Shown: positions 1-64,000 of the stretch, piece after piece
How positions within the stretch are numbered: the first letter of the stretch is position 1
Layout of the letters: each line of letters begins with the position of its first letter
Source of the DNA: Candidatus Latescibacterota bacterium
Lineage (GTDB): Bacteria; Latescibacterota; UBA2968; GCA-2709665
Direction of reading: 5' to 3'
Assembly (NCBI GenBank): GCA_965226795.1
Contig: CBDDDZ010000005.1
Location: forward strand, 1,952,001 to 2,016,000
Length of the DNA stretch: 64,000 bases
Position numbers and translations under genes: made by a program
Notes under the pieces: generated by a model
The model's database searches: none
Told to the model about the DNA's origin: nothing
The model's input: the letters and a program-made list of their open reading frames with translations, nothing else

Positions 1-64
1 GTAACCGCGATGGCTGGGCCTCCCGGCTTGCCCGTAGAGTCCCCCGGCGCCCGCCACACCCCTT

Positions 65-1132
65 CTACCCGCGTGCATTGCCCCGTGCGTCTTCGCCGTT
101 GTCGCCCGCCTGCGCCGTACCGTTGTCCAGCAGGCCCACGGCCTCCCGCACCCGGGTCTCGATCTGCGCGGCAAGCTCCGGATGTTCCTTCAAATGGTTT
201 TTCACGTTCTCCCGCCCCTGCCCCAGGCGATCATTGCCGTAGGAAAACCAGGTGCCGCTCTTGCTGACGATCCCATGAAGTTCGGCGATATCCAGAAGAC
301 TGCCCTCTCTGGAGATGCCCTCGCCGAACATCAGATCGAATTCCGCCTCCTTGAAGGGCGCGGCCATCTTGTTCTTGACCACCCGGACGCGGACCCGGTT
401 GCCCGTGACTTCCTGGCCGTCCTTTATGGCGCCGATCCGACGGATATCCATGCGCACGGACGCGTAGAACTTGAGCGCGTTTCCGCCCGAGGTGGTTTCC
501 GGATTGCCGAACATGACGCCGATCTTCATCCGGATCTGGTTGGTAAACATCACGCATGTCTTGGACTTGCTGATCGACCCCGAGAGTTTTCGTAGCGCCT
601 GAGACATCAGGCGCGCCTGCAAACCCACGTGGGAATCGCCCATGTCCCCCTCCAGTTCCGCACGGGGCACAAGCGCCGCGACCGAGTCCACCACCACGGC
701 GTCGAAAGCGCTGCTGCGCACAAGCGTGTCGGTGATTTCAAGGGCTTCTTCCCCGGTATCGGGCTGGGAAATGAGCAGATTCTGCAGGTTGACCCCGATC
801 CGTTCGGCGAGCTCTACATTGAGCGCATGCTCCGCATCGACAAATGCGCACGTACCTCCCATCCGCTGCGCCTCCGCGATGACGTGCAGGGTCAGTGTGG
901 TTTTGCCGGACCCTTCGGGACCGTAAATTTCTGTGACGCGGCCGCGCGGCACCCCGCCCGCGCCAAGTGCGACGTCAAGCGCGATCGCGCCCGTTGGAAT
1001 CACCTCGACGGCCACCTTCCCTCCCTCTTCGCCACTGAGCCGCATGATGGAACCCTGGCCGAACTGCTTTTCGATTTGTGAGATGGCCAGATCGATGGCC
1101 TTCTCTTTGCTGACGACGTTGCGTTTCGACAT
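65..1132 (-). CDS. recA: Recombinase RecA
   Basis: 355-aa ORF with GPEGSGKTT Walker [10 protein letters not shown] Walker [11 protein letters not shown] and [14 protein letters not shown] signatures. Confidence 0.99.
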
Positions 1133-1241
1133 CGCTTGCCCCTCCTGAGACGAATTCGACTGGACTTGTCTATTGGATCACGTCGCAGCCCACGGCCTGT
1201 GAGGAGCCCGATTTTCTGCGCCGCACGATGTGTCATCGCTA

Positions 1242-1270
1242 AATATAGTGAACATTTGTATATTAGTCAA
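1242..1270 (-). promoter_or_regulatory. Sigma70-type recA promoter with candidate SOS/LexA operator in the spacer
   Basis: Minus strand reads TTGACT-17 nt-TATATT. The spacer contains GAAC-ATTT-GTAT on the + strand (1250-1261), resembling GAAC-N4-GTTC. Confidence 0.65.
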
Positions 1271-1356
1271 TGCCGTATTTTTAATAAAATTCCCGTTGAG
1301 AAACCGTGCAACGGAACTGGATCGAAAATATAATATATCCGCACGCCAGCCAGAAG

Positions 1357-1983
1357 TCAAGCGCTCCCCGGTTCGGGAAAGCGTTTCCGGCGACGCCCCG
1401 CCGGCAGGGCCGAGAAACCCGGCTCCAGCGACCCGGAAAGAGACGCGTTATCCAGCGCGTTGTACACGGCGCCACCGGGCCTCAAGTCGCTGTTGTACAA
1501 AGTTATACGGTCCACCCTGAAGTGCGCCGCGTCGACTGCGCCGGTCAATCCGGAGGGCAACCGAACCGTCCTTCTTCTTGCTCGCGCAAGCGTCACGTGC
1601 GGATGAAACCCTCGTTCCTCTCTCTCGAACCCGATCCCGAACATCGTGTCCTCCAGGTCCGCCCGAAGCCTGCCCAGAATCCCCGTCTCTCCGCCCACGC
1701 CCATCCAGATCACCCTCGCGCGATCCGGATTCGGCGCGCCCACGTCCGTGGTGCGCAACGCCATCGGCGGCGTCCGCCCGGCCACCGCACGCACGACATC
1801 CATTATGAGCGGTACAGCCGCGGATTCCACGTTACCCAGGAACTTGAGTGTGAGATGCACGCCCTCGGGCCGCACCCAATTGACACGCCCTTCGAGATCC
1901 GCCAGACATCTCCTGGCGCCCTCAAATGCGGGGATCACTGCCCGGGGGAGTTCAACGGCCACAAATGCGCGCAGGGTCGCCAT
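1357..1983 (-). CDS. thpR: RNA 2',3'-cyclic phosphodiesterase (2'-5' RNA ligase family)
   Basis: Two HxT motifs (HLTLKFLG, HPHVTLAR); usual position just upstream of recA. Confidence 0.93.
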   Translation of the reverse strand: MATLRAFVAVELPRAVIPAFEGARRCLADLEGRVNWVRPEGVHLTLKFLGNVESAAVPLIMDVVRAVAGRTPPMALRTTDVGAPNPDRARVIWMGVGGETGILGRLRADLEDTMFGIGFEREERGFHPHVTLARARRRTVRLPSGLTGAVDAAHFRVDRITLYNSDLRPGGAVYNALDNASLSGSLEPGFSALPAGRRRKRFPEPGSA

Positions 1984-2445
1984 CTACCCGCTCCACAGGG
2001 TCAGCGCAGCCCGAAGCAGAAGATTTCCGTATACCCCCGCGATCACGTCGTCCATCACCACGCCCCACCCGCCGGGCCACTTCTCGGACGCCCGGGCCGG
2101 CTGCGGCTTTATAATATCCAGCACACGAAAAATAAAAAATCCGGCAACTCCCACGACCGGTGAAAGCGGCAGGAAAGCTACCGTGATATAGAACCCCACA
2201 AACTCGTCGATGACAACCGGTCCCGGATCCGGACCCCAGGCCCTTTCTCCCGCGGAGGCGGCATAAACCGCCGCCGAAAAAATCAGGATCAGAAACAGAC
2301 ACCACGCCAGGGCCCCGAACCCCGGCGCCAGATAAAAGGCCGCCAGGTACGGAACCAACGCAGCGGCCGTGCCCGCCGTGCCCGGCGCGACCGGGACGTA
2401 CCCGGAGAAAAATCCGGTGGCGAGCAGCCGGGTCCACGGATTCAA
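1984..2445 (-). CDS. pgpA: Phosphatidylglycerophosphatase A
   Basis: APGTAGT, DPGPVVIDE, FRVLDIIKP and GWGVVMDDVIAG motifs. Confidence 0.96.
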   Translation of the reverse strand: MNPWTRLLATGFFSGYVPVAPGTAGTAAALVPYLAAFYLAPGFGALAWCLFLILIFSAAVYAASAGERAWGPDPGPVVIDEFVGFYITVAFLPLSPVVGVAGFFIFRVLDIIKPQPARASEKWPGGWGVVMDDVIAGVYGNLLLRAALTLWSG

Positions 2446-2468
2446 GTCAGCGGCCTCCGATCCCCCGT

Positions 2469-3119
2469 TCAGGCCTGGTCGCGGCTATGTTCAACCAGGT
2501 ACAGGACTCCCGAGACGACCGCCAGCAGGGTAACCGCCGCCACCAGGACGTTCAACACCATCTGTGAACCGGTATCCACCAGCACCAGGGGCTGAGAGGT
2601 CAGCTCAGCGGTAATCACACGCACATTGATGAAGACCAGGATGCCGAAAGCCAGCACCAGTTGCAGCATGGTCTTCCATTTCGCCAGCCGGGACGTGACC
2701 ACCGGCCGTCCCTTGCGGATCGCGTACACACGGAGGCAGGTTATCACGGCATCCCGGATCAACATGGCGCCTACCAGCCACGCTTCAACCATCCCCAGGA
2801 GCACGAAGGAAATGAGGGCGGAAGAGACCAGCAGCTTGTCTGCCAGCGGATCCATGAACCGTCCGAGGCTGCTGACCGTTTTGTCACGTCGTGCGAACCA
2901 GCCGTCGAAGAAATCGGTCAGCGAGGCCACGGTGAACACCAGCAGCGCCAGGGTCTTGTTGAATCCGCTTTCCGAAAAAATCAGCACAAGAAACACGGGT
3001 GTGAGAACAATCCGCAGACCTGTGAGTATATTCGGAAATGTGACCATACGGTCGGCGGGCTGCGGCTTGGGCAGCCGGATCCCCTGCGAGCTGCCGCGGA
3101 GTGTGTCGGTACGGTTCAT
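2469..3119 (-). CDS. pgsA: CDP-diacylglycerol--glycerol-3-phosphate 3-phosphatidyltransferase
   Basis: PNILTGLR and the CDP-alcohol phosphotransferase motif TDFFDGWFARR...GRFMDPLADK. The true start may be the downstream MVTFPN. Confidence 0.93.
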   Translation of the reverse strand: MNRTDTLRGSSQGIRLPKPQPADRMVTFPNILTGLRIVLTPVFLVLIFSESGFNKTLALLVFTVASLTDFFDGWFARRDKTVSSLGRFMDPLADKLLVSSALISFVLLGMVEAWLVGAMLIRDAVITCLRVYAIRKGRPVVTSRLAKWKTMLQLVLAFGILVFINVRVITAELTSQPLVLVDTGSQMVLNVLVAAVTLLAVVSGVLYLVEHSRDQA

Positions 3120-3709
3120 AGTTCTCTGCGTCCATCCAGCGCCCGGGCCAGCGTGACCTGATCCGCAAGGGCAAGGTCGCTGCCCATGGGCAGACCCCTG
3201 GCGATTTGCGTTACGGTCACGTGGTGCGTTTCCAGGATCTGATTGAGGTACTGTGCGGTTGCGTCGCCCTCAACGGTGGGTCCGTTCGCCAGAATCACCT
3301 CGCGAATCCCGCCCTCGTTCAGTCGCGCAACCAGAGATTGAATGTTCAGCTCGTCCGGCCCGATTCCGTCCAGTGGGGAAATCCGTCCACCCAGGACGTG
3401 ATACAGGCCGCGATAGGCTTGCATCCGTTCCATTGCCAGCAGGTCGCCGACGTAGTCGACCACCATCACCTGAGACGGGTCCCGGCGCACATCCCTGCAA
3501 ATCGGGCAGGGATCGCCCTCCGACAGGTTGAAACATGTGCCGCAAGCCCGTACCCGGGTCTTCACCTCCACCATCAATTCGGCGAGCGCGCGCACGTCCT
3601 CGGTCTTCCAGGTCAGTACGTCCAGCGCGATTCGCCGCGCGGACTTTTCGCCGATACCCGGCAGCCGTCCCAACCCGGCCACCAGCCGATCGATGGCGTT
3701 GGAAGCCAT
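3116..3709 (-). CDS. recR: Recombination mediator RecR
   Basis: LPGIGEKSARR, C4 zinc finger, YHVLGGRISPLDG, TVEGDATA; follows ybaB. Confidence 0.98.
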   Translation of the reverse strand: MASNAIDRLVAGLGRLPGIGEKSARRIALDVLTWKTEDVRALAELMVEVKTRVRACGTCFNLSEGDPCPICRDVRRDPSQVMVVDYVGDLLAMERMQAYRGLYHVLGGRISPLDGIGPDELNIQSLVARLNEGGIREVILANGPTVEGDATAQYLNQILETHHVTVTQIARGLPMGSDLALADQVTLARALDGRREL

Positions 3710-3791
3710 TCGGACCCTCCTCTAAAGCGGACACCCGGATCCCGGTGCCGCGAGCCCCGGGTTTTCCGGCGCTTAATGCGATCGGCAGTAC

Positions 3792-4115
3792 CTATATGCC
3801 CAGGTTGACGCCCGGCGGCAACATACCGGCCGTGGCCCTCTGCATTTCGCGGTCGGCCATCTCCTGCGCCTTCTCCCGGGCCTGCCGTATGGCGGCCATG
3901 ATGAGATCTTCCAGCATCTCCACGTCATTGGGATCCACCACCTCCGGGTCGATCCTGATGCCCACAATCTGCTGCTGCCCGTTGGCACGCGCCATCACCA
4001 TGCCGCCGCCCGCCGATCCCTCCACCTCCTTCGACGCGAGTTCCTCCTGTACCTTCGCCAGTTTGGCCTGCAGCCTCTGGGCCTGCTTCATCATGCCCGA
4101 CATGCCCTTCGCCAT
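3792..4115 (-). CDS. ybaB: YbaB/EbfC nucleoid-associated protein
   Basis: MMKQAQ...GSAGGGMV...DVEMLEDLI; conserved dnaX-ybaB-recR order. Confidence 0.96.
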   Translation of the reverse strand: MAKGMSGMMKQAQRLQAKLAKVQEELASKEVEGSAGGGMVMARANGQQQIVGIRIDPEVVDPNDVEMLEDLIMAAIRQAREKAQEMADREMQRATAGMLPPGVNLGI

Positions 4116-4135
4116 TGCATCCTCCCCGCGTGCAG

Positions 4136-5836
4136 CTATCTGCCTACAACCTCACCATCAAAAATATCGATTGCCATCTGGACGCGTTTGTCGGACGCCG
4201 CTCCTTCATCTTTCCGGGTCGCGCCGCCGCCTTCGTCCTGTTCGAACTCACATCGGATTCTCAGGGAAACGCCTAAGACATCGGCAGTCACCCCTTCCAG
4301 AAACTCCCGGTTGCGCCTGACCTGCTCCGCGTGAAACGCCTTGTCCGCCTTGAAGACCAGATCCAGCCGCAGGTCTTCCAGAGCCGCGGGCATGCCTTCC
4401 GCCAGAAACGTCCCCAGGCCCAGATTTCGCGTCCTCACCTCCTCAACGAGTTCCGGCCACTTCTGCCGAACGGCGTCGATCGTCAGGCCAACCCCCCTGG
4501 ACGGCTCAGGCTCTGCTGGAGGCGGCGCGGCGAGGACCTCGGGGGCGTCGACTTCAGGCGGCGACTTTTCGCTGGCGACAACGGACGAAGCCGACGGGCC
4601 CGCGGGGTGCGGACGAGCCGGCGCGACCGGTTCACGGCGTGCAGCGGCGGGGGGATCGGGCCGCTGTTTCTCTGAAGGCGCGGCCTTACCTGTACGCAAC
4701 ATGCCTTCCAGCCGGTCCAGCCGGGCCATCACCTCATGGACGGCCTGGGAAGGCGCCATCAACACCAGTTTCATCACGGTCAGTTCCAACCACAGCCGTG
4801 GATTCGAGACCCGGCCCAGCTGTGCTTCCAGATCGGTAACCGCCTGCAGCATGCGCAGGAGGTCCTCCTCCTGAAATCGCGCGGCCGTCTCACGGTATCG
4901 CGGCTGGTCGGCGGCGTACAGACCGTCGACGGAAAGGCCGTCGGACACGCACGTCACCAGCAGGCGCCGAACGTGCTCCAGCAACCCCTGGGTGAACTCG
5001 CCGGCATCCCCGCCTCCATCCAGCACACGCTCGACCGCGCGCAACGCCGCGGCCCCGTCTGAATCGAGTATGGCCTGCGTCAGTTCGAAATAGAGATCGG
5101 CCGGAATAACGCCCAGCAACTCCCGTACCGCCTCAGCGGAAATCGACCCATCCGAAAACGCGATGGCCTGGTCCAGCAGATTCTCAGCGTCGCGCAGCGC
5201 GCCGTCGGCCTTTCGGCCCAGCAGAAAAAGCGCCTCGTCTTCCGCCGCGATTTTCTCCGCATCCATGATCTTCCGGAGTTGGCCGACAATGGCATCGGTG
5301 GATATTCGCCGGAAGTTGTATCGCTGGCAGCGGGACAGAATCGTCTCCGGCATCCGGTGCGGCTCGGTGGTGGCCAGCACGAACACCACGTGGCGCGGCG
5401 GCTCCTCCAGGGTCTTCAGAAGCGCATTGAAGGCCTCCGCCGTGAGCATATGCACTTCATCTATGATATAGACCTTGCGCTTGCCCTTGGTTGCCGCAAA
5501 CCCGGCCTCTTCCCGCAACTGCCGGATCTCATCTATGCCCCGGTTCGACGCCCCGTCGATTTCCAGGACGTCCATGCTCCTGTTGTTGGCAATGGCCGCG
5601 CAATAGCCGCACGTGCCGCACGGCTCCGGCGTGGGCCCCTTTTCGCAGTTGAACGCCTTGGCCAGCACCCGGGCCATCGTCGTCTTCCCCGTTCCCCGGG
5701 GCCCGCAAAACAGATATGCCTGGACGACGCGTTCCGTACGAATGGCGTTCTGCAAGGTCTGAACGATGTGGTCCTGACCGACCACGTCCTGAAACACGTT
5801 GGGCCGCCACTTGCGGGCGAGCACACGATAGGACAT
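4136..5836 (-). CDS. dnaX: DNA polymerase III subunit gamma/tau
   Basis: MSYRVLARKWRP start at 5836, GPRGTGKT, IIDEVHML, ALLKTLEEPP, SRC motif. Confidence 0.98.
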   Translation of the reverse strand: MSYRVLARKWRPNVFQDVVGQDHIVQTLQNAIRTERVVQAYLFCGPRGTGKTTMARVLAKAFNCEKGPTPEPCGTCGYCAAIANNRSMDVLEIDGASNRGIDEIRQLREEAGFAATKGKRKVYIIDEVHMLTAEAFNALLKTLEEPPRHVVFVLATTEPHRMPETILSRCQRYNFRRISTDAIVGQLRKIMDAEKIAAEDEALFLLGRKADGALRDAENLLDQAIAFSDGSISAEAVRELLGVIPADLYFELTQAILDSDGAAALRAVERVLDGGGDAGEFTQGLLEHVRRLLVTCVSDGLSVDGLYAADQPRYRETAARFQEEDLLRMLQAVTDLEAQLGRVSNPRLWLELTVMKLVLMAPSQAVHEVMARLDRLEGMLRTGKAAPSEKQRPDPPAAARREPVAPARPHPAGPSASSVVASEKSPPEVDAPEVLAAPPPAEPEPSRGVGLTIDAVRQKWPELVEEVRTRNLGLGTFLAEGMPAALEDLRLDLVFKADKAFHAEQVRRNREFLEGVTADVLGVSLRIRCEFEQDEGGGATRKDEGAASDKRVQMAIDIFDGEVVGR

Positions 5837-5910
5837 ACGGGACCAGCCTCTCACCCAACCATCCTGCACGCACGAACAGGGAAACGATATTGGGAAGGGA
5901 CGTTAATTAG

Positions 5911-6181
5911 GCCGTGCACCCCGCTTCGGCGTTCAGGCCGGGGTATTCGGAAAGCGCCAGCTCCCGCCAGGGGCCCCCGCGGCACACGGGCCGGGTTACC
6001 TACCGCTGCTACCTTCCGGTCCTGACGGGGTTTGGTAATCGTCCGTTGCGCAGGACCTGGCGATCAACACCGCTCACTTTCCGAATCGTGTCCCGAAATG
6101 AAGAGCCTCAGACGAGGAATTCAACCCCGCTATAGCGGATTGCGGGCAACAGGGCACCGCTACCTCCCCGTCTAGCACGAC
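5911..6181 (-). ncRNA. ffs: Large bacterial SRP RNA with Alu domain
   Basis: Minus strand begins CGTGCTAGACGGGGAGGTAGCGGTGCCCTG (Bacillus-type Alu 5' end), contains helix 8 CAGGACCGGAAGGTAGCAGC and ends GGGGTGCACGGC; sits upstream of dnaX. Confidence 0.92.
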
Positions 6182-6237
6182 CTGAAAAGTCAATCAGCAG
6201 CCGGCCTTCAGCTGTTGAGGGCCGATGGCTGTATTCC

Positions 6238-6313
6238 TGGTGGAGCTGATGGGGTTCGAACCCACGACTTCCAGAGTGCGATTCTGGCGCTCTCCCAGCT
6301 GAGCTACAGCCCC
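6238..6313 (-). tRNA. tRNA-Ala(CGC)
   Basis: 76-nt cloverleaf GGGGCTG...CAGCTCCACCA; anticodon arm CCAGA-ATCGCAC-TCTGG. Confidence 0.96.
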
Positions 6314-6366
6314 ACAAATTGCATGACAACCGCGAGGCACCGGAGCAGGACAAGGGCGTCCGCTCT

Positions 6367-6744
6367 TCATGCACCGCTTTTTTCGATTAGGATCCGCGCT
6401 GCCCGAGACGCCGTTTTAAGCGCCTCCACGCCGGAAAGCACACGTCCGATGGGATTCACGGGACTGGCCGGCCGGATCTCGTCCCCCTCACTGGCGGGGG
6501 TTGGACCGTAAAAGATACAAAATGCCTTTCCGGGCGGCCAGTAGGCGAGATCGCCCGCCTCCACCGTTTCCTGCGGATCCTCCGGATCGGCCGTTAGGGG
6601 GATCTGAAAATAAATCTCGTCGCCCCAGGTGTTGAAGCCGCTGGAGACGGGCAACTCGGCCAGCACCCTGGACGCGGTTTCCGATTCGTTCAACTCCGCA
6701 TCCAGTTCGACCTCTCCCACGGTAATCCTGATGGAATGCGCCAT
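6367..6744 (-). CDS. Cyclophilin-like fold protein (TM1367-like)
   Basis: WGDEIYF and GDLAYWPPGKAFCIFYGPTP motifs. Confidence 0.85.
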   Translation of the reverse strand: MAHSIRITVGEVELDAELNESETASRVLAELPVSSGFNTWGDEIYFQIPLTADPEDPQETVEAGDLAYWPPGKAFCIFYGPTPASEGDEIRPASPVNPIGRVLSGVEALKTASRAARILIEKSGA

Positions 6745-6835
6745 TGAAAGGTTCCGACGTGGTGACGCGAGCGTTCACCAAAAACAGAGCAGATCAGCCG
6801 CAGGGGGCTCGCCGGTGTGCGGCGCGACAGGTTTC

Positions 6836-6928
<93 letters not shown>

Positions 6929-7219
6929 ACAAAAGCGGCTCTAGATTCAGGCAGCGAGGCATCAACGCGTGTATCGTTGCCCCGGCGAAAAGATTGACAA
7001 TTCAGGAATGCCGCGGCGATTCGCCCTCGCCGACAACACCCTCCATTACACGTATTAAGATACAATATTCCACCGACATTCGCAACCTTTTCCCAACCAA
7101 TTCAGGACCCGTCAGCAGGCACTGCGCCGCGCGGATTCTGCTCGGGTATTGGAGTCCGAATTCGCCAAAATGTGAACGTTTTGGGATAGATAACCGAGCC
7201 TGCGGTGGGAAAGGTTCAA

Positions 7220-7770
7220 TCAGCGGGGCGGCAATGTCGACATCCGACCTCTCATTTGTTTAGCTACTCGGCTGAGGGGTACGGGGGGAAGAAGCGAGGT
7301 ATTTGCGCCGCAGGGCCACTCGACTTCCGTCCTACGAGTGTCGACGTTGACCAGTTTCCCATCGAAATGTGCAACGCTGACTGTGAACGACAAACAGCCG
7401 TCGATGCAAACGTGAGCGTAGCTCCTTTCGTCAAAGGCCGTATACACCATTACCGCACAACACATTCCTTTCGCCTTAAGATAATGGATAGTCGCGAAAA
7501 CAGTTTCGCCGTCCCACGCGACGTGAAACCACTCGAAAGGCGAATCTAGCAATTTCGGATCAAGGGAGTCTTCGCTATTGAGCAATGGGCGAACGACGTT
7601 TCTGTGAAGCAGACACTCCTTCGGAAGTACGGTCTGATCGTACTTGAGCTTATGCCTTTCGCTGGCCCTGTCTTGGCCTCCGTACGTACGGTACAAAGCA
7701 CCCAGCATTGAACCGTTAAACCAGCCCGATTTGTCGTTGATATATGGGTATCCATTTTGCCGGAACAATC
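7220..7770 (-). pseudogene. Probable 3' fragment of an unknown gene cut by the IS insertion
   Basis: Open frame runs up to the CTAG at the IS left end (7771); no recognisable motif. Confidence 0.35.
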
Positions 7771-9216
7771 CTAGGAGTCTGCGCCGCAGGAAAATTCATT
7801 TCAATGGACAGGTAATGGTAGGTATAATGGGTCGTGCAGTTTAGAAATGTCAAGCAGTAAAGAGGTTGAGAGTTGTGTCAACGGAGGGAGCTATCGATGC
7901 CGACGACCTTTCGTGCGTATCACCCGGACCAGATATTGCTGTTGGCGCCTGATCTTCGGGAGTGGGTGCCTGAAGGTCATCTGTCGCATCAGGTGAGCGA
8001 TCTGGTGGATTCACTGGATCTGGGATCATTCTACGCGCCGTATGAAGGCGATGGGCGTCGCAACGCGCCTTATGAGCCATCGATGATGGTGAAGGTATTG
8101 ATATATGGGTACGCGACGGGTGTGTATTCGTCTCGTGCGATCGCTCGGAAGCTGGAGGAGGACGTGGCGTTTCGTATGTTGGCGGCAGGCAATTTTCCAC
8201 AACACCGGACGATCTGCGAGTTTCGTCGTCGTCACCTAAAAGATTTCGGGCGTTTGTTCGTAGAGGTGGTTGGTGTGGCGCGGGAGATGGGTCTGGTACA
8301 TTTCGGGACGCTCTCTTTAGACGGCACGAAGGTACGAGCGAAGGCGAGCAAGCGTAAGGCCATGAGTTACGAGCGGATGTTGAAGGAACAGGCTCGTCTG
8401 GAGAAAGAGATCGAGGCGTTGCTGGCGGGGGCTGTGTCGATTGATGCCGAGGAGGACGCGCGTTACGGCGCGGATGTTCGTGGCGACGAGTTGCCGGTCG
8501 AGTTGCAGCGCAGGCAGGTTCGTCTGGCGGCGATCAGGGCGGCTCGGGAGCGTCTAAAAGCATCGCAACGAGCCGTCGACGATGCGCGCGGGCGCAAGCC
8601 CGGTCAGGATCGCAACCCGAAGGGCGGGCGGCCTTATAAAAGAGCTTATGGCGAGCCCGACCCGAAGGCTCAGAGCAACTTCACGGACCCCGAGTCACGG
8701 ATCATGAAGACGAGCGCGGAGGGTTTCCAGCAGTGCTACAACGCGCAGACGGTGGTGGACGCCGAGCGTCAGATCATCGTGGCTGCGCATCTGGGGTCAG
8801 CGGCCACCGATCAGGGCTTTATGCTCCCTTTGCTGGATGGGGTGCAAGAGACATTCGGGGTCACGCCCGGTGCGGTTCTGGCGGACGCGGGCTACTGCAA
8901 CGAGGAGGACTTGGCCACGCTTGAGGAACGTGGCATCGATGGTTACGTGGCGCTGGGGCGGGAGGGCAAGGAAAGGGTGGACGTCGATTCGGAGACGCTT
9001 CCGGCGACGCATCGCATGGGCGAAAAACTGGCGAGCCCGGAAGGTCGGGGCCTGTATGCGAAGCGCAAGTGGCTCTCGGAGGCGCCCAACGGATGGATCA
9101 AGGAGATATTGGGCTTCCGACGCTTCAGCTTCCGGGGTCTGGAAAAGGTGCGTGCCGAGTGGGACTTGGTCTGCCTGGCGTTGAACGCCAAGCGGATGGC
9201 AGCGTTGACGATGTAA
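7771..9216 (+). mobile_element. IS1182-family insertion sequence, right end apparently missing
   Basis: Candidate left end CTAG/GAGTCTGCGCCGCAGG at 7771-7790, followed by an intact transposase; no inverted copy found after the stop codon. Confidence 0.75.
7897..9216 (+). CDS. IS1182-family DDE transposase
   Basis: MPTTFRAYHPDQ..., YGYATGVYSSRAI, DGTKVRA, NFTDPESRIMK, ADAGY, EAPNGWIKEILGFRRFSFRG. Confidence 0.93.
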   Translation: MPTTFRAYHPDQILLLAPDLREWVPEGHLSHQVSDLVDSLDLGSFYAPYEGDGRRNAPYEPSMMVKVLIYGYATGVYSSRAIARKLEEDVAFRMLAAGNFPQHRTICEFRRRHLKDFGRLFVEVVGVAREMGLVHFGTLSLDGTKVRAKASKRKAMSYERMLKEQARLEKEIEALLAGAVSIDAEEDARYGADVRGDELPVELQRRQVRLAAIRAARERLKASQRAVDDARGRKPGQDRNPKGGRPYKRAYGEPDPKAQSNFTDPESRIMKTSAEGFQQCYNAQTVVDAERQIIVAAHLGSAATDQGFMLPLLDGVQETFGVTPGAVLADAGYCNEEDLATLEERGIDGYVALGREGKERVDVDSETLPATHRMGEKLASPEGRGLYAKRKWLSEAPNGWIKEILGFRRFSFRGLEKVRAEWDLVCLALNAKRMAALTM

Positions 9217-9267
9217 TGATCAGTTCGAAGATCGTTGCGACTGTAATGCTGCCGGTCCAATCATTTT

Positions 9268-10587
9268 CTAACGCCGCAGGGATTTCGCTCCCCAATCCTC
9301 CTCAAAACAAAAAACCACGTAGTCGTCGTCCTCATCCACGCCACCTGCTTCAAAGGTCGCTCCTTGTATTGTTCTTCCTGCTGCAGGCCAAACGTGGATT
9401 AGGTTCGTGTTGTTACCGAAAGCCGCGAACTGAAAGTCGGTTGCATCCATTCGACCAGCCATATACTGCTGCAAGAGCCTTGACGATATCTTGATTCGCA
9501 TTGCACCCTCATGCATATCAACCCTTGTACCCTTATACCAGCCGCGGGCGATCGGACGAAACGCGCCTTGTCGGTGGATTTGCCTAACCTGATAGCCTTC
9601 GAAACGCGCGCGGGGGAGTTGAGCCGCCAGCATGTCCAGTCTCTCGTATTCTCCGTCAGCGACACCCTTTCTTGGGTCAAAGTAGGTTACGTTCCAGACC
9701 ACGTCTTGCCGTGGTCCCAAAACGACTCTCCTGTCACGAAAAGGCGAGAATACGCAAACGATGTCAATACCGCTAAGCTTTCTCAGCGCATGCCAGATGA
9801 TCTCCTCTCCACGGGTTTCGCGCCCGAGGTGGACCGCTTGTCCGATGTAGCGAAGCAACTGGCACCCTGCGTCGAAAAGAAAGACTACACGCAGGTGTCC
9901 ACTCCCCGCGTTCTTAATCTGCTTCGACTTCTTCTTGAGTGAATTAAAAATGGGGTTGTCCTCCAAATCATACGCCACCGGAGGCATTCTGCAAAAGACG
10001 GCGGGCTGTCTAGTCGGATGTTCGCGCCAAGCTATGAGCGCGTCTGTGCGACCGCGTGTGACGCGCAAGTTTTGCATGCGATCTGGACACTTCCGCCCGT
10101 TAAGCCATTCACGCAACTGCCCTTCAATATTGGCAGTCATCTGGAAATCCGGATCAACACAGCGGTCGCGCCGGAAGCGACCATCCCAATAGCTACGGTC
10201 CATAAACTCAAATGAAAGGTGGCGTCCGGCGTTCTTCGCAATGCGGTCCGCGCTCGAAGAGATAATGTTCGCCGTCCTTTCCATTGCATCTTGGCCCGAG
10301 AAACTGTCATCGGATAGGGCACGTACCTCCACAACAGCTCTGGCTGATGGGAAGAGATTTCTAGACAGTGCATCGGGTCGGCGGCCATTGCTGAGGACAG
10401 GTTCGAGACTCACATCTGCGACTTGTGCGATTGCCCAGAGCATCGACAACTCCGCCTCAGCTGCCAGCGCGTTGCGCGTGTTTGTGCTCTCCAATCTAGA
10501 AAGCAGATCATTGACTTTGGATGTGCTGGTGAGTAACGAGATATCGTCAATCATCGCGCTCAAACGTCGTCGCGCAAAGATAGGCAT
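9268..10587 (-). CDS. Hypothetical protein, possible PD-(D/E)xK-like nuclease fold
   Basis: Intact 439-aa ORF co-oriented behind gajB; E...RRPD-x12-VVEVR pattern. Confidence 0.6.
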   Translation of the reverse strand: MPIFARRRLSAMIDDISLLTSTSKVNDLLSRLESTNTRNALAAEAELSMLWAIAQVADVSLEPVLSNGRRPDALSRNLFPSARAVVEVRALSDDSFSGQDAMERTANIISSSADRIAKNAGRHLSFEFMDRSYWDGRFRRDRCVDPDFQMTANIEGQLREWLNGRKCPDRMQNLRVTRGRTDALIAWREHPTRQPAVFCRMPPVAYDLEDNPIFNSLKKKSKQIKNAGSGHLRVVFLFDAGCQLLRYIGQAVHLGRETRGEEIIWHALRKLSGIDIVCVFSPFRDRRVVLGPRQDVVWNVTYFDPRKGVADGEYERLDMLAAQLPRARFEGYQVRQIHRQGAFRPIARGWYKGTRVDMHEGAMRIKISSRLLQQYMAGRMDATDFQFAAFGNNTNLIHVWPAAGRTIQGATFEAGGVDEDDDYVVFCFEEDWGAKSLRR

Positions 10588-10838
10588 GGGCTGTGGTATT
10601 CCTTTCGTCGAGATTCGTCAAGCACCCGACATGGGCGAGCGCATCGTATCTGAACAGCGCCAGAATAGGGAGGCTGCGCATAGAGAGAATACGAGACCAC
10701 GTTGGGCGGCAAAATCTGGTCGGGCTGCTGTTGAAGGTTAGAGGTCCAATCCATCGGATGTGGTACTCGGGACGCGTTTTGTTCCTATCTTGCAGTCATT
10801 CAATCTACTGCTTTCAAACCATGTTTATGCTGTGTACT

Positions 10839-12725
10839 TCACATTCGGACCACCTCTTGGTCCTCGAACCAGCCAACACTGGAGATATGGCTGGCGACCT
10901 TGTCCGCCTCTTTCGTGTACACAATCACGGCGAGGCTCCGCTGAGCCCTGCTGCAAGTAACGTAGAAGAGACGTCGGGTTCTGTCTACGGATGTGTCCTT
11001 CCCTTCACGCCGGTTCTTTTCATCTGTGTTCGTCGGAGCTTTCGCCCCAAGCAACTTCTCATAGCTGAACATGAAACCGCGGGCTTCGTTGTCATCGAGG
11101 ATGACCATGACTCGCGGGAACTGAAGCCCTTTGATGCCTTGATGTGTTCCGAAAGGCGACCTGTCAGAGATGTACTCTGCATAGGCTTCGAACTGACTGA
11201 ACGGGACAGCAAGCGCTTCCCGCCAAGCATCGACCTCAGGATTCCTGTCGTCTTCCGCATCTGCGGGAACTGACTCTACCTCTTCTCCCTGCCCATCAGA
11301 GTCGGACAGGATGGGCGCAAATACATCGGGGATACCGAACAGGCCCTCGTGATCGACTACCTCGAGAATATCCAACAGGATGGGATCTGCGCCATCGTTC
11401 CACAGGGAGAACATGGACTCCACAGACCTCCCAGCCTTGCGGATTTCCTCTAATGAAGTCGTGCTTCCGCTCAGTCTTTCGGGAGACATGATCGGGGAGT
11501 AATCCTTTACGACATGAGCCACAGCAAACCTATCTTCGGATTGCATGGCTTGAACCAATGGAAGAACCTGCTGTGCGAAGAAAGCAATCCCATTCAAAGT
11601 CCCATCAAGCAGACCGGTCCTGAATTTGTCAATGCTGTAAAGCGACTCAAAGAAACGGTCGAAGCCACCCCTGCGCGCGGCCATGTGATGCTCAAGGGTA
11701 AGTACTTTGACCGCCTGTGCGCTCATCCATTCGTCATCGGAAGTGACCTCTGCCATTATCCTGGCCGCTTTCGCTTCGACTTTCAGTTTGTCTAAGTCGT
11801 CAACGTCATTGATTAGAAGCAGTCGCACAACCCCTTCTTGCGCGTCTTGTCTGGGCATCTGCTGTGCGCCGTCCGCTTCCGATCTGATCCGGTTGAGAAG
11901 CGTCACAATTCGTTTGGGACACCTGTGGTTGACGCCAAGCGCTGGTTTCTCCCAGCCTGCCGGGACAGCCTGCTCCAATCCGACTTTCCCGTCCGCGTAA
12001 ATGCGCTGCATCGTGTCACCGAACAGACACAGACTGAATTGGTCGGGATGCTCTGCCTGGAGGGCAAAGAATGCGTCAATCAGGTCTTTCTGAGTGTCCT
12101 GGCTTTCGTCGATGAGCAGGACTGGGTGCTTCCGAATCAGTATCTGACGCATGAGTGGCTTGTCGGAGAGAAACGCTGCTGTGATTGCTATGACCTCAGC
12201 GTGGTTCAGTGAGTTCTTGCCGATGTTTTCGCCGTTTGGGTTGTAGGTGAACTGCTTGATGACATCGAGATGCTGAAGTCGATTCCGCTTTGACTCAATT
12301 TGTACTTCTCGCTCACGGGCTGCCTTTGTTCCCGGCCTCCCGGACGCTTGCTTCTCGCGAAGTTCAGCGATTTCGTTGGACAAACGTAGGCGGAGACAAG
12401 CAGAGATGTCTTTGTGGTATGTGCGGATCTGCTCCCAAGCAAAACTGTGGATCGTGGACACGGCAAAGATGGGATCGAAATCTGTTCTGCGCCTAATCTC
12501 ATCACATGCGGCATTGGTGTAGGTTATGACAGCAACTTTCTGGCCCGACTGCCGGAACTGCGTGCCATAGCGGATCCGAAAGATGTCCATTGCCTCAATG
12601 ACCGCCCTTGTCTTGCCGGAGCCAGCGCCGGCATAGAGGAAGAAGCTCTTGGGCTTCTCCAGGTCGAGACACGCCGCAATCGTCTTTCTGAGTTCATCCC
12701 CTTGAGCGACTGCCTCAGGCATCAT
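10839..12725 (-). CDS. gajB: UvrD-like helicase, Gabija GajB-type
   Basis: AGAGSGKT, IDESQDT, FGDTMQRIY, THQGIKGLQF, RRLFYVTCSRA; directly after an OLD-family nuclease. Confidence 0.88.
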   Translation of the reverse strand: MMPEAVAQGDELRKTIAACLDLEKPKSFFLYAGAGSGKTRAVIEAMDIFRIRYGTQFRQSGQKVAVITYTNAACDEIRRRTDFDPIFAVSTIHSFAWEQIRTYHKDISACLRLRLSNEIAELREKQASGRPGTKAAREREVQIESKRNRLQHLDVIKQFTYNPNGENIGKNSLNHAEVIAITAAFLSDKPLMRQILIRKHPVLLIDESQDTQKDLIDAFFALQAEHPDQFSLCLFGDTMQRIYADGKVGLEQAVPAGWEKPALGVNHRCPKRIVTLLNRIRSEADGAQQMPRQDAQEGVVRLLLINDVDDLDKLKVEAKAARIMAEVTSDDEWMSAQAVKVLTLEHHMAARRGGFDRFFESLYSIDKFRTGLLDGTLNGIAFFAQQVLPLVQAMQSEDRFAVAHVVKDYSPIMSPERLSGSTTSLEEIRKAGRSVESMFSLWNDGADPILLDILEVVDHEGLFGIPDVFAPILSDSDGQGEEVESVPADAEDDRNPEVDAWREALAVPFSQFEAYAEYISDRSPFGTHQGIKGLQFPRVMVILDDNEARGFMFSYEKLLGAKAPTNTDEKNRREGKDTSVDRTRRLFYVTCSRAQRSLAVIVYTKEADKVASHISSVGWFEDQEVVRM

Positions 12726-14972
12726 TTACCTCTGCCACCTCTGTCGAGATAGCGTCAATCTTTCTCGCCTCAAGGTTTTTCTCAAGCCACTTGAGGCCAT
12801 CCGCGATGTAGTTTGGCGGTTCTATAGCTGGTCCGGCTCACTCAGGTAGAGTAGCTCCAAGGCCAACTCAGCCTTGCTGCCCTTCTCCAAGTCGGAAAAC
12901 ATATCGTTGCTGGCATCTTCGAGGGTGTCCTTTCTGAGAGCCGCTTGGAGCTTCTTCAATAGGCCTACCGGTTTTGCATACCCCCGGAAAAGCGCAAGAT
13001 TCGTCAAGGCCAGTGAATCCTCAAACGTATAGGGTATCGCCTCTCCTTCACTTTCACCCTCCTTGTATTCCACAGTGATAGGGCACTGGTATGCGACCCT
13101 GACGAGCCCATCCGCTGTCTGTTTCGCGTTATCCGGCAGATCGAGCAGATCATCAAGTGGTTCCTTCTTGGGCACCCAGTCCTTGAGTGTGGTGTTTCCT
13201 GTTCGGTAGCCTTTGCCGCGCTCCGGACGGGCCTTGGCAGTGTCAGTTTTGTGAATCGAGTCCAAGTCTGTAACGACCAGAGACAGAAGCCCAAGAGTAT
13301 CCAATAGTGGTTTCAAACGATGTGCATGGGCGCCCCCGATCTCAAGAAGCGAGATGTAGCTTTGGTCCAGCTTGGGGAACTTCTCCCGGACGAAGTGGGG
13401 AATCAACATGCGTTCAGCCGAACCCTCCACGAGGATGGCCGCATCGGCGAAAAAGAGATCACAATGGGTTGTCCGAAGATAACGAGTGGCAAACTTCGAG
13501 GTCTCATCGTGGTCGCCGAACGTCTGCGAGAGATTGATAACCGTTGCCGTGGGAATCTCCCCATTCTTCTTGGCTGGTTCCCGACGGAAGTAGCGCAGGC
13601 AAGAGAAGTCCAGTTCATGAGCAATATGTGATGAGTGAGTGCTGACGATCATCTGCGTGCTGAAGGAAGAATCCGCAGGCGCAGCGTGGCGCCGGAGCAC
13701 TTTGTAGGCTTTTTTGATGAATACCTGCTGAACCTGCGCGTGCAGATGAGCTTCGGGTTCTTCAACAAGTACGACGTGCAAGGGTTCAATAGCAGCACCC
13801 TTGGTGTCTTGACTCTCGGCCGCTTTCCCAATCCGCATCCATTCGTCCCTGAATCGGATCAGGTTGAATACCATCGAGATGAGGTTCTGGTAACCCAGTC
13901 CGTTGTATTTCTCGGGCAAGGACAGCGAGTCTGCTCCAGGCAGGTCGAACTGTACTGCGGCCTCGTGATCAAGGCTGTCGCGTGGATCGATCTTGCTTGT
14001 TATGGAGATTTTCGGGTCACTGAATCCCGGATAGTTGAGACCCTCAAGTTCTCCAATGGCAGGCTTGAAGCTCGTCTTTAACGTCTCGTTGAATACCGTT
14101 TTCGCCGCTTCGATCGCCTCCAGAGCCTCGATATCACTCGCCTCCGGGGCCTCTGATGGATTCAAGTGCTTGGAGAAGCAACGGCGCAGCTGAGTCGAAA
14201 GGCTTGCAAAGCCACTGTGTGACTCATCTTCTGTCTTGGGATCGGAAAAGCCTCTTTGGGCAGTGATTACGTCAATCTTGATGAGACCATCGAATGGATG
14301 CTTCTTGAGCGGATCGCTGCCGGGCGGAAGCGACTGAGGCTTGGCGATTCCCTGCACCGGATCTTGGCGCTGCGTGGGGTCGAGAATGTAGGACTGGACT
14401 TCGAACTGGCTGTGAAGCCGTCTGTCCAGAAAGTCCCTCATTGAGTTTGGCCATAGAGACGGCGGTGACTTTGCGTTGGTGGAAGCTAACTCGGCGGCAC
14501 GTGCCGATTTGTAAGCGCTTCGGAAATCCTTGTAAAGTTGCTCCATGTTCTTTGGTGCTAACACAAGCCTGACTCCCAGCAATTCCCTGGGTGTCCAATC
14601 CAGTGTAGGGAGAAGATGCGCGACACGGTGAAGGTCTTTTTCGTCGGCTGTGAGCCAAACATCGATGGAGGGTAGCAGGGGTAGCAATGCGTCAACGGCG
14701 AGTACTGCTTCTTCATTGTCGGCGGAAGCCACCCACTGTGCTCCGAGGTGATTAAAAGACGACCAGTTTGAAAGGGTGAAATCCGTGGTAGCAAAGGCTT
14801 TGCGGCGGCTCTGCTTGAGAAAGAGGATCAGAGCATCCATTGCGGATGTTTTGCCGCTATTGTTCGCGCCGACGAAGATCGTCTCCTGTTGCGCGATCTC
14901 GACGCGGCATGCCTTCAGCTTCCGGAAGTTCTGTATCTCAACAAAGGCAATGTGCACTCGATATTCTCCCAT
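12715..14972 (-). pseudogene. gajA: OLD-family ATPase/TOPRIM nuclease, Gabija GajA-type, frameshifted near the C-terminus
   Basis: GANNSGKT, EEPEAHLH, STHS, VEGSAE, TDLD motifs. The ORF stops at 12822; removing 2 nt (TA) at ~12823-12826 restores EPPNYIADGLKWLEK...DA* ending at 12715 and overlapping the gajB start. Confidence 0.82.
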
Positions 14973-15013
14973 GCGTGGCAGAGTGGTTCAGCCGTTGCAT
15001 GCTCCATATATCT

Positions 15014-17091
15014 TCAAAAAGCCACCAATCTCTCCCCGAATTCGACGCGGAGATTCCATTTCTTCGTCGTATTTAGGGCTGGCTCAAGGCAGACGAAGAT
15101 GCCTTCCATGCCTTTGAGTTTGGCGATTGTCTGTTCCTTCAGATCGTAGTCGAGGCAGACTGTCGCCTCCTTGTGAGAGTCCCACGCGCGGAAGACCACG
15201 TTCTCGGTGAAGTCGGCAAGGGCTTCCGTCTGAACATCGAGCATAAAGCCGTTCTTGAGGAGGACTTCTTGAAGAATTCCCTCCTGGTCGAACGTCATCA
15301 GAAACGCTGCTTCCTTCTCCCGGATATAGGCATCAAGGGCCTCCAAGTTCTCCTCATCCGTCTTCTCTGGATCTGGCACGAACTCGGTTCGGGGAAAGCG
15401 AGACTTGGCGAGTTTGTAGACCTTGAAACCTGGGCGATCGGCGGTGTTCTGCTGAGGGGCGATTCCGGGCAACCGTTGTTTGGCATCGCGGTCCGCCGTA
15501 TCTGCCGTTTCGTGCAACTGCGCGACAACCCGTCTGTTCCGCTCAATGGTAATGTCCGATATTCGGCGATAGCCCTTTTTGTATGCGGGAGTACCCTCGT
15601 CGATGATCTCTGGAATCTGCACGAGAATGAAGGTGCGCGCCCCGCCACTTTTCGCGTTGATTTCCATGACAGCCTGACCGGTCGGGCCTGAACCTGCGAA
15701 GAAGTCTAAGACAAGGTCGCCGGATGTTGTCACATACTCAATAAGACGTGCGAGAATCTCATGGTCTTTTGGATTGTCGAAAATCTTTCCGTCTAGGAGC
15801 TTGCGAAGGTACTTGATCGTCACTTGCGACTGTTTGTATAGAACACTGGGCATGACCTGGAGCCCCATCTCTTCCTCACTACCGTTTTCGTCCGCGTCTG
15901 GCTCGTCGTCGAGGAGTTCCTCCGGGACCGGGATCAAGTGCGCCTTTCGCATAGGTGGTTTTGTGTGGTCCTCACGAAACATGACGAGTCCGAGGTCGAT
16001 CTGGCGTTGCATTGACTCAGAAGTACTGAAACGCCAGCCACTCTCTGGTACCTCACATGATTTTCCCGTGTCAGGATGGATCACGTCATAGCGGGGCCCG
16101 CCTCCGCCAGGCCAAGAAATGTCTCTGTCACGCCACGGTCCCCACTTGTCGATTTGTTTATACCTCGAGAGTTTCTTCGACGGATGCTTTGTTGGGAGAT
16201 CCTTGTACCATTGACGAAGCTCCGTCTCCATGGCCCCATAGTCCTCTCCGTGGACTTCCTTGAGCTCCAGCCACTTTTTGCAGATTTCTTTCGCCCCCGG
16301 CTTCTGCTCACGCCAGACTGTCTTCAAGTCTTTCAAATGCTGGAGGTCGCGAGCGTAGCAGACAACATAGTCGTGCCCCAAACTGAACAGCTTTGCATCG
16401 TTCTTCCGGGTCTTCTCCCATGTGAGCTGAGCGATGAAATTTTCCTCGCCGAAGGCCTCGTCGCACAGCCTGCGCAGGTGATGCGCCTCATTGTCATCGA
16501 TCGATATTAAGATGACGCCATCGGGAAGCAGGAGCTGTCGGGCAAGGAGCAAGCGGGGATAGAGCATGTTCAGCCAGTTGGAATGAAAACGGCCGTCACT
16601 CTTCGTGTTGGTGTCAACTTTCACGCCATCTGCAGTTACCCCAATGTGTTCCCAGTATGTTCCTCTGTCTTCCTTCCATGTGTCGGAATATACGAAGTCC
16701 TTGTCCTTGTTGTACGGCGGATCAATATAGATGCACTTGACCCGGTTGCGGTAGGAGGCGAGCAGACATTTCAAGACTTCAAGATTTTCTCCTTCAATGA
16801 TGGCGTTCCCCTCGGCAAGCCCTGGATTCACAGAGCGCTCGTGATTGTACTCCAAAGATGCGAGCGTCGGCGTGAAGGCGTTGCGCTTCGCGTCGGCCTT
16901 CCCAAACCAACGGAATTCAAAGCGCTCCGACTCCGGCACCAAGTCGGGATCGATGAGGCGTTTCAGCTCGTCCGGGTTGAGAGAGCCCCATCGTTGGTAA
17001 ATAGATCCGGCATAAGCGCTCGGAGTTGCTCCAGACGTTCCTGGTTCACATCCGGCGTGGCCGGCATTCGGTCCATAATGGCCTTGTTCAT
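15014..17091 (-). pseudogene. mod: Type III RM Mod adenine methyltransferase with a 5' frameshift
   Basis: IYIDPPYN and DFFAGSG motifs in beta order. N-terminus MNKAIMDRMPATPDVNQERLEQLRALMPDLFTNDG starts at 17091 (ATGA overlap with the YhcG gene) and is out of frame with the body at GAGAGAG 16979-16985. Confidence 0.85.
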
Positions 17092-18284
17092 AACTTGCCT
17101 TCTTCGTTCTCGGAGCGCCATTTCAGAAGCAGTCTGCGGAGCTCTTCCCTGGGCGGGAGTTCCAGCTTGTAACGACTGGCGAAAATACGCTCGTTGCCCT
17201 TGTCGAGCACGTATTCAACGACGGCGTCGTTCTTGTCGGTGCAGAGGATCAAGCCAATCGTAGGGTTGTCCTCCCGGGTGCATACTTCACGATCAAAATA
17301 GTGAACGTACATCTGCATCTGGCCGATGTCGCCATGAGTGAGCTTTTCTGTTTTCAAGTCGATGATCACATAGCACTTGAGGCGCACGTGATAGAAGACC
17401 AGGTCCGCATAGAAATGGTCTCCATCCAGCGTGAGTCGTTTCTGTCGGGCCACGAAGGCAAATCCAGCCCCTAATTCCAGCAGAAACTCCTGCATGTGGG
17501 TCGTAAGGGCCGCCTCCAGATCGCTTTCGAGCAACCGATGCGATTCAGGAAGTCCGAGAAACTCCAGGGCATAAGGGTCTTTGATGATGTCGATGGGGTG
17601 TTCGGTCGCCTGTCCTTCATTGGCGTGTTGCAGCACACCGTCCTTGTCGCGGCTCTTGAGCAGGCGTTCAAAGAGCAGGGTGTTGATCTGTCGTTCAAGC
17701 TGCCGCTTGTTCCAGTGGTTTCGAGCGGTTTGCTGTTCATAGAACTGCCGCGCTTCGTCGTTCTCGACGCGCATCAGCGCGCGATAATGCGACCAGCTCA
17801 GATCGGGATGGAAGCCGGTTGCGGATTCAACGCCCGTTGGGTGCTGTTTTGGTGTCAATTCTCCGCCCGGTGGGTGGGGATTTCCGCTCTTGCCTAATTC
17901 TCTACCCACTGGGGAGAGAATCTTTTGCTGCCTGAATTCTCTCCCCGACGGGGAAAGAATTGCCGCGGCGCGACCAGTGTACGTTTGATAGAACTTCCGC
18001 ATATTCCACAACGATACGGTGGAGTAGCCCTTGCCATAGCGTCCCGTCAGCCGCCTCGACAGATCCTCAATTACGGCCTTGCCGTAGTCAGCCCGTTTCT
18101 GTCCCTTCTGCTCTTCCTCAACGATTTCACGTCCGATCAGCCAATATGCCACCACCATCGCGCTGTTGACCGTTCGGGCGACATGACTGCGTGCTTCCTC
18201 GAGAATGTCGACAATCCGACCGAATAGCGCGGTATCGTCTGGAGCCGGGGTATTCGGGATCTTCTCCCGAACTTTGTCAGGCAT
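17088..18284 (-). CDS. YhcG/DUF1016 PD-(D/E)xK nuclease family protein
   Basis: YWLIGREIV, LSWSHY, KDPYALEFL, FLLELGAGFAFVARQ, IIDLK, GQMQMYV; internal linker has short repeats (ILSPSGREF / ILSPVGREL). Confidence 0.93.
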   Translation of the reverse strand: MPDKVREKIPNTPAPDDTALFGRIVDILEEARSHVARTVNSAMVVAYWLIGREIVEEEQKGQKRADYGKAVIEDLSRRLTGRYGKGYSTVSLWNMRKFYQTYTGRAAAILSPSGREFRQQKILSPVGRELGKSGNPHPPGGELTPKQHPTGVESATGFHPDLSWSHYRALMRVENDEARQFYEQQTARNHWNKRQLERQINTLLFERLLKSRDKDGVLQHANEGQATEHPIDIIKDPYALEFLGLPESHRLLESDLEAALTTHMQEFLLELGAGFAFVARQKRLTLDGDHFYADLVFYHVRLKCYVIIDLKTEKLTHGDIGQMQMYVHYFDREVCTREDNPTIGLILCTDKNDAVVEYVLDKGNERIFASRYKLELPPREELRRLLLKWRSENEEGKL

Positions 18285-18933
18285 GCGTGACTCCATTGGC
18301 ACGAGTCTTGAAGACGGAGTACTCCTTGACGGGCGCGTCGTAGTTGACCTGCGCATCGACCCCCAGCGCATGGAAGTGCTTCATGGCGCACTTGATCTTG
18401 TAGACCTCGCTCGCACGAAGTGCCTTCTTGTCCGCAAGCTCGTTCGTGCCCTTTGTTTCAATAACGAAGTAGAACTCGGTCTCTGCGCCGTTGCGCAGGC
18501 GCTTCCGTCGAAGAACAACGCCGAAATCAGGATTGTAGGGGCCGATGGGGGTTGGAATCTGGTAGAAGGCCGGGAGCTTGAGAAAGCAAACGACTTCGTC
18601 GTCGTTGTCCGCAGACCCGGCGAAGTCCCGCTCAATATTGCTGTCGAATACAACACGGTCGTATAGGCCCCGGTTCGGCGTTTCGATGGTGTCCGCGTAG
18701 GTCACGATACTCGGCTCAAGCCGCGAGATGTCGAATTCCTCGCCGCTGGGCGCATAGGTCAAGCCGCGAAGCAGTTCATCCAGTTCAAATTCCCGGATTC
18801 GCGATGACGCTTCGTGAATGAAGCGGGTGGGGTTTGCGGCGATGGCGGCACGGTTGGTTACGTCGCGCAGGATTCGGATCACTGTCGGATAGGCGAGTGT
18901 CGTTCCCTCGCTGATTTCCTCGACCAGATCCAC
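18277..18933 (-). pseudogene. res: C-terminal endonuclease fragment of a type III Res subunit
   Basis: FDSNIE, KLPAFYQIPTPIGPYNPDF, FVIETKG and KIKCAMKHF motifs; helicase domains absent, truncated next to the tRNA copy. Confidence 0.85.
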
Positions 18934-19024
18934 AGCCCCGAACGTGGCACGCAGTCGGCGGCGTTCTCTGTGTCCATGCCCTCCTGAATAATCGTATTAT
19001 AAACAGTAACTTATATAAAATAAG

Positions 19025-19115
19025 TGGCGGATAGGGTGGGATTCGAACCCACGGTACCTGTGAGGGTACACCGGTTTTCGAGACCGGCCTGTTCAACCAG
19101 CTCCAGCACCTCTCC
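19025..19115 (-). tRNA. Second tRNA-Ser(CGA) copy with an acceptor-stem mismatch
   Basis: Full 91-nt copy of 31619-31709 with two differences: CCTATCC for CCTCTCC in the acceptor stem and one variable-arm change. Confidence 0.85.
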
Positions 19116-19190
19116 GCTCGAATACAGGGGCACGCCAGGTTTGATTGCGACTTCCGCCATCCGGCCACCGCAATCAATTCCATCGCTAAG

Positions 19191-19356
19191 TTACGGGTTT
19201 TTCTGGCGCAATTTTTGGAAGAACTGCTTCAGAATCTCTGAACAGGGCGCTTCGAGCACGCCTCGACGAACGTCGATTCGATGGTTGAGCCTCGGGTCAT
19301 CGACGACGTTCCGAAGCGAACCGCAGGCCCCGTTTTCGGGTCGTCGCCGCCGGATC
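19191..19356 (-). pseudogene. tadA: 3' fragment of a divergent tadA allele
   Basis: Aligns to 31799-31964 and encodes CGSLRNVVDDPRLNHRIDVRRGVLEAPCSEILKQFFQKLRQKNP*; indels at its 5' edge. Confidence 0.9.
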
Positions 19357-19424
19357 TCTATTTAGTTTGATCCAGGAACCGCTGCCGGCCAGTTCACCGC
19401 TGCACAGCCGCCGCTCCCCATCCG

Positions 19425-22400
19425 TTAACCCTTCAGCATGGTCTTCACGTAACTGTCCTTGTCCTCTTCCTGAAAAAGGACGTGCCGCCTTTGCATCTCG
19501 CTCTTCTTCATGCCCCACTGTCTGCGCATCGTCGCGGACGGAGTATTCGAGACGATGAAGGATTGCAAGTGCACGGCCGGATCGCCAAGGCGTTGTTCGA
19601 TCTCCTTGATGGTCTCGTGGAACTGGATCTTGAGATCGCCTGGCCCGAGATTCCGGATCCCCTTGGGGTCCACAAAGATGACGTGCTGCTGACCCCCTGC
19701 GAGCAACCACAAGATGAAGTCGGGGTGGAAGTTGCCGGCTTCGAAGAAGCCCACACCGCGGCCCCTGCTGAGGTTTCGTAGCAGATAGAGTTCGCGGGTA
19801 GCGAAGAAGTCCGTATTACCGTCGTGGAACGCCTTCAGATCCTCAACGAACTCGCGCTCGCCCTTGTTCAGCGGTGCGGGGGTGATCTCGACGATTTTTG
19901 TGTCCAGATAGAGCAGCGGCTGGTAGAGGTGCTTGCCGAACCAGATGGCTTTCATGCCCTGGAATTCCCAAGGCTTCAGCTCACCCTTCCGGATGGCGGC
20001 TTTGAGCTCCTCGAGCTTGGCGACGATCTCTTCCTGCGACTTGTCGATCAGGATGCGGTAGTAACCCTCGTCCGGCGAATCCTTCACGCCGAGGAAGTTC
20101 GGGTCGTCGTCTTCAAGGTAACGGTATTCGAGGTGAGGAAGCTCCCACTCGCGCTTTCGGAAGGTGTAGTAGCGCTCGGTGTACTTCTTGAGCAGCGCAA
20201 CGGCGATCTCCTCCCAGAGGCGCACCTTTTCGTAGGAATCACCTACAAGTTCCTCGCGGGGGATCTGCAAGCGATACCAGCTCCGGTCTCCGAGCAGGGC
20301 CTCGACTCCCTGCCGTGTGAGATTCAGGTTGTACCAGCCGCGCTCGGCCTTGAATCGCTCCAGATCGAAGCAAATGCGGTCGAGATCGAGGAAGGCCGCA
20401 TGGCGGGGTGTCAGGTGGGTCTCGTTCGGCGCGGCATCGGCATCGCCGCCAACCAGACCGCCCGACTTCATCGCCTGGATTTTCGGATACCAGTTGAGCA
20501 CCACCTGGTTTTCCTGGAGGTAGACGGTGCTCCGATCACCGGTGGGGTCCGGCGGCCCGACGGTCGGGATGGGCGCGAGCTTGCGAAACGCGTCTCCGAA
20601 CTCGGTGCTTACGCCGTTGATCGTCTTCTTGAGCCGGATCGTCTTGAGCTTCTGCGTCCCAAGGTCCTTGATGACTGGCAGCAAAAACTCGATGCGGTCG
20701 TCGTTGGTGGGTAGTCCCTCCTCTTCGAGGAAGTCCCGGAACTGCGCCATGTAGTCGGCCTGGATGCCGAAGATGCCGAGCGTCTCCAGGACTGCGATGT
20801 GTTTGGGCCGCTCGAAACCATCGGGTAGATCCGTCTTGCCGCTACGCTTGAGGCTCAGGTCGTAGCCCTTGAGCCGAACGCCGCGTCCGAAGAGCTGGAT
20901 GATCTGCGCGCCTTCCCCCTTGCCCACGTTCATCAGGCCCATCGTCGAAACGCGCCAACTGCTCCAACCCTCTGTGAACTTCTTCGAGCCGATCAGCAGG
21001 TTCACCGTGGAGTACGGCTGGTTGATCTCGTGGAAGAGCGATCCCGAGAACTCGCTCTCGTACCTGGCAAGGCCCTTCTCGTCACAGAGTTTCACCAGTT
21101 TGACGTCGTCGCCCACGTTGATGACGCCGAAGGGTTCGTTCTCGGCGCCCAGCCGAAGGGCCACTTCGCCGGTCACGCCCTTCAGGTTCTCCACATATAG
21201 CTGGCCGCCACCGGGGGCATTGAAGACCGTCGCCAACGTCTCGTCGAAGACCTGCTCCGGCGAGAGTCCACAGGTATTGAGATAGGCGAAGCGCTTGGCG
21301 AACAGGTTCTTGCCCGTTGCGGTGACAAGGCCCTGATTGAGAACCCGGTGGATGCGCTGGATGCTGCCGGCGCGTTCGGCTACGTAACCGGCCAGGAACT
21401 GCAATATTTCCACGATGTCCGACGCGTCCTTCTTCGCGAGCGTCGCCGTCACGCTCCCGCCCACGAAAATCCACAGGGGCTTCTCGATGTTGAACGGCCG
21501 AAAGGAGCCTCCTTGCTCAAGGTAGAGCCTCTGTTGCTGGAAGAAAGAGAGCAGGCAGGCCACGAGATACAGGTCCAGGTGGTTCTGTTGTGTTCCCTGG
21601 TCGAGATTGAGGATCTGGTAGTCCTTGCCGAAGCCGTCCGCGTAGAAATAGCGGTACGAGTAGTCACACAGCGTGCTCTTGGCGTACAGCTCGGTGAGTC
21701 TGGGGCTGCCCTTGACCGCTTGCCCGAAGGTGGCGGAGTACTCGAAGGAGAATCCTTTTTCGCACAGCGCATTGCGAAAACGCATCCACGCGCCTTCTTC
21801 TCCTCCGCTGGCGCCGCGGTGCCCTTCATCCACCAGCACCAGGTTGTTCCCCTCGAAGGCGTCGATGGCGATGGTCCTGTCACCCATCTCGTCGCGCAGC
21901 CGGGTCACTTCGATGATCTCGACCGCCTGCCCGCTGAACAGCCCGCGGCCGTCCTTGTTGAACAGCTCTGCGTCGATGCCGGCCGCCGCGAACTCGCGCA
22001 GATGCTGCTGCGAGAGCCCTTCGTTGGGCGTAAGCAGGAGGATGTGGTTCAGCTCGCGCCGCCGGCCATGCCGGTTCAGTGCGTGCCGGTACTGCAGGAT
22101 GTTGGCGTGCATCAGCAGCGTCTTGCCGCTGCCGGTGGCCATCCAGAAGGCCAGCTTGTTGAGCTGCGGCCAAGCCTCGGCGGCTTCGTCGAACGCGGCA
22201 ATCTGGTCGGCCTCGGCCTTGTTCGCGTTGCAGGCGGCCACCTGCTTGTTCAGATCCCCGAGCAGCGCCTTGGGATCACGGAAGTAGCGGTCGAGATAAA
22301 TCTCGCTGAAGAGCAGCGTCAGGTACTGGAAGTACTTCCAGACGATCGGCTCCTCGCCACGGGTGATCCGCCGTTCGTTCAACCGTTGCGTGTGCCTGAC

Positions 22401-22654
22401 TATGTTCTGGTCGTACTCCAGCAGCAGCTCGGTAGGCAGCCGCGTCAGGTTGAAAAGCTGTGCCGTGAGCGCGTGGTGGAAGTGGTGGATGTTGTTCTCG
22501 TCGAGCCCTTCCAGCGCCTCGTTGCGCAGATGCTCGGCCAAGTCCTCGAAACGCTCCACGTTGAAGAGCGAGAGCAGCCACTGGTTGAGCACCAGCTTGT
22601 GGGCGAACGCCACCTGCGGTTTCTTGGACGTGGCTTTAGCCCTCGTCTTCGCCA

Positions 22655-22658
<4 letters not shown>
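19425..22658 (-). CDS. res: Type III-like restriction subunit (SF2 helicase plus C-terminal PD-(D/E)xK nuclease)
   Basis: [34 protein letters not shown]...FVDPKG; start overlaps the mod stop. Confidence 0.88.
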
Positions 22659-25954
<3,296 letters not shown>

Positions 25955-25979
25955 AAGATGTCTTCCTTGTTGACGAAAT

Positions 25980-28211
25980 TCATATGCGGGCGAGCACCTG
26001 TTCGAACCACAGGATGGCCGCCTCGCCCTCTTTTCGCGTAACCTCGTCGACAGATCGACTGTGGCGTATGCCGTTTCGGAGTTCTGCCAACTGGCCGAAC
26101 TTCGCAGACAGCGTCTCCTTATTCACGAATCTCTTCTCGAAATCGTGCCAGAGACTCTTGCTGAGGATGGTATCCTGTAACTCACGCAGATCACAGTACT
26201 CAAGACGTCGGCTCAGTTGCCTGTACTGATCGAGTTCGATGTTGGCGTTCTTCCTTGCAGCAGTCTGGATGCGTTCATCAGCTTTCTGAAGCACGTGCGG
26301 CGGAAGCCGCCCAGCATCGTCTTCGAGTGTTGCGATCACTTGTTCGCGGACAGCGAGCTCAATACCCTCGACCCGTTCGTCCAACTCGCGTAACTGGGGC
26401 GACAGATCGATCCTCTCCTTGATCAGCAGGTTCTCGATCGCCTCCAATAACGTACGCTGGCGCTCGGCAATGAAGGCCTCGTAGTCGTCGGAAGTGAACG
26501 GCTTGCGCAACAGTACGTCCAGGGCCGCCGGTGAGATGAAGTGCGACTCGAGCACGCTGCGCATGGCGTTCGCTCCACTCTGCTCGATCAGCTCCGGCAA
26601 ATATTCGTTCGGGAACCGGTCGCGAATGACCTGTCGATTCGTCTCGGCAGTGAGCGGTGTGCGGTTCAGAATGGAGTGGATCAATCCATCAATTCCGAGT
26701 TCTCTCGCCATCGATGCCGGAATGATGTGATGATCGTCCAGATCATCGTGTTGAGGCACATTTCCGCTCATCCAGTCACGCGCGCCTTGAATAACCAACA
26801 GATTGAAGATGCCGTTATAGACCGACGTGCCGCGCCTGACTTCACGGCGAAGCTCTAAACTCCTGAAGCGCATTCCAAATTCCTGGATCAGCCCAGGTTC
26901 GCTCGCGTCGTCATCCATCCAGGCCTTCAGGTCCAGGAAGTCCCGGGCCGCGGTCGACTCGACAGAACCCGAGTAGCGGTTCAGGAATACCGAGGCCCAG
27001 TACCAATGCCGAATCTTCCGTTGCGCTTGAAGCCTTTGGTTGGGGGGCAAGCCTCTGATGTGGTGTTGGATGGCAGAAAACGCCGGGATGATCGAAACGT
27101 AAGGGAGATAGTTCGAAGAGATCGCCCCGAACTCCTGAGGATGCCGTAAGAGCTTGATCGCACTCTCAATTGCATCGACGGCATCGTTCCAACGATGCGT
27201 GAATGCCGTCGTGTCAGGAACGAGGACTTCCTTGTGGCGTGTCCCATCGGGATCTCGAATCGGTTTCTCCTGTCCGGGAAGAAGGAAGTAGAGGTACTTT
27301 GGCGAGCAGTACCCTTGCCTGAGAATCGACATCACCTGCAAAATGTAGACGTTCATCTTGTTCGAGTCGACGAACTCGAGGCGGGCGGCAGCGTCACGCC
27401 ACATCTGCTTCAACTGCACGCCCTTCGGTCTGAGCAACGCGTTGATGAGGTCGAAGGTGTCGAGCTGAACACCTTTGCTGTTGATTTGCGTGAAAATATC
27501 ACAGACCTTGTCGATACCAAGTTGCTGATCGAGTTCAATATACGAAATCTGGTACTGATCTGTCAGGCCCTTGACGTGCTCGCCAAACGTAGAGCCATTT
27601 TCGGCATACAGAACTGCTTGCTCATATTGGCTCTCCTTGCCGGCTTGCTTGGCCTCGTCCGCAGCCTCGTTCCAGTGCTTTTTGTATCCGTCCACCCACT
27701 CATAGAACGACCACCCGCCGTCGCCGACGACAGCCAACGGAAAGATATGCTCCGCATACTGCTGCTCACGATTGGTGATGAGTTGTGTCCAGCGCTTCGA
27801 CCAATCGTATTCGAACGCGTTGTCGTACTCCTCCGCCATGAAACGGTCGATGCGGACGAAGTAATAGTACCGATTCACGCGTGTGGGCAGTGGGATGTCA
27901 GGCGCCAGAAACGCGTAGTACATGGCGGTAAGTCGCTGCTGTCCGTCCAGCACGATGTACTCGGGTTTTTTTGAACCCTCGTAGCCGTAGACTGGTTCGC
28001 AGGACAGTGCGGCAAAGTTCTCATCCTTGCCCTTCCAGAGCAGCAGGCTCCCAATGTAGTAGTCGAGGAATATCGAGCGCATGAGGTCGCGAACGTCCCA
28101 TGGTTTCCACTCGAACTCGCGCTGAAAGTCGGGAATGACGAAGCGCCCCTCCCGCAAGTGTCCAATTAGCGTGTTTAGGCTGACGTGGTCAGGTTTCTGT
28201 GCATCTTTCAT
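25980..28211 (-). CDS. GmrSD-like DUF262 + HNH (DUF1524-like) protein with C-terminal Swt1-like HEPN domain
   Basis: [17 protein letters not shown] and FTQINSKG (DUF262); DDHHIIP...SILNRTPL...N (HNH); [10 protein letters not shown] (RxxxxH). Confidence 0.85.
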
Positions 28212-28227
28212 ATGATCGTTCTCCAGT

Positions 28228-31146
28228 TCACGTCACCGCCCAGCGGATGGTGAAGAGTGCCTCCGCCTCTATTCGCTGTGCCAGCCGGCGCTCCAGCGAG
28301 TCGATGAGTTGGTCGCGCTTCTCGATGATCTGGTCCTCGGCCTTGAAGATCTCCTGGCGCTGGCGGCGTTGCTGGCGCTCGAGCTTCTGGATCTTCTCCT
28401 GAATCTCGTGCTGCTCGGCGAGCGTGGCCGCCTGCCGCGCCTGACGGCGCAAAGCCTTGATCTGCTCCTTGGTGTCCAGGAGCGCCTTCTCCGCGGAGAG
28501 CACCATGTCGTCAGCCCACCTTTCGAGCTTCTCGCGCGCCTCGTTGAAATGCGTGTTGTTCTGCTCCAGCGAGCGCGTGACCGTGGCCCGCGTGTGGCGC
28601 TGGGAGTCGCCGTCGAGACGTTGCGTCACCGCAGTCGAGATCGTGCCTGCGCCGTCGCCGTCATCGGCGATTCGGCCTGCACAACCGAACAGCTTCTCCA
28701 TCGTCTCCTGGTCGAGCGGCACTCCGGCCTCATCGAAACCGGAGAAAAGCAGGTACTCCTCCCGCTCATAGGAGTCGATCATAAGGCGAGTCAGCCTCAG
28801 ATAACCGGCTTTCCCGCGCAGTGCCTCGATCACGTGGAGACGCGTCGGATGGCTGGTCACGTCGAAGACGATTCGCTCGGGCGGGGTGGAAAGCGCTTTT
28901 GCACCGTCCACGACATGCTCGCCGAGCGGGTGCGCCAAGCGATACAGGAAGACACCCTGGGTCTCGTCGCCGTCCTCATCGGCGCCTGTTCCAGACTTGG
29001 GATGTGACTTCGAGATCAAGTGGTATCGCCCTTTGAGGATCTCGGGACGGGGCGGGAGCTCCAGATCGAAGGCCAGCGCCGCGTCGTCGAACCGTGCCCG
29101 CCCATCGAGCATGAAGCGCGTGAGCGACCAGAACCGCCTACCCACGCGGTCGAGCTGGGCCTGGGCGTCGGCAAGCTGGAGGCGGAGCCGCTGGTGCACG
29201 TCCTCGTCGAAGTGCTCGAAGAGCGTGCGACGGGTGTCGTCGAGCCGCGTTCGGATCTGCTCGTCCATCTCGGCTTGCAGCGTGCGGAAGGCGGCGTCGA
29301 TCTCTTCGGGTGTGCGGCACTGCTGGTAGATGCCCAGGATGCGCTTTTCGAAATCGACACCCGATTCGATGCTGCCGAGCACCTCGTCCGAAGCGCCGAA
29401 AACACCGTTGAAGAGGCTGAACTTCTCGGTTAGAAGCTCCAGGACGCGGCGGTCGGCGTCGTTGCGTTCATTCAGGAAGTTGATCACGACCACGTCGTGC
29501 TTCTGTCCGTAGCGGTGGCACCGGCCGATGCGCTGCTCGATGCGCTGCGGGTTCCAGGGAAGGTCGTAGTTCACGACGAGCGAGCAGAACTGGAGGTTGA
29601 TGCCTTCCGCCGCCGCCTCGGTAGCGAGCAGGATAATTGCCTCGTCCCGGAAGTGCTCGATGAGCGCCGTGCGTACGTCCACCGCCCGCGAGCCTGAGGC
29701 ACGGCCGGTGTCGCGGTTCTCTTCTGCCCAGCGCTGGTAGATCGCGCTGGCCTCCGGCCCACCATTCGTGCCGTTGAAGAGGACGACCTGCCCCCGGTAG
29801 CCATGCGATTCGAGGAAGCCCTTCAGGTACTCCTGGGTCCGACGCGACTCGGTGAAGATCAGCGCCTTGCGCGCGGCGCCCGTCGTGACCATCTGCTCGA
29901 AACCGATCTCCAGCGCCTTGAGCAATGCCTGGGTCTTGGTGTCGATGCCGATGGCGCGCGCCCAAGTGGCGAGACGCTGGAGGACGCCGATCTCCTCTCG
30001 CAGCTTCTGCCGGTCTACGGCGACCGGATGCGCGGGGGGCTGGTCAGCGTCCTCGCTCTCCACGAGGATCTCGTCGAGCAGATCGTCCTCGATTTCCTCG
30101 GCCTCGATGAGTTGCTCCGGGAACTCGGGATCGCTGCTCGCCTGTTCGTCATGCAGCGTCTCGAGGCGTGCCCTCAACGTGTCGAGTGTGGCAGCAATGG
30201 CCTGCGACGACGAGGCGAGCAACTTCCGTAGAATCAAGGCTGTGAGATGCCTCTGCCTCTGGGGGAGTGCGTAACTGTCCTCTCGCTGAAGAAAGCCGGA
30301 AACCGCCTCGTAAAGCGCGTGTTCCTCGTCCGTCGGCTTGAATGGCCGCGTGATCGGGCGCCGCTCCGTGTACCGGATGTACTCCATCACTTCGTTGCGG
30401 AGGGTACGCTTACAAAAGACCGAAAGCCGCTGCTGTAGGGCTTCCAGGTTGCTGCCTGCACTGGCGTACTGAGACCGGAACGAGTTGACATCGCCAAAGA
30501 GACGCTCGTCGATGAGCGTCGAGAGGCCGTACAGCTCAAGGAGTGAGTTCTGCAGCGGCGTCGCGGTCAGAAGCAGTTTGCGACAGTCCTCCGTGGCCCA
30601 GCGGATTCCCTGACCAACCTTGTTCCTCGGACGGTACGCGTTGCGCAGCTTGTGGGCTTCGTCGATGACGACGAGGTCCCAGGCAATCGTCTTGAGTTCC
30701 TCACGCAGGCGGTTCGCATAGTGGTGCGACATAACGACGACGGCATTTGCGCCAAGCGGTGTTTGGCCGCTTCGCCTGGCTTCGCGATAGACCTTCGCGT
30801 CGAGCACCTGCACGGGCAGATTGAACTTCTCCTCCAACTCCAGCGCCCACTGCTTGCGGATGGAAGCCGGGCAGATCACCAGCAGACGGCGCTTGCGTTC
30901 CGCCCAGAACTGACACAGCACAATTCCCGCCTCGATCGTCTTCCCGAGGCCGACCTCGTCGGCCAGGATAACGCCCTTGGAGAGGGGCGATTGCAGGGCG
31001 AAGAGGGCTGCCTCGATCTGATGCGGGTTCAGGTCGACGGCCGCGTCGAATAGCGCCATCGACAGGCGGTCCATTCCGCTGGCGGCACGACGCGTCAGAT
31101 CGTGAGCGAAATACTTCGCGTGGTGAGGGGTGAGCGTCAACTGCAT
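28228..31146 (-). CDS. SNF2/RapA-family helicase
   Basis: LADEVGLGKT, IDEAH, LTATPLQN, EGINLQ, DLPWNPQRIEQRIGRCHR; C-terminal coiled coil. Confidence 0.92.
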   Translation of the reverse strand: MQLTLTPHHAKYFAHDLTRRAASGMDRLSMALFDAAVDLNPHQIEAALFALQSPLSKGVILADEVGLGKTIEAGIVLCQFWAERKRRLLVICPASIRKQWALELEEKFNLPVQVLDAKVYREARRSGQTPLGANAVVVMSHHYANRLREELKTIAWDLVVIDEAHKLRNAYRPRNKVGQGIRWATEDCRKLLLTATPLQNSLLELYGLSTLIDERLFGDVNSFRSQYASAGSNLEALQQRLSVFCKRTLRNEVMEYIRYTERRPITRPFKPTDEEHALYEAVSGFLQREDSYALPQRQRHLTALILRKLLASSSQAIAATLDTLRARLETLHDEQASSDPEFPEQLIEAEEIEDDLLDEILVESEDADQPPAHPVAVDRQKLREEIGVLQRLATWARAIGIDTKTQALLKALEIGFEQMVTTGAARKALIFTESRRTQEYLKGFLESHGYRGQVVLFNGTNGGPEASAIYQRWAEENRDTGRASGSRAVDVRTALIEHFRDEAIILLATEAAAEGINLQFCSLVVNYDLPWNPQRIEQRIGRCHRYGQKHDVVVINFLNERNDADRRVLELLTEKFSLFNGVFGASDEVLGSIESGVDFEKRILGIYQQCRTPEEIDAAFRTLQAEMDEQIRTRLDDTRRTLFEHFDEDVHQRLRLQLADAQAQLDRVGRRFWSLTRFMLDGRARFDDAALAFDLELPPRPEILKGRYHLISKSHPKSGTGADEDGDETQGVFLYRLAHPLGEHVVDGAKALSTPPERIVFDVTSHPTRLHVIEALRGKAGYLRLTRLMIDSYEREEYLLFSGFDEAGVPLDQETMEKLFGCAGRIADDGDGAGTISTAVTQRLDGDSQRHTRATVTRSLEQNNTHFNEAREKLERWADDMVLSAEKALLDTKEQIKALRRQARQAATLAEQHEIQEKIQKLERQQRRQRQEIFKAEDQIIEKRDQLIDSLERRLAQRIEAEALFTIRWAVT

Positions 31147-31256
31147 GGCTGCACCCAGACGAAGTTGGCGTAGGGCGGTTTGGCGGGCATGTAGTCGGCC
31201 CTTATGCCGGCACGGCTGCGGTCGTTGTCGAACGTGTCCGCGTGCGCGATCTCGCC

Positions 31257-31446
31257 ATGAAGTCGAGGATTCATCCGAAGTACAAGACCAGATATCGCGT
31301 TGGGAATTGGCGGGCGTAAAAGCGAGCGCTCGTGCAGCGCGGCGATGTAGCGCTGTGGCACTCTGGCGATGCGAAGGACGCGTGCAGACCGCCGCCGTCG
31401 GGTCACCCCGAGGGTCAGAAACGGTTCTCCGATTTCGCGATCAAGA
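31257..31446 (+). pseudogene. IS5-family (IS903-group-like) transposase N-terminal remnant
   Basis: My translation: MKSRIHPKYKTRYRVGNWRA*KRALVQRGDVALW...GHPEGQKRFSDFAIK; internal stop and truncation. Not called in the ORF track. Confidence 0.75.
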
Positions 31447-31618
31447 AGATGACGAAGACCGGCCGCCGGCGGTGGAAGAAAGCGTCGGGCGAGGATGCTA
31501 CCATGAGCGGAAAGCTGAGCGAACCCGCCACGCCCGTCGGGAATTGAGCATAGAAAGGATACTGTATGATCTACGAATCCGCATAACGCGTCTAGAATGA
31601 ATACTTTGCAAGGATTAT

Positions 31619-31709
<91 letters not shown>

Positions 31710-31798
31710 GCCTCAAACGCGTTGAGCCACCGCCCCTGACACCCCTTCCGTGTTGCACATCTCACAACCCGATTTTCGCCACATGCTGAATCGCGAGG

Positions 31799-32275
31799 TT
31801 ACGACTTCTGCTGACGCAGTGTTTGAAAAAATTGCTTCAGAATCTCAGAACAGGGCGCTTCGAGCACGCCTCGGCGAACGTCGATCCGATGGTTAAGCCT
31901 CGGGTCATCGACGACGTTCCGCAGCGAACCGCAGGCGCCCGTTTTCGGGTCGTCGGCGCCGATCACCAGACGGGACACCCGAGCCAGCACGAGCGCGCCC
32001 GCGCACATGGCGCACGGCTCCAGCGTGACGTAGACCACGCAATCCGTCAGCCACATCATTCCGGTGCCCGACGTTGCGGAACGAATGGCCATCATCTCCG
32101 CGTGCGCCGTGGGATCGCCGTCTCTCAGAATACGGTTCTGCCCCCGCCCGACCACCGTTCCGTTCTGAAGAATCACCGCCCCGACCGGCACTTCACCGGC
32201 ATCGCCGGCGCAACGGGCCTCGGCCAGCGCCAGTTGCATTCCGGCTTCGTCCGCATCCGTCAATTCGCGCACCAT
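31799..32275 (-). CDS. tadA: tRNA adenosine(34) deaminase
   Basis: EVPVGAV, DPTAHAE, VTLEPCAMCAGA, DPKTGACGS, LNH. Confidence 0.97.
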   Translation of the reverse strand: MVRELTDADEAGMQLALAEARCAGDAGEVPVGAVILQNGTVVGRGQNRILRDGDPTAHAEMMAIRSATSGTGMMWLTDCVVYVTLEPCAMCAGALVLARVSRLVIGADDPKTGACGSLRNVVDDPRLNHRIDVRRGVLEAPCSEILKQFFQTLRQQKS

Positions 32276-32427
32276 TCAGGCGAAAAATCGTCTACCGAAA
32301 AACCTCTAAATAGCTGGACAATAATACCGATTTACGGGTTTGGCGTCAACCATTTTCCGCTGGTACGGCGGTTTGCCGCACGGGCGTTTCCAGAACAAAG
32401 ACCCTCCGGACTTTCCATTGAAAAGAG

Positions 32428-33753
32428 TCATCCTGCAGCGCCCAACTTCATCGCAAAGAAAGGCACCAGCATTTCCCGCTCGTGCAACCCGCCGTGGCGG
32501 CCGCCAACCAGATCTGACGGTACGGCGTCGTCCCTGTAGGCGTGAAACAGCGTTGTGCTGCCGCGCATCAGCGCAAGGAGATCGCCGATCCTGCCGGAAA
32601 GTCCCGCCGCGCGCGGCCCCTCCCCCCACAGGCCATCGGCGAGCGCGCGCTCGGTTTCCACAACACATGCCCGGTCCGCCAACCCGCGCTTCAGGGCGGA
32701 TTTTACTTCTTGCGTCGCACCGTCGCGCACGTGGAAATACGCTCCCCGCGCCGTCCCGGTAGGCGGCGCCGCGAGCCGGCCCTCCAGCCCCTCCAGCGTG
32801 GCAACGGGCACAATATCCGTCTCGTCGACCTGAATGTGCCCGTGGTCCGCGAGAAGCATGAAGGCGGCGCTCACTTCCTGTCCGTCGAGAGGCGCAATCA
32901 GTTCTCTTTCTATCGAGTAGCCCAGACTGCAGATCTCTCCCGCGGGTTCTTCCCCCCCGGCGCCGTACCGATGCTGAATCGTATCCAGCGTATCCGTGTA
33001 CAGCCAGATACACGCCGGCTGACCCGGATCCGTAGTCACCATTCTTCGAACCTGGATGAACAGATCCGACGCATTCACGAACGGGATTACGTCGGTGGCG
33101 CCGTCGTACAACATCTCGGACAGGCCGCTGTGCGCCAGCGAGCGATGAATCATGCAATAGGATGACACCCCCGCCCCGGTCAAGAGCCTGTGCACGGTGG
33201 GCACGCCCAGCAAGTCCCGGGCGTCTCCGCTGTTTGGCAACATCCGGCCGAGACGTTCGTCCACCTCCGGACTCAACCGGATCATATTCGCCACGTATCC
33301 CCTGTCTGGCAGGTACATCCGGTAGCCCGCGACGCCATGTCCGGCCGGAGGCAGCCCCGTGTGAAACGACGAAAGCACCGCCGCCGTGGTGGATGGAAAA
33401 ACCGACGTGAGCGGCACGAACCTCCCGCGGTCCGCCAGCGTCCCGAACCCCGGCACCGGCCCCGATTCCATCACTTTCGTCAGCGTGAGATAGCCCAGCG
33501 CGTCTACCAGCGCGATCACCAGTTTCCCGGCGCCCTCCAGCTCGCCGCCCACCACCTCCGTGGCCAGCCCCGGCGACCTGACCGCGCCGATGCCGAAATG
33601 CCGCAGCACCGTGGGCGCCACATTCGCCACGCTGTACCCGTCGTACGCCGGCCACACGAACTCATCCGGCAACGGCGTATCTCCGATACTGCCAGGCCGC
33701 TGCAATCGCTTCAATATCTGCTGTGCAATCGGATTCATTCCATCTCCGGACAA
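32428..33753 (-). CDS. Alkaline phosphatase superfamily nucleotide pyrophosphatase/phosphodiesterase
   Basis: VDALG, TSVFPSTT, DTIQH, ADHGH and HGG metal-binding motifs. Confidence 0.88.
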   Translation of the reverse strand: MSGDGMNPIAQQILKRLQRPGSIGDTPLPDEFVWPAYDGYSVANVAPTVLRHFGIGAVRSPGLATEVVGGELEGAGKLVIALVDALGYLTLTKVMESGPVPGFGTLADRGRFVPLTSVFPSTTAAVLSSFHTGLPPAGHGVAGYRMYLPDRGYVANMIRLSPEVDERLGRMLPNSGDARDLLGVPTVHRLLTGAGVSSYCMIHRSLAHSGLSEMLYDGATDVIPFVNASDLFIQVRRMVTTDPGQPACIWLYTDTLDTIQHRYGAGGEEPAGEICSLGYSIERELIAPLDGQEVSAAFMLLADHGHIQVDETDIVPVATLEGLEGRLAAPPTGTARGAYFHVRDGATQEVKSALKRGLADRACVVETERALADGLWGEGPRAAGLSGRIGDLLALMRGSTTLFHAYRDDAVPSDLVGGRHGGLHEREMLVPFFAMKLGAAG

Positions 33754-33915
33754 AGGGGTTCACTGTCTCCAAAAACAAGCCCCAAAATAGACCGCACCTG
33801 GCATAATGTCAAGGCCGAATCCCGGCACACAAGCGCCATCCGCGCCCTCTCTCGTGAACGCGCGAAACCGTCCATTTCACTGCGGCGACGAGGGCGGCTT
33901 TTGCCGATTTTGTGC

Positions 33916-33944
33916 TTGACACCACAATCCCCTTGTGGTAAGTT
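33916..33944 (+). promoter_or_regulatory. Sigma70-type promoter of tRNA-Asn
   Basis: TTGACA-17 nt-TAAGTT, 24 nt upstream of the tRNA. Confidence 0.7.
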
Positions 33945-33968
33945 CTTCCCGCTCTTGGATTACAGGGT

Positions 33969-34044
33969 TCCGGCGTAGCTCAGCTGGCAGAGCGGGTGGC
34001 TGTTAACCACTAGGTCGTAGGTTCGAGTCCTACCGCCGGAGCCA
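33969..34044 (+). tRNA. tRNA-Asn(GTT)
   Basis: 76-nt TCCGGCG...CGCCGGAGCCA; anticodon loop CTGTTAA. Confidence 0.97.
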
Positions 34045-34084
34045 TTTTCCTTTGTCGTCTTCCTGCCCCCTGCATACCAACACG

Positions 34085-34118
34085 AGACCCCGCGGCGAAA
34101 TGCCTGCGGGGTCTTTTT
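34085..34118 (+). terminator. Intrinsic terminator after tRNA-Asn
   Basis: AGACCCCGC...GCGGGGTCT stem followed by a T run. Confidence 0.8.
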
Positions 34119-34245
34119 GTATCCAATTTTTTCTTAATGGTTTACGCCCGGCTGCTCATACTTCCTGATTGTCCGGATGACATGTCGCGGACGCATCCAT
34201 TTCGGGTTTGGTCCGATACCGACCGTTCCTACTCTGGAGAGGGGC

Positions 34246-34590
34246 CTACGCTTCGACGCGTAGTCGTCCGGACCGCTCCTGCTGGGATTCACGGATGACG
34301 ATGTCCACGTCGCGCCCAAGCGTCGTCAGAAGGCGCAGGAGCCGCTCCATGGAGTACTCCCGAAAGTTGCCTCGCAGCAGACGCGACACATCGGGTTGAG
34401 ACAGCCCGAGCAGTTTCGCCGCCTCCACCTGCTTGAGGCCGCGCTGGCGAATAATCCTGTCGATCCGCGTGACCAGCTCGGCTTTGAGCAGGTGCGCGTC
34501 GGCATCCGGGATTCCCAGATCAGCGAATACGTTTCCGCTGCCGCGTTCGATCTTCACTTTGTCGGTCTTCATCGATCTACCCTCCGCCAT
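34246..34590 (-). CDS. XRE/HTH antitoxin (HigA-like)
   Basis: GSGNVFADLG, LKQVEAAKLLGLSQPDVSRL, YSMERLL; overlaps the toxin gene. Confidence 0.9.
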   Translation of the reverse strand: MAEGRSMKTDKVKIERGSGNVFADLGIPDADAHLLKAELVTRIDRIIRQRGLKQVEAAKLLGLSQPDVSRLLRGNFREYSMERLLRLLTTLGRDVDIVIRESQQERSGRLRVEA

Positions 34591-34945
34591 AGTTCTCGCG
34601 ATAGTGTTGCTCTGCCGCTTTCAACCTAAGCCTGATCAGGTCGATTTCCCACTTCGGGGTTGCGATGCCCCGCCTGGCTTTCTTCTGGAAGGCATGCAGC
34701 ACGTAGATGGCTGCCCTGAACCGGACCGTGTACACCGTCCGAAAGGTACCACCTTCGTGACGCGAGATGACTTCCAAAACGTTACTTCCCAAGCCTCTGA
34801 GTGGCTTGACGTCACGGTGTCTGAGTCCGACCTGTGCCTGATATAGCGCATAGCCGACTATACCCTGCACGGCCTTCGGAAACGACATGAGATCGGTTTT
34901 GCTGGAGCCAATCCATTCGACAGGTTTGGGTGTCTCAGCGGACAT
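34577..34945 (-). CDS. RelE/ParE-superfamily toxin (Gp49/DUF891-like)
   Basis: WIGSSK.DL..FP, FRTVYTV, IYVLHAFQKK. Confidence 0.9.
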   Translation of the reverse strand: MSAETPKPVEWIGSSKTDLMSFPKAVQGIVGYALYQAQVGLRHRDVKPLRGLGSNVLEVISRHEGGTFRTVYTVRFRAAIYVLHAFQKKARRGIATPKWEIDLIRLRLKAAEQHYRENYGGG

Positions 34946-34950
34946 TTCTC

Positions 34951-34979
34951 AATATAGTGAATCCACCATATCTGTGCAA
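34951..34979 (-). promoter_or_regulatory. Toxin-antitoxin promoter with operator, probably leaderless
   Basis: TTGCAC-17 nt-TATATT, then 5 nt, then ATG; imperfect palindrome ATATGGTG-GATT-CACTATAT. Confidence 0.6.
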
Positions 34980-35272
34980 GCCTTATTGTTCGCGCGCACG
35001 GTTGGCGGCGGAGCCTGTCGCGGCTGCCTGCAACGCGCCAGGCATCTCCAATACGTTTTTCAAAGCGCCGGGATCCGCCTTACGTCCCATATCGGCGCGG
35101 TTTTTTTGGCGTTTGCCCAACTTCGGAATTGACCTGAACCCGTTGAGATCATATATAGTTAGTACTCTTTCGATATCCGGTCCGCTTCTGTTCGAAGATG
35201 AACCGGATTCGCCGTTGGATGTCCGATATCAATGTCAAGTGCTGCCTTGATGTACTATGGAGATTAAAACGC

Positions 35273-36922
35273 GTGCCTGAAATCGACTATCTCAAGGATC
35301 TGATAATCGTACTCGGCTCGGCGGTGCTGGTCGCAACCGTACTGCGGCGCGCGGGGATCCCATCGATCGCCGGGCTGATTCTGGCGGGTCTGCTGGCCGG
35401 ACCCACGGCGCTGGGCCTCGTCGACGACACCCACCAGGTGGAGGTGCTGGCAGAGATCGGAATCGTCCTCCTGCTCTTCGGGATCGGTCTGGAACTCTCA
35501 CTGAGCCATATGCGGCGCCTCTGGAAAGCCATCCTGCTGGGCGGAGGCATCCAGGTGACCGCCACCATCGTCTGCACCGCGGCTGCGGCAAGCTGGTTCG
35601 GTCTTGCGACTGGCCCAGCGGTGTTTCTGGGCTTTATTGTCGCCGTTTCCAGCACGGCCATTGTCCTGCGAGGCCTTTCCGCGCGGGGTGAACTCGATGC
35701 GCCGCACGGTCGCCTGGCCGTTGGCATCCTGATTTTCCAGGACCTGTGCGTGATTCCGATGATCCTCGTAGTGCCTTTTCTGGCCGGACAGGAAAGCTCC
35801 GCGCGGGAAATCGCGTTGGCAGCCGCCACAGGCCTCGCCATCCTGGTAGGTGTGCTCGTTGCAGCCAACCGCGTTGTTCCATTTATACTCGCATTCGTGG
35901 CCAGGACGAGGGAGAGAGAATTATTTATTCTGACCGTCTTTCTCGTCTGTTTTGGAATTGCCTGGGCGCTTTCGCTGGCGGGACTCTCGCTGGCGCTGGG
36001 TGCGTTCCTGGCGGGCCTGATCGTCGCAGGAAGCGAGTTTCGTCACCAGGCAATGTCGGACCTGATTCCCGTGCGCGAAGCCTTCACCAGCCTGTTCTTC
36101 GTTTCCGTGGGCATGCTGCTGGACGTTTCGGAAGTGTTCGCGCACCTTCTGCCGACGCTCGGGCTCTGCGCCGTTATTCTCGTGGGCAAATTCGCCATCG
36201 TGCTTGGAATGGGCCTCGTGCTTCGGCTGCCGCTGCGCGTAGCGATCCAGTCCGCGGCCACACTGTGCCAAATCGGCGAGTTTTCGTTCGTGCTCCTGAA
36301 GGCAGCCTCGGGAACCAGCCTCCTCGATCCCACACTATCCCACAACCTCCTGGTGGCGATCATCCTGTCCATGTTGCTCACACCAATGGCCATCGCATTC
36401 GCCCCGCACTTGGCGCTCGGCGTAAGCCGCATCCCATGGCTCAACCGGATTCTGGGTGCCGAGCCTCCCGGAATCGATTCCCACGAACCGTACAGCGACC
36501 ACGTTATCGTCGCCGGGTACGGCCGTGCGGGCAGAGAAGTCTGTCGGACGGCTCGAAACGCGGGGTTCGCCTGTGTTGCAGTTGACGTGAACGTCGACAA
36601 TGTCCGCAAGGCAAAAGCGGCGGGAGACCTGGCCGTGTACGGTGACGTGACGCAGAGGGAAGTCCTCGAGTACCTCGGTTGCAAGGATGCGCGCCTTGTT
36701 GTGGTAACCATCAACGACACACGTGCTACCGAGATCGCCGTCCGCGCGATCCGCGCCGCGGCTCCCGACATCCCCATCGTCGCGCGCACCCTTTACGACA
36801 TGGACGAAAACTCGCTGCGGGACGCAGGCGCCACCCGGGTCATCACGGCGGAAGCGACGACCAGTGACGTGGTCGTCAACACATGCCTTGCGGAACTGGA
36901 ATCGGGAAAGATGAAGGCGTAG
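35273..36922 (+). CDS. CPA2 cation:proton antiporter with TrkA-N/KTN domain (Kef-like)
   Basis: LAEIGIVLLLFGIGLE, SSTAIVL, LIFQD, FFVSVGM, QIGEFSFVL, VAGYGRAG; GTG start after GGAG. Confidence 0.93.
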   Translation: MPEIDYLKDLIIVLGSAVLVATVLRRAGIPSIAGLILAGLLAGPTALGLVDDTHQVEVLAEIGIVLLLFGIGLELSLSHMRRLWKAILLGGGIQVTATIVCTAAAASWFGLATGPAVFLGFIVAVSSTAIVLRGLSARGELDAPHGRLAVGILIFQDLCVIPMILVVPFLAGQESSAREIALAAATGLAILVGVLVAANRVVPFILAFVARTRERELFILTVFLVCFGIAWALSLAGLSLALGAFLAGLIVAGSEFRHQAMSDLIPVREAFTSLFFVSVGMLLDVSEVFAHLLPTLGLCAVILVGKFAIVLGMGLVLRLPLRVAIQSAATLCQIGEFSFVLLKAASGTSLLDPTLSHNLLVAIILSMLLTPMAIAFAPHLALGVSRIPWLNRILGAEPPGIDSHEPYSDHVIVAGYGRAGREVCRTARNAGFACVAVDVNVDNVRKAKAAGDLAVYGDVTQREVLEYLGCKDARLVVVTINDTRATEIAVRAIRAAAPDIPIVARTLYDMDENSLRDAGATRVITAEATTSDVVVNTCLAELESGKMKA

Positions 36923-36994
36923 GCAGGGTAACGACGGAAAACGTCGAATGACGGATTATGCTCCGGGCCTGTGAGGTAACTTCGCTCTGCCTTA

Positions 36995-37440
36995 TTATCT
37001 CATTTTTCTTTTTTCTTCGTCCTTTTTCTTGTACGCCCAAGAAAAAGGACCAAAAAGAACGGCGCCTGCCTGCCGAGCACGACTCGGCGCAGGCAGGCCG
37101 TTCGGCACGGGGCCGGTTTTTCCGCGAATTGCCTAACGACCTGGCACAGGCTTCTTTGCCCTGCGTACCCGTACGAACCCACAGGGCTCCGGTGCTGGAC
37201 GGATTAACGCGGAAAAACCCCCATCTCCGCCACCGTTCGCACGAGGGATAAAGCGCAGTAGTGGGCGAAACGACCCAAATTCCACCCGACCGGGTTCATG
37301 ACGCGTGAAACCGTGAATGGGCGGGTGTAGGGTCGGCAGCCGCAATACGCTGCACAGGCTTGCCCCTTCTGACCCGATCCCGGCGTTGATGTCAATCGAT
37401 TGGCTTTTTGCTGTACGCTGACGGCTGACCGTTGATTGCT
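36995..37440. repeat. Non-coding stretch with small hairpin and short tandem repeat elements
   Basis: TTTTTCTTG-TACGCC-CAAGAAAAA hairpin, GCCTGC(CT)GCCGAG...CTCGGC-GCAGGC hairpin, and GCTGACG/GCTGACC heptamers near 37410-37435. Confidence 0.4.
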
Positions 37441-37799
37441 TTCCTTAGCCATTGAGAAACATAGTGTTATTTTCTCGCACCAGGCGACGAGCGTCCATAA
37501 GCTGGGTTTCACCGAGGTCCATCTTTCCCGCTTTTTCCAGCCGCCCGCTGCTAGACTCGAGATCCGATTGAAAGTCCTGTCGGGGTCTTTTTTTGTACGG
37601 AACAATGCACCAGAACTGTCGCAAAATGCAACACATCCGGATCAGGGTTGAATTGCCCATCATTGCCGATTCTCATATATTCCCCTTGCATCCAATTGAC
37701 TCCATCCAAGCGGGTTTGGTCGAAGATAGCCATCCATGTAGACTTATGGCTTCCAAAGTGGTGAGTCGTAATCGTGGAAACGAGAAACGTGAGTCGACA

Positions 37800-38606
37800 A
37801 TGAACGATCCTCATGTGGTTGCGTTGATTTACAATGTCGATCATGGAAAAGCGGTGATATACGACGAAGCGGAACCGCTCGTTGTGGAAGAAAAAGCGTT
37901 TCGTCTCAAAGTGAAGGACAAGAAAGCGTCGTTCTATCTGAAATATCATTACGCGACAGAAGCAGAAGCCCGTAAAGCCATCGATGAATACATCCGCAAT
38001 TGGGAATTTGATGGTTGTCTGCAAGGTGGTCCCGACTGCATTAGTTTGGAATTTGAAAGCGCCGATATTAAGGATCGGGATCCACCACCTCCACCACCTC
38101 CAACACCGGGTATCAAAAACATTGGCGCTACGTTTGTACGTAGTGGTGGAACTGTATCTGTAGCTGTTTCCAAAGGAGTCACGAATTACCCGTCACCACC
38201 AACCGATGTCAGCGTCACTCCGGACGTTCAAACGATGTATGATCGGTATATGGGCCATCGTCGCGGCCACGAGCCGTTGACCGGAATGGCGTATTTCTGC
38301 TTTACGTTTCTGAATTATTTGGGAGAAATGGGATTGAACAATGGGACAAAAGGCGTAGGTGCGGCGGCTGGATATTTCCAAATTGGAAGGAAAGTGCTCA
38401 CAACGGTGTCTGAGCTTTCTTCAACGAAAGGTGGTCGGCTCGAAGCCAGAAAACACATGGGCGTTGGACAAGACCTGACAATTGAAGAGCGACGATTTCT
38501 AAAAGAGGCTGTCAAGAAGATAATCCGCCGAGTGGCTGAGAAGGCGCACGCGCCCGAGAAGGATCTGACGAAAATCACATTATTAGATCTACCACGATGC
38601 GAGTAA
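37800..38606 (+). CDS. Hypothetical protein
   Basis: AT-richer ORF from ATG 37800 (MNDPHVVALIY) with a polyproline stretch; family not recognised. Confidence 0.7.
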   Translation: MNDPHVVALIYNVDHGKAVIYDEAEPLVVEEKAFRLKVKDKKASFYLKYHYATEAEARKAIDEYIRNWEFDGCLQGGPDCISLEFESADIKDRDPPPPPPPTPGIKNIGATFVRSGGTVSVAVSKGVTNYPSPPTDVSVTPDVQTMYDRYMGHRRGHEPLTGMAYFCFTFLNYLGEMGLNNGTKGVGAAAGYFQIGRKVLTTVSELSSTKGGRLEARKHMGVGQDLTIEERRFLKEAVKKIIRRVAEKAHAPEKDLTKITLLDLPRCE

Positions 38607-38786
38607 ACATTTCGAGCCTGGCGTCCGTTACGCAAAAATGGCCGATTGGAGGCCCAATACTGTCTGCGATGGTTTCCTCGAATTTCTCCTTTTTAGCGAA
38701 TCCAGTCAGTCGCATACACTATCAGCGGACGTTGAGCGGCAAGATTTCGTTCAGATCCCGCGACTTGAATCCTACATGGGCGACGC

Positions 38787-39329
38787 GTGATCAATCATAA
38801 AGGAACATCTGCGGTGTTAGAAAATGAAGGTCGTCGTGCGACGTGGGATCCGGATCACATGATGTTGAATGCAAAGTCGTTGAAGTGTGTCGCCAGCGGC
38901 TTGGATGAGAAGTTGCCCGAAGCTCGAAATGCTGACCCGGTTCTTTTCAGAGGTATGTTCTTGGCGGCTCCTATCCTATGGACGCTGGCAACAGAAATCG
39001 CGCTGAAGGCATTTCAATGTCGAGAACGGGAGAGTGAACCTGACCACATTCATGACTTGTTGGCGCTGTACGAAGCGCTGGATCCATTGTCACAGACTCT
39101 TCTCGCAAACGTGATGTCAGGTGAAGAACGCCAAATCCGGTGTTTGATTTCGGAGATATGGATGCCCGGAGATACGGCCTTGCGTGCAATCCTGAGATAC
39201 CATAGATTCACTTTCGAGCGCTGGAGGTATTATTACGAAAACCAAGAGGATGTCTTTTACAATTTCCTCGGCCAAGCGCTGACGGAGATTATCAATATCT
39301 ACGATGAGACTCGGAGTGATCCAGCCTGA
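38787..39329 (+). CDS. HEPN-domain-like protein
   Basis: ATEIALKA...HIHDLLALY...FERWRY pattern typical of HEPN helical bundles. Confidence 0.65.
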   Translation: MINHKGTSAVLENEGRRATWDPDHMMLNAKSLKCVASGLDEKLPEARNADPVLFRGMFLAAPILWTLATEIALKAFQCRERESEPDHIHDLLALYEALDPLSQTLLANVMSGEERQIRCLISEIWMPGDTALRAILRYHRFTFERWRYYYENQEDVFYNFLGQALTEIINIYDETRSDPA

Positions 39330-39803
39330 CGTCCTGACAATGGAAAGACGCACGCCATCAGTGAAGCGACGTAGGACGAGTACACGTGTTTAACGCAAAT
39401 GTGGCTACCTTTCCGTTTTAGCTTGCCAACCGCTGGATAACGCGAAACACCCAACGGTTGATCCCATCGGAGTTTCTTGCAATTCGAGCGCCGTTATTTG
39501 AGGCATCCGTGGTAACTGCCGCGAAGACGGCGTGGCTGAGCCGCTGTACGGCAAGCCTTTTCGAAGTTTATTAGCCGTGGCTTCGGGACTGTGTTCGCGA
39601 CATTATTGACGATATGGGATTGTAGGTGACGTTCGTGGCTCGTCAGATCACCCGCGCTAGGCAGGTGGTCAAAACGGATTGATCAGAGGGCAAGATTTCA
39701 GCCGGCGTGGAGACGTCGGATCTGCGAACATGAGACGTGCTGTCAATCCTTCAGTACGGCACGAAGTAAAGTGCGATAACGTAAATAGTAGGAGGGGTGA
39801 AGA

Positions 39804-40896
39804 ATGACTTGCAATTTCAGACACGACAGGTCCGGAACGAACGACGCACGGAAACTCGAAAGTTCACGCCCCATGCGCCGAAGCCAGCTTTTTCGTTGGA
39901 GTCTGTTGGCCGGCCGGAGTGCTGCTACTCCTGATCATCGCCATACCGTTGATCATGGCGGCGGCGAAGGATCGGCAGCTGAAGCTCGTGTCGACGGCGT
40001 GGTCGCCGTTCACCAACGCTCCAGAACAGCCGCGGTTCGCCCTCGATCTGGTCGAGGCGGCTCTCGAACGCATCGGGGTCATCGCCGAAACGGTCATCGT
40101 GGATGAGGCCAGGCTGACGCCCTCACTGCTGAGCGGCGATTTCGATGGAAGCGCGGCCCTCTGGAAGGACGCGGAGCGCGAACGCGTACTGATTTACTCG
40201 CAGCCGTATCTCGAGAACCGGTTGATCCTCGTCGGTCGGAACGGCAGCGACGTATCCGCGGCCTCGCTGGCCGACCTCGCCGGCAAGCGGATCGCCCGGG
40301 TCGCCGGGTACGCGTAAGGCGAGGCAGTCGAGACGACGGACGGGCCGATCATCGTTGGCTCCAACAGCGAAGAGAACAGCGTCGCAAAACTCCTCAAAGG
40401 TGAGGTGGACTACACCTTGATGGACGACCTCGTCATCCAGTACCTCATCAGCAACCACGCAGAAGTCGCTCGAACGCGACTGGCGTTCGGCTCGACGCCG
40501 CTGCTCATACGCTCGCTTCACCTTGCCGTCCGCCGGTCGCTTCCGGACGCCGGGTCGATCATCTCGCGGTTCAACGACGAGTTGCGCGGCATGATCGCCG
40601 ACCGCAGCTACCATCGCCTGCTCCGTCTCGACTGGATTCGAGCAGACGTGGATGGCGACGGTCTCAGGGAGTACGTGCCTCACGTCGACCAGACCGGACC
40701 GCGCCCCCCGGAGCGATCCTACGACCTCTTCGCGTCGGGCAGTCCGACCACGGAGGCCGGAAAGACGCGGCGGTTCTACTTCGGCGGCAACATTTACGAA
40801 GGCTGGTCCAGCGTGCCCGACAAGTTTAAAGCCCAGGACTTCACGAAAGCCGAACCGGGTCGACTCAAGATCGAAATTTTCACCTTCGAGTTTTAA
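39804..40896 (+). pseudogene. Family-3-like substrate-binding protein with two lesions
   Basis: AGGAGG RBS then ATG 39804. A CCGG duplication at ~39910-39917 shifts the signal peptide. In-frame TAA at 40315-40317 (GYA*GEAV) is followed by the same frame to 40896. Confidence 0.8.
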
Positions 40897-40936
40897 CGGG
40901 AGCGAGGTCACTGCGATCGTGTCAAGAGATCTGTCT

Positions 40937-41746
40937 ATGGGGAGCGTGCAGATGGTGTTTGGACGAACAGGGTTGACGACGACCGTCCTCACGATTCTCG
41001 TGCTTCTGGCCGCAGCCTTTACGGGTTCCGCGGAAGAACAACGCGATAAGGACGTGGAGGATGTGCGGCGACGCGCCGGACAAGGCGAAGCCGAAGCCCA
41101 ATACAACCTCGGGTTGATGTACCAAACGGGCCGAGGCGTAAAACAGGACGACGCGGAGGCGGTCAGGTTGTATCGTCGAGCCGCCGACCAGGGTCACACG
41201 GGAGCGCAGAACAACCTCGGATGGATGTACGCCAATGGTCTGGGCGTCAAGCGGGACAATGCAGAGGCAGTCAAATGGTACCGGTCCGCCGCGGATCAAG
41301 GACACGACGACGCCCAGGTCAACCTCGGGACGATGTATCGAATTGGGCAAGGCGTGAAGCCGGACGTCAAGGTGGCGGTCACGTGGTACCGGCGCGCGGC
41401 CGATCAGGGCCACGTTGGCGCCCAATACCTCCTCGGGACCATGTACGCCAACGCCCGCGGGGTGCCCCGGGACTACCCCGAGGCGCTCAAGTGGTTCCGC
41501 CGCGCTATCGATCAGGGCTATGCGCCTGCACGATCCCAACTCGGAATGATGTACGCCATGGGCCTCGGCCTGGATCGGGACGACGTTTCAGCCCATGCAC
41601 ACTGCAGTCTGGCCGCCGCCTCGGGTGACAACCTGGGGAGAACCGTGCGCGACAACCTGGAAAAGTCGATGACGGCCGCCCAGATATCGGAAGCCCGGCG
41701 GCTCGCACAGGAGTGGAGCAAGAAAGCAAAGTCCGTGCAGGAATAG
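40937..41746 (+). CDS. Sel1-like repeat protein, probably exported
   Basis: Repeated AQxNLGxMYxxGxGVxxDxxEAVxWYRxAADQG units after a hydrophobic leader. Confidence 0.92.
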   Translation: MGSVQMVFGRTGLTTTVLTILVLLAAAFTGSAEEQRDKDVEDVRRRAGQGEAEAQYNLGLMYQTGRGVKQDDAEAVRLYRRAADQGHTGAQNNLGWMYANGLGVKRDNAEAVKWYRSAADQGHDDAQVNLGTMYRIGQGVKPDVKVAVTWYRRAADQGHVGAQYLLGTMYANARGVPRDYPEALKWFRRAIDQGYAPARSQLGMMYAMGLGLDRDDVSAHAHCSLAAASGDNLGRTVRDNLEKSMTAAQISEARRLAQEWSKKAKSVQE

Positions 41747-41990
41747 ACGACGGGGCCGCGTTTCGCGCGATTGGAAACTGATTCGCGGGTATGATTTTCG
41801 CAGGTCGAATTGGCAATCTCAGCGAGAAATCAGAACCCCGCACCTTTCACCCTTTGACCTGCCTCGACCGTCTCACTTTGAATTGGGCAAAACATATTTG
41901 TCCCCGTTGACATACGAACCACGCTGCTGCATTTTGTTGTCAATTCAGTACTTGTTTCAGCCGGAATCTGCCTCTCTCCCACATGGAGAT

Positions 41991-42503
41991 ATGGATATGG
42001 CATCGCTTCTTCCCGTTGAGAGACCTTATAGTTTCGTCGCAGAATCGACGCCGAGTTACACGGATGCTCGCAACCTCAAGGACGACTCAGCCGTTGAACG
42101 ATTTATTCAGGATGTCCGACGTGCCGTAGACGAGATAAACGCGGTTGCGCTAAAAAAAATCTCTGGACTTCACGATGCCCTGGAGCACCTGGAAAAGACA
42201 CCAAAAGATTTCCGTTCGTTGGGTAAGGATGTAGACGTAGGAACACTGATCAAGCAAATTGAGAAATCCGAGCGTGAAGAAAAGAAGGCGAGGGTATTTA
42301 TCTCCTCTTCTCAGAAAATACTGACGGGAACAGATCAAATCCTGGTCCGTAAAATGCAGGAGGCAGACGAGAATTTATACGACATAATATCTCTGCTTCA
42401 AGAGATCCAGTGGCGCATTATGATCCTTGATAGCAAAGAACAACCCGGTTCCGGGAAGGTCTATAGTTCGGCAAGAGAAGCCCTCGATGCTTTATGGAGT
42501 TAG
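41991..42503 (+). CDS. Hypothetical helical protein, candidate antitoxin
   Basis: GGAG RBS; C-terminus GKVYSSAREALDAL resembles antitoxin tails; directly precedes a RelE-like frame. Confidence 0.6.
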   Translation: MDMASLLPVERPYSFVAESTPSYTDARNLKDDSAVERFIQDVRRAVDEINAVALKKISGLHDALEHLEKTPKDFRSLGKDVDVGTLIKQIEKSEREEKKARVFISSSQKILTGTDQILVRKMQEADENLYDIISLLQEIQWRIMILDSKEQPGSGKVYSSAREALDALWS

Positions 42504-42506
42504 GGC

Positions 42507-42845
42507 GTACACGGATTTCAACTACCTCCCTTCAATACATTCAAGTACAATTCTCTGATTAAGGGAGACGTCAAGCGTTTACCGCCTGAAATAAAGAGCC
42601 AATTCGAGGCGGTTCTCTTTGAATTAGAAAAAGGTACATTGTCCAGTGGCCGACGCCTTGAAAAAGTGGGTGGTTCTTTTACAGTTCGTCTAAACCAAAA
42701 ATTCCGATTGGCTTTTTCCATCCACAACAGCGACACCATTGAATTTCTAACCGTAGGAAATCACGATCAAGTGTATGGATATTTGAACAGGACACGGATA
42801 AAAAGAAAATCGGCAGAGTACCTGAGGCGACAACGGAAACGATAG
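42507..42845 (+). CDS. RelE/ParE-like toxin lacking a canonical start codon (possible pseudogene)
   Basis: Frame reads VHGFQLPPFNTFKYNSLIKGDVKRLPPEIK...FTVRLNQKFRLAF...VGNHDQVY; first codon is GTA, 7 nt after GGAG. Confidence 0.6.
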   Translation, partial: VHGFQLPPFNTFKYNSLIKGDVKRLPPEIKSQFEAVLFELEKGTLSSGRRLEKVGGSFTVRLNQKFRLAFSIHNSDTIEFLTVGNHDQVYGYLNRTRIKRKSAEYLRRQRKR

Positions 42846-42871
42846 ATCCGCAAGGACGTTACGAAAAAAGT

Positions 42872-42898
42872 AGGCCCCCTGAAAACCGGGGGCCTTTC
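42872..42898. terminator. Probable bidirectional terminator between convergent TA loci
   Basis: AGGCCCCC...GGGGGCCT stem with an A run upstream and T residues downstream. Confidence 0.65.
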
Positions 42899-42921
42899 GT
42901 ATTGACGATATCGGGTCGATC

Positions 42922-43215
42922 TCATACGGGTTTCGGTTCGTAGCGATCGACCTCGATTTCATGCTCTCGAGCCTGCGCCTGAGCGACGTCGTAGGCCGCC
43001 TGCAGGCGTATCCAGGTCTCCGTCGTGGAGCCGAAGGCCTTGGCCAGCCGAACCGCCATGTCGCCGGAAATACGCGAGTGGCAATTGACCAGGTTCGAGA
43101 GCGCCTGGCGGCTCACTCCAAGGACCTTCGCGCCGTCAGTGACGCTCAGGCAAAGTGGCTCCAGGCATGACACACGCACCACCTTGCCTGGGTGCGGCGG
43201 GTTCTTCATCGGCAT
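42922..43215 (-). CDS. higA: HigA-family antitoxin
   Basis: MKNPPHPG...LSVTDGAKVLGVSRQALS...MAVRLAKAFG...WIRLQAAYD. Confidence 0.95.
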   Translation of the reverse strand: MPMKNPPHPGKVVRVSCLEPLCLSVTDGAKVLGVSRQALSNLVNCHSRISGDMAVRLAKAFGSTTETWIRLQAAYDVAQAQAREHEIEVDRYEPKPV

Positions 43216-43231
43216 CGTGGTTCTCCTTTTG

Positions 43232-43510
43232 TCAGTGGTAGTCGATCAACTCCACGTCGTGGACGTCCCCGCCATCAAAGCGAAATATAATGCGCCAATT
43301 GGCCCTCACCGTGACCGACCAATAGCCCTTCAGATTCCCCTTGAGGGCATGCAGCCGGTATTGAGGTAAACGCATGGCTTCAGGGGAGCCGGCGACATCG
43401 AGCAGGGCGAGCATCGCTTCTAGCCGGTCGTGCAGGTCCGGACGGATAAGGCTGCGGTCGTCGCGTTCGTAGAAGCACTTGAGTCCTCGATGCCGGAAGC
43501 TCCGTATCAT
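43232..43510 (-). CDS. higB: HigB-family toxin (plasmid maintenance killer type)
   Basis: MIRSFRHRGL...RLHALKG...WSVTVRANWRIIFRF...LIDYH. Confidence 0.95.
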   Translation of the reverse strand: MIRSFRHRGLKCFYERDDRSLIRPDLHDRLEAMLALLDVAGSPEAMRLPQYRLHALKGNLKGYWSVTVRANWRIIFRFDGGDVHDVELIDYH

Positions 43511-43516
43511 CCAAAT

Positions 43517-43545
43517 AATGTAAAGTGTCTATGGACACTTGTCAA
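43517..43545 (-). promoter_or_regulatory. higBA promoter with palindromic operator, probably leaderless
   Basis: TTGACA-17 nt-TACATT, then 6 nt, then ATG; AAGTGTC-TATG-GACACTT palindrome at 43523-43540. Confidence 0.75.
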
Positions 43546-43851
43546 TAAAGAGCCGAATTGAATCCCAGCCGACAACGCCCGGCGCCGTCCTTGTCGGAGC
43601 GCCGGGTCCAGATGGCCTCGACGTGTGGTAGGGCTTGGTACCGGCGATGAGATGTAGGGGGTCGTCGCACAAACGGTCAATTCCTGGGAGCGTGGGTGGG
43701 AAAGAAAATTGCGAGATTCCATCCAAGCGAATTCTCATCGTGCAAACCCACAGTTTGCTCAACGGTACGGATCTTAGTCGCGCAAAGTACGACGTAGACG
43801 CAGGAGTTTATTGGGTCGAAATTTTGCATTTCAATTGCATAATTTCCAGTT

Positions 43852-44724
43852 ATGTGCAAAACGTACATCAAACGCTCACTGGAACCGGTCCTCAAGAAGG
43901 CGGCTGTCGAATTCCCGGCCGTCGTCCTGACCGGACCGCGCCACGCCGGCAAGACAAACACTGCTTCAGCGTCTCTTAGCACAGCAGTGTCGCTACGTAT
44001 CTCTAGAGCCCCCGGACGTTCGTGTGGCTGCCACGGAAGACCTGCGCGGGTTTCCGGAGTTGTATCCGGCGCCGGTAATCTGTGACGATGTGCATTACGC
44101 GCCCGATCTGCTTCCATATATCAAAGAGAAGATCGACGCGAACCGAAACAGAACCGGTCAATACGATAAAGGCCTGGCTGTCCGTACTCGAGGCCACGTA
44201 CCAGGTGATCGTCCTGCGGCCCCTACTTCGCCAACGTCGGAAAACGGCTTGTCAAGACCCCGAAAGTCTATTTCACCGACGTCGGCACGCTATGCCACCT
44301 GGTCGGCCTCAAGGATCCGGAGCATGCTGCCTCGGGGCCCATGGGCGGCGCCATCCTGGAGACAGCGGTCCTGTCCGAAATATATCGGACGTTGACCCAT
44401 CGCGGAATAGAACCACCGGTCTACTTCTGGCGGACCCTGGCGGGAACGGAAGTCGATTTCGTGGTCGAGACAGGCGCCGGGCTCGTTCCCATCGAGGTGC
44501 GGTTGTCCGCTACGCCCCGTCCGGTTATGGCCCGGGCCATCAGGACGTTCCAGGGCGATATGAAGACCGGGTCGAAACCGGGCTACGTCGTGCATCCGGG
44601 CGACATCCGCTTACCGCTCGGACCGGCTGTTACCGCCTTGCCTCTCGCCGACCTCTGGCGTTGCCTTAATGATCTAGGGACATTGCAGACGTGCAAGATC
44701 GTGTGCCGAAACAAGCGTGTGTAG
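43852..44724 (+). pseudogene. Degraded AAA ATPase/DUF4143-family gene
   Basis: Fragments in several frames: YIKRSLEP...VVLTGPRHAGKT, DDVHYAPDL, PKVYFTD, YFWRT...EVDFVV...IEV; central deletion. Confidence 0.8.
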
Positions 44725-44931
44725 TGGGCACTATCATGTATCACACTATACAAGAGCAAGTGATGCGTTTTCCGCAGGATTCCGTGTTGGGTAGGCCACC
44801 CGCCCGAAGAACCCACACAACCGAATGCAGAGACGACGGAAACTGCGGAACTCGAGCTTCGGCACCGTTATCATCAGTTCCAAACGCACGGCATGGTCCA
44901 CAACCTGTGGACTGACGACCTCGCGCCTGGA

Positions 44932-46434
44932 CTAGCGAGAGATGGCTTCCTCGAATTCCGCGAGTTCAACATCTTCGTAATTTTTCGCAATGATTGAAGT
45001 CGAGTCGTTTCTCTCCCATGCGTCCCAATGCTTCCGGATGGCGCCGCGGGCGTTCTCGACCAGGCTGTCGGGTTCCGGGTGAATGATCACAAACCGCCTT
45101 CCCGATCTTCCATAGTACCAGTCGACCAACTCGCTGTTGATTCCCCTATCGCCGAAGCCGTAGCCCCAGACGACCATTGTACTTGCGCTGGCAATGGTCG
45201 ATCGGAAACGATGGTGGAGTTCGCGAAAAACACCTGCGCCATATTCGAGGACATCATGAATCGCACCGATCAACATCATCCGCGGGCTGTCTTCGGCGTA
45301 CAAAAAGCCGCCGCCATCCTCGATGCGCTGGGGATAGATATTCGGCGGAACGCGTCTTATTCTCCCGTCCCTGTAGCGGTACCAGTTGACGGAGCCGCGC
45401 AACTTCAGGAACGGAATCTTCACGTCCGATGCGAGATCGCCGTTCCACAACGAAATGTTATCCTCATGGCCCGAGAATCCGTCGGCGAGCGCGATACCCC
45501 TGCCCTTCAGAAAGGACTCGACGTGCGTGTCGTGACAGAGCGTGGATATACTGGTGACGTTGAAGGCCTTGCAGGCGTGTTCCACCACATTCAGCTGAGG
45601 GTTTCGCTCCGGCGGCGGCCGGTGAATCAGGAGGCTTTGCCTGACAACGTCCGCAATGTAGTGGCAGGTCTCCCTCAGCAAGTCTCCCAGATCGTCCGGA
45701 ACACCCGGACCAGGCAGCTGCCCGCCGTGTGCGTTGGCGTCGGATGCGGCCTGGATCAGTGGCGGCCAGTCGGCTCTCAGCCTGTCCACGAACCGGCGAA
45801 CGGCTGGGTTCTCCTTCTCGCCGGTCTCCTCATCCAGCGCCTGCCGGGCCAAGAAGTAGATATCCTCATAGGTGGCGTCTCTACGGGCGGGTGTGGAAAG
45901 GTACGATTCCGCCTCTGCGCGAAGCCGTCCGACCATGCTGTTCGGTAGCTTTACCGCCGTCGTTCGCGGTTCATCGCCCCCACCGATGTAAAAGCACCCG
46001 TCGCTGTGCCTGGTAACGCCGCGACCGGAAACAACCAGGTCGGTGAGGTCCCGCATTGACGGGAAGCCGGCCGTTAACGACGCGTCGGAGCCCAGCAGAA
46101 GCGCGATATCGGGATTCGCGATTGCGCCGTGTCCCCGCCGCATGACGGCGTGCGGCCCGAAGCGCTCGACCTCGATGCGATCTTCCTCCCGGCGCGCCTC
46201 CAGGAGATCGCAGTCGGTCTGCCGGCGCAGCCATAAATCCGCGGTGGACCACCCCGCCTTTTCCAGTCTTATGGCCATTTCGGGCGAGACCGCCGCGTGG
46301 CCGTTGAGCACCCGCGACAGCGTGTGGCGCGCAACGCCCAGCACCCGCGCCGCGTCGGTGACGCTCAGGCCCAGCGGTTCCAGAAAGTTCTCCTTGATAC
46401 TTCGGCCGGGATGGGACGGATTCTCCATAGCCAT
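44932..46434 (-). CDS. HigA-type HTH fused to a SIR2-like domain with degenerate motifs
   Basis: Residues ~1-92 are HigA-like (NPSHPG...[13 protein letters not shown]). The rest has [28 protein letters not shown] and GYGFGD. Confidence 0.8.
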
Positions 46435-46836
46435 GATCTCTACCTCGTGCCGTTGATGGTCAACCAGGTCCGGCGCCGGACGCGTTACCCTCCCCGGAAG
46501 GTTGAGTTAATTCGCCAACCTATTGATTCGTAGTATGTTACATCGTCATCGGATTGGGTTTCGCCGGGCGACGCCGACGAGATCAGTCCATGCGGGGGCG
46601 ATCCGTTCCCCCGGGGTCGGCGCGAACCGTTCCGGATTCTCCATGCTCGCATAGGCGTTTGAGACCGCGGTGCAACAGCAGGCCGATTGAAAGTAATATA
46701 TCGCGTACCGGTACGCATATCAAATAGTTTTTTCCGTAATCTTTGCCGGATCGCAGACAATCTCATGGGGCCAGCTACGCCACCCAAAAGACACGAGCGG
46801 GTCGTCGCACAGACTGCCAATTTATGGGCCGGAAGT

Positions 46837-47233
46837 TCACATTTGCGACACGCCGTCAATCCGCGCAGTCTTTTTGTCGAAGCTGTAGAGCGGATACGCT
46901 CCGGATCGTTCGGACGCCGCAAGGATCATCAGATCGGAGAATCCGCCGCCGGACGCGCGGTATTGCAACGCAGCGCGAGCCACGTCGTTGGCCTCTTCCA
47001 TAACGAGTCCCTCCGGTGGCCACCAGTTCCACCAGTATCTTCGCAACCTTTCCAGGCGAGAAGCCGTAAGCCCGTTCCAGCACCCGCACAAGCTCGATGA
47101 TCACCTCGCGGCAGACGAACCCCGGACGGTCGTCTGCAGTGAGTGACTCCAACAGGGCGCGGGCCTCCTCGGCCTGCTGCTCGTCGTCGCGCACCAGAAA
47201 GCGAACAAGCACATTCGTATCGAGACCGATCAT
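46837..47233 (-). pseudogene. vapC: VapC PIN toxin, frameshifted
   Basis: MIGLDTNVLVRFLV...E; an extra base at ~47013 disconnects the C-terminal GFSDLMI...YSFDKK ending at 46837. Confidence 0.85.
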
Positions 47234-47460
47234 TCCCCGGCCGCCCCATCGGATACGGCCTGCTCCATTTCCTCGACAGTCACGGCGGCGCCGTGATGCC
47301 GCAGCACCCCGTATAACCGGCTGATCGGCCGCAATGGCAGAAGGCGCACGTCGCCGTCGGTAACGACGTACCGCAACCGGTGCCCGGCCTGTACGCCGAA
47401 CGCCTCCCGGACGGACTTGGGAATTGTCTCTCCCTTACTGGTTATTGAAGATTCATACAT
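47230..47460 (-). CDS. AbrB/MazE-type antitoxin (VapB)
   Basis: SSITSKGETIPKSVREAFG; overlaps the vapC start. Confidence 0.85.
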   Translation of the reverse strand: MYESSITSKGETIPKSVREAFGVQAGHRLRYVVTDGDVRLLPLRPISRLYGVLRHHGAAVTVEEMEQAVSDGAAGE

Positions 47461-47906
47461 GGCGATTCCTCATTTTGCCTTTCAATTTACAATAATTCCG
47501 TTCTTTTTGATAAAGTAAGGAATGTTTCTCATCGCCGTGCATATTCTTGCGAGTCCCGCCCCACGGAAGCCAACTCACTTTACCCGGCACTCCTCGTCGA
47601 TCTCTTACATCGCATACGGTCTCCGGCTTCCAGCATCGTCGGCGCCGTACTGCCGTGCCTTGATCGATACGTCCTGCGGTCCGGGTCGCAGGCAGCGCGT
47701 AGTGGCCCACGATTGGGAAACGATCGTTTCTTTCGGAAACTTTTGCGAATCGTTCGTTTCCTTAAAGGTCGCGATTTACCCTTCGCCCATTCAATGCAAA
47801 ACCCCGACGGGAGTTCCCATCGGGGTACTTTTTTCCGCGCTCCGGCAGATAGCGCATCCGGTCGAATGAATGCCGGTTCCGCGACTCCCTATTTCTCTTC
47901 AAGGCC

Positions 47907-48503
47907 CTACGGCCCGACAATCCGGCGCCAGACCGCCAGCGCTCGTGCTTCCAGTTCCGCTACCTTTGCCGCGTTTTCGATGACATAGTCCGCGGCCCTA
48001 ACCTTCTCCGATTCGGACATTTGCGAGGCCATCCGGTCCCGAACTTCCGCCTCGGACAGCCCCTTCCGTTCCATGGCCCGCTGAATCCGGATCGCCTCCG
48101 GCGCGGTGACAACCACCAGGACGTCGCACAGCGCCCGATGGTCTCCCCACTCCAGGAACAGCGCGGCATCGATCACCACCGGCCGGTTCGGACACTCGGC
48201 GAGCGCGCGCCTGGAATCCTCCCGCAACATCCGCCCAAGCGGCGGCCACACAATGACATTCAGCCGGTCCCGCGCCTCGGCCGAAGCGAACGCGCGCCTT
48301 CCCAGTTCCCGGCGGACAAGGACCCCGTTATCATCCAGAATATCCCTGCCGAAAGTTCCGGCCAGCGCCCGCAGGACCGCCGGGTCTTCCACCGCCCGCC
48401 GCCCCACCTCGTCGGCTTCGATCACCCGCGCGCCTTCCCGGGCGAAAAAACCACACACACAACTCTTGCCCGCGCCGATGCCCCCTGTTACGCCGACAAT
48501 CAC
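47907..48503 (-). CDS. coaE: Dephospho-CoA kinase
   Basis: VGVTGGIGAGKS, RRELGRRAF, DAALFLE, RMASQM, ADYVIEN. Confidence 0.95.
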   Translation of the reverse strand: MIVGVTGGIGAGKSCVCGFFAREGARVIEADEVGRRAVEDPAVLRALAGTFGRDILDDNGVLVRRELGRRAFASAEARDRLNVIVWPPLGRMLREDSRRALAECPNRPVVIDAALFLEWGDHRALCDVLVVVTAPEAIRIQRAMERKGLSEAEVRDRMASQMSESEKVRAADYVIENAAKVAELEARALAVWRRIVGP

Positions 48504-49441
48504 GACCGGTCCCCGGATCGCCGCACCCGCAACCGGAGACGCAACGGCAACGCATCTTCGGGAGATTCCTCATCCCAGCGTTCGATGATCCGCCGGTTGC
48601 GGACCCTGACCGCCACGAACACCCCGAGAAGCAGCAACGTCGTGTAGAGCCAGAAAGCCTCCGCCGAGGTCAGCAACGCCGTTGCACTGAACCGACCCCT
48701 CGCATAGCCGGTCCACTCCCGTTCAAACTTCCGCGGGGTGAGTCCGGTTATCCGATACAGCGCGACGTCGAATGAAACCCCGGACCCGAGCGAATGTACA
48801 ATCTGCGCCACGGCACCCGGCCCGCCCAGATGAATCAGGTAGAGGACGGCCAGCAGGCTTTCCGTGTACGCCAGGCGCGCCCTGGAAGAAGAAAAACCGA
48901 GGACCCCTTCAATTTCCCCCAGCGGAACCAGCCCGCCGGAGAAGATCGCATAGGAAACCTCGGTGCTTTCTCGAAATCGCCATTCCTGCGCGGCCCACAT
49001 AGCCACGCCTTCGTCGAACCAGCGTGGCGTGGGCGCCCGCGCCAGGTGGTGCAGCAGAATATGGGAGAGTTCGTGCCGGGCCGTCTTCAAGACCTGGCCG
49101 CGCTGCCCGGCCAGCAGGCGCAACACCGCAATCCGCTCGGCCGGAAAGGCGCAACCTACCCCCCAGTGGGGAATGCGCCCGCGCGTGACGGTCTGAAAGA
49201 GTTGCTGCGAACCAGCCACGTAGATCATTATCGGGACATCCCGGCCGCCGCCCAGCTTTTCCGCGACCTCGGACCTCCCGGAGATCAGTTCATCCAGAAG
49301 CCCCCACGCCGACGCCCTGTCGATGTCCTGAAACCGAAGCGACATTCCCTCCCGTTCGAGCTGCTCCCAACCTGCCGCGGATAGCGGGCGGCACGTCAGG
49401 CAGAACACCCAGACCAACGGGCAGAACCGCCGCGCGTTCAT
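48500..49441 (-). CDS. Peptidase MA-family zinc metallohydrolase, membrane anchored
   Basis: HELSH...PRWFDEGVA; signal peptide and C-terminal TM helix. Confidence 0.8.
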   Translation of the reverse strand: MNARRFCPLVWVFCLTCRPLSAAGWEQLEREGMSLRFQDIDRASAWGLLDELISGRSEVAEKLGGGRDVPIMIYVAGSQQLFQTVTRGRIPHWGVGCAFPAERIAVLRLLAGQRGQVLKTARHELSHILLHHLARAPTPRWFDEGVAMWAAQEWRFRESTEVSYAIFSGGLVPLGEIEGVLGFSSSRARLAYTESLLAVLYLIHLGGPGAVAQIVHSLGSGVSFDVALYRITGLTPRKFEREWTGYARGRFSATALLTSAEAFWLYTTLLLLGVFVAVRVRNRRIIERWDEESPEDALPLRLRLRVRRSGDRS

Positions 49442-50301
49442 CGTTTTTTCCTGTGACCCAGAAACTTGAAGAAGTCCGTGCGCAGGGGTAACACAACCGT
49501 GGTGTTGCCCTGCGTGAGCGTGCGTTCGTAGGCCTCGAGCGTGCGCTGGAACTCATAGAACCGCGGGTCTTGCTGAAATGCCTGCGCATAAATGGCCAGC
49601 GCCTCGGCATCGCCCTGGCCCCGGGTCAGTTGCGACTTATGAAACGCGTCGGACGTGATCCGCGTGACCTCCAGGTCGGTATCGGCGCGGATCTTGAGGG
49701 CCGCCTCTTCGCCCTCGGCGCGATACTCCTTGGCCTGCCGGGCGCGCTCGGCCCTCATCCGGTCGAACACGTTCTTTTTGTTCTCCTCCGGCAGATCGGC
49801 GCGTTTGACGCGCACGTCCACCACTTCCACGCCCAGTTCCTCGGCGTCCTGGCGCGATCGCTCCGTGACCTTATCCATAATCGCTTTCCGATTCCCGGAA
49901 ACGATCTCAGTGAGTGTCCGCCGACCCAACTCCTCCCGCACGGCAGCATAGATGATATCGTCCAAGCGGGATTGGGCGCCGCGGACCGTCTGCACGGACT
50001 TCAGGAATTTCAGCGGGTTGACGATACGCCACCTGGCGAAATTGTCCACGATCAGGTTCTTTTTGTCCGACGTGTAAATGGGCGCCGGTTCGGCATCGCT
50101 ATACAGCAGGCGGTCGTCGAAGGTGTGAAGCCGTTCGACAAACGGCACTTTCCAATGCAGGCCCGGGCTGGAGATGGTGCGCCTGGGCGAGCCCAGCCGG
50201 GTTACGACCACCTGTTCGCGCTCGTCCACCGTAAAGAGGAACGATTCGATCAGCAGCCCCACCAACACGACCCCCACAATCAGTTTGATTATCGATTTCA
50301 T
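49438..50301 (-). CDS. hflC: FtsH modulator HflC
   Basis: PGLHWKVPF, DKKNLIVD, RMRAER, FYEFQRTLEAY. Confidence 0.96.
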   Translation of the reverse strand: MKSIIKLIVGVVLVGLLIESFLFTVDEREQVVVTRLGSPRRTISSPGLHWKVPFVERLHTFDDRLLYSDAEPAPIYTSDKKNLIVDNFARWRIVNPLKFLKSVQTVRGAQSRLDDIIYAAVREELGRRTLTEIVSGNRKAIMDKVTERSRQDAEELGVEVVDVRVKRADLPEENKKNVFDRMRAERARQAKEYRAEGEEAALKIRADTDLEVTRITSDAFHKSQLTRGQGDAEALAIYAQAFQQDPRFYEFQRTLEAYERTLTQGNTTVVLPLRTDFFKFLGHRKKR

Positions 50302-50303
50302 CG

Positions 50304-51305
50304 TTAGTTCCCCCCTGCTCTCGTCGACTCCGCGGTTCTCGGCGCGTTGGGTTGCAAATTCAACAGATTCAGAAAACCGCCCCCCTTGCCATCGGACTCG
50401 ATCACGAATTTCTGGATACTGGGCAGAATCTTCTCCATCGTTTCCAGGTAAAGCCGTACTTCGGTCACATCTTTGGCCTTGCGGTACTCTGTCAGAACCT
50501 CCAGGAACCGCTCCGCGTCTCCCTGTGACCGCTTGACCCGCTCAACCGTATACGCCTCCGCCCCCCGAAGCATTTTCTGGGCCTCGCCCCGCGCCCTCGG
50601 GATCACTTCATTCTGATAGGCTTCGGCCTCGTTGCGCAGCCGTTCTCTATCCTCCCGGGCGCTGGCAACGTCTTTAAATGCATGGTCTACCTCGCGCGGC
50701 ACCGACACCGTCTGCAGCTTCACGTTCTCCACGTGCAAACCGAGCTGATAGAGTTCGAAGACGTCTTTAACCTGCTGCTCGATCTCACTCTGGAGTTTGA
50801 ATTTCCCTTCGGTGAGCACCTCGTCAATCGCCGACCGCCCCACCACCTGGCGAACCGCCGCTTCCACCACGCTTCGGACGGCGTGCGCCTGGTCCGCGAC
50901 GTTGAACACATAGTCTTCAATGTTGCTGATTCGATACTGAACGATCAGCTCGACGTTCACGATATTCTCGTCGCCGGTGAGCATGGACGACTCCCTGCTC
51001 ACGGGCTGATACCGGGGCGCCGGTTCCACAGCGATGGTCCGGAACCCGATCTCCACCCGCTTCACCTCACTCACCTGCTCGATTTCCACCGACTCGATCG
51101 GCCAGGGGATATGGTAGTGAATACCGGGCTCCGATACCCCCATGGTACGTCCGAAACGAAATACCACCGCCTGTTCGGCCGGCTGCACGATGAAGATCCC
51201 GCTGGCAAGCCACAACAGGACCAGAATGCCCAGCCCGTAGTAGACCAGCCGAGGGTTCAAGGACAGGTCGAAGTACGGACGACCGGGAAAATCATATTGT
51301 TGCAT
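50304..51305 (-). CDS. hflK: FtsH modulator HflK
   Basis: MLTGDENIV, AFKDVASARED, IPRARGEA, RLYLETME. Confidence 0.96.
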   Translation of the reverse strand: MQQYDFPGRPYFDLSLNPRLVYYGLGILVLLWLASGIFIVQPAEQAVVFRFGRTMGVSEPGIHYHIPWPIESVEIEQVSEVKRVEIGFRTIAVEPAPRYQPVSRESSMLTGDENIVNVELIVQYRISNIEDYVFNVADQAHAVRSVVEAAVRQVVGRSAIDEVLTEGKFKLQSEIEQQVKDVFELYQLGLHVENVKLQTVSVPREVDHAFKDVASAREDRERLRNEAEAYQNEVIPRARGEAQKMLRGAEAYTVERVKRSQGDAERFLEVLTEYRKAKDVTEVRLYLETMEKILPSIQKFVIESDGKGGGFLNLLNLQPNAPRTAESTRAGGN

Positions 51306-51386
51306 AGGACAAACCCCTCGAGAAAGTTGTCGGCGACACCCTCGCGGGACGCCGCCGGGGAGAGAAATAACGGCATGCGTACGTCA

Positions 51387-52313
51387 TTATTGCTCGAAGT
51401 ACTCACCGATCCGGCTCATCTGCTCAACGCCGCGGAGGCAGCACGTGATGCCCGCGACCCGATTGGCGAACCGGCTGGCCGTTCCAAGGCTGCCCGTTTG
51501 CAGGAACGACCAGGTAAAACCCGCCAGAAACGCGTCTCCGCAACCGGTTTCGTCGAAGGGTGCATCCGCGGGCTGTGCGGGGTAACGCCGGACTTCGGCT
51601 CCGCCCCGCCTGTTCCTGGCCACCAAATCGGCACCGTGTACGCCGCGGGTAATCAACAGCGCATTCGGACCCAGATCCAGAACCCGCCCGCCGAATCTCA
51701 GGATGACTTCACCGGTATCCAGAGCCTCGCCGGCCAGCACTTCGCCTTCACGTTCGTTCAGCTGCACGACGTCGGCACAGCCCAGCCACGCCTCCCAACG
51801 CGGCGGGGTGCGAAGAAACCTGCGGCGATGCCTGTCGATTCCCAGCGTGAGGCTGTGCACGTCCATCAGCACGAGACCCCGGGCGACGCGCCGGAAAGCC
51901 TGCAGCGTGCGCAGTTCAAGTTCCATTCCGGTGATGAAATTGAAACAGATCGCGTCGCAGCCCAGGAAAGGCAGAAGCCGCTCTACCGTCAGTAACGGTA
52001 CGCCGCCCAGAAGCGTTTCCTGCTTCCGGTTCCGGTAATCGTAGGTCAAAAAACAGTGGGGATTCCGTTCGGGTACAAACCGCACGCCATCCAGCCGCAC
52101 GGACGCCCTCGAACCCAGCAGACGACGAACTGCGACTTCGACGTCTTTGCCCACGTTGCACACCGGAAAGATCGTGGCGGGCCCCACCTCGGCCAGAGCC
52201 GCGATACTGTAAAGGATACCGCCATAGCTTTCGGTGCGGGTCCCGTCGGGCGTACAAATCGTATCGCGGTTGATTGAACCGACCACCGCGATACGGCGCG
52301 CGTTTCCTGGCAT
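51387..52313 (-). CDS. PfkB-family carbohydrate kinase
   Basis: VGSINRD, NEREG, ITRG, DETGCGDAF. Confidence 0.88.
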   Translation of the reverse strand: MPGNARRIAVVGSINRDTICTPDGTRTESYGGILYSIAALAEVGPATIFPVCNVGKDVEVAVRRLLGSRASVRLDGVRFVPERNPHCFLTYDYRNRKQETLLGGVPLLTVERLLPFLGCDAICFNFITGMELELRTLQAFRRVARGLVLMDVHSLTLGIDRHRRRFLRTPPRWEAWLGCADVVQLNEREGEVLAGEALDTGEVILRFGGRVLDLGPNALLITRGVHGADLVARNRRGGAEVRRYPAQPADAPFDETGCGDAFLAGFTWSFLQTGSLGTASRFANRVAGITCCLRGVEQMSRIGEYFEQ

Positions 52314-52424
52314 TGCCCACCTCACCGGGGATAGTTTTTGAATGTACCACAAATCCCGGTAGGTGTCAACCCCTAAGCCCGCTCAACCGAACCGCCCGGC
52401 GCCGCCATCCGATCGCCGCCCTGG

Positions 52425-54506
52425 TCACCCCGCGTGCCCCGTCCTCCCGTCCAGGTTCACGGATTCCACGCGCCGGCGCAACGCCTTATGGCTTTCGAGG
52501 TCCGGATCCTTTTCCAGCAGGCGGAACGCCTCCCCGCGGGCCGACCTGACCAGGTCCACGTCCCGTGCCAGGTCGGCGAAACGGAACTCGGGGTACCCCG
52601 CCTGCCGGGTGCCGAAGATCTGTCCGGGCCCGCGGATTTTCAGATCCATCTCCGCGATTTCGAACCCGTCGCCGGTGGCGACCATCGCGTCCAGCCTGGC
52701 GCGCGCGCGCGGCGTGAGCTCATCCTCCGGGTCGGCAATCAGGATACAGTACGAACCGACGGTCCCGCGACCCACCCGGCCCCTGAGCTGGTGGAGTTGC
52801 GCCAGCCCGAATCTTTCCGCGTGTTCAACCATCATCACCGTCGCGTTGGGAACGTCCACCCCGACTTCGATCACCGTTGTGGACACCAGGACATCCAGGG
52901 CGCCCTTCCGGAACGCGGCCATCACCGCCTCCTTCTCCGCGTGAGGAAGCCGGCCGTGCAGCAACCCCAGCCTGAACCCCGCCAGGACGCCGTCCCGCAA
53001 TTCCTCTAATGCCGCGGCGGCGGCCCTGATATCCCTCGCTCCGGATTCTTCGATAACGGGAAAAACGATATAGGCCTGCCCGCCCGCCGACACCTGTTCA
53101 CGCAGAAAGCGATAGGCTTTCTCCCGGTCCTCCGCGGTCCGCCATCCGGTCTTCACGGGTTGACGCCCGGGCGGCAGTTCGTCAAGCGTCGTCACGTCCA
53201 GGTCGCCATACAGTGTCAGGGCCAGGGACCGTGGAATGGGCGTGGCCGTCATCACCAGCAGGTGGGCGCCCGCCTCCTTCTCCAACAGTGCGGCGCGTTG
53301 CAACACGCCGAACCGATGCTGCTCGTCCACCACCGCGAGCCCCAGCCGGGCGAAAACCACGCCTTCCTGCAGGAGTGCATGCGTACCCGACACGAGGTGG
53401 ATGCGGCCCGAGGCCAGGCCTTCGAGGACCTCACGGCGTTCACGCTGTGCCTGCCGCCCGGTCAGGCACGCGACCGAAAGCCCCAGCGGCGCCGTGAGGG
53501 CGTGAATGGTTGCCGCATGCTGCTCCGCCAGAATCTCGGTGGGGGCCATCAGCGCCGCCTGCGCGCCGCCGTCCACTGCCGCCAGCATCGCCGCCGCGGC
53601 CACGAGGGTCTTGCCCGACCCCACGTCACCCTGCAGCAGCCGGCGCATCGGCCTGCCGCGCGCGAGGTCCCCGCCAATCTCCTGAAGCGCCCGGCGCTGG
53701 GCTCCGGTTGGGACGAACGGCAATGTCCCCATCAATCGCGAGGCCAGGGCTCCCGATGCGGGAAATACCGGCCCCGGCCGTTCGTTTCGGCCCGACTGAA
53801 GTACCCTCAGCCGCAGCTGAAAATAGAGCAGTTCATCGAACGCCAACCTGCGGCGCGCCGCCTCCACGTCCCTTCCGCGGTCCGGAAAATGCAGCTTTCT
53901 TACCGCCTCGCCGAGCGAGAGCGCCCCGTATCGGGCCCTCATCCCGGCCGGCAAGGGATCCACCAGGTCCACGTCTTCCAGCGCCTGGTAGATGACGCGG
54001 CGCAGACCGCGGCTGGTGAGGCGCTCGGCCTTCATACGCGACGTTGTCGAATAGACAGGTATTACGCGCCCCGTATGGAGGCGCGTTCCATCCTCACGCT
54101 CCGAAATCACCTCGACGTCCGGGTGAACCATCTGTCGTTTGCCGCCGAACCGGGTCACCTTGCCTCCGACGGCCAGGAGGTCGCCGGGCGCGAACGCCTG
54201 TCGGAGATACCGGTGTCCTGAAAACCAGACGCATTCCAGCGTGCCCGATTCGTCTTCCAGCACCAGAGTGAACCGGGGCCGCCTGCCGGGAACCACGTTC
54301 CCCCTGCGAACCGTGGCGACGGCCGTGACTTCCGCGCCCACCGGAAGATCCGCGACGGGCGACTGCCGCGTGCGATCCACGTACCGGTACGGCAGGAAAA
54401 GGAGAAGATCCGCATGGGTTGAAATGCCGACCTCCCGAAGCAGACCCTCCCTTTTTGCGCCGACACCGCGCACGGTGCTTACTGGAACGTCCAGTTCCGG
54501 AAACAT
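52425..54506 (-). CDS. recG: ATP-dependent DNA helicase RecG
   Basis: RLLQGDVGSGKT, DEQHRFGV, MTATPIPRSL, QLHQLRGRVGRG; start set at MFPELD (54506). Confidence 0.98.
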   Translation of the reverse strand: MFPELDVPVSTVRGVGAKREGLLREVGISTHADLLLFLPYRYVDRTRQSPVADLPVGAEVTAVATVRRGNVVPGRRPRFTLVLEDESGTLECVWFSGHRYLRQAFAPGDLLAVGGKVTRFGGKRQMVHPDVEVISEREDGTRLHTGRVIPVYSTTSRMKAERLTSRGLRRVIYQALEDVDLVDPLPAGMRARYGALSLGEAVRKLHFPDRGRDVEAARRRLAFDELLYFQLRLRVLQSGRNERPGPVFPASGALASRLMGTLPFVPTGAQRRALQEIGGDLARGRPMRRLLQGDVGSGKTLVAAAAMLAAVDGGAQAALMAPTEILAEQHAATIHALTAPLGLSVACLTGRQAQRERREVLEGLASGRIHLVSGTHALLQEGVVFARLGLAVVDEQHRFGVLQRAALLEKEAGAHLLVMTATPIPRSLALTLYGDLDVTTLDELPPGRQPVKTGWRTAEDREKAYRFLREQVSAGGQAYIVFPVIEESGARDIRAAAAALEELRDGVLAGFRLGLLHGRLPHAEKEAVMAAFRKGALDVLVSTTVIEVGVDVPNATVMMVEHAERFGLAQLHQLRGRVGRGTVGSYCILIADPEDELTPRARARLDAMVATGDGFEIAEMDLKIRGPGQIFGTRQAGYPEFRFADLARDVDLVRSARGEAFRLLEKDPDLESHKALRRRVESVNLDGRTGHAG

Positions 54507-54938
54507 CGACCGGCCTTTCGTGACTTCGGAGGATCGAAACGACCCACTGTCGCGTCCCTGCGACCTGCGTTGCGTAATGCAGGCGGCTGCGTTCACGGTG
54601 ACGGGCACGGGGTGGTTCCACGCTCGCGTCCAACCGACGCAACGCGGGATACAGCAGATCGTGCGAATATAGATAATCCGCAAAAACCCGTCAAGAACCG
54701 CCGCCCTGTTCCCACGGATGGAGAACGGATAACGCGCGGCGGCCTTTTCCTTGTTCCCGTCCCGCCCGCGCCCTATCTTTCAAGGGGTTCACGCGCTCGT
54801 CGAGACAAACGTCGTCCACGGCGCCAACCGGCTGGTCTCCAGGGGTTCTTTCCACGGGCGGAATGGGGGTAAGCGACGACGGCAGGCGTGCGACGCCGCA
54901 TTCAACGGCGGCGATTCAACGGGGCAATCGCGTGGGGG

Positions 54939-55631
54939 ATGACCATGGGGCACGAATCCATTCACGAAGCCGCGGGCAGAGGCGACCTCGACACATTGAA
55001 AAAAATGGTCGAGGAACGGCCCTGGGCGGTCGACCAGGACGACCGGCACGGGTGGCGCCCCATCTTCCATGCCTGTTTGCGCCGCCGCCTCGATATTGTC
55101 CGGTATCTGATCGATCGCGGCGCCGATCTGGCGGCACACGACGGCTACGCGATGCACTACGCGGCCGAAGTGCCCGACAATAAAGACGTCGTGTCGTTGC
55201 TGGTCGGGTACGGCAGTCTGGACGCGCATACGAAACCGGCGAGCGAAGTCGCACGCCAGTTCATCTACGCGGTTTTCCTGGCCAACGTCCCCCGGGTCGA
55301 CGCCATGCTCCGCGCCAATCCGGCGCTGGCGCGGGAGCGCTACGCGCGTGGGGACGCCGCCCTGCATCACGCCGCGCGGAACGGCGACCTGTACATCGTC
55401 ATGCGCCTGGTCGGCCACGGCGCCGACGTCAACGCTACCTCCGACAACGGCCACTTTCCCCTGTACTGCGCCGCCGGACACGGACACGCGGAGACAACGC
55501 GGTATCTCCTGGAAAGCGGCGCGGATCCGGAAGCGACGTTGGCCGACGGCAAGACGGTCGCGGCGTGGCTTAAGCAATACACAGATCACGACCGGCGCCT
55601 GAGATCCTGTCTGGAAATCCTGGAGAGCTGA
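54939..55631 (+). CDS. Ankyrin repeat protein
   Basis: Repeated ALHHAARNG, PLYCAAGHGH and GAD units. Confidence 0.9.
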   Translation: MTMGHESIHEAAGRGDLDTLKKMVEERPWAVDQDDRHGWRPIFHACLRRRLDIVRYLIDRGADLAAHDGYAMHYAAEVPDNKDVVSLLVGYGSLDAHTKPASEVARQFIYAVFLANVPRVDAMLRANPALARERYARGDAALHHAARNGDLYIVMRLVGHGADVNATSDNGHFPLYCAAGHGHAETTRYLLESGADPEATLADGKTVAAWLKQYTDHDRRLRSCLEILES

Positions 55632-56203
55632 ATATTGCGCGGCGTCGAGAGAACGGCAGTCCTCGCACCCGGACGCCAGGTGAAATTACCTGCCCTGATG
55701 GATGAGGGATAAATTCACTTGACAACGCTTGCACCATTACTTTTATTAGGGAATCGTGGAAGTCCATTTGGACCGCGCTATTCAACCTTACTCTCCCCCG
55801 CACGTGTAACAGTCGCTACCCGGAGAAGTTATCCGCTGTGGCATGGTGGCCTGCGCTTCAGTGAAATTCGTGTAAGGCAAGCCGTCCTGCCGTACGCCAA
55901 TCCAGTCCAAACGCGTGGGTCGAACGAAATCAGTTCCACGCGCGAATAACGCAACCCGCGAATCGGGCGTCCACGCGATTCAATACAAGCGCGACGCGGT
56001 TTGCGAATCAGCGTACTGAAGTCTCCCGGGCTGATCGGACTGACAGGTACCATCGGTTCGCGATAGCTGAAATCTGAAGTCGGTTTTTGTGGGATGTTCG
56101 TGACGGGGGGCACACGCTGACGCCCACGCCGCCCCGTCGGTAACCGTTGCGGCCACAATCTTCCACGGGCCGCGGCAAGTAACTTATTTTTAGGGAGGTA
56201 GAC

Positions 56204-56533
56204 ATGGCAGGTAGAGTTATCGTAGGTCTCATCGCCCTCGGTGCGATCATTGGGGGCCTGGCGGGCGGCGCGATTCTGGGAGAAGGCATCCTTGCGCTCG
56301 TGCTGGTCATCTTGGGTCTCGCCTATGCAGGCGTTGCGATTGACGCTGAGGACGCAACGGGCTACCTCGTGCTTGCACTTGCCGTCGGCGGTGCGGGAAT
56401 GGCGAACGTGCTGGGCAACATCCCGGGAATCGGCGAGAAATTGGACATGATCGTCGATCTGGCCGGCATCTCACTGTATGCCGGTGTGGTCACCGTGCTA
56501 GTGCAGAGGACTGTGAATCGCATCAAGGGTTGA
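56204..56533 (+). CDS. Small multi-pass membrane protein of unknown function
   Basis: GGAGG RBS; 109 aa, mostly hydrophobic helices. Confidence 0.8.
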   Translation: MAGRVIVGLIALGAIIGGLAGGAILGEGILALVLVILGLAYAGVAIDAEDATGYLVLALAVGGAGMANVLGNIPGIGEKLDMIVDLAGISLYAGVVTVLVQRTVNRIKG

Positions 56534-56857
56534 GCACCTCCGAAGAATGAGCACCCTTTAACGGCAGGCCTACTCTCGAAATAAGGCAACCGGCGTCGCG
56601 TTGCGTTTGACTTTCTTCGCGTCTCGTTATTCGACGTCCCCCATCGAAAAACGGATGCTTCGGCGGTAGCGCCGGAAAGGTAGCCTTTCGAACGAGAGAA
56701 CGGGGATCCTCGTCAAACCGTGTCCGCCCCGCAAAGACGGACGGATATTGATAATACCATAAATAGAGGAAGATCCCAGTCTGCCGAAAAGCGGTAGTTA
56801 AAGAGGTATTCAGACAGGCCGCCTGATTCCCTACCCCCAGTTGTCGGTGACCTGTTC

Positions 56858-56907
56858 GCGGATACGACAAGACCCCCGGGTGCACCCGGGGGTCTTGTCG
56901 TATCCGC
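56858..56907. repeat. Perfect 50-bp palindrome
   Basis: GCGGATACGACAAGACCCCCGGGTG followed immediately by its exact reverse complement. Confidence 0.95.
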
Positions 56908-57024
56908 CACGTCCGGAGTCCACGGGCGAGCGCTAACCTGCAACTCGCGCGTCGATGGGCCGGTGTTCCCCGTAAACGGCCGCGACACTTCGATAAATTT
57001 CGCCCGCATGCGGAGACACGTACG

Positions 57025-59415
57025 ATGTCGCCCCATTGCCCTCTGCGAAATTCCATACTGGTACTTGCCCTGATTTTCGTCGGATGCCAGCCGGACGAGA
57101 AGGTGACGGTTTCCGGCGCGGTGACGAAACCGGGCGCGTACCGGTACGCGCCCGGCAGACCGGTGGCGGACTATCTGGAAGATGCCGGCGGCGCAACCGA
57201 GGAGGCGCTGTTGGACGAGGCCTACGTGTCGCGCGTGCGCGCGGACACGTCCGGGGTGGCGGAAATCGGAGACGTGACGATTCCGTTGTCGGAGAATCCT
57301 GAGATATCGCCCGGGGATGAGATTCGGATTCCCGGGCGCATTTATGACGTGCGATTGGACACGGTTCGGCTCGTGGACGACGTACGGTTGGTCGACGGGA
57401 ATCGAATCTATCGGATTCCCTCGGGCGCCCTGGTGACCGGGTGGACGGAACGCGGCGTCCAGGTGGCGCTGATGCTGGGACGCGGAAAGGTATTCGAAAC
57501 GCCCGATACGTCCAAGGCGGTGTCGGCCTTTCACTATCTGTACATCCATCTGCATCCCGGAGAATATCCGCGCCTGGCGCGATTTACCGGGGAAGTGGTG
57601 GACAGTCTGGAGGCGCTCGAAGACGCCCACACCATCCACAGGCGGGTGGTAAACTCCCTGGAACATCTGCGTGACGGGGGTCTGCAGCTTCCGACCCACG
57701 GGTATTGGCGCGTGATAGAGGGTTATTTCCTGGCCCCGAGGAGGACATCGCGTCCCGGGAGTGGCATGCGCCGGCGCCGGTTCAAGGACGGACGCGTGTT
57801 GACGACCTTTCCGGACGGGCGGCAACGATGGCAGCATCCCGACGGGCGGGTCAGCGAGGCGTCACCGAGCGGCGCCACCGAAGACCGGTTTCCCGATGGA
57901 CGAATCGTGTTCACCGACCGGTGGAAAAACGTGCGCACCACGTATCCCGACGGGCGGGTCAACGTGGCGTTTCCGAGCGGCGCCACCGAAGACCGGTTTC
58001 CCGACGGACGGATTGTGTACACCGACCGGTGGAAGAACGTGCGTACCACGTATCCCGACGGCCGCCGGGAATGGAGAATGGCGTCGGGAAGGCGGGTGGA
58101 ACGGGCGACCGACGGTCGGATAGTCGGGCACAATGTGGACGGCGATTTAATTGAAAAGATGCCGGACGGCGGAACCCGCCGCGTTGCTCTGGACAGTTCG
58201 ACGTGGATTAAAGACGCCAACGGCGTGATCACATTGATCGGCGGGAAATCCCTGAAAAAGATATATCCAGACGGACGACATGTACTAATTACGGAAAAAG
58301 GCGACGAGATCACCACGTTTCCGGACGGACGGCGCGTCTCTCGTCTGGCCGATGGCTCCGTCGTTCATTCCGATCCCGCAGACAGTGTGGCCGCAAGGCC
58401 CGCTTCGCGACAGGTGCAAGGCATCCCGGTGGAGAAATATCCCCGGGGGACGCCGCGCGAGGGTGTCACGTCGATTCGGAGCGGCGACGGCCGGTTGGCA
58501 ACCCGCGGAGAGGGAAGTTTGCGTACCGTCCGCCCCGACGAATATTTGACCTCAAAAGGAGGGACCCGGGAGACGTTTCCCGATAGGCGGTTGGTGGAGA
58601 CCGGTCCCTTTGGCCAGAGAATCACCTCCTGGCCGGACGGAAGAATGGAAATCCGGATGCCCGTCGCTTACGGGTATCCGGGGCGGTTGAGAACGGACCT
58701 GGCAACGGTCGATCGGCTTCCGGAGGCGGTCGCCATCGGCGAGGAACTGACCGTGTCGGGACAGATCCATGGCGAGGTGGAAGATATAAACGTGATGGCA
58801 TTTCTCGTACCCGACGGAGACGCGATCAAAGGCGACGTGCGCAGGCGGGGACGGCGGTTTCGCGCGCGGTTCCGGTTCGGCGAGGCGGGGCATTGCCGCG
58901 TACAGGTCCAAATTGTATTGCCCAAAGCGCGTTCGTTTACTGCTTCCCACCAGTCCGTGATTGTCGGCAATCCCGATGATCTGGAAGACAAAGTCCTGGA
59001 AATTGCTCCATATCCGGGGGACGAGGCCGCCCAGCTTGTTCTGATCGATCGGATCAACGCGGCCCGGAAGCGGATTCGACGGGGTTCGGTATTTCCACAT
59101 CCCGAGTTGATGCACGTGGCGCGCATCCGGCTCGAAGAGATGCTTGCGATGGGTGATATATCCCATTTTTCCATGACAGGACTGGACGTGGGATGGCATG
59201 CGACCTACCGGCGGTTGCCCTTCCACCGCGTAGGTGAAAATGTGGCGAGAACGCATTTTGTCGAAACGATGCACGCCGGCTGGATGCTGAGCGCGGGGCA
59301 CCGCGCGAATATCCTGGCGAAGCACTGGACGCATGTGGGGGTGGCGGTTGCCGAAGCGGAGGGATCGGTCTGGGGCGTTCAGGTGTTCGGGCAGCGTTTC
59401 GACCAGGGCCCTTAG
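57025..59415 (+). CDS. Lipoprotein with SLBB-like N-terminus, (F/Y)PDG beta repeats and C-terminal CAP/SCP domain
   Basis: Lipobox FVGC; VTVSGAVTKPG...AGG; many xxPDGR repeats; INAAR...SH...GENVA...WMLSAGHRANIL...VGVA. Confidence 0.82.
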   Translation: MSPHCPLRNSILVLALIFVGCQPDEKVTVSGAVTKPGAYRYAPGRPVADYLEDAGGATEEALLDEAYVSRVRADTSGVAEIGDVTIPLSENPEISPGDEIRIPGRIYDVRLDTVRLVDDVRLVDGNRIYRIPSGALVTGWTERGVQVALMLGRGKVFETPDTSKAVSAFHYLYIHLHPGEYPRLARFTGEVVDSLEALEDAHTIHRRVVNSLEHLRDGGLQLPTHGYWRVIEGYFLAPRRTSRPGSGMRRRRFKDGRVLTTFPDGRQRWQHPDGRVSEASPSGATEDRFPDGRIVFTDRWKNVRTTYPDGRVNVAFPSGATEDRFPDGRIVYTDRWKNVRTTYPDGRREWRMASGRRVERATDGRIVGHNVDGDLIEKMPDGGTRRVALDSSTWIKDANGVITLIGGKSLKKIYPDGRHVLITEKGDEITTFPDGRRVSRLADGSVVHSDPADSVAARPASRQVQGIPVEKYPRGTPREGVTSIRSGDGRLATRGEGSLRTVRPDEYLTSKGGTRETFPDRRLVETGPFGQRITSWPDGRMEIRMPVAYGYPGRLRTDLATVDRLPEAVAIGEELTVSGQIHGEVEDINVMAFLVPDGDAIKGDVRRRGRRFRARFRFGEAGHCRVQVQIVLPKARSFTASHQSVIVGNPDDLEDKVLEIAPYPGDEAAQLVLIDRINAARKRIRRGSVFPHPELMHVARIRLEEMLAMGDISHFSMTGLDVGWHATYRRLPFHRVGENVARTHFVETMHAGWMLSAGHRANILAKHWTHVGVAVAEAEGSVWGVQVFGQRFDQGP
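57838..58064 (+). repeat. In-frame 108-bp (36-aa) tandem duplication
   Basis: PSGATEDRFPDGRIV(F/Y)TDRWKNVRTTYPDG occurs twice, at 57865 and 57973. Confidence 0.9.
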
Positions 59416-59576
59416 AAGCTGTTTTAAAATTCCCAGCGGTCTTCGCGCGGCTGCAAAAGCGCCGGTCGGCGTTGGTCAAACCCACCCGTATCTTTAGATA
59501 TGGGCGGATTTTCCCGCCTTGACCGCCACTTTTTCGCTCGCGCTCGGGAACTCACCGATAATTTTAAAACAGCTTC
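59415..59576. mobile_element. 162-bp MITE with 17-bp terminal inverted repeats and TTA target duplication
   Basis: TTA|GAAGCTGTTTTAAAATT ... AATTTTAAAACAGCTTC|TTA; no coding capacity. Confidence 0.88.
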
Positions 59577-59645
59577 TTAACGGTAAACGCCGTCACCCTT
59601 CCCCGTGCCCGGAACACAGTGGAAAATAAAGTTGGAAGAAAACAC

Positions 59646-59672
59646 TTGACAAAACAGACATTTGTCTGTTTT
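59646..59672 (+). promoter_or_regulatory. imuA promoter -35 overlapped by a palindromic operator (candidate LexA box)
   Basis: TTGACA at 59646 overlaps AAAACAGACA-TT-TGTCTGTTTT (59651-59672). Confidence 0.7.
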
Positions 59673-59738
59673 TTTTGTTTATGAACGTTCCTTCAGGAGA
59701 ATGCAGAACCGTTTTCACTCCCGGGAAAGGTCATCGAA

Positions 59739-60404
59739 GTGCAGGGTGTATCGGGCAACATCAGACGAGAACGCTTTTCAGCCTTACAGGACAGCGGGTT
59801 ACAGCGCCTCCGGGCCGATCTGGACAGGATCAGGACCCGAACGAAAACGCCACGCTGGTCGCTGGCGCAGTTGGCCGGGCGCCTTTGCGAACTCTCCTCC
59901 AATTCAGGAGCCGGTCTGCTCACAGCTGCCTTCCGGCTGGTGCTGGATGCGCAACTCGGGCATGAGCCGGTGGCCTGGATCACGGCCACGCCGGATACCT
60001 TCTTCGCGCCCGATGCAGCCGAAAGCGGCGTGGACCTGAGTGCCCTCGTCGTCATCCACGTGCCCGATGCCCAGTCCGCGGCGCGTTCGGCGGACCGGCT
60101 CCTGAGGTCGGGCGCCTTTGGCCTGATGGTGATGGATCTGCACTCCGATCCCACAATTCCGTTTCCGCTGCAGGCGCGGCTGGCCCACCTGGCGCGGGCC
60201 CACGACACCGCCCTGCTCTGCCTGACCTCAAAAGCCAGGGAGACACCTTCGCTGGGACCAATGGTCTGTCTGCGAGGGCAATCCTCCTGCCGGCGCCTGG
60301 GGGTCGACCGCTTCCAATACGACATCGAGATTTTGAAGGACAGACGTCATGGACCGGGTTGGCGCCACACCGAAATCTGCCGCGGGCCGGACGGCCTGCA
60401 TTAA
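59739..60404 (+). CDS. imuA: ImuA (RecA-like) mutagenesis protein
   Basis: GRLCELS, VAWI, FFAPD...GVDL..L, DRLLRSGAFGLMVMD; first gene of the cassette; start uncertain. Confidence 0.85.
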   Translation: MQGVSGNIRRERFSALQDSGLQRLRADLDRIRTRTKTPRWSLAQLAGRLCELSSNSGAGLLTAAFRLVLDAQLGHEPVAWITATPDTFFAPDAAESGVDLSALVVIHVPDAQSAARSADRLLRSGAFGLMVMDLHSDPTIPFPLQARLAHLARAHDTALLCLTSKARETPSLGPMVCLRGQSSCRRLGVDRFQYDIEILKDRRHGPGWRHTEICRGPDGLH

Positions 60405-61851
60405 TATCCGGGCGCTGCCGCTGCAACTCCTGCTGAGGAGGCGCCCGGAGTGGCAGCGGAGACCGGTCGCGGTGGTGGAAAAAGAGAATCCTCAGAGCCC
60501 CATCCTCTGGACGAACCCGGCGGCCGACCGGGCCGGCATCCGCACGGGAATGCGCTATGCCTCCGCCCTCTCGCTGGACCGGAACCTGTGCGCGGGAACG
60601 GTTTCCGAGAGGGAAATCCAGACCGCGGTGCGGCAGGTCCACCGGCTTCTGGACCGTTTCAGCCCCCGGATCGAGCCCTGCGACGACGAGCCCGGGATTT
60701 TCTGGGTCGATGCCAGCGGACTCGACAAGCTCCATACCTCTCTCGAAGACTGGGCCAGGCAGATCGACTCCCACCTCTCCCGGCTGGCGCTGAAAGCCAG
60801 TATCGTCGTCGGCTTCAGCCGTTTCGGCAGCTATGCCATCGCCAAGTCGGCGAGCCGGGTGACCGTGTTCCCTTCCCTTGAGGTCGAGGAGACGGAAAGC
60901 CGCATGGTGCGGCTGCTGCATCTGCAAATCGACCCGAAGCTGCGCGACCGGCTCGAAAAACTGGCGGTTCATACCGTGAGCGACTTCCTGGAGCTTCCCG
61001 CAGGCGGCATCGCGCACCACCTCGGCGAGCAGGCCCGGAGCCTCTACCGTTTTGCGTCGGGAACGCTGTCGCTGCCGATTCAATCCCGAAAGATCCCCGA
61101 GCCCCTCCGCGTCCGGATGGACCTGGACGAGCCCGAATCCAATGCCCAGAGACTCCTTTTCTGGATCCGGGAGCGGCTGGATCCCCTGTTGCGGGCGGTG
61201 GCGGCAAGGTGCCAGGCGGTGGCGGCCCTGCATCTGCAACTGCTGCTGGAAGACGGAGACCGTCATCGTCAGCGCATCCAGCCGGCAAGGCCGACCCTGG
61301 AGGCGCCGGTGCTGCTGGACCTCCTCCGATTGCACCTGGAGACGGTCTCTTTCCCCGCTCCTCCGGTGGAATTGGTCCTCGAGGTGGAGGGCGTGTACGT
61401 CTCCGCCGAAACACTGAACCTGCTGCAGCGGAATCCGCGCCGCAATATTGAGGCGGCCCTGGATGCCCTGGCCCGGGTTCGCGCCGAGTTCGGCCCCGAT
61501 TCCGTGCTGTCGGTCCGGCTCAAATCGGGGCACCTGCCGGAAGCCCGTTTCGAGTGGCAGCCCTTCAAGAAGCTTGCCGCAGCCAGTCCCCAACCGGTCC
61601 CCATGCGCCCCCTGGTGCGGCGCGTCCACGCCTGCCCCGAACTTCTGGAAGGGGCTTCCCTTTACCATGCGAAAAACCGGAAGCCGTCGCCGGGCGCGGG
61701 GCATCCGCCGGGACATGCGATCAGTGGAGAATGGTGGCGCCGGGAGATCCGGAGAGACTACCGGTTCATCAAGACCCATCGGGGAGAACACCTCTGGATC
61801 TATTACGACCAGCAAATGCATCGCTGGTACGCCCAGGGCCGCGTCGAGTGA
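60349..61851 (+). CDS. imuB: ImuB, inactive Y-family DNA polymerase
   Basis: [21 protein letters not shown] and C-terminal GEWW...RDY...W.YYD...W..QG. Confidence 0.92.
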
Positions 61852-61890
61852 CCGCACCCGCCAGGCCAGGGCCGGGCGCAGAGACGCACC

Positions 61891-61914
61891 GGGAATTTTA
61901 AAACAGCTTCTAAG
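61891..61914. mobile_element. Solo end of the same MITE/IS family
   Basis: GGGAATTTTAAAACAGCTTCTAAG is the exact reverse complement of 59411-59434. Confidence 0.85.
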
Positions 61915-61927
61915 AAGGACGGAAACC

Positions 61928-64000
61928 ATGAACGGACCATTGGCTCCGGGCCGTAACAGCGCCCGGGCGCCCGCCTCCGATTCGCCCTACGTCCCCCTCT
62001 GGTGCAAGAGCAACTATTCCTTTCTGGAAGGAGCCAGCCATCCCGAGGAACTGGTCGAAGCCTGCCGGCAGAATGGCCTTCCCGCCATGGCGCTCACCGA
62101 CCGGAACGGCGTGTACGGGATCGTCAGGGCTCATGTTCAGGCCCGCCAGGCGGGTGTTCACCTGATTGCAGGATCGCAGATCGGCCTCCAGGACGGATCG
62201 GAGATCCTGTTGCTGGTCCAGAACCGGAAGGGCTACGGCAATCTCTGCCGCCTGCTGACCGACGGGCATCTGCGTTCTTCCAAGGGGGCGTGTAAGCTGG
62301 GCCTGGAGGACGTGTGTCGCTGCAATCCCGGTCTGATCGCCCTGTGGATCGGCCGGGCCGGGCCGGAAGCTGCCGCGGAGGGCGGCCCGGAACCCGTGCT
62401 GGAACAGCTCAAAGCGGCATTCGAGGACCGCCTGTACATCCTGTTGGCCAGACACCGTCGGGCGGAGGAGATTCTGCAGGAAATTCGGCTCCGTGAACTG
62501 GCAGACCGGTTCGGCCTTCCCACCGTGGCCGCCGTGGAGGTCCTCTATCACGCTCCTGAACGACGACGCCTGCAGGACGTCCTGACCTGTATCCGGAAAG
62601 GCGTGACCCTGTCCTCGGCGGGCCGGCACATCCAGCCGAACGACCAGTACGCCCTGAGGCGTCCGGACGATCTGGCCCGCCTCTTTATCGACGATCCGGA
62701 ATCGGTCAGGCGAACCCGGGAAATTGCCGACCGCTGTTCCTTCTCGCTCCAGGAACTGCGTTACCGCTATCCGCTGGAACGCGTGCCGGAGGGCAAGACT
62801 TCCATCCAGTACCTGCGCGATCGGACGTTCGAGGGAGCCGCCCGCCGGATGGGCGAAAAGTTCCGGCACCAGATTCCACAATTGGAGAAGGAACTCGAGC
62901 TGATCCAGGAACTGGAGTACGAAGGCTACTTCCTGACCATGTACGAGATCGTCGAGTACTGCCACCGTCAAAAAATCCTCTGCCAGGGCCGGGGGTCGGC
63001 CGCCAACTCAGCGGTCTGCTTCGCCCTGGGGATCACCAGCGTGGATCCGACCCAGGTGGAACTTCTCTTCGAACGCTTTCTGTCCAGGGAGAGGGCCGAG
63101 CCTCCGGATATCGACCTGGATATCGAACATAACCGCAGGGAAGAAGTGATCCAGCATGTGTACAAAAAATATGGGCGCGAACGCGCGGCGATGGTGTCCA
63201 ACGTGGTGCGTTACCGGTACCGATCCGCCATCCGGGAAGTGGGCAAGGCGCTGGAGATTTCAGCAACCAGCCTGGATCGCCTGGCCAAACTGGTGTCCCA
63301 TGAAAGCTGGAGCGATGCCTTCATTGCGCAGGCCGGGCTCGATCCCCGGAACCCGGCCCTTCGCCATCTCGCTTCCCTGGTAGAAGAGATTCAGGATTTT
63401 CCCCGCCACCTCTCCATACATCCCGGCGGCTTTCTGCTGGGCCATCGTCCCGTCCACGAACTGGTGCCCATCGAGAACGCCACGATGGATGGCAGAACGG
63501 TCATTCAATGGGACAAGGAGGACGTGGAGCATGCCGGTCTGTTCAAGGTGGACCTGCTGGGGCTGGGCGCCCTCACCCATCTGCATCTCTGCTTCGATCT
63601 CCTGCGGCGGCACCGCGGGCAGGACCTGTCTCTGGCCACCCTTCCCCGGGGCGACGCCGCGACCTTCGACATGATCTGCCGCAGCGATACCGTGGGGGTG
63701 TTTCAGATCGAAAGCCGGGCGCAGATGGCCATGCTGGGGCGCCTCAGGCCGCGCAGTTATTACGACCTGGTGATCGAGATCAGCATTGTACGCCCCGGAC
63801 CCATCACGGGCGGCATGGTGCATCCCTATCTGCGACGGCGCAACGGAGACGAGGAAGTCGAATATCCCCATCCTTCCCTCGTTCCCGTCCTGAAGAAAAC
63901 CCTGGGCATTCCTCTGTTTCAGGAGCAGGTGATGCAACTGGCCATGGTTGCGGCCGACTACACCCCCGGCGAGGCCGATCAGCTCCGGCGGGATATGGCG
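61928..64000 (+). CDS. dnaE2: Error-prone DNA polymerase DnaE2 (ImuC), partial at window end
   Basis: My translation from ATG 61928: [77 protein letters not shown]. Absent from the ORF track because there is no stop in the window. Confidence 0.97.

Follow-up and report, generated by a model that had tools for sequence, protein, structure and literature searches.

A duplicated tRNA-Ser(CGA)-tadA 3' end block between two defence islands in a Candidatus Latescibacterota genome

Introduction

Homology-facilitated illegitimate recombination, with homology as the anchor on one side and an illegitimate join on the other, has been proposed for the T6SS effector-immunity arrays of Vibrio cholerae and for the orphan 3' ends of Rhs and CDI genes (PMC5361080). 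The orphan-module arrays described there resemble the locus reported here: new cargo enters beside a conserved anchor, the older 3' part that it displaces persists downstream, modules come to be stacked and no recombinase takes part; in both, the mechanism is inferred. In our case, however, what is duplicated is a housekeeping flank that runs from the tail of an essential gene through a spacer to an entire tRNA gene, with whole defence islands as cargo.

A second close parallel is provided by e14 and phage 21, where the DNA inserted in icd supplies the 3' end of the gene and the displaced end, icdC, is found at the far end, differing mostly by silent or conservative changes (PMC13626634). The tadA fragment of our locus (tadA') likewise corresponds to a displaced 3' fragment with mostly silent changes (12 synonymous, 5 non-synonymous). 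Nevertheless, e14 has an integrase and an att core, neither of which was found at the tadA locus, and the block described here adds an intergenic spacer and a complete tRNA gene. Hill et al. 1989 is reportedly the reference for the e14 insertion in icd.

Defence genes may also gather at fixed chromosomal sites. The core defence hotspots (cDHS) of Pseudomonas aeruginosa have conserved borders, which include tRNA and tmRNA genes, and a highly variable defence content and size; the study reports many genes of mobile elements in the hotspots and proposes a flank-mediated transfer, left as a question (PMC10250203). Differently from these hotspots, the tadA locus is integrase-free and bears a physical scar, that is, a duplicated anchor and shuffled alleles. 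Islands at tRNA genes (Islander-type islands; those at ssrA of Dehalococcoides) abut the 3' end of the RNA gene and can stack (PMC3146451). In those islands an integrase creates the repeats, each a portion of the RNA gene's 3' end, whereas the repeat found here takes in a full tRNA together with the spacer on its 5' side and a portion of the gene upstream, with no integrase. Williams 2002 is said to be the reference for islands at tRNA genes. The locus bears on the question of how defence islands move and build up without mobility genes.

Results

A variable defence hotspot between two serine tRNA genes

The window is the whole stretch of 64,000 nucleotides that was analysed; we refer to its genome as G000 and to the other genomes of the genus as G012, G014 and so on. 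Across the genus, the stretch bounded by tRNA-Ser(GGA) and tRNA-Ser(CGA)-tadA is a variable hotspot of defence genes, with conserved borders and a variable, defence-rich content (PADLOC: Gabija, type III R-M, DrmD-like), as in core defence hotspots. Of the 14 other genomes of the genus, 13 have both borders on the same contig; where the anchor is single, as in 12 of them, the distance between the borders is 0.46-13.8 kb. Two copies of the anchor are present only in G000 and G012, which carry the largest loads of the genus (24.7 kb and 29.4 kb, respectively).

The left flank is conserved up to about 7094-7157: homology ends at 7107-7157 in the comparisons with G012, G014, G006 and G009, and at 7093-7094 in those with empty-site genomes. 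The approximately 325 nt between the two tRNAs of the "empty" genomes are absent from the window beyond 7094. On the other border, variable DNA begins right after the CCA end of the tRNA in all 17 aligned copies. The left border and the two islands of the window, annotated with Pfam, PADLOC and NCBIfam, are as follows.

6837-6928, minus strand: tRNA-Ser(GGA), left conserved border of the hotspot (ARAGORN)
7158-19024, minus strand: island A (left)
7873-9216, plus strand: IS transposase, island A
9268-10587: 439-aa gene without an assigned function, island A
10839-12725: GajB, island A (PADLOC 799 bits; Pfam UvrD)
12822-14972: GajA, island A (PADLOC 899 bits; Pfam AAA_15 and OLD-like TOPRIM)
15014-16942: type III Mod, island A (PADLOC MTase_III 462 bits)
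17088-18371: YhcG/PDC-S02 nuclease, island A
18277-18933: N-terminally truncated type III Res fragment, island A (PADLOC REase_III, aligned to 777-975 of 989)
19425-31146, minus strand: genes of island B (right)
19425-22658, minus strand: type III-like Res, island B (PADLOC REase_III 734 bits)
22655-25954, minus strand: Mod, island B (PADLOC MTase_III 644 bits)
25980-28211, minus strand: GmrSD/DUF262, island B
28228-31146, minus strand: DrmD-like SNF2 helicase, island B (PADLOC DrmD 662 bits)
31147-31618, no strand: non-coding, tRNA-proximal end of island B, without a family match, kept in G012

GajA adjoins GajB in island A, as in Gabija systems. The DrmD-like helicase of island B reached 672 bits with the NCBIfam model DrmD_b, below its cut-off of 950, and neither Pfam nor PADLOC gave matches to DrmA, DrmB or DrmC (the last belonging to class 1 systems), the other DISARM components sought in this island.

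The cassette of island B recurs at 74 loci from many phyla. In the 73 loci other than ours, nucleotide homology ends at gene ends, no transposon-like termini were found, and neither tadA nor tRNA-Ser(CGA) lies alongside. G015 and a second locus of G014 hold only C-terminal fragments of res. Truncated res fragments directly behind tRNA genes were found both at 18277-18933 and at locus L050 of G014, evidence of further joins on the tRNA side by which resident islands were cut.

The duplicated block

Between the two islands we found a block that repeats the right border of the hotspot.

19025-19115, minus strand: inner tRNA-Ser(CGA) (ARAGORN; Rfam 51.3 bits, gathering score 29)
19116-19190, minus strand: inner spacer ("L-type"), defined by alignment, single occurrence in the genome
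19191-19356, minus strand: tadA 3' fragment (tadA'), last ~53 codons plus stop, ending in QKLRQKNP
31619-31709, minus strand: outer tRNA-Ser(CGA), all pairs intact (ARAGORN; Rfam 56.8 bits, gathering score 29)
31710-31798, minus strand: outer spacer ("type III"), common to G014 only
31799-32275, minus strand: full tadA, 158 aa (NCBIfam TadA equivalog 168 bits, cut-off 150)

The outer tadA is the sole complete tadA of the genome and has a promoter-like site on its 5' side (32349-32321); a promoter scan revealed no sigma-70-like site in either spacer. When the inner block was searched against the whole genome, the outer block was matched over query positions 1-328 with 81% identity (E = 1.7e-84). 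This similarity is unevenly distributed. The two tRNAs differ at two positions only (19031 and 19059), the spacers are unalignable, and homology returns over the tadA 3' end as far as about 19356 and 31964, respectively. In the other two clades of the genus, the spacers are homologues of the inner one. The two spacers and the junction segment have no further copies in the genome, and none of its other tRNAs is accompanied by a duplicated 5' flank. A third tRNA-Ser(cga) reported by ARAGORN on contig C4 was discarded as a 72-nt false positive within a coding repeat.

The sequence of this tRNA is near-invariant across the genus. The two substitutions private to the inner copy, both confirmed in metagenome contigs (X15 record 9 and X1 record 1), each break one base pair, namely acceptor G4:A69 and the top pair of the variable arm, as assigned by reading the sequence. 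Because both of them break pairs, the inner tRNA, which would be redundant, may be beginning to decay in G000. The inner tadA tail of the window also has a 1-nt deletion near 19327, where a run of G has four letters instead of five. The extra G is present in the contigs of runs X15, X16, X17 and X2, and the frameshift is thus either strain-specific or an assembly error.

Over 52 comparable codons, the inner and outer tadA tails differ by 17 nucleotides, distributed as 3/2/12 among the first, second and third codon positions (binomial p = 0.002 for the third-position excess). Twelve of these differences are synonymous and five non-synonymous, giving a dN/dS of 0.11.

Allele classes of the tadA tail in relatives

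Of the 35 TadA proteins retrieved, 10 full-length ones from close relatives end in QKNP, and seven of these have a tail identical to the 46-aa inner one. Moreover, 9 of the 15 listed members of the 90% cluster of the window protein are of the L-type, which on these sequences is the commonest functional type of the species complex. At the outer copy, G000 has type III and G012 a type I mosaic, two different types neither of which is the majority one.

Three of the six central tadA gene bodies in the 90% cluster are paired with two different tail classes. In our alignments, the tadA 3' end and spacer fall into three allele classes that are shuffled against otherwise identical gene bodies. Between G000 and G012, for instance, similarity falls from 94-100% upstream to 78% over the tadA tail and 37% over the spacer. 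The type III allele of G000 is shared with G014, which lacks island B, at 83-92% identity, about that of the surrounding flank. The type III spacer is a derived replacement, its start lying three codons ahead of the stop.

The inner copies of G000 and G012 are separated by 18 differences (4/3/11 by codon position; p = 0.014-0.04). From res to the inner copy the two genomes are about 90% identical, a greater divergence than in the core flank and drmD (95%). A full tadA with an L-type spacer was found neither in 15 genomes of the genus nor in 22 of the family, and the inner spacer had no match in metagenomes, either with an exact degenerate pattern or with a looser gapped pattern reaching the tRNA.

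The original prediction for this DNA had recognised the repeated order of tRNA-Ser(CGA), spacer and tadA 3' end (19025-19356 and 31619-31964), which ARAGORN and the alignment confirmed, as well as the lack of relation between the spacers. Its count of about ten synonymous changes and one T/K replacement, with the last three residues excluded, comes close to ours. The proposal that the inner tail evolved in a working tadA, and is not a recent local copy, is supported by the unrelated spacers, the dN/dS value and the full-length TadA proteins ending in QKLRQKNP in relatives; the substitutions, compared as had been advised, are biased to third codon positions and are not random. The expectation of a donor holds in part: the protein ending exists in relatives, but the combination of a full tadA with the L-type spacer is absent from the 15 genus and 22 family genomes.

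Integrity of the junction

The homology of the inner copy to tadA ends abruptly at about 19352-19358, 68 nt past the stop codon of res.

19357-19424, no strand: junction segment, common to G012 and to contigs of X15, X17 and X2

No att-like repeat was found at this segment. Contigs crossing position 19357 come from X15, X16 and X17, where similarity to the window is about 99.4%, and from X2, where it is about 97%. In G012, a one-contig genome of another species with the same order and junction, homology at 90% identity runs from 19022 across the inner tRNA, its spacer and tadA' and through res. The junction between tadA' and the end of res is common to at least three lineages (G000, G012 and a metagenome lineage), but the left neighbour of the inner tRNA is different in each of G000, G012 and X2.

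The border between island A and the tRNA is crossed by contigs of several runs (18494-19089; 18899-19049), and so is the stretch from the tRNA through the spacer and tadA' to island B (19088-19476; 19346-19458; 19027-19411). Run X1 lacks contig cover over 19333-19424. The 91-nt tRNA repeat exceeds the span of short contigs, and the order of the islands rests on the window assembly and on G012. An assembly chimera of two strains might be suspected because the inner tRNA is never covered from end to end by one short-read contig, the contigs breaking at 19088/19089. It is nevertheless extremely improbable, since order and junction recur in a one-contig genome of another species and contigs of several runs cross both the border of island A and the stretch leading to island B. 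Two joints linking 19053 and 19057 to 31620, considered as a deletion form, were rejected as tRNA cross-mapping, their shorter side being of 20-22 letters and out of register with the repeat.

Search for an integrase and att repeats

No integrase was detected by Pfam among the 17 ORFs of G000 (24.7 kb) and the 12 ORFs of G012 (29.4 kb). Six-frame searches of the genome gave four matches to the tyrosine recombinase family PF00589, the nearest more than 119 kb off, and none to the serine recombinase family PF00239. Partial copies of the tRNA are also absent: a 20-nt tRNA-end pattern with up to three mismatches matched the full copies only (0.00 chance matches expected), and a repeat search of the window found none. 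The repeated unit spans the 5' spacer and the tadA tail besides the full tRNA. The locus thus shares with integrase-borne tRNA islands the foreign DNA at the 3' end of the tRNA, but has neither their integrase nor their repeat of a partial 3' end.

Discussion

In this work, we describe a hotspot whose right border, the anchor formed by tadA and tRNA-Ser(CGA), is present twice. We tentatively favour, as a plausible account that falls somewhat short of probable, an origin in which one-sided homologous recombination and a single illegitimate join duplicated the anchor, likely once, the inner copy being resident and the outer 3' end imported. Island B would have come in on DNA that also bore the 3' end of a foreign tadA with its spacer and tRNA. 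Homology would have guided recombination on the tadA side, and the opposite end of the incoming DNA would have been attached by an illegitimate join within the resident tadA. The tail, spacer and tRNA of the resident would then have moved inward, and the existing cargo would have been kept. Such an event would be a case of homology-facilitated illegitimate recombination. The tadA fragment would be without function, and the extra anchor may allow islands to accumulate.

The direction of this event is suggested by the allele types. The L-type predominates in the complex, its spacer is homologous to those of other clades and type III is derived, all of which points to the inner copy as resident; both carriers of island B have non-majority types at the outer copy, which points to an import there. 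The truncated res fragments directly behind tRNA genes, at 18277-18933 and at L050 of G014, are also in keeping with this direction. Because the outer copies of G000 and G012 belong to different classes, a single origin needs at least one later replacement. The third-position bias between the two inner copies is unlike neutral decay, so that later recombination into the inner copy must also be assumed. Both copies of the anchor would therefore have kept recombining with alleles of sister lineages.

The original prediction was right that the duplication is not of the att type, as indicated by the absence of partial tRNA copies and of an integrase, and the chimeric assembly that it named as a risk is countered by the same junction in G012 and in contigs of independent runs. 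Its claim that the left defence module arrived with its flank fared worse: what is conserved is the junction between tadA' and island B, to the right, and on the other side of the inner tRNA, to its left, each of the three lineages has different DNA. We regard the direction that it implies as rather unlikely. Island B would be native and the inner copy foreign, a sister-lineage tadA', L-type spacer, tRNA and island having been imported with the left core flank; homology would have acted in the left flank, and the tadA end (codon ~106) would have been joined illegitimately 68 nt past res. Sister strains with a full-length L-type TadA are possible donors, an island directly after a tRNA is the natural arrangement, and the outer allele of G000 resembles that of G014 at flank-level identity, which fits vertical descent of the outer copy and hence a foreign inner one. 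Nonetheless, none of the differing left islands of the three lineages that share the junction is tied to the flank, the L-type, as the majority allele, is equally likely to be resident, and homology at the right end of the incoming DNA (tadA', tRNA) should favour plain replacement of island B. Based on the majority type, the inner copy may be read as resident flank, a reading at least as likely as import with the left module; the two models lead to the same final structure, and the direction that we favour is tentative. We consider decidedly unlikely a local tandem duplication in an ancestor with a native L-type tail, its ends being tadA codon ~106 and a point 68 nt past res, followed by exchange of the left copy of island B for other cargo and overwriting of the outer tails by imported alleles. 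The junction is indeed shaped like a tandem-duplication join, the L-type is the majority type, and replacement of tadA tails is frequent in the complex. Still, this course requires additional steps: besides the duplication itself, a 12-kb copy must have been lost or exchanged and two tails replaced. Moreover, tandem duplications of large size are unstable, and there is no trace of a second island B to the left of the inner tRNA, where the res fragment is of another family.

Two further explanations would make island B, or the whole insertion, an element. In one of them, quite improbable, island B between its two anchors would be a recombinase-free mobile unit, [tRNA - island B - tadA' - spacer], released or copied by recombination between the repeats and entering the tadA-tRNA locus of relatives by RecA-dependent "ends-in" or Campbell-type integration. 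It would fit with the near-invariant tRNA and with a junction that stays the same while the outer allele (type III in G000 but a type I mosaic in G012) and the left neighbour change; it would also fit with the divergence between these genomes from res to the inner copy, greater than in core flank and drmD. Yet no circular or deleted form was seen in the contigs, which cannot resolve a 91-nt repeat, the lone "joint" linking the repeats extended for only 20 letters on one of its sides, and vertical descent with short-patch recombination fits the same data. Very improbable is a decayed element of the e14/icd type that had entered tadA at codon ~106 with a replacement tail, spacer and tRNA, displaced the native tail and lost its integrase. 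Its layout would be that of icd ... e14 ... icdC, with the C-terminal pseudogene at the far end (PMC13626634), and the L-type is the majority native type. Against it, an integrase is absent from the 24.7 kb of G000 and the 29.4 kb of G012, the two ends have no common core repeat, cassette homology in the 73 other loci ends at gene ends without conserved termini, tadA or tRNA-Ser(CGA), and G014 has the outer (type III) allele without having island B.

Flank-mediated homologous transfer has been proposed for defence hotspots, normally without a scar (PMC10250203). At the tadA locus there is a scar, consisting of a duplicated anchor with a datable junction and of three allele classes of an essential gene tail shuffled against identical bodies, and the duplication of the anchor coincides with the largest island loads in the genus, in two genomes. 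It seems unlikely that the duplicated anchor makes a replace-only hotspot additive and island B a cassette moved by RecA alone. If this were true, island B, lying between two copies of a near-invariant tRNA anchor, could leave by looping out and re-enter any relative at its tadA-tRNA-Ser(CGA) locus with RecA as the sole requirement, and its movement would drag along alleles of the 3' end of an essential gene. As a by-product of the traffic of defence islands, the 3' end of a housekeeping gene can be rewritten, and the locus makes the idea of flank-mediated transfer testable with population genomes or long reads.

Organization of the Two tRNA-Ser(CGA)-tadA Copies

On the minus strand, an outer copy (tadA, spacer, tRNA) is followed by the right defence island (island B), an inner copy (a tadA fragment, tadA', with spacer and tRNA), the left defence island (island A), tRNA-Ser(GGA), tRNA-Ala, SRP RNA and dnaX. 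The features are:

31799-32275, minus: full tadA, 158 aa, 5' of the outer tRNA in gene direction (NCBIfam TadA equivalog, 168 bits; cut-off 150 bits)
31619-31709, minus: outer tRNA-Ser(CGA), complete (ARAGORN; Rfam tRNA model, 56.8 bits)
19357-31618: island B, between the outer tRNA and tadA' in minus-strand order (profile searches)
19191-19356, minus: tadA', the last ~53 codons only, 5' of the inner tRNA (alignment to the outer copy)
19025-19115, minus: inner tRNA-Ser(CGA), complete (ARAGORN; Rfam tRNA model, 51.3 bits)
~7158-19024: island A, between the inner tRNA and tRNA-Ser(GGA) (profile searches)
6837-6928: tRNA-Ser(GGA), left border of the hotspot

The original prediction, that the order tRNA-Ser(CGA), spacer, tadA 3' end is repeated here, was correct: ARAGORN, alignment and a whole-genome search (inner against outer block, E = 1.7e-84) all recovered the repeat. 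Both tRNA genes exceed the Rfam gathering score of 29 and differ from each other at two positions. The tadA portions are 87-89% identical, homology stopping at ~19356 and 31964, and the spacers (89 nt in the outer copy versus 75 nt in the inner one) cannot be aligned. Besides two distant deaminase paralogues, tblastn found no further tadA in the genome. A third tRNA-Ser(cga) of 72 nt reported by ARAGORN (contig C4, 10558-10629) is a false positive, lying within a coding repeat and lacking both a long variable arm and any similarity to the real genes.

In island B lie genes for a DrmD-like SNF2 helicase, a GmrSD/DUF262 protein and type III-like Mod and Res. The Gabija pair GajA and GajB makes up part of island A, together with a YhcG-type nuclease, a type III Mod, an IS transposase, a type III Res fragment truncated at its N-terminus, and an unknown protein of 439 aa, whose ORF (9268-10587) adjoins Gabija and had no match in Pfam, PADLOC or NCBIfam. 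The res fragment (18277-18933) lies directly behind the inner tRNA on the same strand, and a 300-aa truncated type III res fragment lies beside, and on the same strand as, a tRNA-Glu of the related genome G014 (locus L050, 10443-11339); such fragments have the look of scars left when islands were overwritten earlier from the tRNA side. The IS of island A (7769-9214) is 97.5% identical to two inverted copies bracketing a GmrSD gene in the left island of G012, a genome of another species (L034/L035), and the island B Mod gene of G012 is broken by a different IS (DDE_Tnp_1_4). Just left of the hotspot tRNA pair lies a large bacterial SRP RNA (5912-6180, 181.6 bits). A MITE-like element of ~170 nt with terminal inverted repeats (59409-59579) has seven BLAST matches in the genome of the window (G000), itself included, and dozens in G012-G014.

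Pfam searches found no integrase gene in either island, and repeat and pattern searches found no att-kind partial tRNA copies, in line with the earlier view that this is not an att duplication. Site-specific recombinases are unusually few in the 5.4-Mb genome, six-frame searches giving four tyrosine-recombinase matches in all, none of them within 119 kb, and no serine-recombinase match.

Support for the Junction

The chimeric assembly named in the original prediction as a possible refutation was not borne out. G012, assembled as one contig, has the same order as the window: its homology runs from 19022 over the inner tRNA, spacer, tadA', junction and res at 90% identity, and it also matches at drmD (95%) and at the outer tRNA flank. 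Contigs of public sequencing runs extend over each border of the inner block: those of X15 and X17 cover 18494-19089 and 19088-19476 at ~99.4% identity, others match exactly at 19346-19458 (X17) and 18899-19049 (X1), and one of X2 matches 19027-19411 at ~97%, with different sequence left of the tRNA; the 91-nt tRNA repeat is never spanned whole by a short contig, island order resting on the window's assembly and G012. An assembly artefact is improbable to the point of being negligible. At 19327, within a G run, the window has one base fewer than contigs of X15, X16, X17 and X2, so the tadA' frameshift is either peculiar to this strain or a homopolymer error.

A Working Allele in a Recombination Zone

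The inner and outer tadA portions show 17 differences in 52 codons (codon positions 3/2/12), 12 synonymous and 5 non-synonymous (dN/dS 0.11). They are not random with respect to codon position, third positions being in excess (p = 0.002). We compared 35 TadA sequences, namely the top 21 protein-search matches, 13 more members of the 90% cluster of the window's TadA, and the query. Ten end in QKNP, so that donor-type alleles, foreseen as ending in QKLRQKNP, do occur in close relatives; in seven, the 46 in-frame residues of the inner tail are present without change. Among the 15 of 23 cluster members listed, nine are L-type (the tail and spacer class of the inner copy), four type I-like, one truncated and one, the window's own protein, type III. 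As had been proposed, the inner tail represents an allele that works elsewhere rather than an att repeat. The TadA of one relative (P0135) is truncated past about residue 125, its remaining residues being unrelated, which suggests another rearrangement within the tadA tail of that lineage.

Across the genus, spacers are of three classes: type I (nine genomes; outer copy of G012), type II (G006, G009, G013) and type III (G014; outer copy of G000). The L-type, a fourth form found in the inner copies of G000 and G012, has motifs in common with types I and II, not with type III, which looks like a derived replacement whose start lies three codons ahead of the tadA stop. For an 800-nt flank segment, the tree was ((G000,G012),G014), with support of 100/97 and 100/100. 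Identity between G000 and G012 falls from 94-100% upstream to 78% across the tadA tail and 37% across the spacer, with 100% again in the tRNA; G000 and G014 are 83-92% identical all along this stretch. Three of the six central TadA bodies seen in close relatives are each found with two different tail classes. The inner copies of G000 and G012 differ at 18 sites, with a third-position bias (4/3/11), and at five of them the G012 inner copy equals the working gene of G014, while the G000 inner copy equals its own outer copy. These shuffled tails and spacers, together with the biased differences, mark the last ~50 tadA codons and the spacer as a recombination zone, and, once the junction had formed, both copies of the anchor seem to have traded sequence with working alleles.

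The Hotspot and the Cassette in Other Genomes

tRNA-Ser(CGA)-tadA is present in each of the 14 other genomes of the genus, and in 13 the same contig also carries tRNA-Ser(GGA). Among the 12 single-copy genomes, the two tRNAs lie as little as 0.46-0.47 kb apart (four genomes: G004, G007, G008, G011) and as much as 13.8 kb apart (G009). Within the genus, only G000 and G012 have a second anchor copy, and their loads (24.7 and 29.4 kb) are the largest. Variable DNA starts directly past the tRNA CCA end in every genome aligned. Modules are common to different clades, and the YhcG module that adjoins the inner tRNA in G000 shares 86% identity with the island of G003, a genome with a different spacer type.

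The DrmD-Mod-(YhcG or GmrSD)-Res cassette of island B (19425-31146) was found at 74 loci (L052-L125) in many phyla, with 55-92% protein identity in Res. Its nucleotide homology ends exactly at gene ends, and no conserved termini were found over these loci. Flanks of tadA and tRNA-Ser(CGA) occur only at the locus matching G012, a distribution that points to a highly mobile cassette, its link to the tadA anchor being specific to this lineage.

Origin and Role of the Inner Block

The original prediction had the left module arriving with its flank. This history is not supported and may be reversed, since the sole junction kept in all carriers is that of tadA' with island B, and to the left of the inner tRNA, G000, G012 and the X2 lineage each have different sequence. 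The kept junction alone leaves the direction undecided, since it is at its left side that the hotspot is active. We tentatively propose, as the likeliest of the readings compared, though at somewhat less than even odds, that island B would have come in together with a foreign tadA tail, spacer and tRNA through homology on the tadA side, its other end joining by one illegitimate event inside the resident tadA. Three observations favour the inner copy as the resident one: most working alleles of the complex are L-type, and the L-type spacer looks ancestral; minority types stand at the outer copy in both island B carriers; and tRNA-side joins appear recurrently to have cut resident islands, as seen in the res fragments behind tRNAs.

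The mirror model of the original prediction, with the direction reversed, seems unlikely. In its favour, the outer allele of G000 is about as identical to that of G014 as the flanks generally are, consistent with vertical descent. A local tandem duplication is rather improbable, a mobile unit driven by RecA quite improbable, and a decayed e14-like element highly improbable.

tadA' cannot yield a deaminase, its first ~105 codons being absent, and the inner tRNA is redundant. In G000, each of the two private substitutions of the inner tRNA disrupts a pairing, one at acceptor 4:69 and one at the top of the variable arm, and against the model it scores 5.5 bits less than the outer tRNA; in G012 the two tRNAs are identical. 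A promoter scan gave a sole promoter-like site, upstream of tadA, and any transcription of the inner tRNA would probably rely on read-through from island B. The enduring effect of the block is on structure: it provides a second recombination anchor, and both genomes with this anchor (G000, G012) hold two islands rather than one.

The closest analogues include the orphan-module arrays ascribed to homology-facilitated illegitimate recombination (PMC5361080), the e14/icd-icdC layout (PMC13626634) and the core defence hotspots of Pseudomonas aeruginosa, for which transfer via conserved flanks was proposed and left open (PMC10250203). Att duplications and tandem islands (PMC3146451) are integrase-made, unlike the inner block in repeat content and in their need for an integrase. 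In the literature searched, we found no report of a full tRNA and upstream gene tail duplicated between integrase-free defence islands. The inner block is akin to recombination scars already known and is of use in asking how defence islands that lack integrases build up.

Follow-up and report, generated by a model that had tools for sequence, protein, structure and literature searches.

Among restriction–modification (R-M) systems of type III is what Murray et al. (2021) termed a "third group," represented by Eco86II and BspHIV, in which an extra helicase-like ATPase is encoded 5′ of mod (PMC8259958). This ATPase carries no nuclease motif and is not homologous to Res, and both systems are of the m4C type. 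Eco86II methylates one strand of an asymmetric site and performs ATP-dependent cutting ~25–27 bp off, for which inverted sites are needed; its extra gene is dispensable for methylation and went undetected in the cutting fraction, i.e., no SNF2 peptides were found (PMC8259958). The job of SNF2 in the >500 type III systems is unreported in the searchable literature. According to the accessible text of Payne et al. (2024; 10.1101/2024.01.29.577857) and of a review (PMC10952713), GmrSD-like genes occur embedded in Hma, BREX, and type I systems. Anantharaman et al. (2013) listed a fusion of ParB(DUF262), HNH, and Swt1-like HEPN domains, with VNG7073 as the prototype, and proposed a PrrC-like back-up model for R-M-linked HEPN domains (accessible portion of PMC3710099). 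Here, we analyzed a locus in a 64,000-nucleotide stretch of a Candidatus Latescibacterota genome (GCA_965226795.1, CBDDDZ010000005.1:1952001-2016000; hereafter the window) which, with high probability, combines an Eco86II-type three-gene type III cassette with a separately mobile GmrSD-like DUF262-HNH-HEPN passenger.

Four uninterrupted minus-strand ORFs fill positions 19425–31146 of the window. They encode, in order of transcription, an SNF2 protein (28228..31146; 972 aa; Pfam SNF2-rel_dom and Helicase_C), the DUF262-HNH-HEPN protein (25980..28211; 743 aa; Pfam GmrSD_N), Mod (22655..25954; 1,099 aa; Pfam N6_N4_Mtase, PF01555), and Res (19425..22658; 1,077 aa; Pfam ResIII). SNF2 and the DUF262 gene are separated by 16 nt and the DUF262 gene and mod by 25 nt, while mod and res overlap by 4 nt. 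The SNF2/DUF262 junction was bridged with zero differences by public contigs from runs X8 and X9, which may stem from the source sample itself, the DUF262/Mod junction by a zero-difference contig of run X1, which comes from another study, and the junction of res with a partial tadA copy by a contig of run X9; no indel was listed between 25600 and 28600 in the public-run contigs compared with the window. A promoter and terminator scan returned 5 and 8 sites versus 3.1 and 11.0 expected by chance, none of them informative. An earlier note on this DNA had described four packed, intact minus-strand genes beside a decayed module, and both descriptions were borne out, the first by the ORFs and bridging contigs and the second by the 5′-truncated res fragment of 218 aa with which the neighboring module begins. 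Its domain assignments were likewise confirmed by Pfam, PADLOC, conserved motifs, and, for HNH and HEPN, fold matches. PADLOC, whose use the note had proposed, assigned Mod to MTase_III (E 1e-193) and Res to REase_III (E 8e-221), with DrmD as the best profile for SNF2 (E 4e-199).

The SNF2, mod, and res genes have counterparts in the chromosome of Escherichia coli NCTC86 (B0915_RS25750-60). Murray et al. reported a single putative type III system in this strain, with an extra helicase 5′ of mod (PMC8259958), and when the chromosome was searched with PF01555 and with the sequence of a canonical Mod, no second type III-like Mod turned up. Since the paper's text gives no locus tag, we equate B0915_RS25750-60 with Eco86II by uniqueness, that is, because it holds the only type III-like Mod found and the paper names one putative system. 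SNF2 is 55% identical to the E. coli gene product over residues 4–971, Mod 39% in its N-terminal part and 34% in its C-terminal part (two segments), and Res 38% over its full length. Both loci thus share the order SNF2-mod-res, likenesses of 55/39/38%, a Mod of ~1,050–1,100 aa, and an SNF2 without a nuclease motif. The present locus differs from Eco86II in its unrelated target-recognition region, in the passenger gene between SNF2 and mod, and in lying on another branch of the Res tree. Two features of the Eco86II/BspHIV subgroup are present, namely a conserved ATPase gene 5′ of mod whose product has no nuclease motif and no homology to Res, and a Mod and a Res that are orthologues of those in NCTC86; this comparison used the NCTC86 (Eco86II) sequences, and BspHIV was likened by its published description. 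Judged by sequence, SNF2-Mod-Res is an Eco86II-type three-gene type III R-M core of the kind already published in 2021 (PMC8259958), and the idea of an undescribed four-gene system does not hold for this core. What did hold is the proposal of an SNF2-associated type III R-M operon, other than DISARM or BREX, with a GmrSD-like nuclease, including its HEPN tail. In a literature search that left most subscription papers outside reach, neither the four-gene combination nor a function for SNF2 came up, and the accessible parts of a BREX survey (PMC12839542) and of the ARMADA preprint (PMC12458937) do not mention the SNF2-Mod-Res trio.

Mod has the motifs DPPY (residues 511–514) and FAGSG (804–808), i.e., motif IV before motif I, and its sequence identifies it as a long type III β-class amino-methyltransferase. 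Between them lies a hypervariable, putative target-recognition region (approximately residues 611–775; 23630..24124, minus strand), where the mean pairwise identity among 45 sequences was 18%, compared to 60% in the flanks, and where identity to NCTC86 was 12%; the catalytic and target-recognition regions were 35% and 12% identical to those of NCTC86, respectively. DPPY is present in m4C and m6A type III Mods alike (PMC8259958). Because the middle of Mod is hypervariable, neither the target motif nor the choice between m4C and m6A is predictable, and base and motif are not transferable from NCTC86, since overall identity is moderate (38–55%) and the recognition region unrelated (12%). Res has the makeup of an SF2 helicase-like ATPase with a C-terminal PD-(D/E)xK nuclease, as read from its motifs, and the Walker A/B helicase and nuclease motifs were intact in 66–67 of 67 orthologues. 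A β-class Mod with an SF2 helicase-nuclease Res is also the makeup of the canonical two-gene type III systems EcoP15I and EcoP1I; unlike these, the locus has the extra SNF2 gene and a Mod whose catalytic motif is preceded by ~480 additional, conserved residues at the N terminus. Among 50,697 phage records, the sole relative of Res was found in Thermus phage phiLo (MH673673.1:18009-20492), with 42% identity over residues 7–844. A second Mod-Res pair of the long-Mod subfamily lies on contig C3 of the same genome (L247:10499-18696), with a Fic gene between the two genes, a res split into two frames, and no SNF2 of the locus family adjoining.

The profiles closest to SNF2 were DrmD and BrxHII, although the protein scored below both NCBIfam DrmD cut-offs (672 versus 950 and 275 versus 610; NF038318 E 1e-201), and no nuclease domain was seen in its 972 aa. 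RapA was the top Foldseek match of the SNF2 model (pLDDT 71, pTM 0.40), and a whole-chain alignment with RapA covered residues 33–972 (Z 16.9, rmsd 18.9, 546 aligned). The C terminus of the model forms a sheet into which a long coiled coil is inserted, the same arrangement as is described for BrxHII and RapA in the accessible text of PMC12839542; for this C-terminal part, the likeness to RapA derives from whole-chain, high-rmsd alignments and a model of pLDDT 71. On this modeling, SNF2 is a RapA-shaped ATPase, and its ATPase motifs were intact in 81–82 of 82 orthologues. As in RapA, BrxHII, DrmD, and ArmA (ARMADA), a core is followed by two alpha/beta regions, the last bearing the long coiled-coil insert, and as in that group there is a pairing with a methylase. 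Unlike these proteins, SNF2 of the locus shows no N-terminal Tudor region in the model, its helicase core beginning at about residue 30, and its partner is a type III Mod-Res without DrmABC or Brx/Pgl genes. A complex prediction for Mod residues 1–480 with SNF2 residues 596–972 scored 0.00 and, run without controls, speaks neither for nor against binding.

We examined the linkage of SNF2 to Mod-Res from both sides. Anchoring on SNF2, the best 80 of 189 GTDB matches gave 71 loci, 62–96% identical and spread over many phyla. In this set, where the sequence extended at least 1.5 kb past SNF2, Mod followed in 67/67 loci, and where it extended at least 8 kb, both Mod and Res followed in 51/52. Anchoring on Res, a search of four phylum samples (1,254 genomes, including four centers) found 47 genomes with a match; 32 of the 43 non-center genomes provided 33 regions, and the other 11, whose matches were fragmentary or lay at a contig edge, were set aside. 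Five of the 33 regions were then dropped for having little upstream DNA or no mod, which left 28 informative loci, three of them repeating SNF2-anchored ones. SNF2 was present in 19 of the 28 (one downstream of res, two partly seen at the region end), broken in two, and absent beside Mod-Res in seven. A whole-genome search of the seven SNF2-less genomes returned no full-length close SNF2 orthologue; one had a 214-aa piece and another a 37% relative. Since Mod followed SNF2 in all 67 informative SNF2-anchored loci while Mod-Res occurs without it, SNF2 depends on Mod-Res and not the reverse, which makes it an accessory and not a required subunit. A rearranged order, Mod-Res-SNF2, was seen in locus L218, and among 5,426 E. 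coli genomes the NCTC86 SNF2 matched 152 and its res 191, each counted separately.

SNF2 has also changed its Mod-Res partners. In 45 intact trios, the Spearman correlation was 0.84–0.90 between Mod flanks and Res and 0.64–0.79 between SNF2 and either, values that are descriptive, as related loci are not independent. In trees of 23 chosen rows, Res of loci L043 and L070 grouped with that of NCTC86 and L217 at 100/100 support, while the SNF2 tree rejected this clade (p-AU 5e-124), and it is from this conflict that we deduce the exchange. The survey thus adds to the published subgroup that its SNF2 is RapA-shaped in prediction, depends one-way on Mod-Res, and has been exchanged between Mod-Res lineages.

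One point sits uneasily with the term accessory: the preserved ATPase motifs, and the fact that SNF2 was never seen without Mod, would suit a closer functional tie. Taken further, SNF2 could be a required subunit for restriction in vivo, a BrxHII/DrmD-like effector arm, and the trio a distinct methylation-based exclusion system. In keeping with this, Mod follows in 67/67 loci, the closest profiles are DrmD and BrxHII, with a C-terminal sheet and coiled-coil layout as in BrxHII and RapA, and in vitro cutting by Eco86II was incomplete without the extra helicase (PMC8259958). We nevertheless consider this version unlikely: intact-looking Mod-Res pairs occur without SNF2 in 7 of the 28 loci, SNF2 has moved between Mod-Res lineages, and Eco86II cut at the position expected of a type III enzyme in a fraction where SNF2 peptides went undetected (PMC8259958).

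The product of the gene between SNF2 and mod contains a DGQQR motif (residues 89–93), an HNH motif (DHHIIP at 493–498, with N516 and N525), and an Rx4H motif (712–717). Its model (pLDDT 93) matched BrxU best (Foldseek E 4e-13; Z 17.7), followed by SspE and DndI, which according to the accessible text of PMC10952713 act in phosphorothioate systems. The HNH and HEPN parts gave no Pfam match, and their assignment draws on conserved motifs and fold matches. For residues 601–743 (25983..26411, minus strand), a VIA-align comparison matched the HEPN fold of AbiF (Z 10.1, rmsd 3.8, 140 aligned), AF0298 HEPN (Z 8.1), and further HEPN entries; as the domain is helical, Z alone is weak, and Rx4H was intact in 31/31 full-length family rows. 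In many relatives, the match breaks off near residue 595, so HEPN is a modular tail added to a GmrSD chassis. By its DGQQR motif, DUF1524-type HNH, and modeled BrxU-like fold, the protein is a member of the GmrSD/BrxU-like family with a predicted HEPN RNase tail. The family is large, with 2,937 matches among 7,995 scored candidates. Set beside the type IV enzymes BrxU (PDB 7P9K), GmrSD, and, in the accessible text of Payne et al. (10.1101/2024.01.29.577857), HEC-05 and HEC-06, the passenger shares the DGQQR NTPase and HNH, has BrxU/GmrSD as its best sequence and fold match, and is likewise embedded in a methylation-based system; it differs from BrxU in its low identity (18%), its extra C-terminal HEPN, and a substrate that is predicted only. 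Its host is a type III system, while the hosts listed in the accessible sources are Hma, BREX, DISARM, and type I. With the VNG7073-type fusion, itself a prediction and likened here by the description in the accessible text, it shares the same domain string, an intact Rx4H, and the link to R-M operons; for the GmrSD-HEPN family as a whole, our literature search found prediction and no experiment.

To place this gene, we surveyed the SNF2-mod slot, a tabulation that the earlier note had suggested. The gap was at most 250 nt, mostly 40–48 nt, in 51 of 68 measurable loci, and the filled slots held unrelated genes; the mod-res gap was filled in 30/56 loci. The slot ORFs (37 of 53 scanned with Pfam) included Fic, YhcG, AlbA_2, AAA_14-DUF4143, AAA_21, RhuM, Abi_2, UvrD, peptidase M78, and others. 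No intact DUF262 homologue was present in the 68 measurable SNF2-mod slots, the nearest being a 61-residue remnant in locus L007, and a distant (25%) DUF262 occupied the mod-res slot of L042. In G008, a genome of the same genus, this cassette recurs at the corresponding site with SNF2 and mod 41 nt apart and no DUF262 gene, and one contig of run X8 joins SNF2 to mod in the same way. Viewed from the DUF262 gene, the best 80 of 151 metagenomic matches gave 79 loci, whose neighbors were classed by BLAST clusters with representatives scanned: 37 had type I R-M neighbors, five canonical type III, one a locus-type SNF2, and 15 no usable neighbor. That single locus, L099, matched over residues 1–394 only. 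Membership of the DUF262 gene in a conserved four-gene system is thus contradicted, with 0/68 intact copies in the slot and one partial case among 79 DUF262 loci. The linkage to mod-res on which the earlier note had staked its proposal stood for SNF2, which Mod follows in 67/67 loci, and failed for the DUF262 gene. These sequence comparisons make the DUF262-HNH-HEPN gene a likely swappable passenger in a variable slot, probably inserted there. The L007 remnant and the N-terminal 394-aa part in L099 show the same family recurring in the SNF2-mod slot, a point that counts against the passenger reading; the passenger is uncommon but not unique. In three further loci, the SNF2-mod slot holds genes without a Pfam or PADLOC match (L035:12929-14188 and L055:12917-14176, 419 aa each; L020:12874-13908, 344 aa), which are candidates for unrecognized embedded defenses.

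The passenger could also be a working part of the whole, in a coupled four-part system where Mod-Res holds DUF262-HNH-HEPN inactive in PrrC style and frees its RNase when a phage inhibitor blocks restriction. The tight operon packing, the intact Rx4H motif across the family, the association of the family with R-M operons in at least 43 of 79 loci, and the PrrC-style model of Anantharaman et al. (accessible text of PMC3710099) would all suit such coupling. Against it, close homologues (61–80% identity) belong to operons of type I, of canonical type III, and of other kinds, and because the subunits of these operons are unrelated, a specific inhibitory contact would be hard to keep. With the sister cassette of G008 lacking the gene and 1/79 homologues behind a locus-type SNF2, we regard coupling as quite improbable.

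How would an Eco86II-type cassette with an inserted passenger work? By analogy with Eco86II, Mod would likely methylate one strand of a short asymmetric site, to m4C or m6A, and Mod with Res, once set sliding by ATP, would likely cut unmethylated DNA ~25 bp away from sites in inverse orientation. SNF2 may act as a motor on double-stranded DNA in the manner of RapA and remove bound proteins, for instance RNA polymerase or spent Mod-Res, that stand in the way of the sliding enzyme, a role suggested by its likeness to RapA and its one-way dependence on Mod-Res, to which we give somewhat less than an even chance. The passenger is likely cotranscribed yet independent in action. Its nuclease, gated by NTP, might attack phage DNA whose modification protects it from Mod-Res, in the way that BrxU works beside BREX, and here the chances seem about equal either way; GmrSD-fold proteins such as SspE and DndI show that not all members are modified-base nucleases. 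The HEPN tail is tentatively predicted to be a back-up RNase that stops the infected cell; if so, type IV restriction and abortive infection would be joined in one protein. A layered defence of this kind, proposed in the earlier note, is plausible, with all three layers conjectured and with precedents in BrxU within BREX and in the PrrC model. A bolder proposal, which we hold to be doubtful, is that DUF262-HNH-HEPN is a two-stage effector of type I and III operons, acting first by NTP-gated cutting of modified DNA and then by RNase-driven abortion, and that the RapA-like SNF2 serves as an anti-anti-restriction motor, freeing DNA of phage inhibitors or RNA polymerase for Mod-Res. Were it true, one construct would hold both effector and motor, with the passenger-free G008 sister as a natural control.

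Turning to the genomic setting, the cassette is framed by two diverged copies of a unit made up of the tadA 3′ end and a complete tRNA-Ser(cga) (19020–19352 and 31614–31961; also in L189, the G008 locus), and the spacers of the two copies are of types that belong to different lineages of the genus. On the downstream side lie tRNA-Ser(cga) (19025..19115, minus strand) and the second, partial tadA 3′ end with its spacer (19116..19352, minus strand), which is joined to the end of res by a junction and spacer of the same type as in G008. On the upstream side, a frameshifted transposase-like remnant (31181..31612, plus strand), 95% identical to the G008 copy, separates SNF2 from the other tRNA-Ser(cga) (31619..31709, minus strand), which sits behind the intact tadA (31799–32275); we take the remnant to resemble IS5-type N-termini. 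The tRNA-Ser(cga) and tRNA-Ser(gga) genes flank the variable region in which the cassette lies; of 14 same-genus genomes, some have this region nearly empty and the rest carry other cargo there. Among 41 genomes, the partial tadA copy was found in the source genome (G000) and G008 only. Their downstream tadA/tRNA copies share a spacer type; their upstream copies differ, that of G000 resembling G013's. We take this to mean that recombination brought in the downstream copy, along with the cassette, from another lineage. Identity to G008 was 95% for SNF2 and 91% for res, compared to 89% for dnaX, values that fit descent or a later exchange of the cassette. No integrase was found in the window; four PF00589 matches lie at least 87 kb away. 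In G008 (L189:4876-10069), a DDE transposase gene splits mod, and res is whole, which fits the rule that a type III Res is harmless without Mod.

Such a setting invites the suspicion that the tadA/tRNA duplication and the four-gene order are chimeric, created when the assembly merged alleles from two strains at a variable tRNA locus. The runs containing the stretch do have many related strains, and in one contig SNF2 adjoins mod with no DUF262 gene between them, but the separate genome G008 has the same duplication and junction, and contigs bridge all three tested junctions, which makes a chimera highly improbable. A locus left over from a truncated DISARM class 1 or BREX type 3 system, to which only the DrmD profile as best match of SNF2 points, has a negligible chance: SNF2 falls below the NCBIfam DrmD cut-offs, the methylase belongs to the β-class type III Mods and the fourth gene encodes a type III Res, assignments that together with the NCTC86 match already contradict it, the genome (95.9% complete) has no match to DrmB (PF09369), and the 12 island proteins scanned included no DISARM core genes and no pglZ, brxC, or PglXI of BREX type 3.

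The Eco86II-type cassette and its passenger are not the only defense genes at this site. The decayed module beside them (15014–18933) is a second type III module of canonical size, with its 5′-truncated res, a YhcG/DUF1016 nuclease (PDC-S02), and a 642-aa Mod, and genome G006 has the YhcG gene behind the same tRNA. A Gabija pair (GajA E 6e-271, GajB E 8e-241) occupies 10839–14972 in the neighboring island. Two ORFs further on (9268–10587, 439 aa; 7220–7768, 182 aa) had no Pfam, PADLOC, or NCBIfam match, and an IS1182-family transposase lies between them. In G008, a Tiamat TmtA gene (L189:15712-18414) follows the second tRNA. On the far side of the cassette, a Gp49/RelE-like gene with an HTH partner (34246–34945), likely a toxin–antitoxin pair, adjoins tRNA-Asn.
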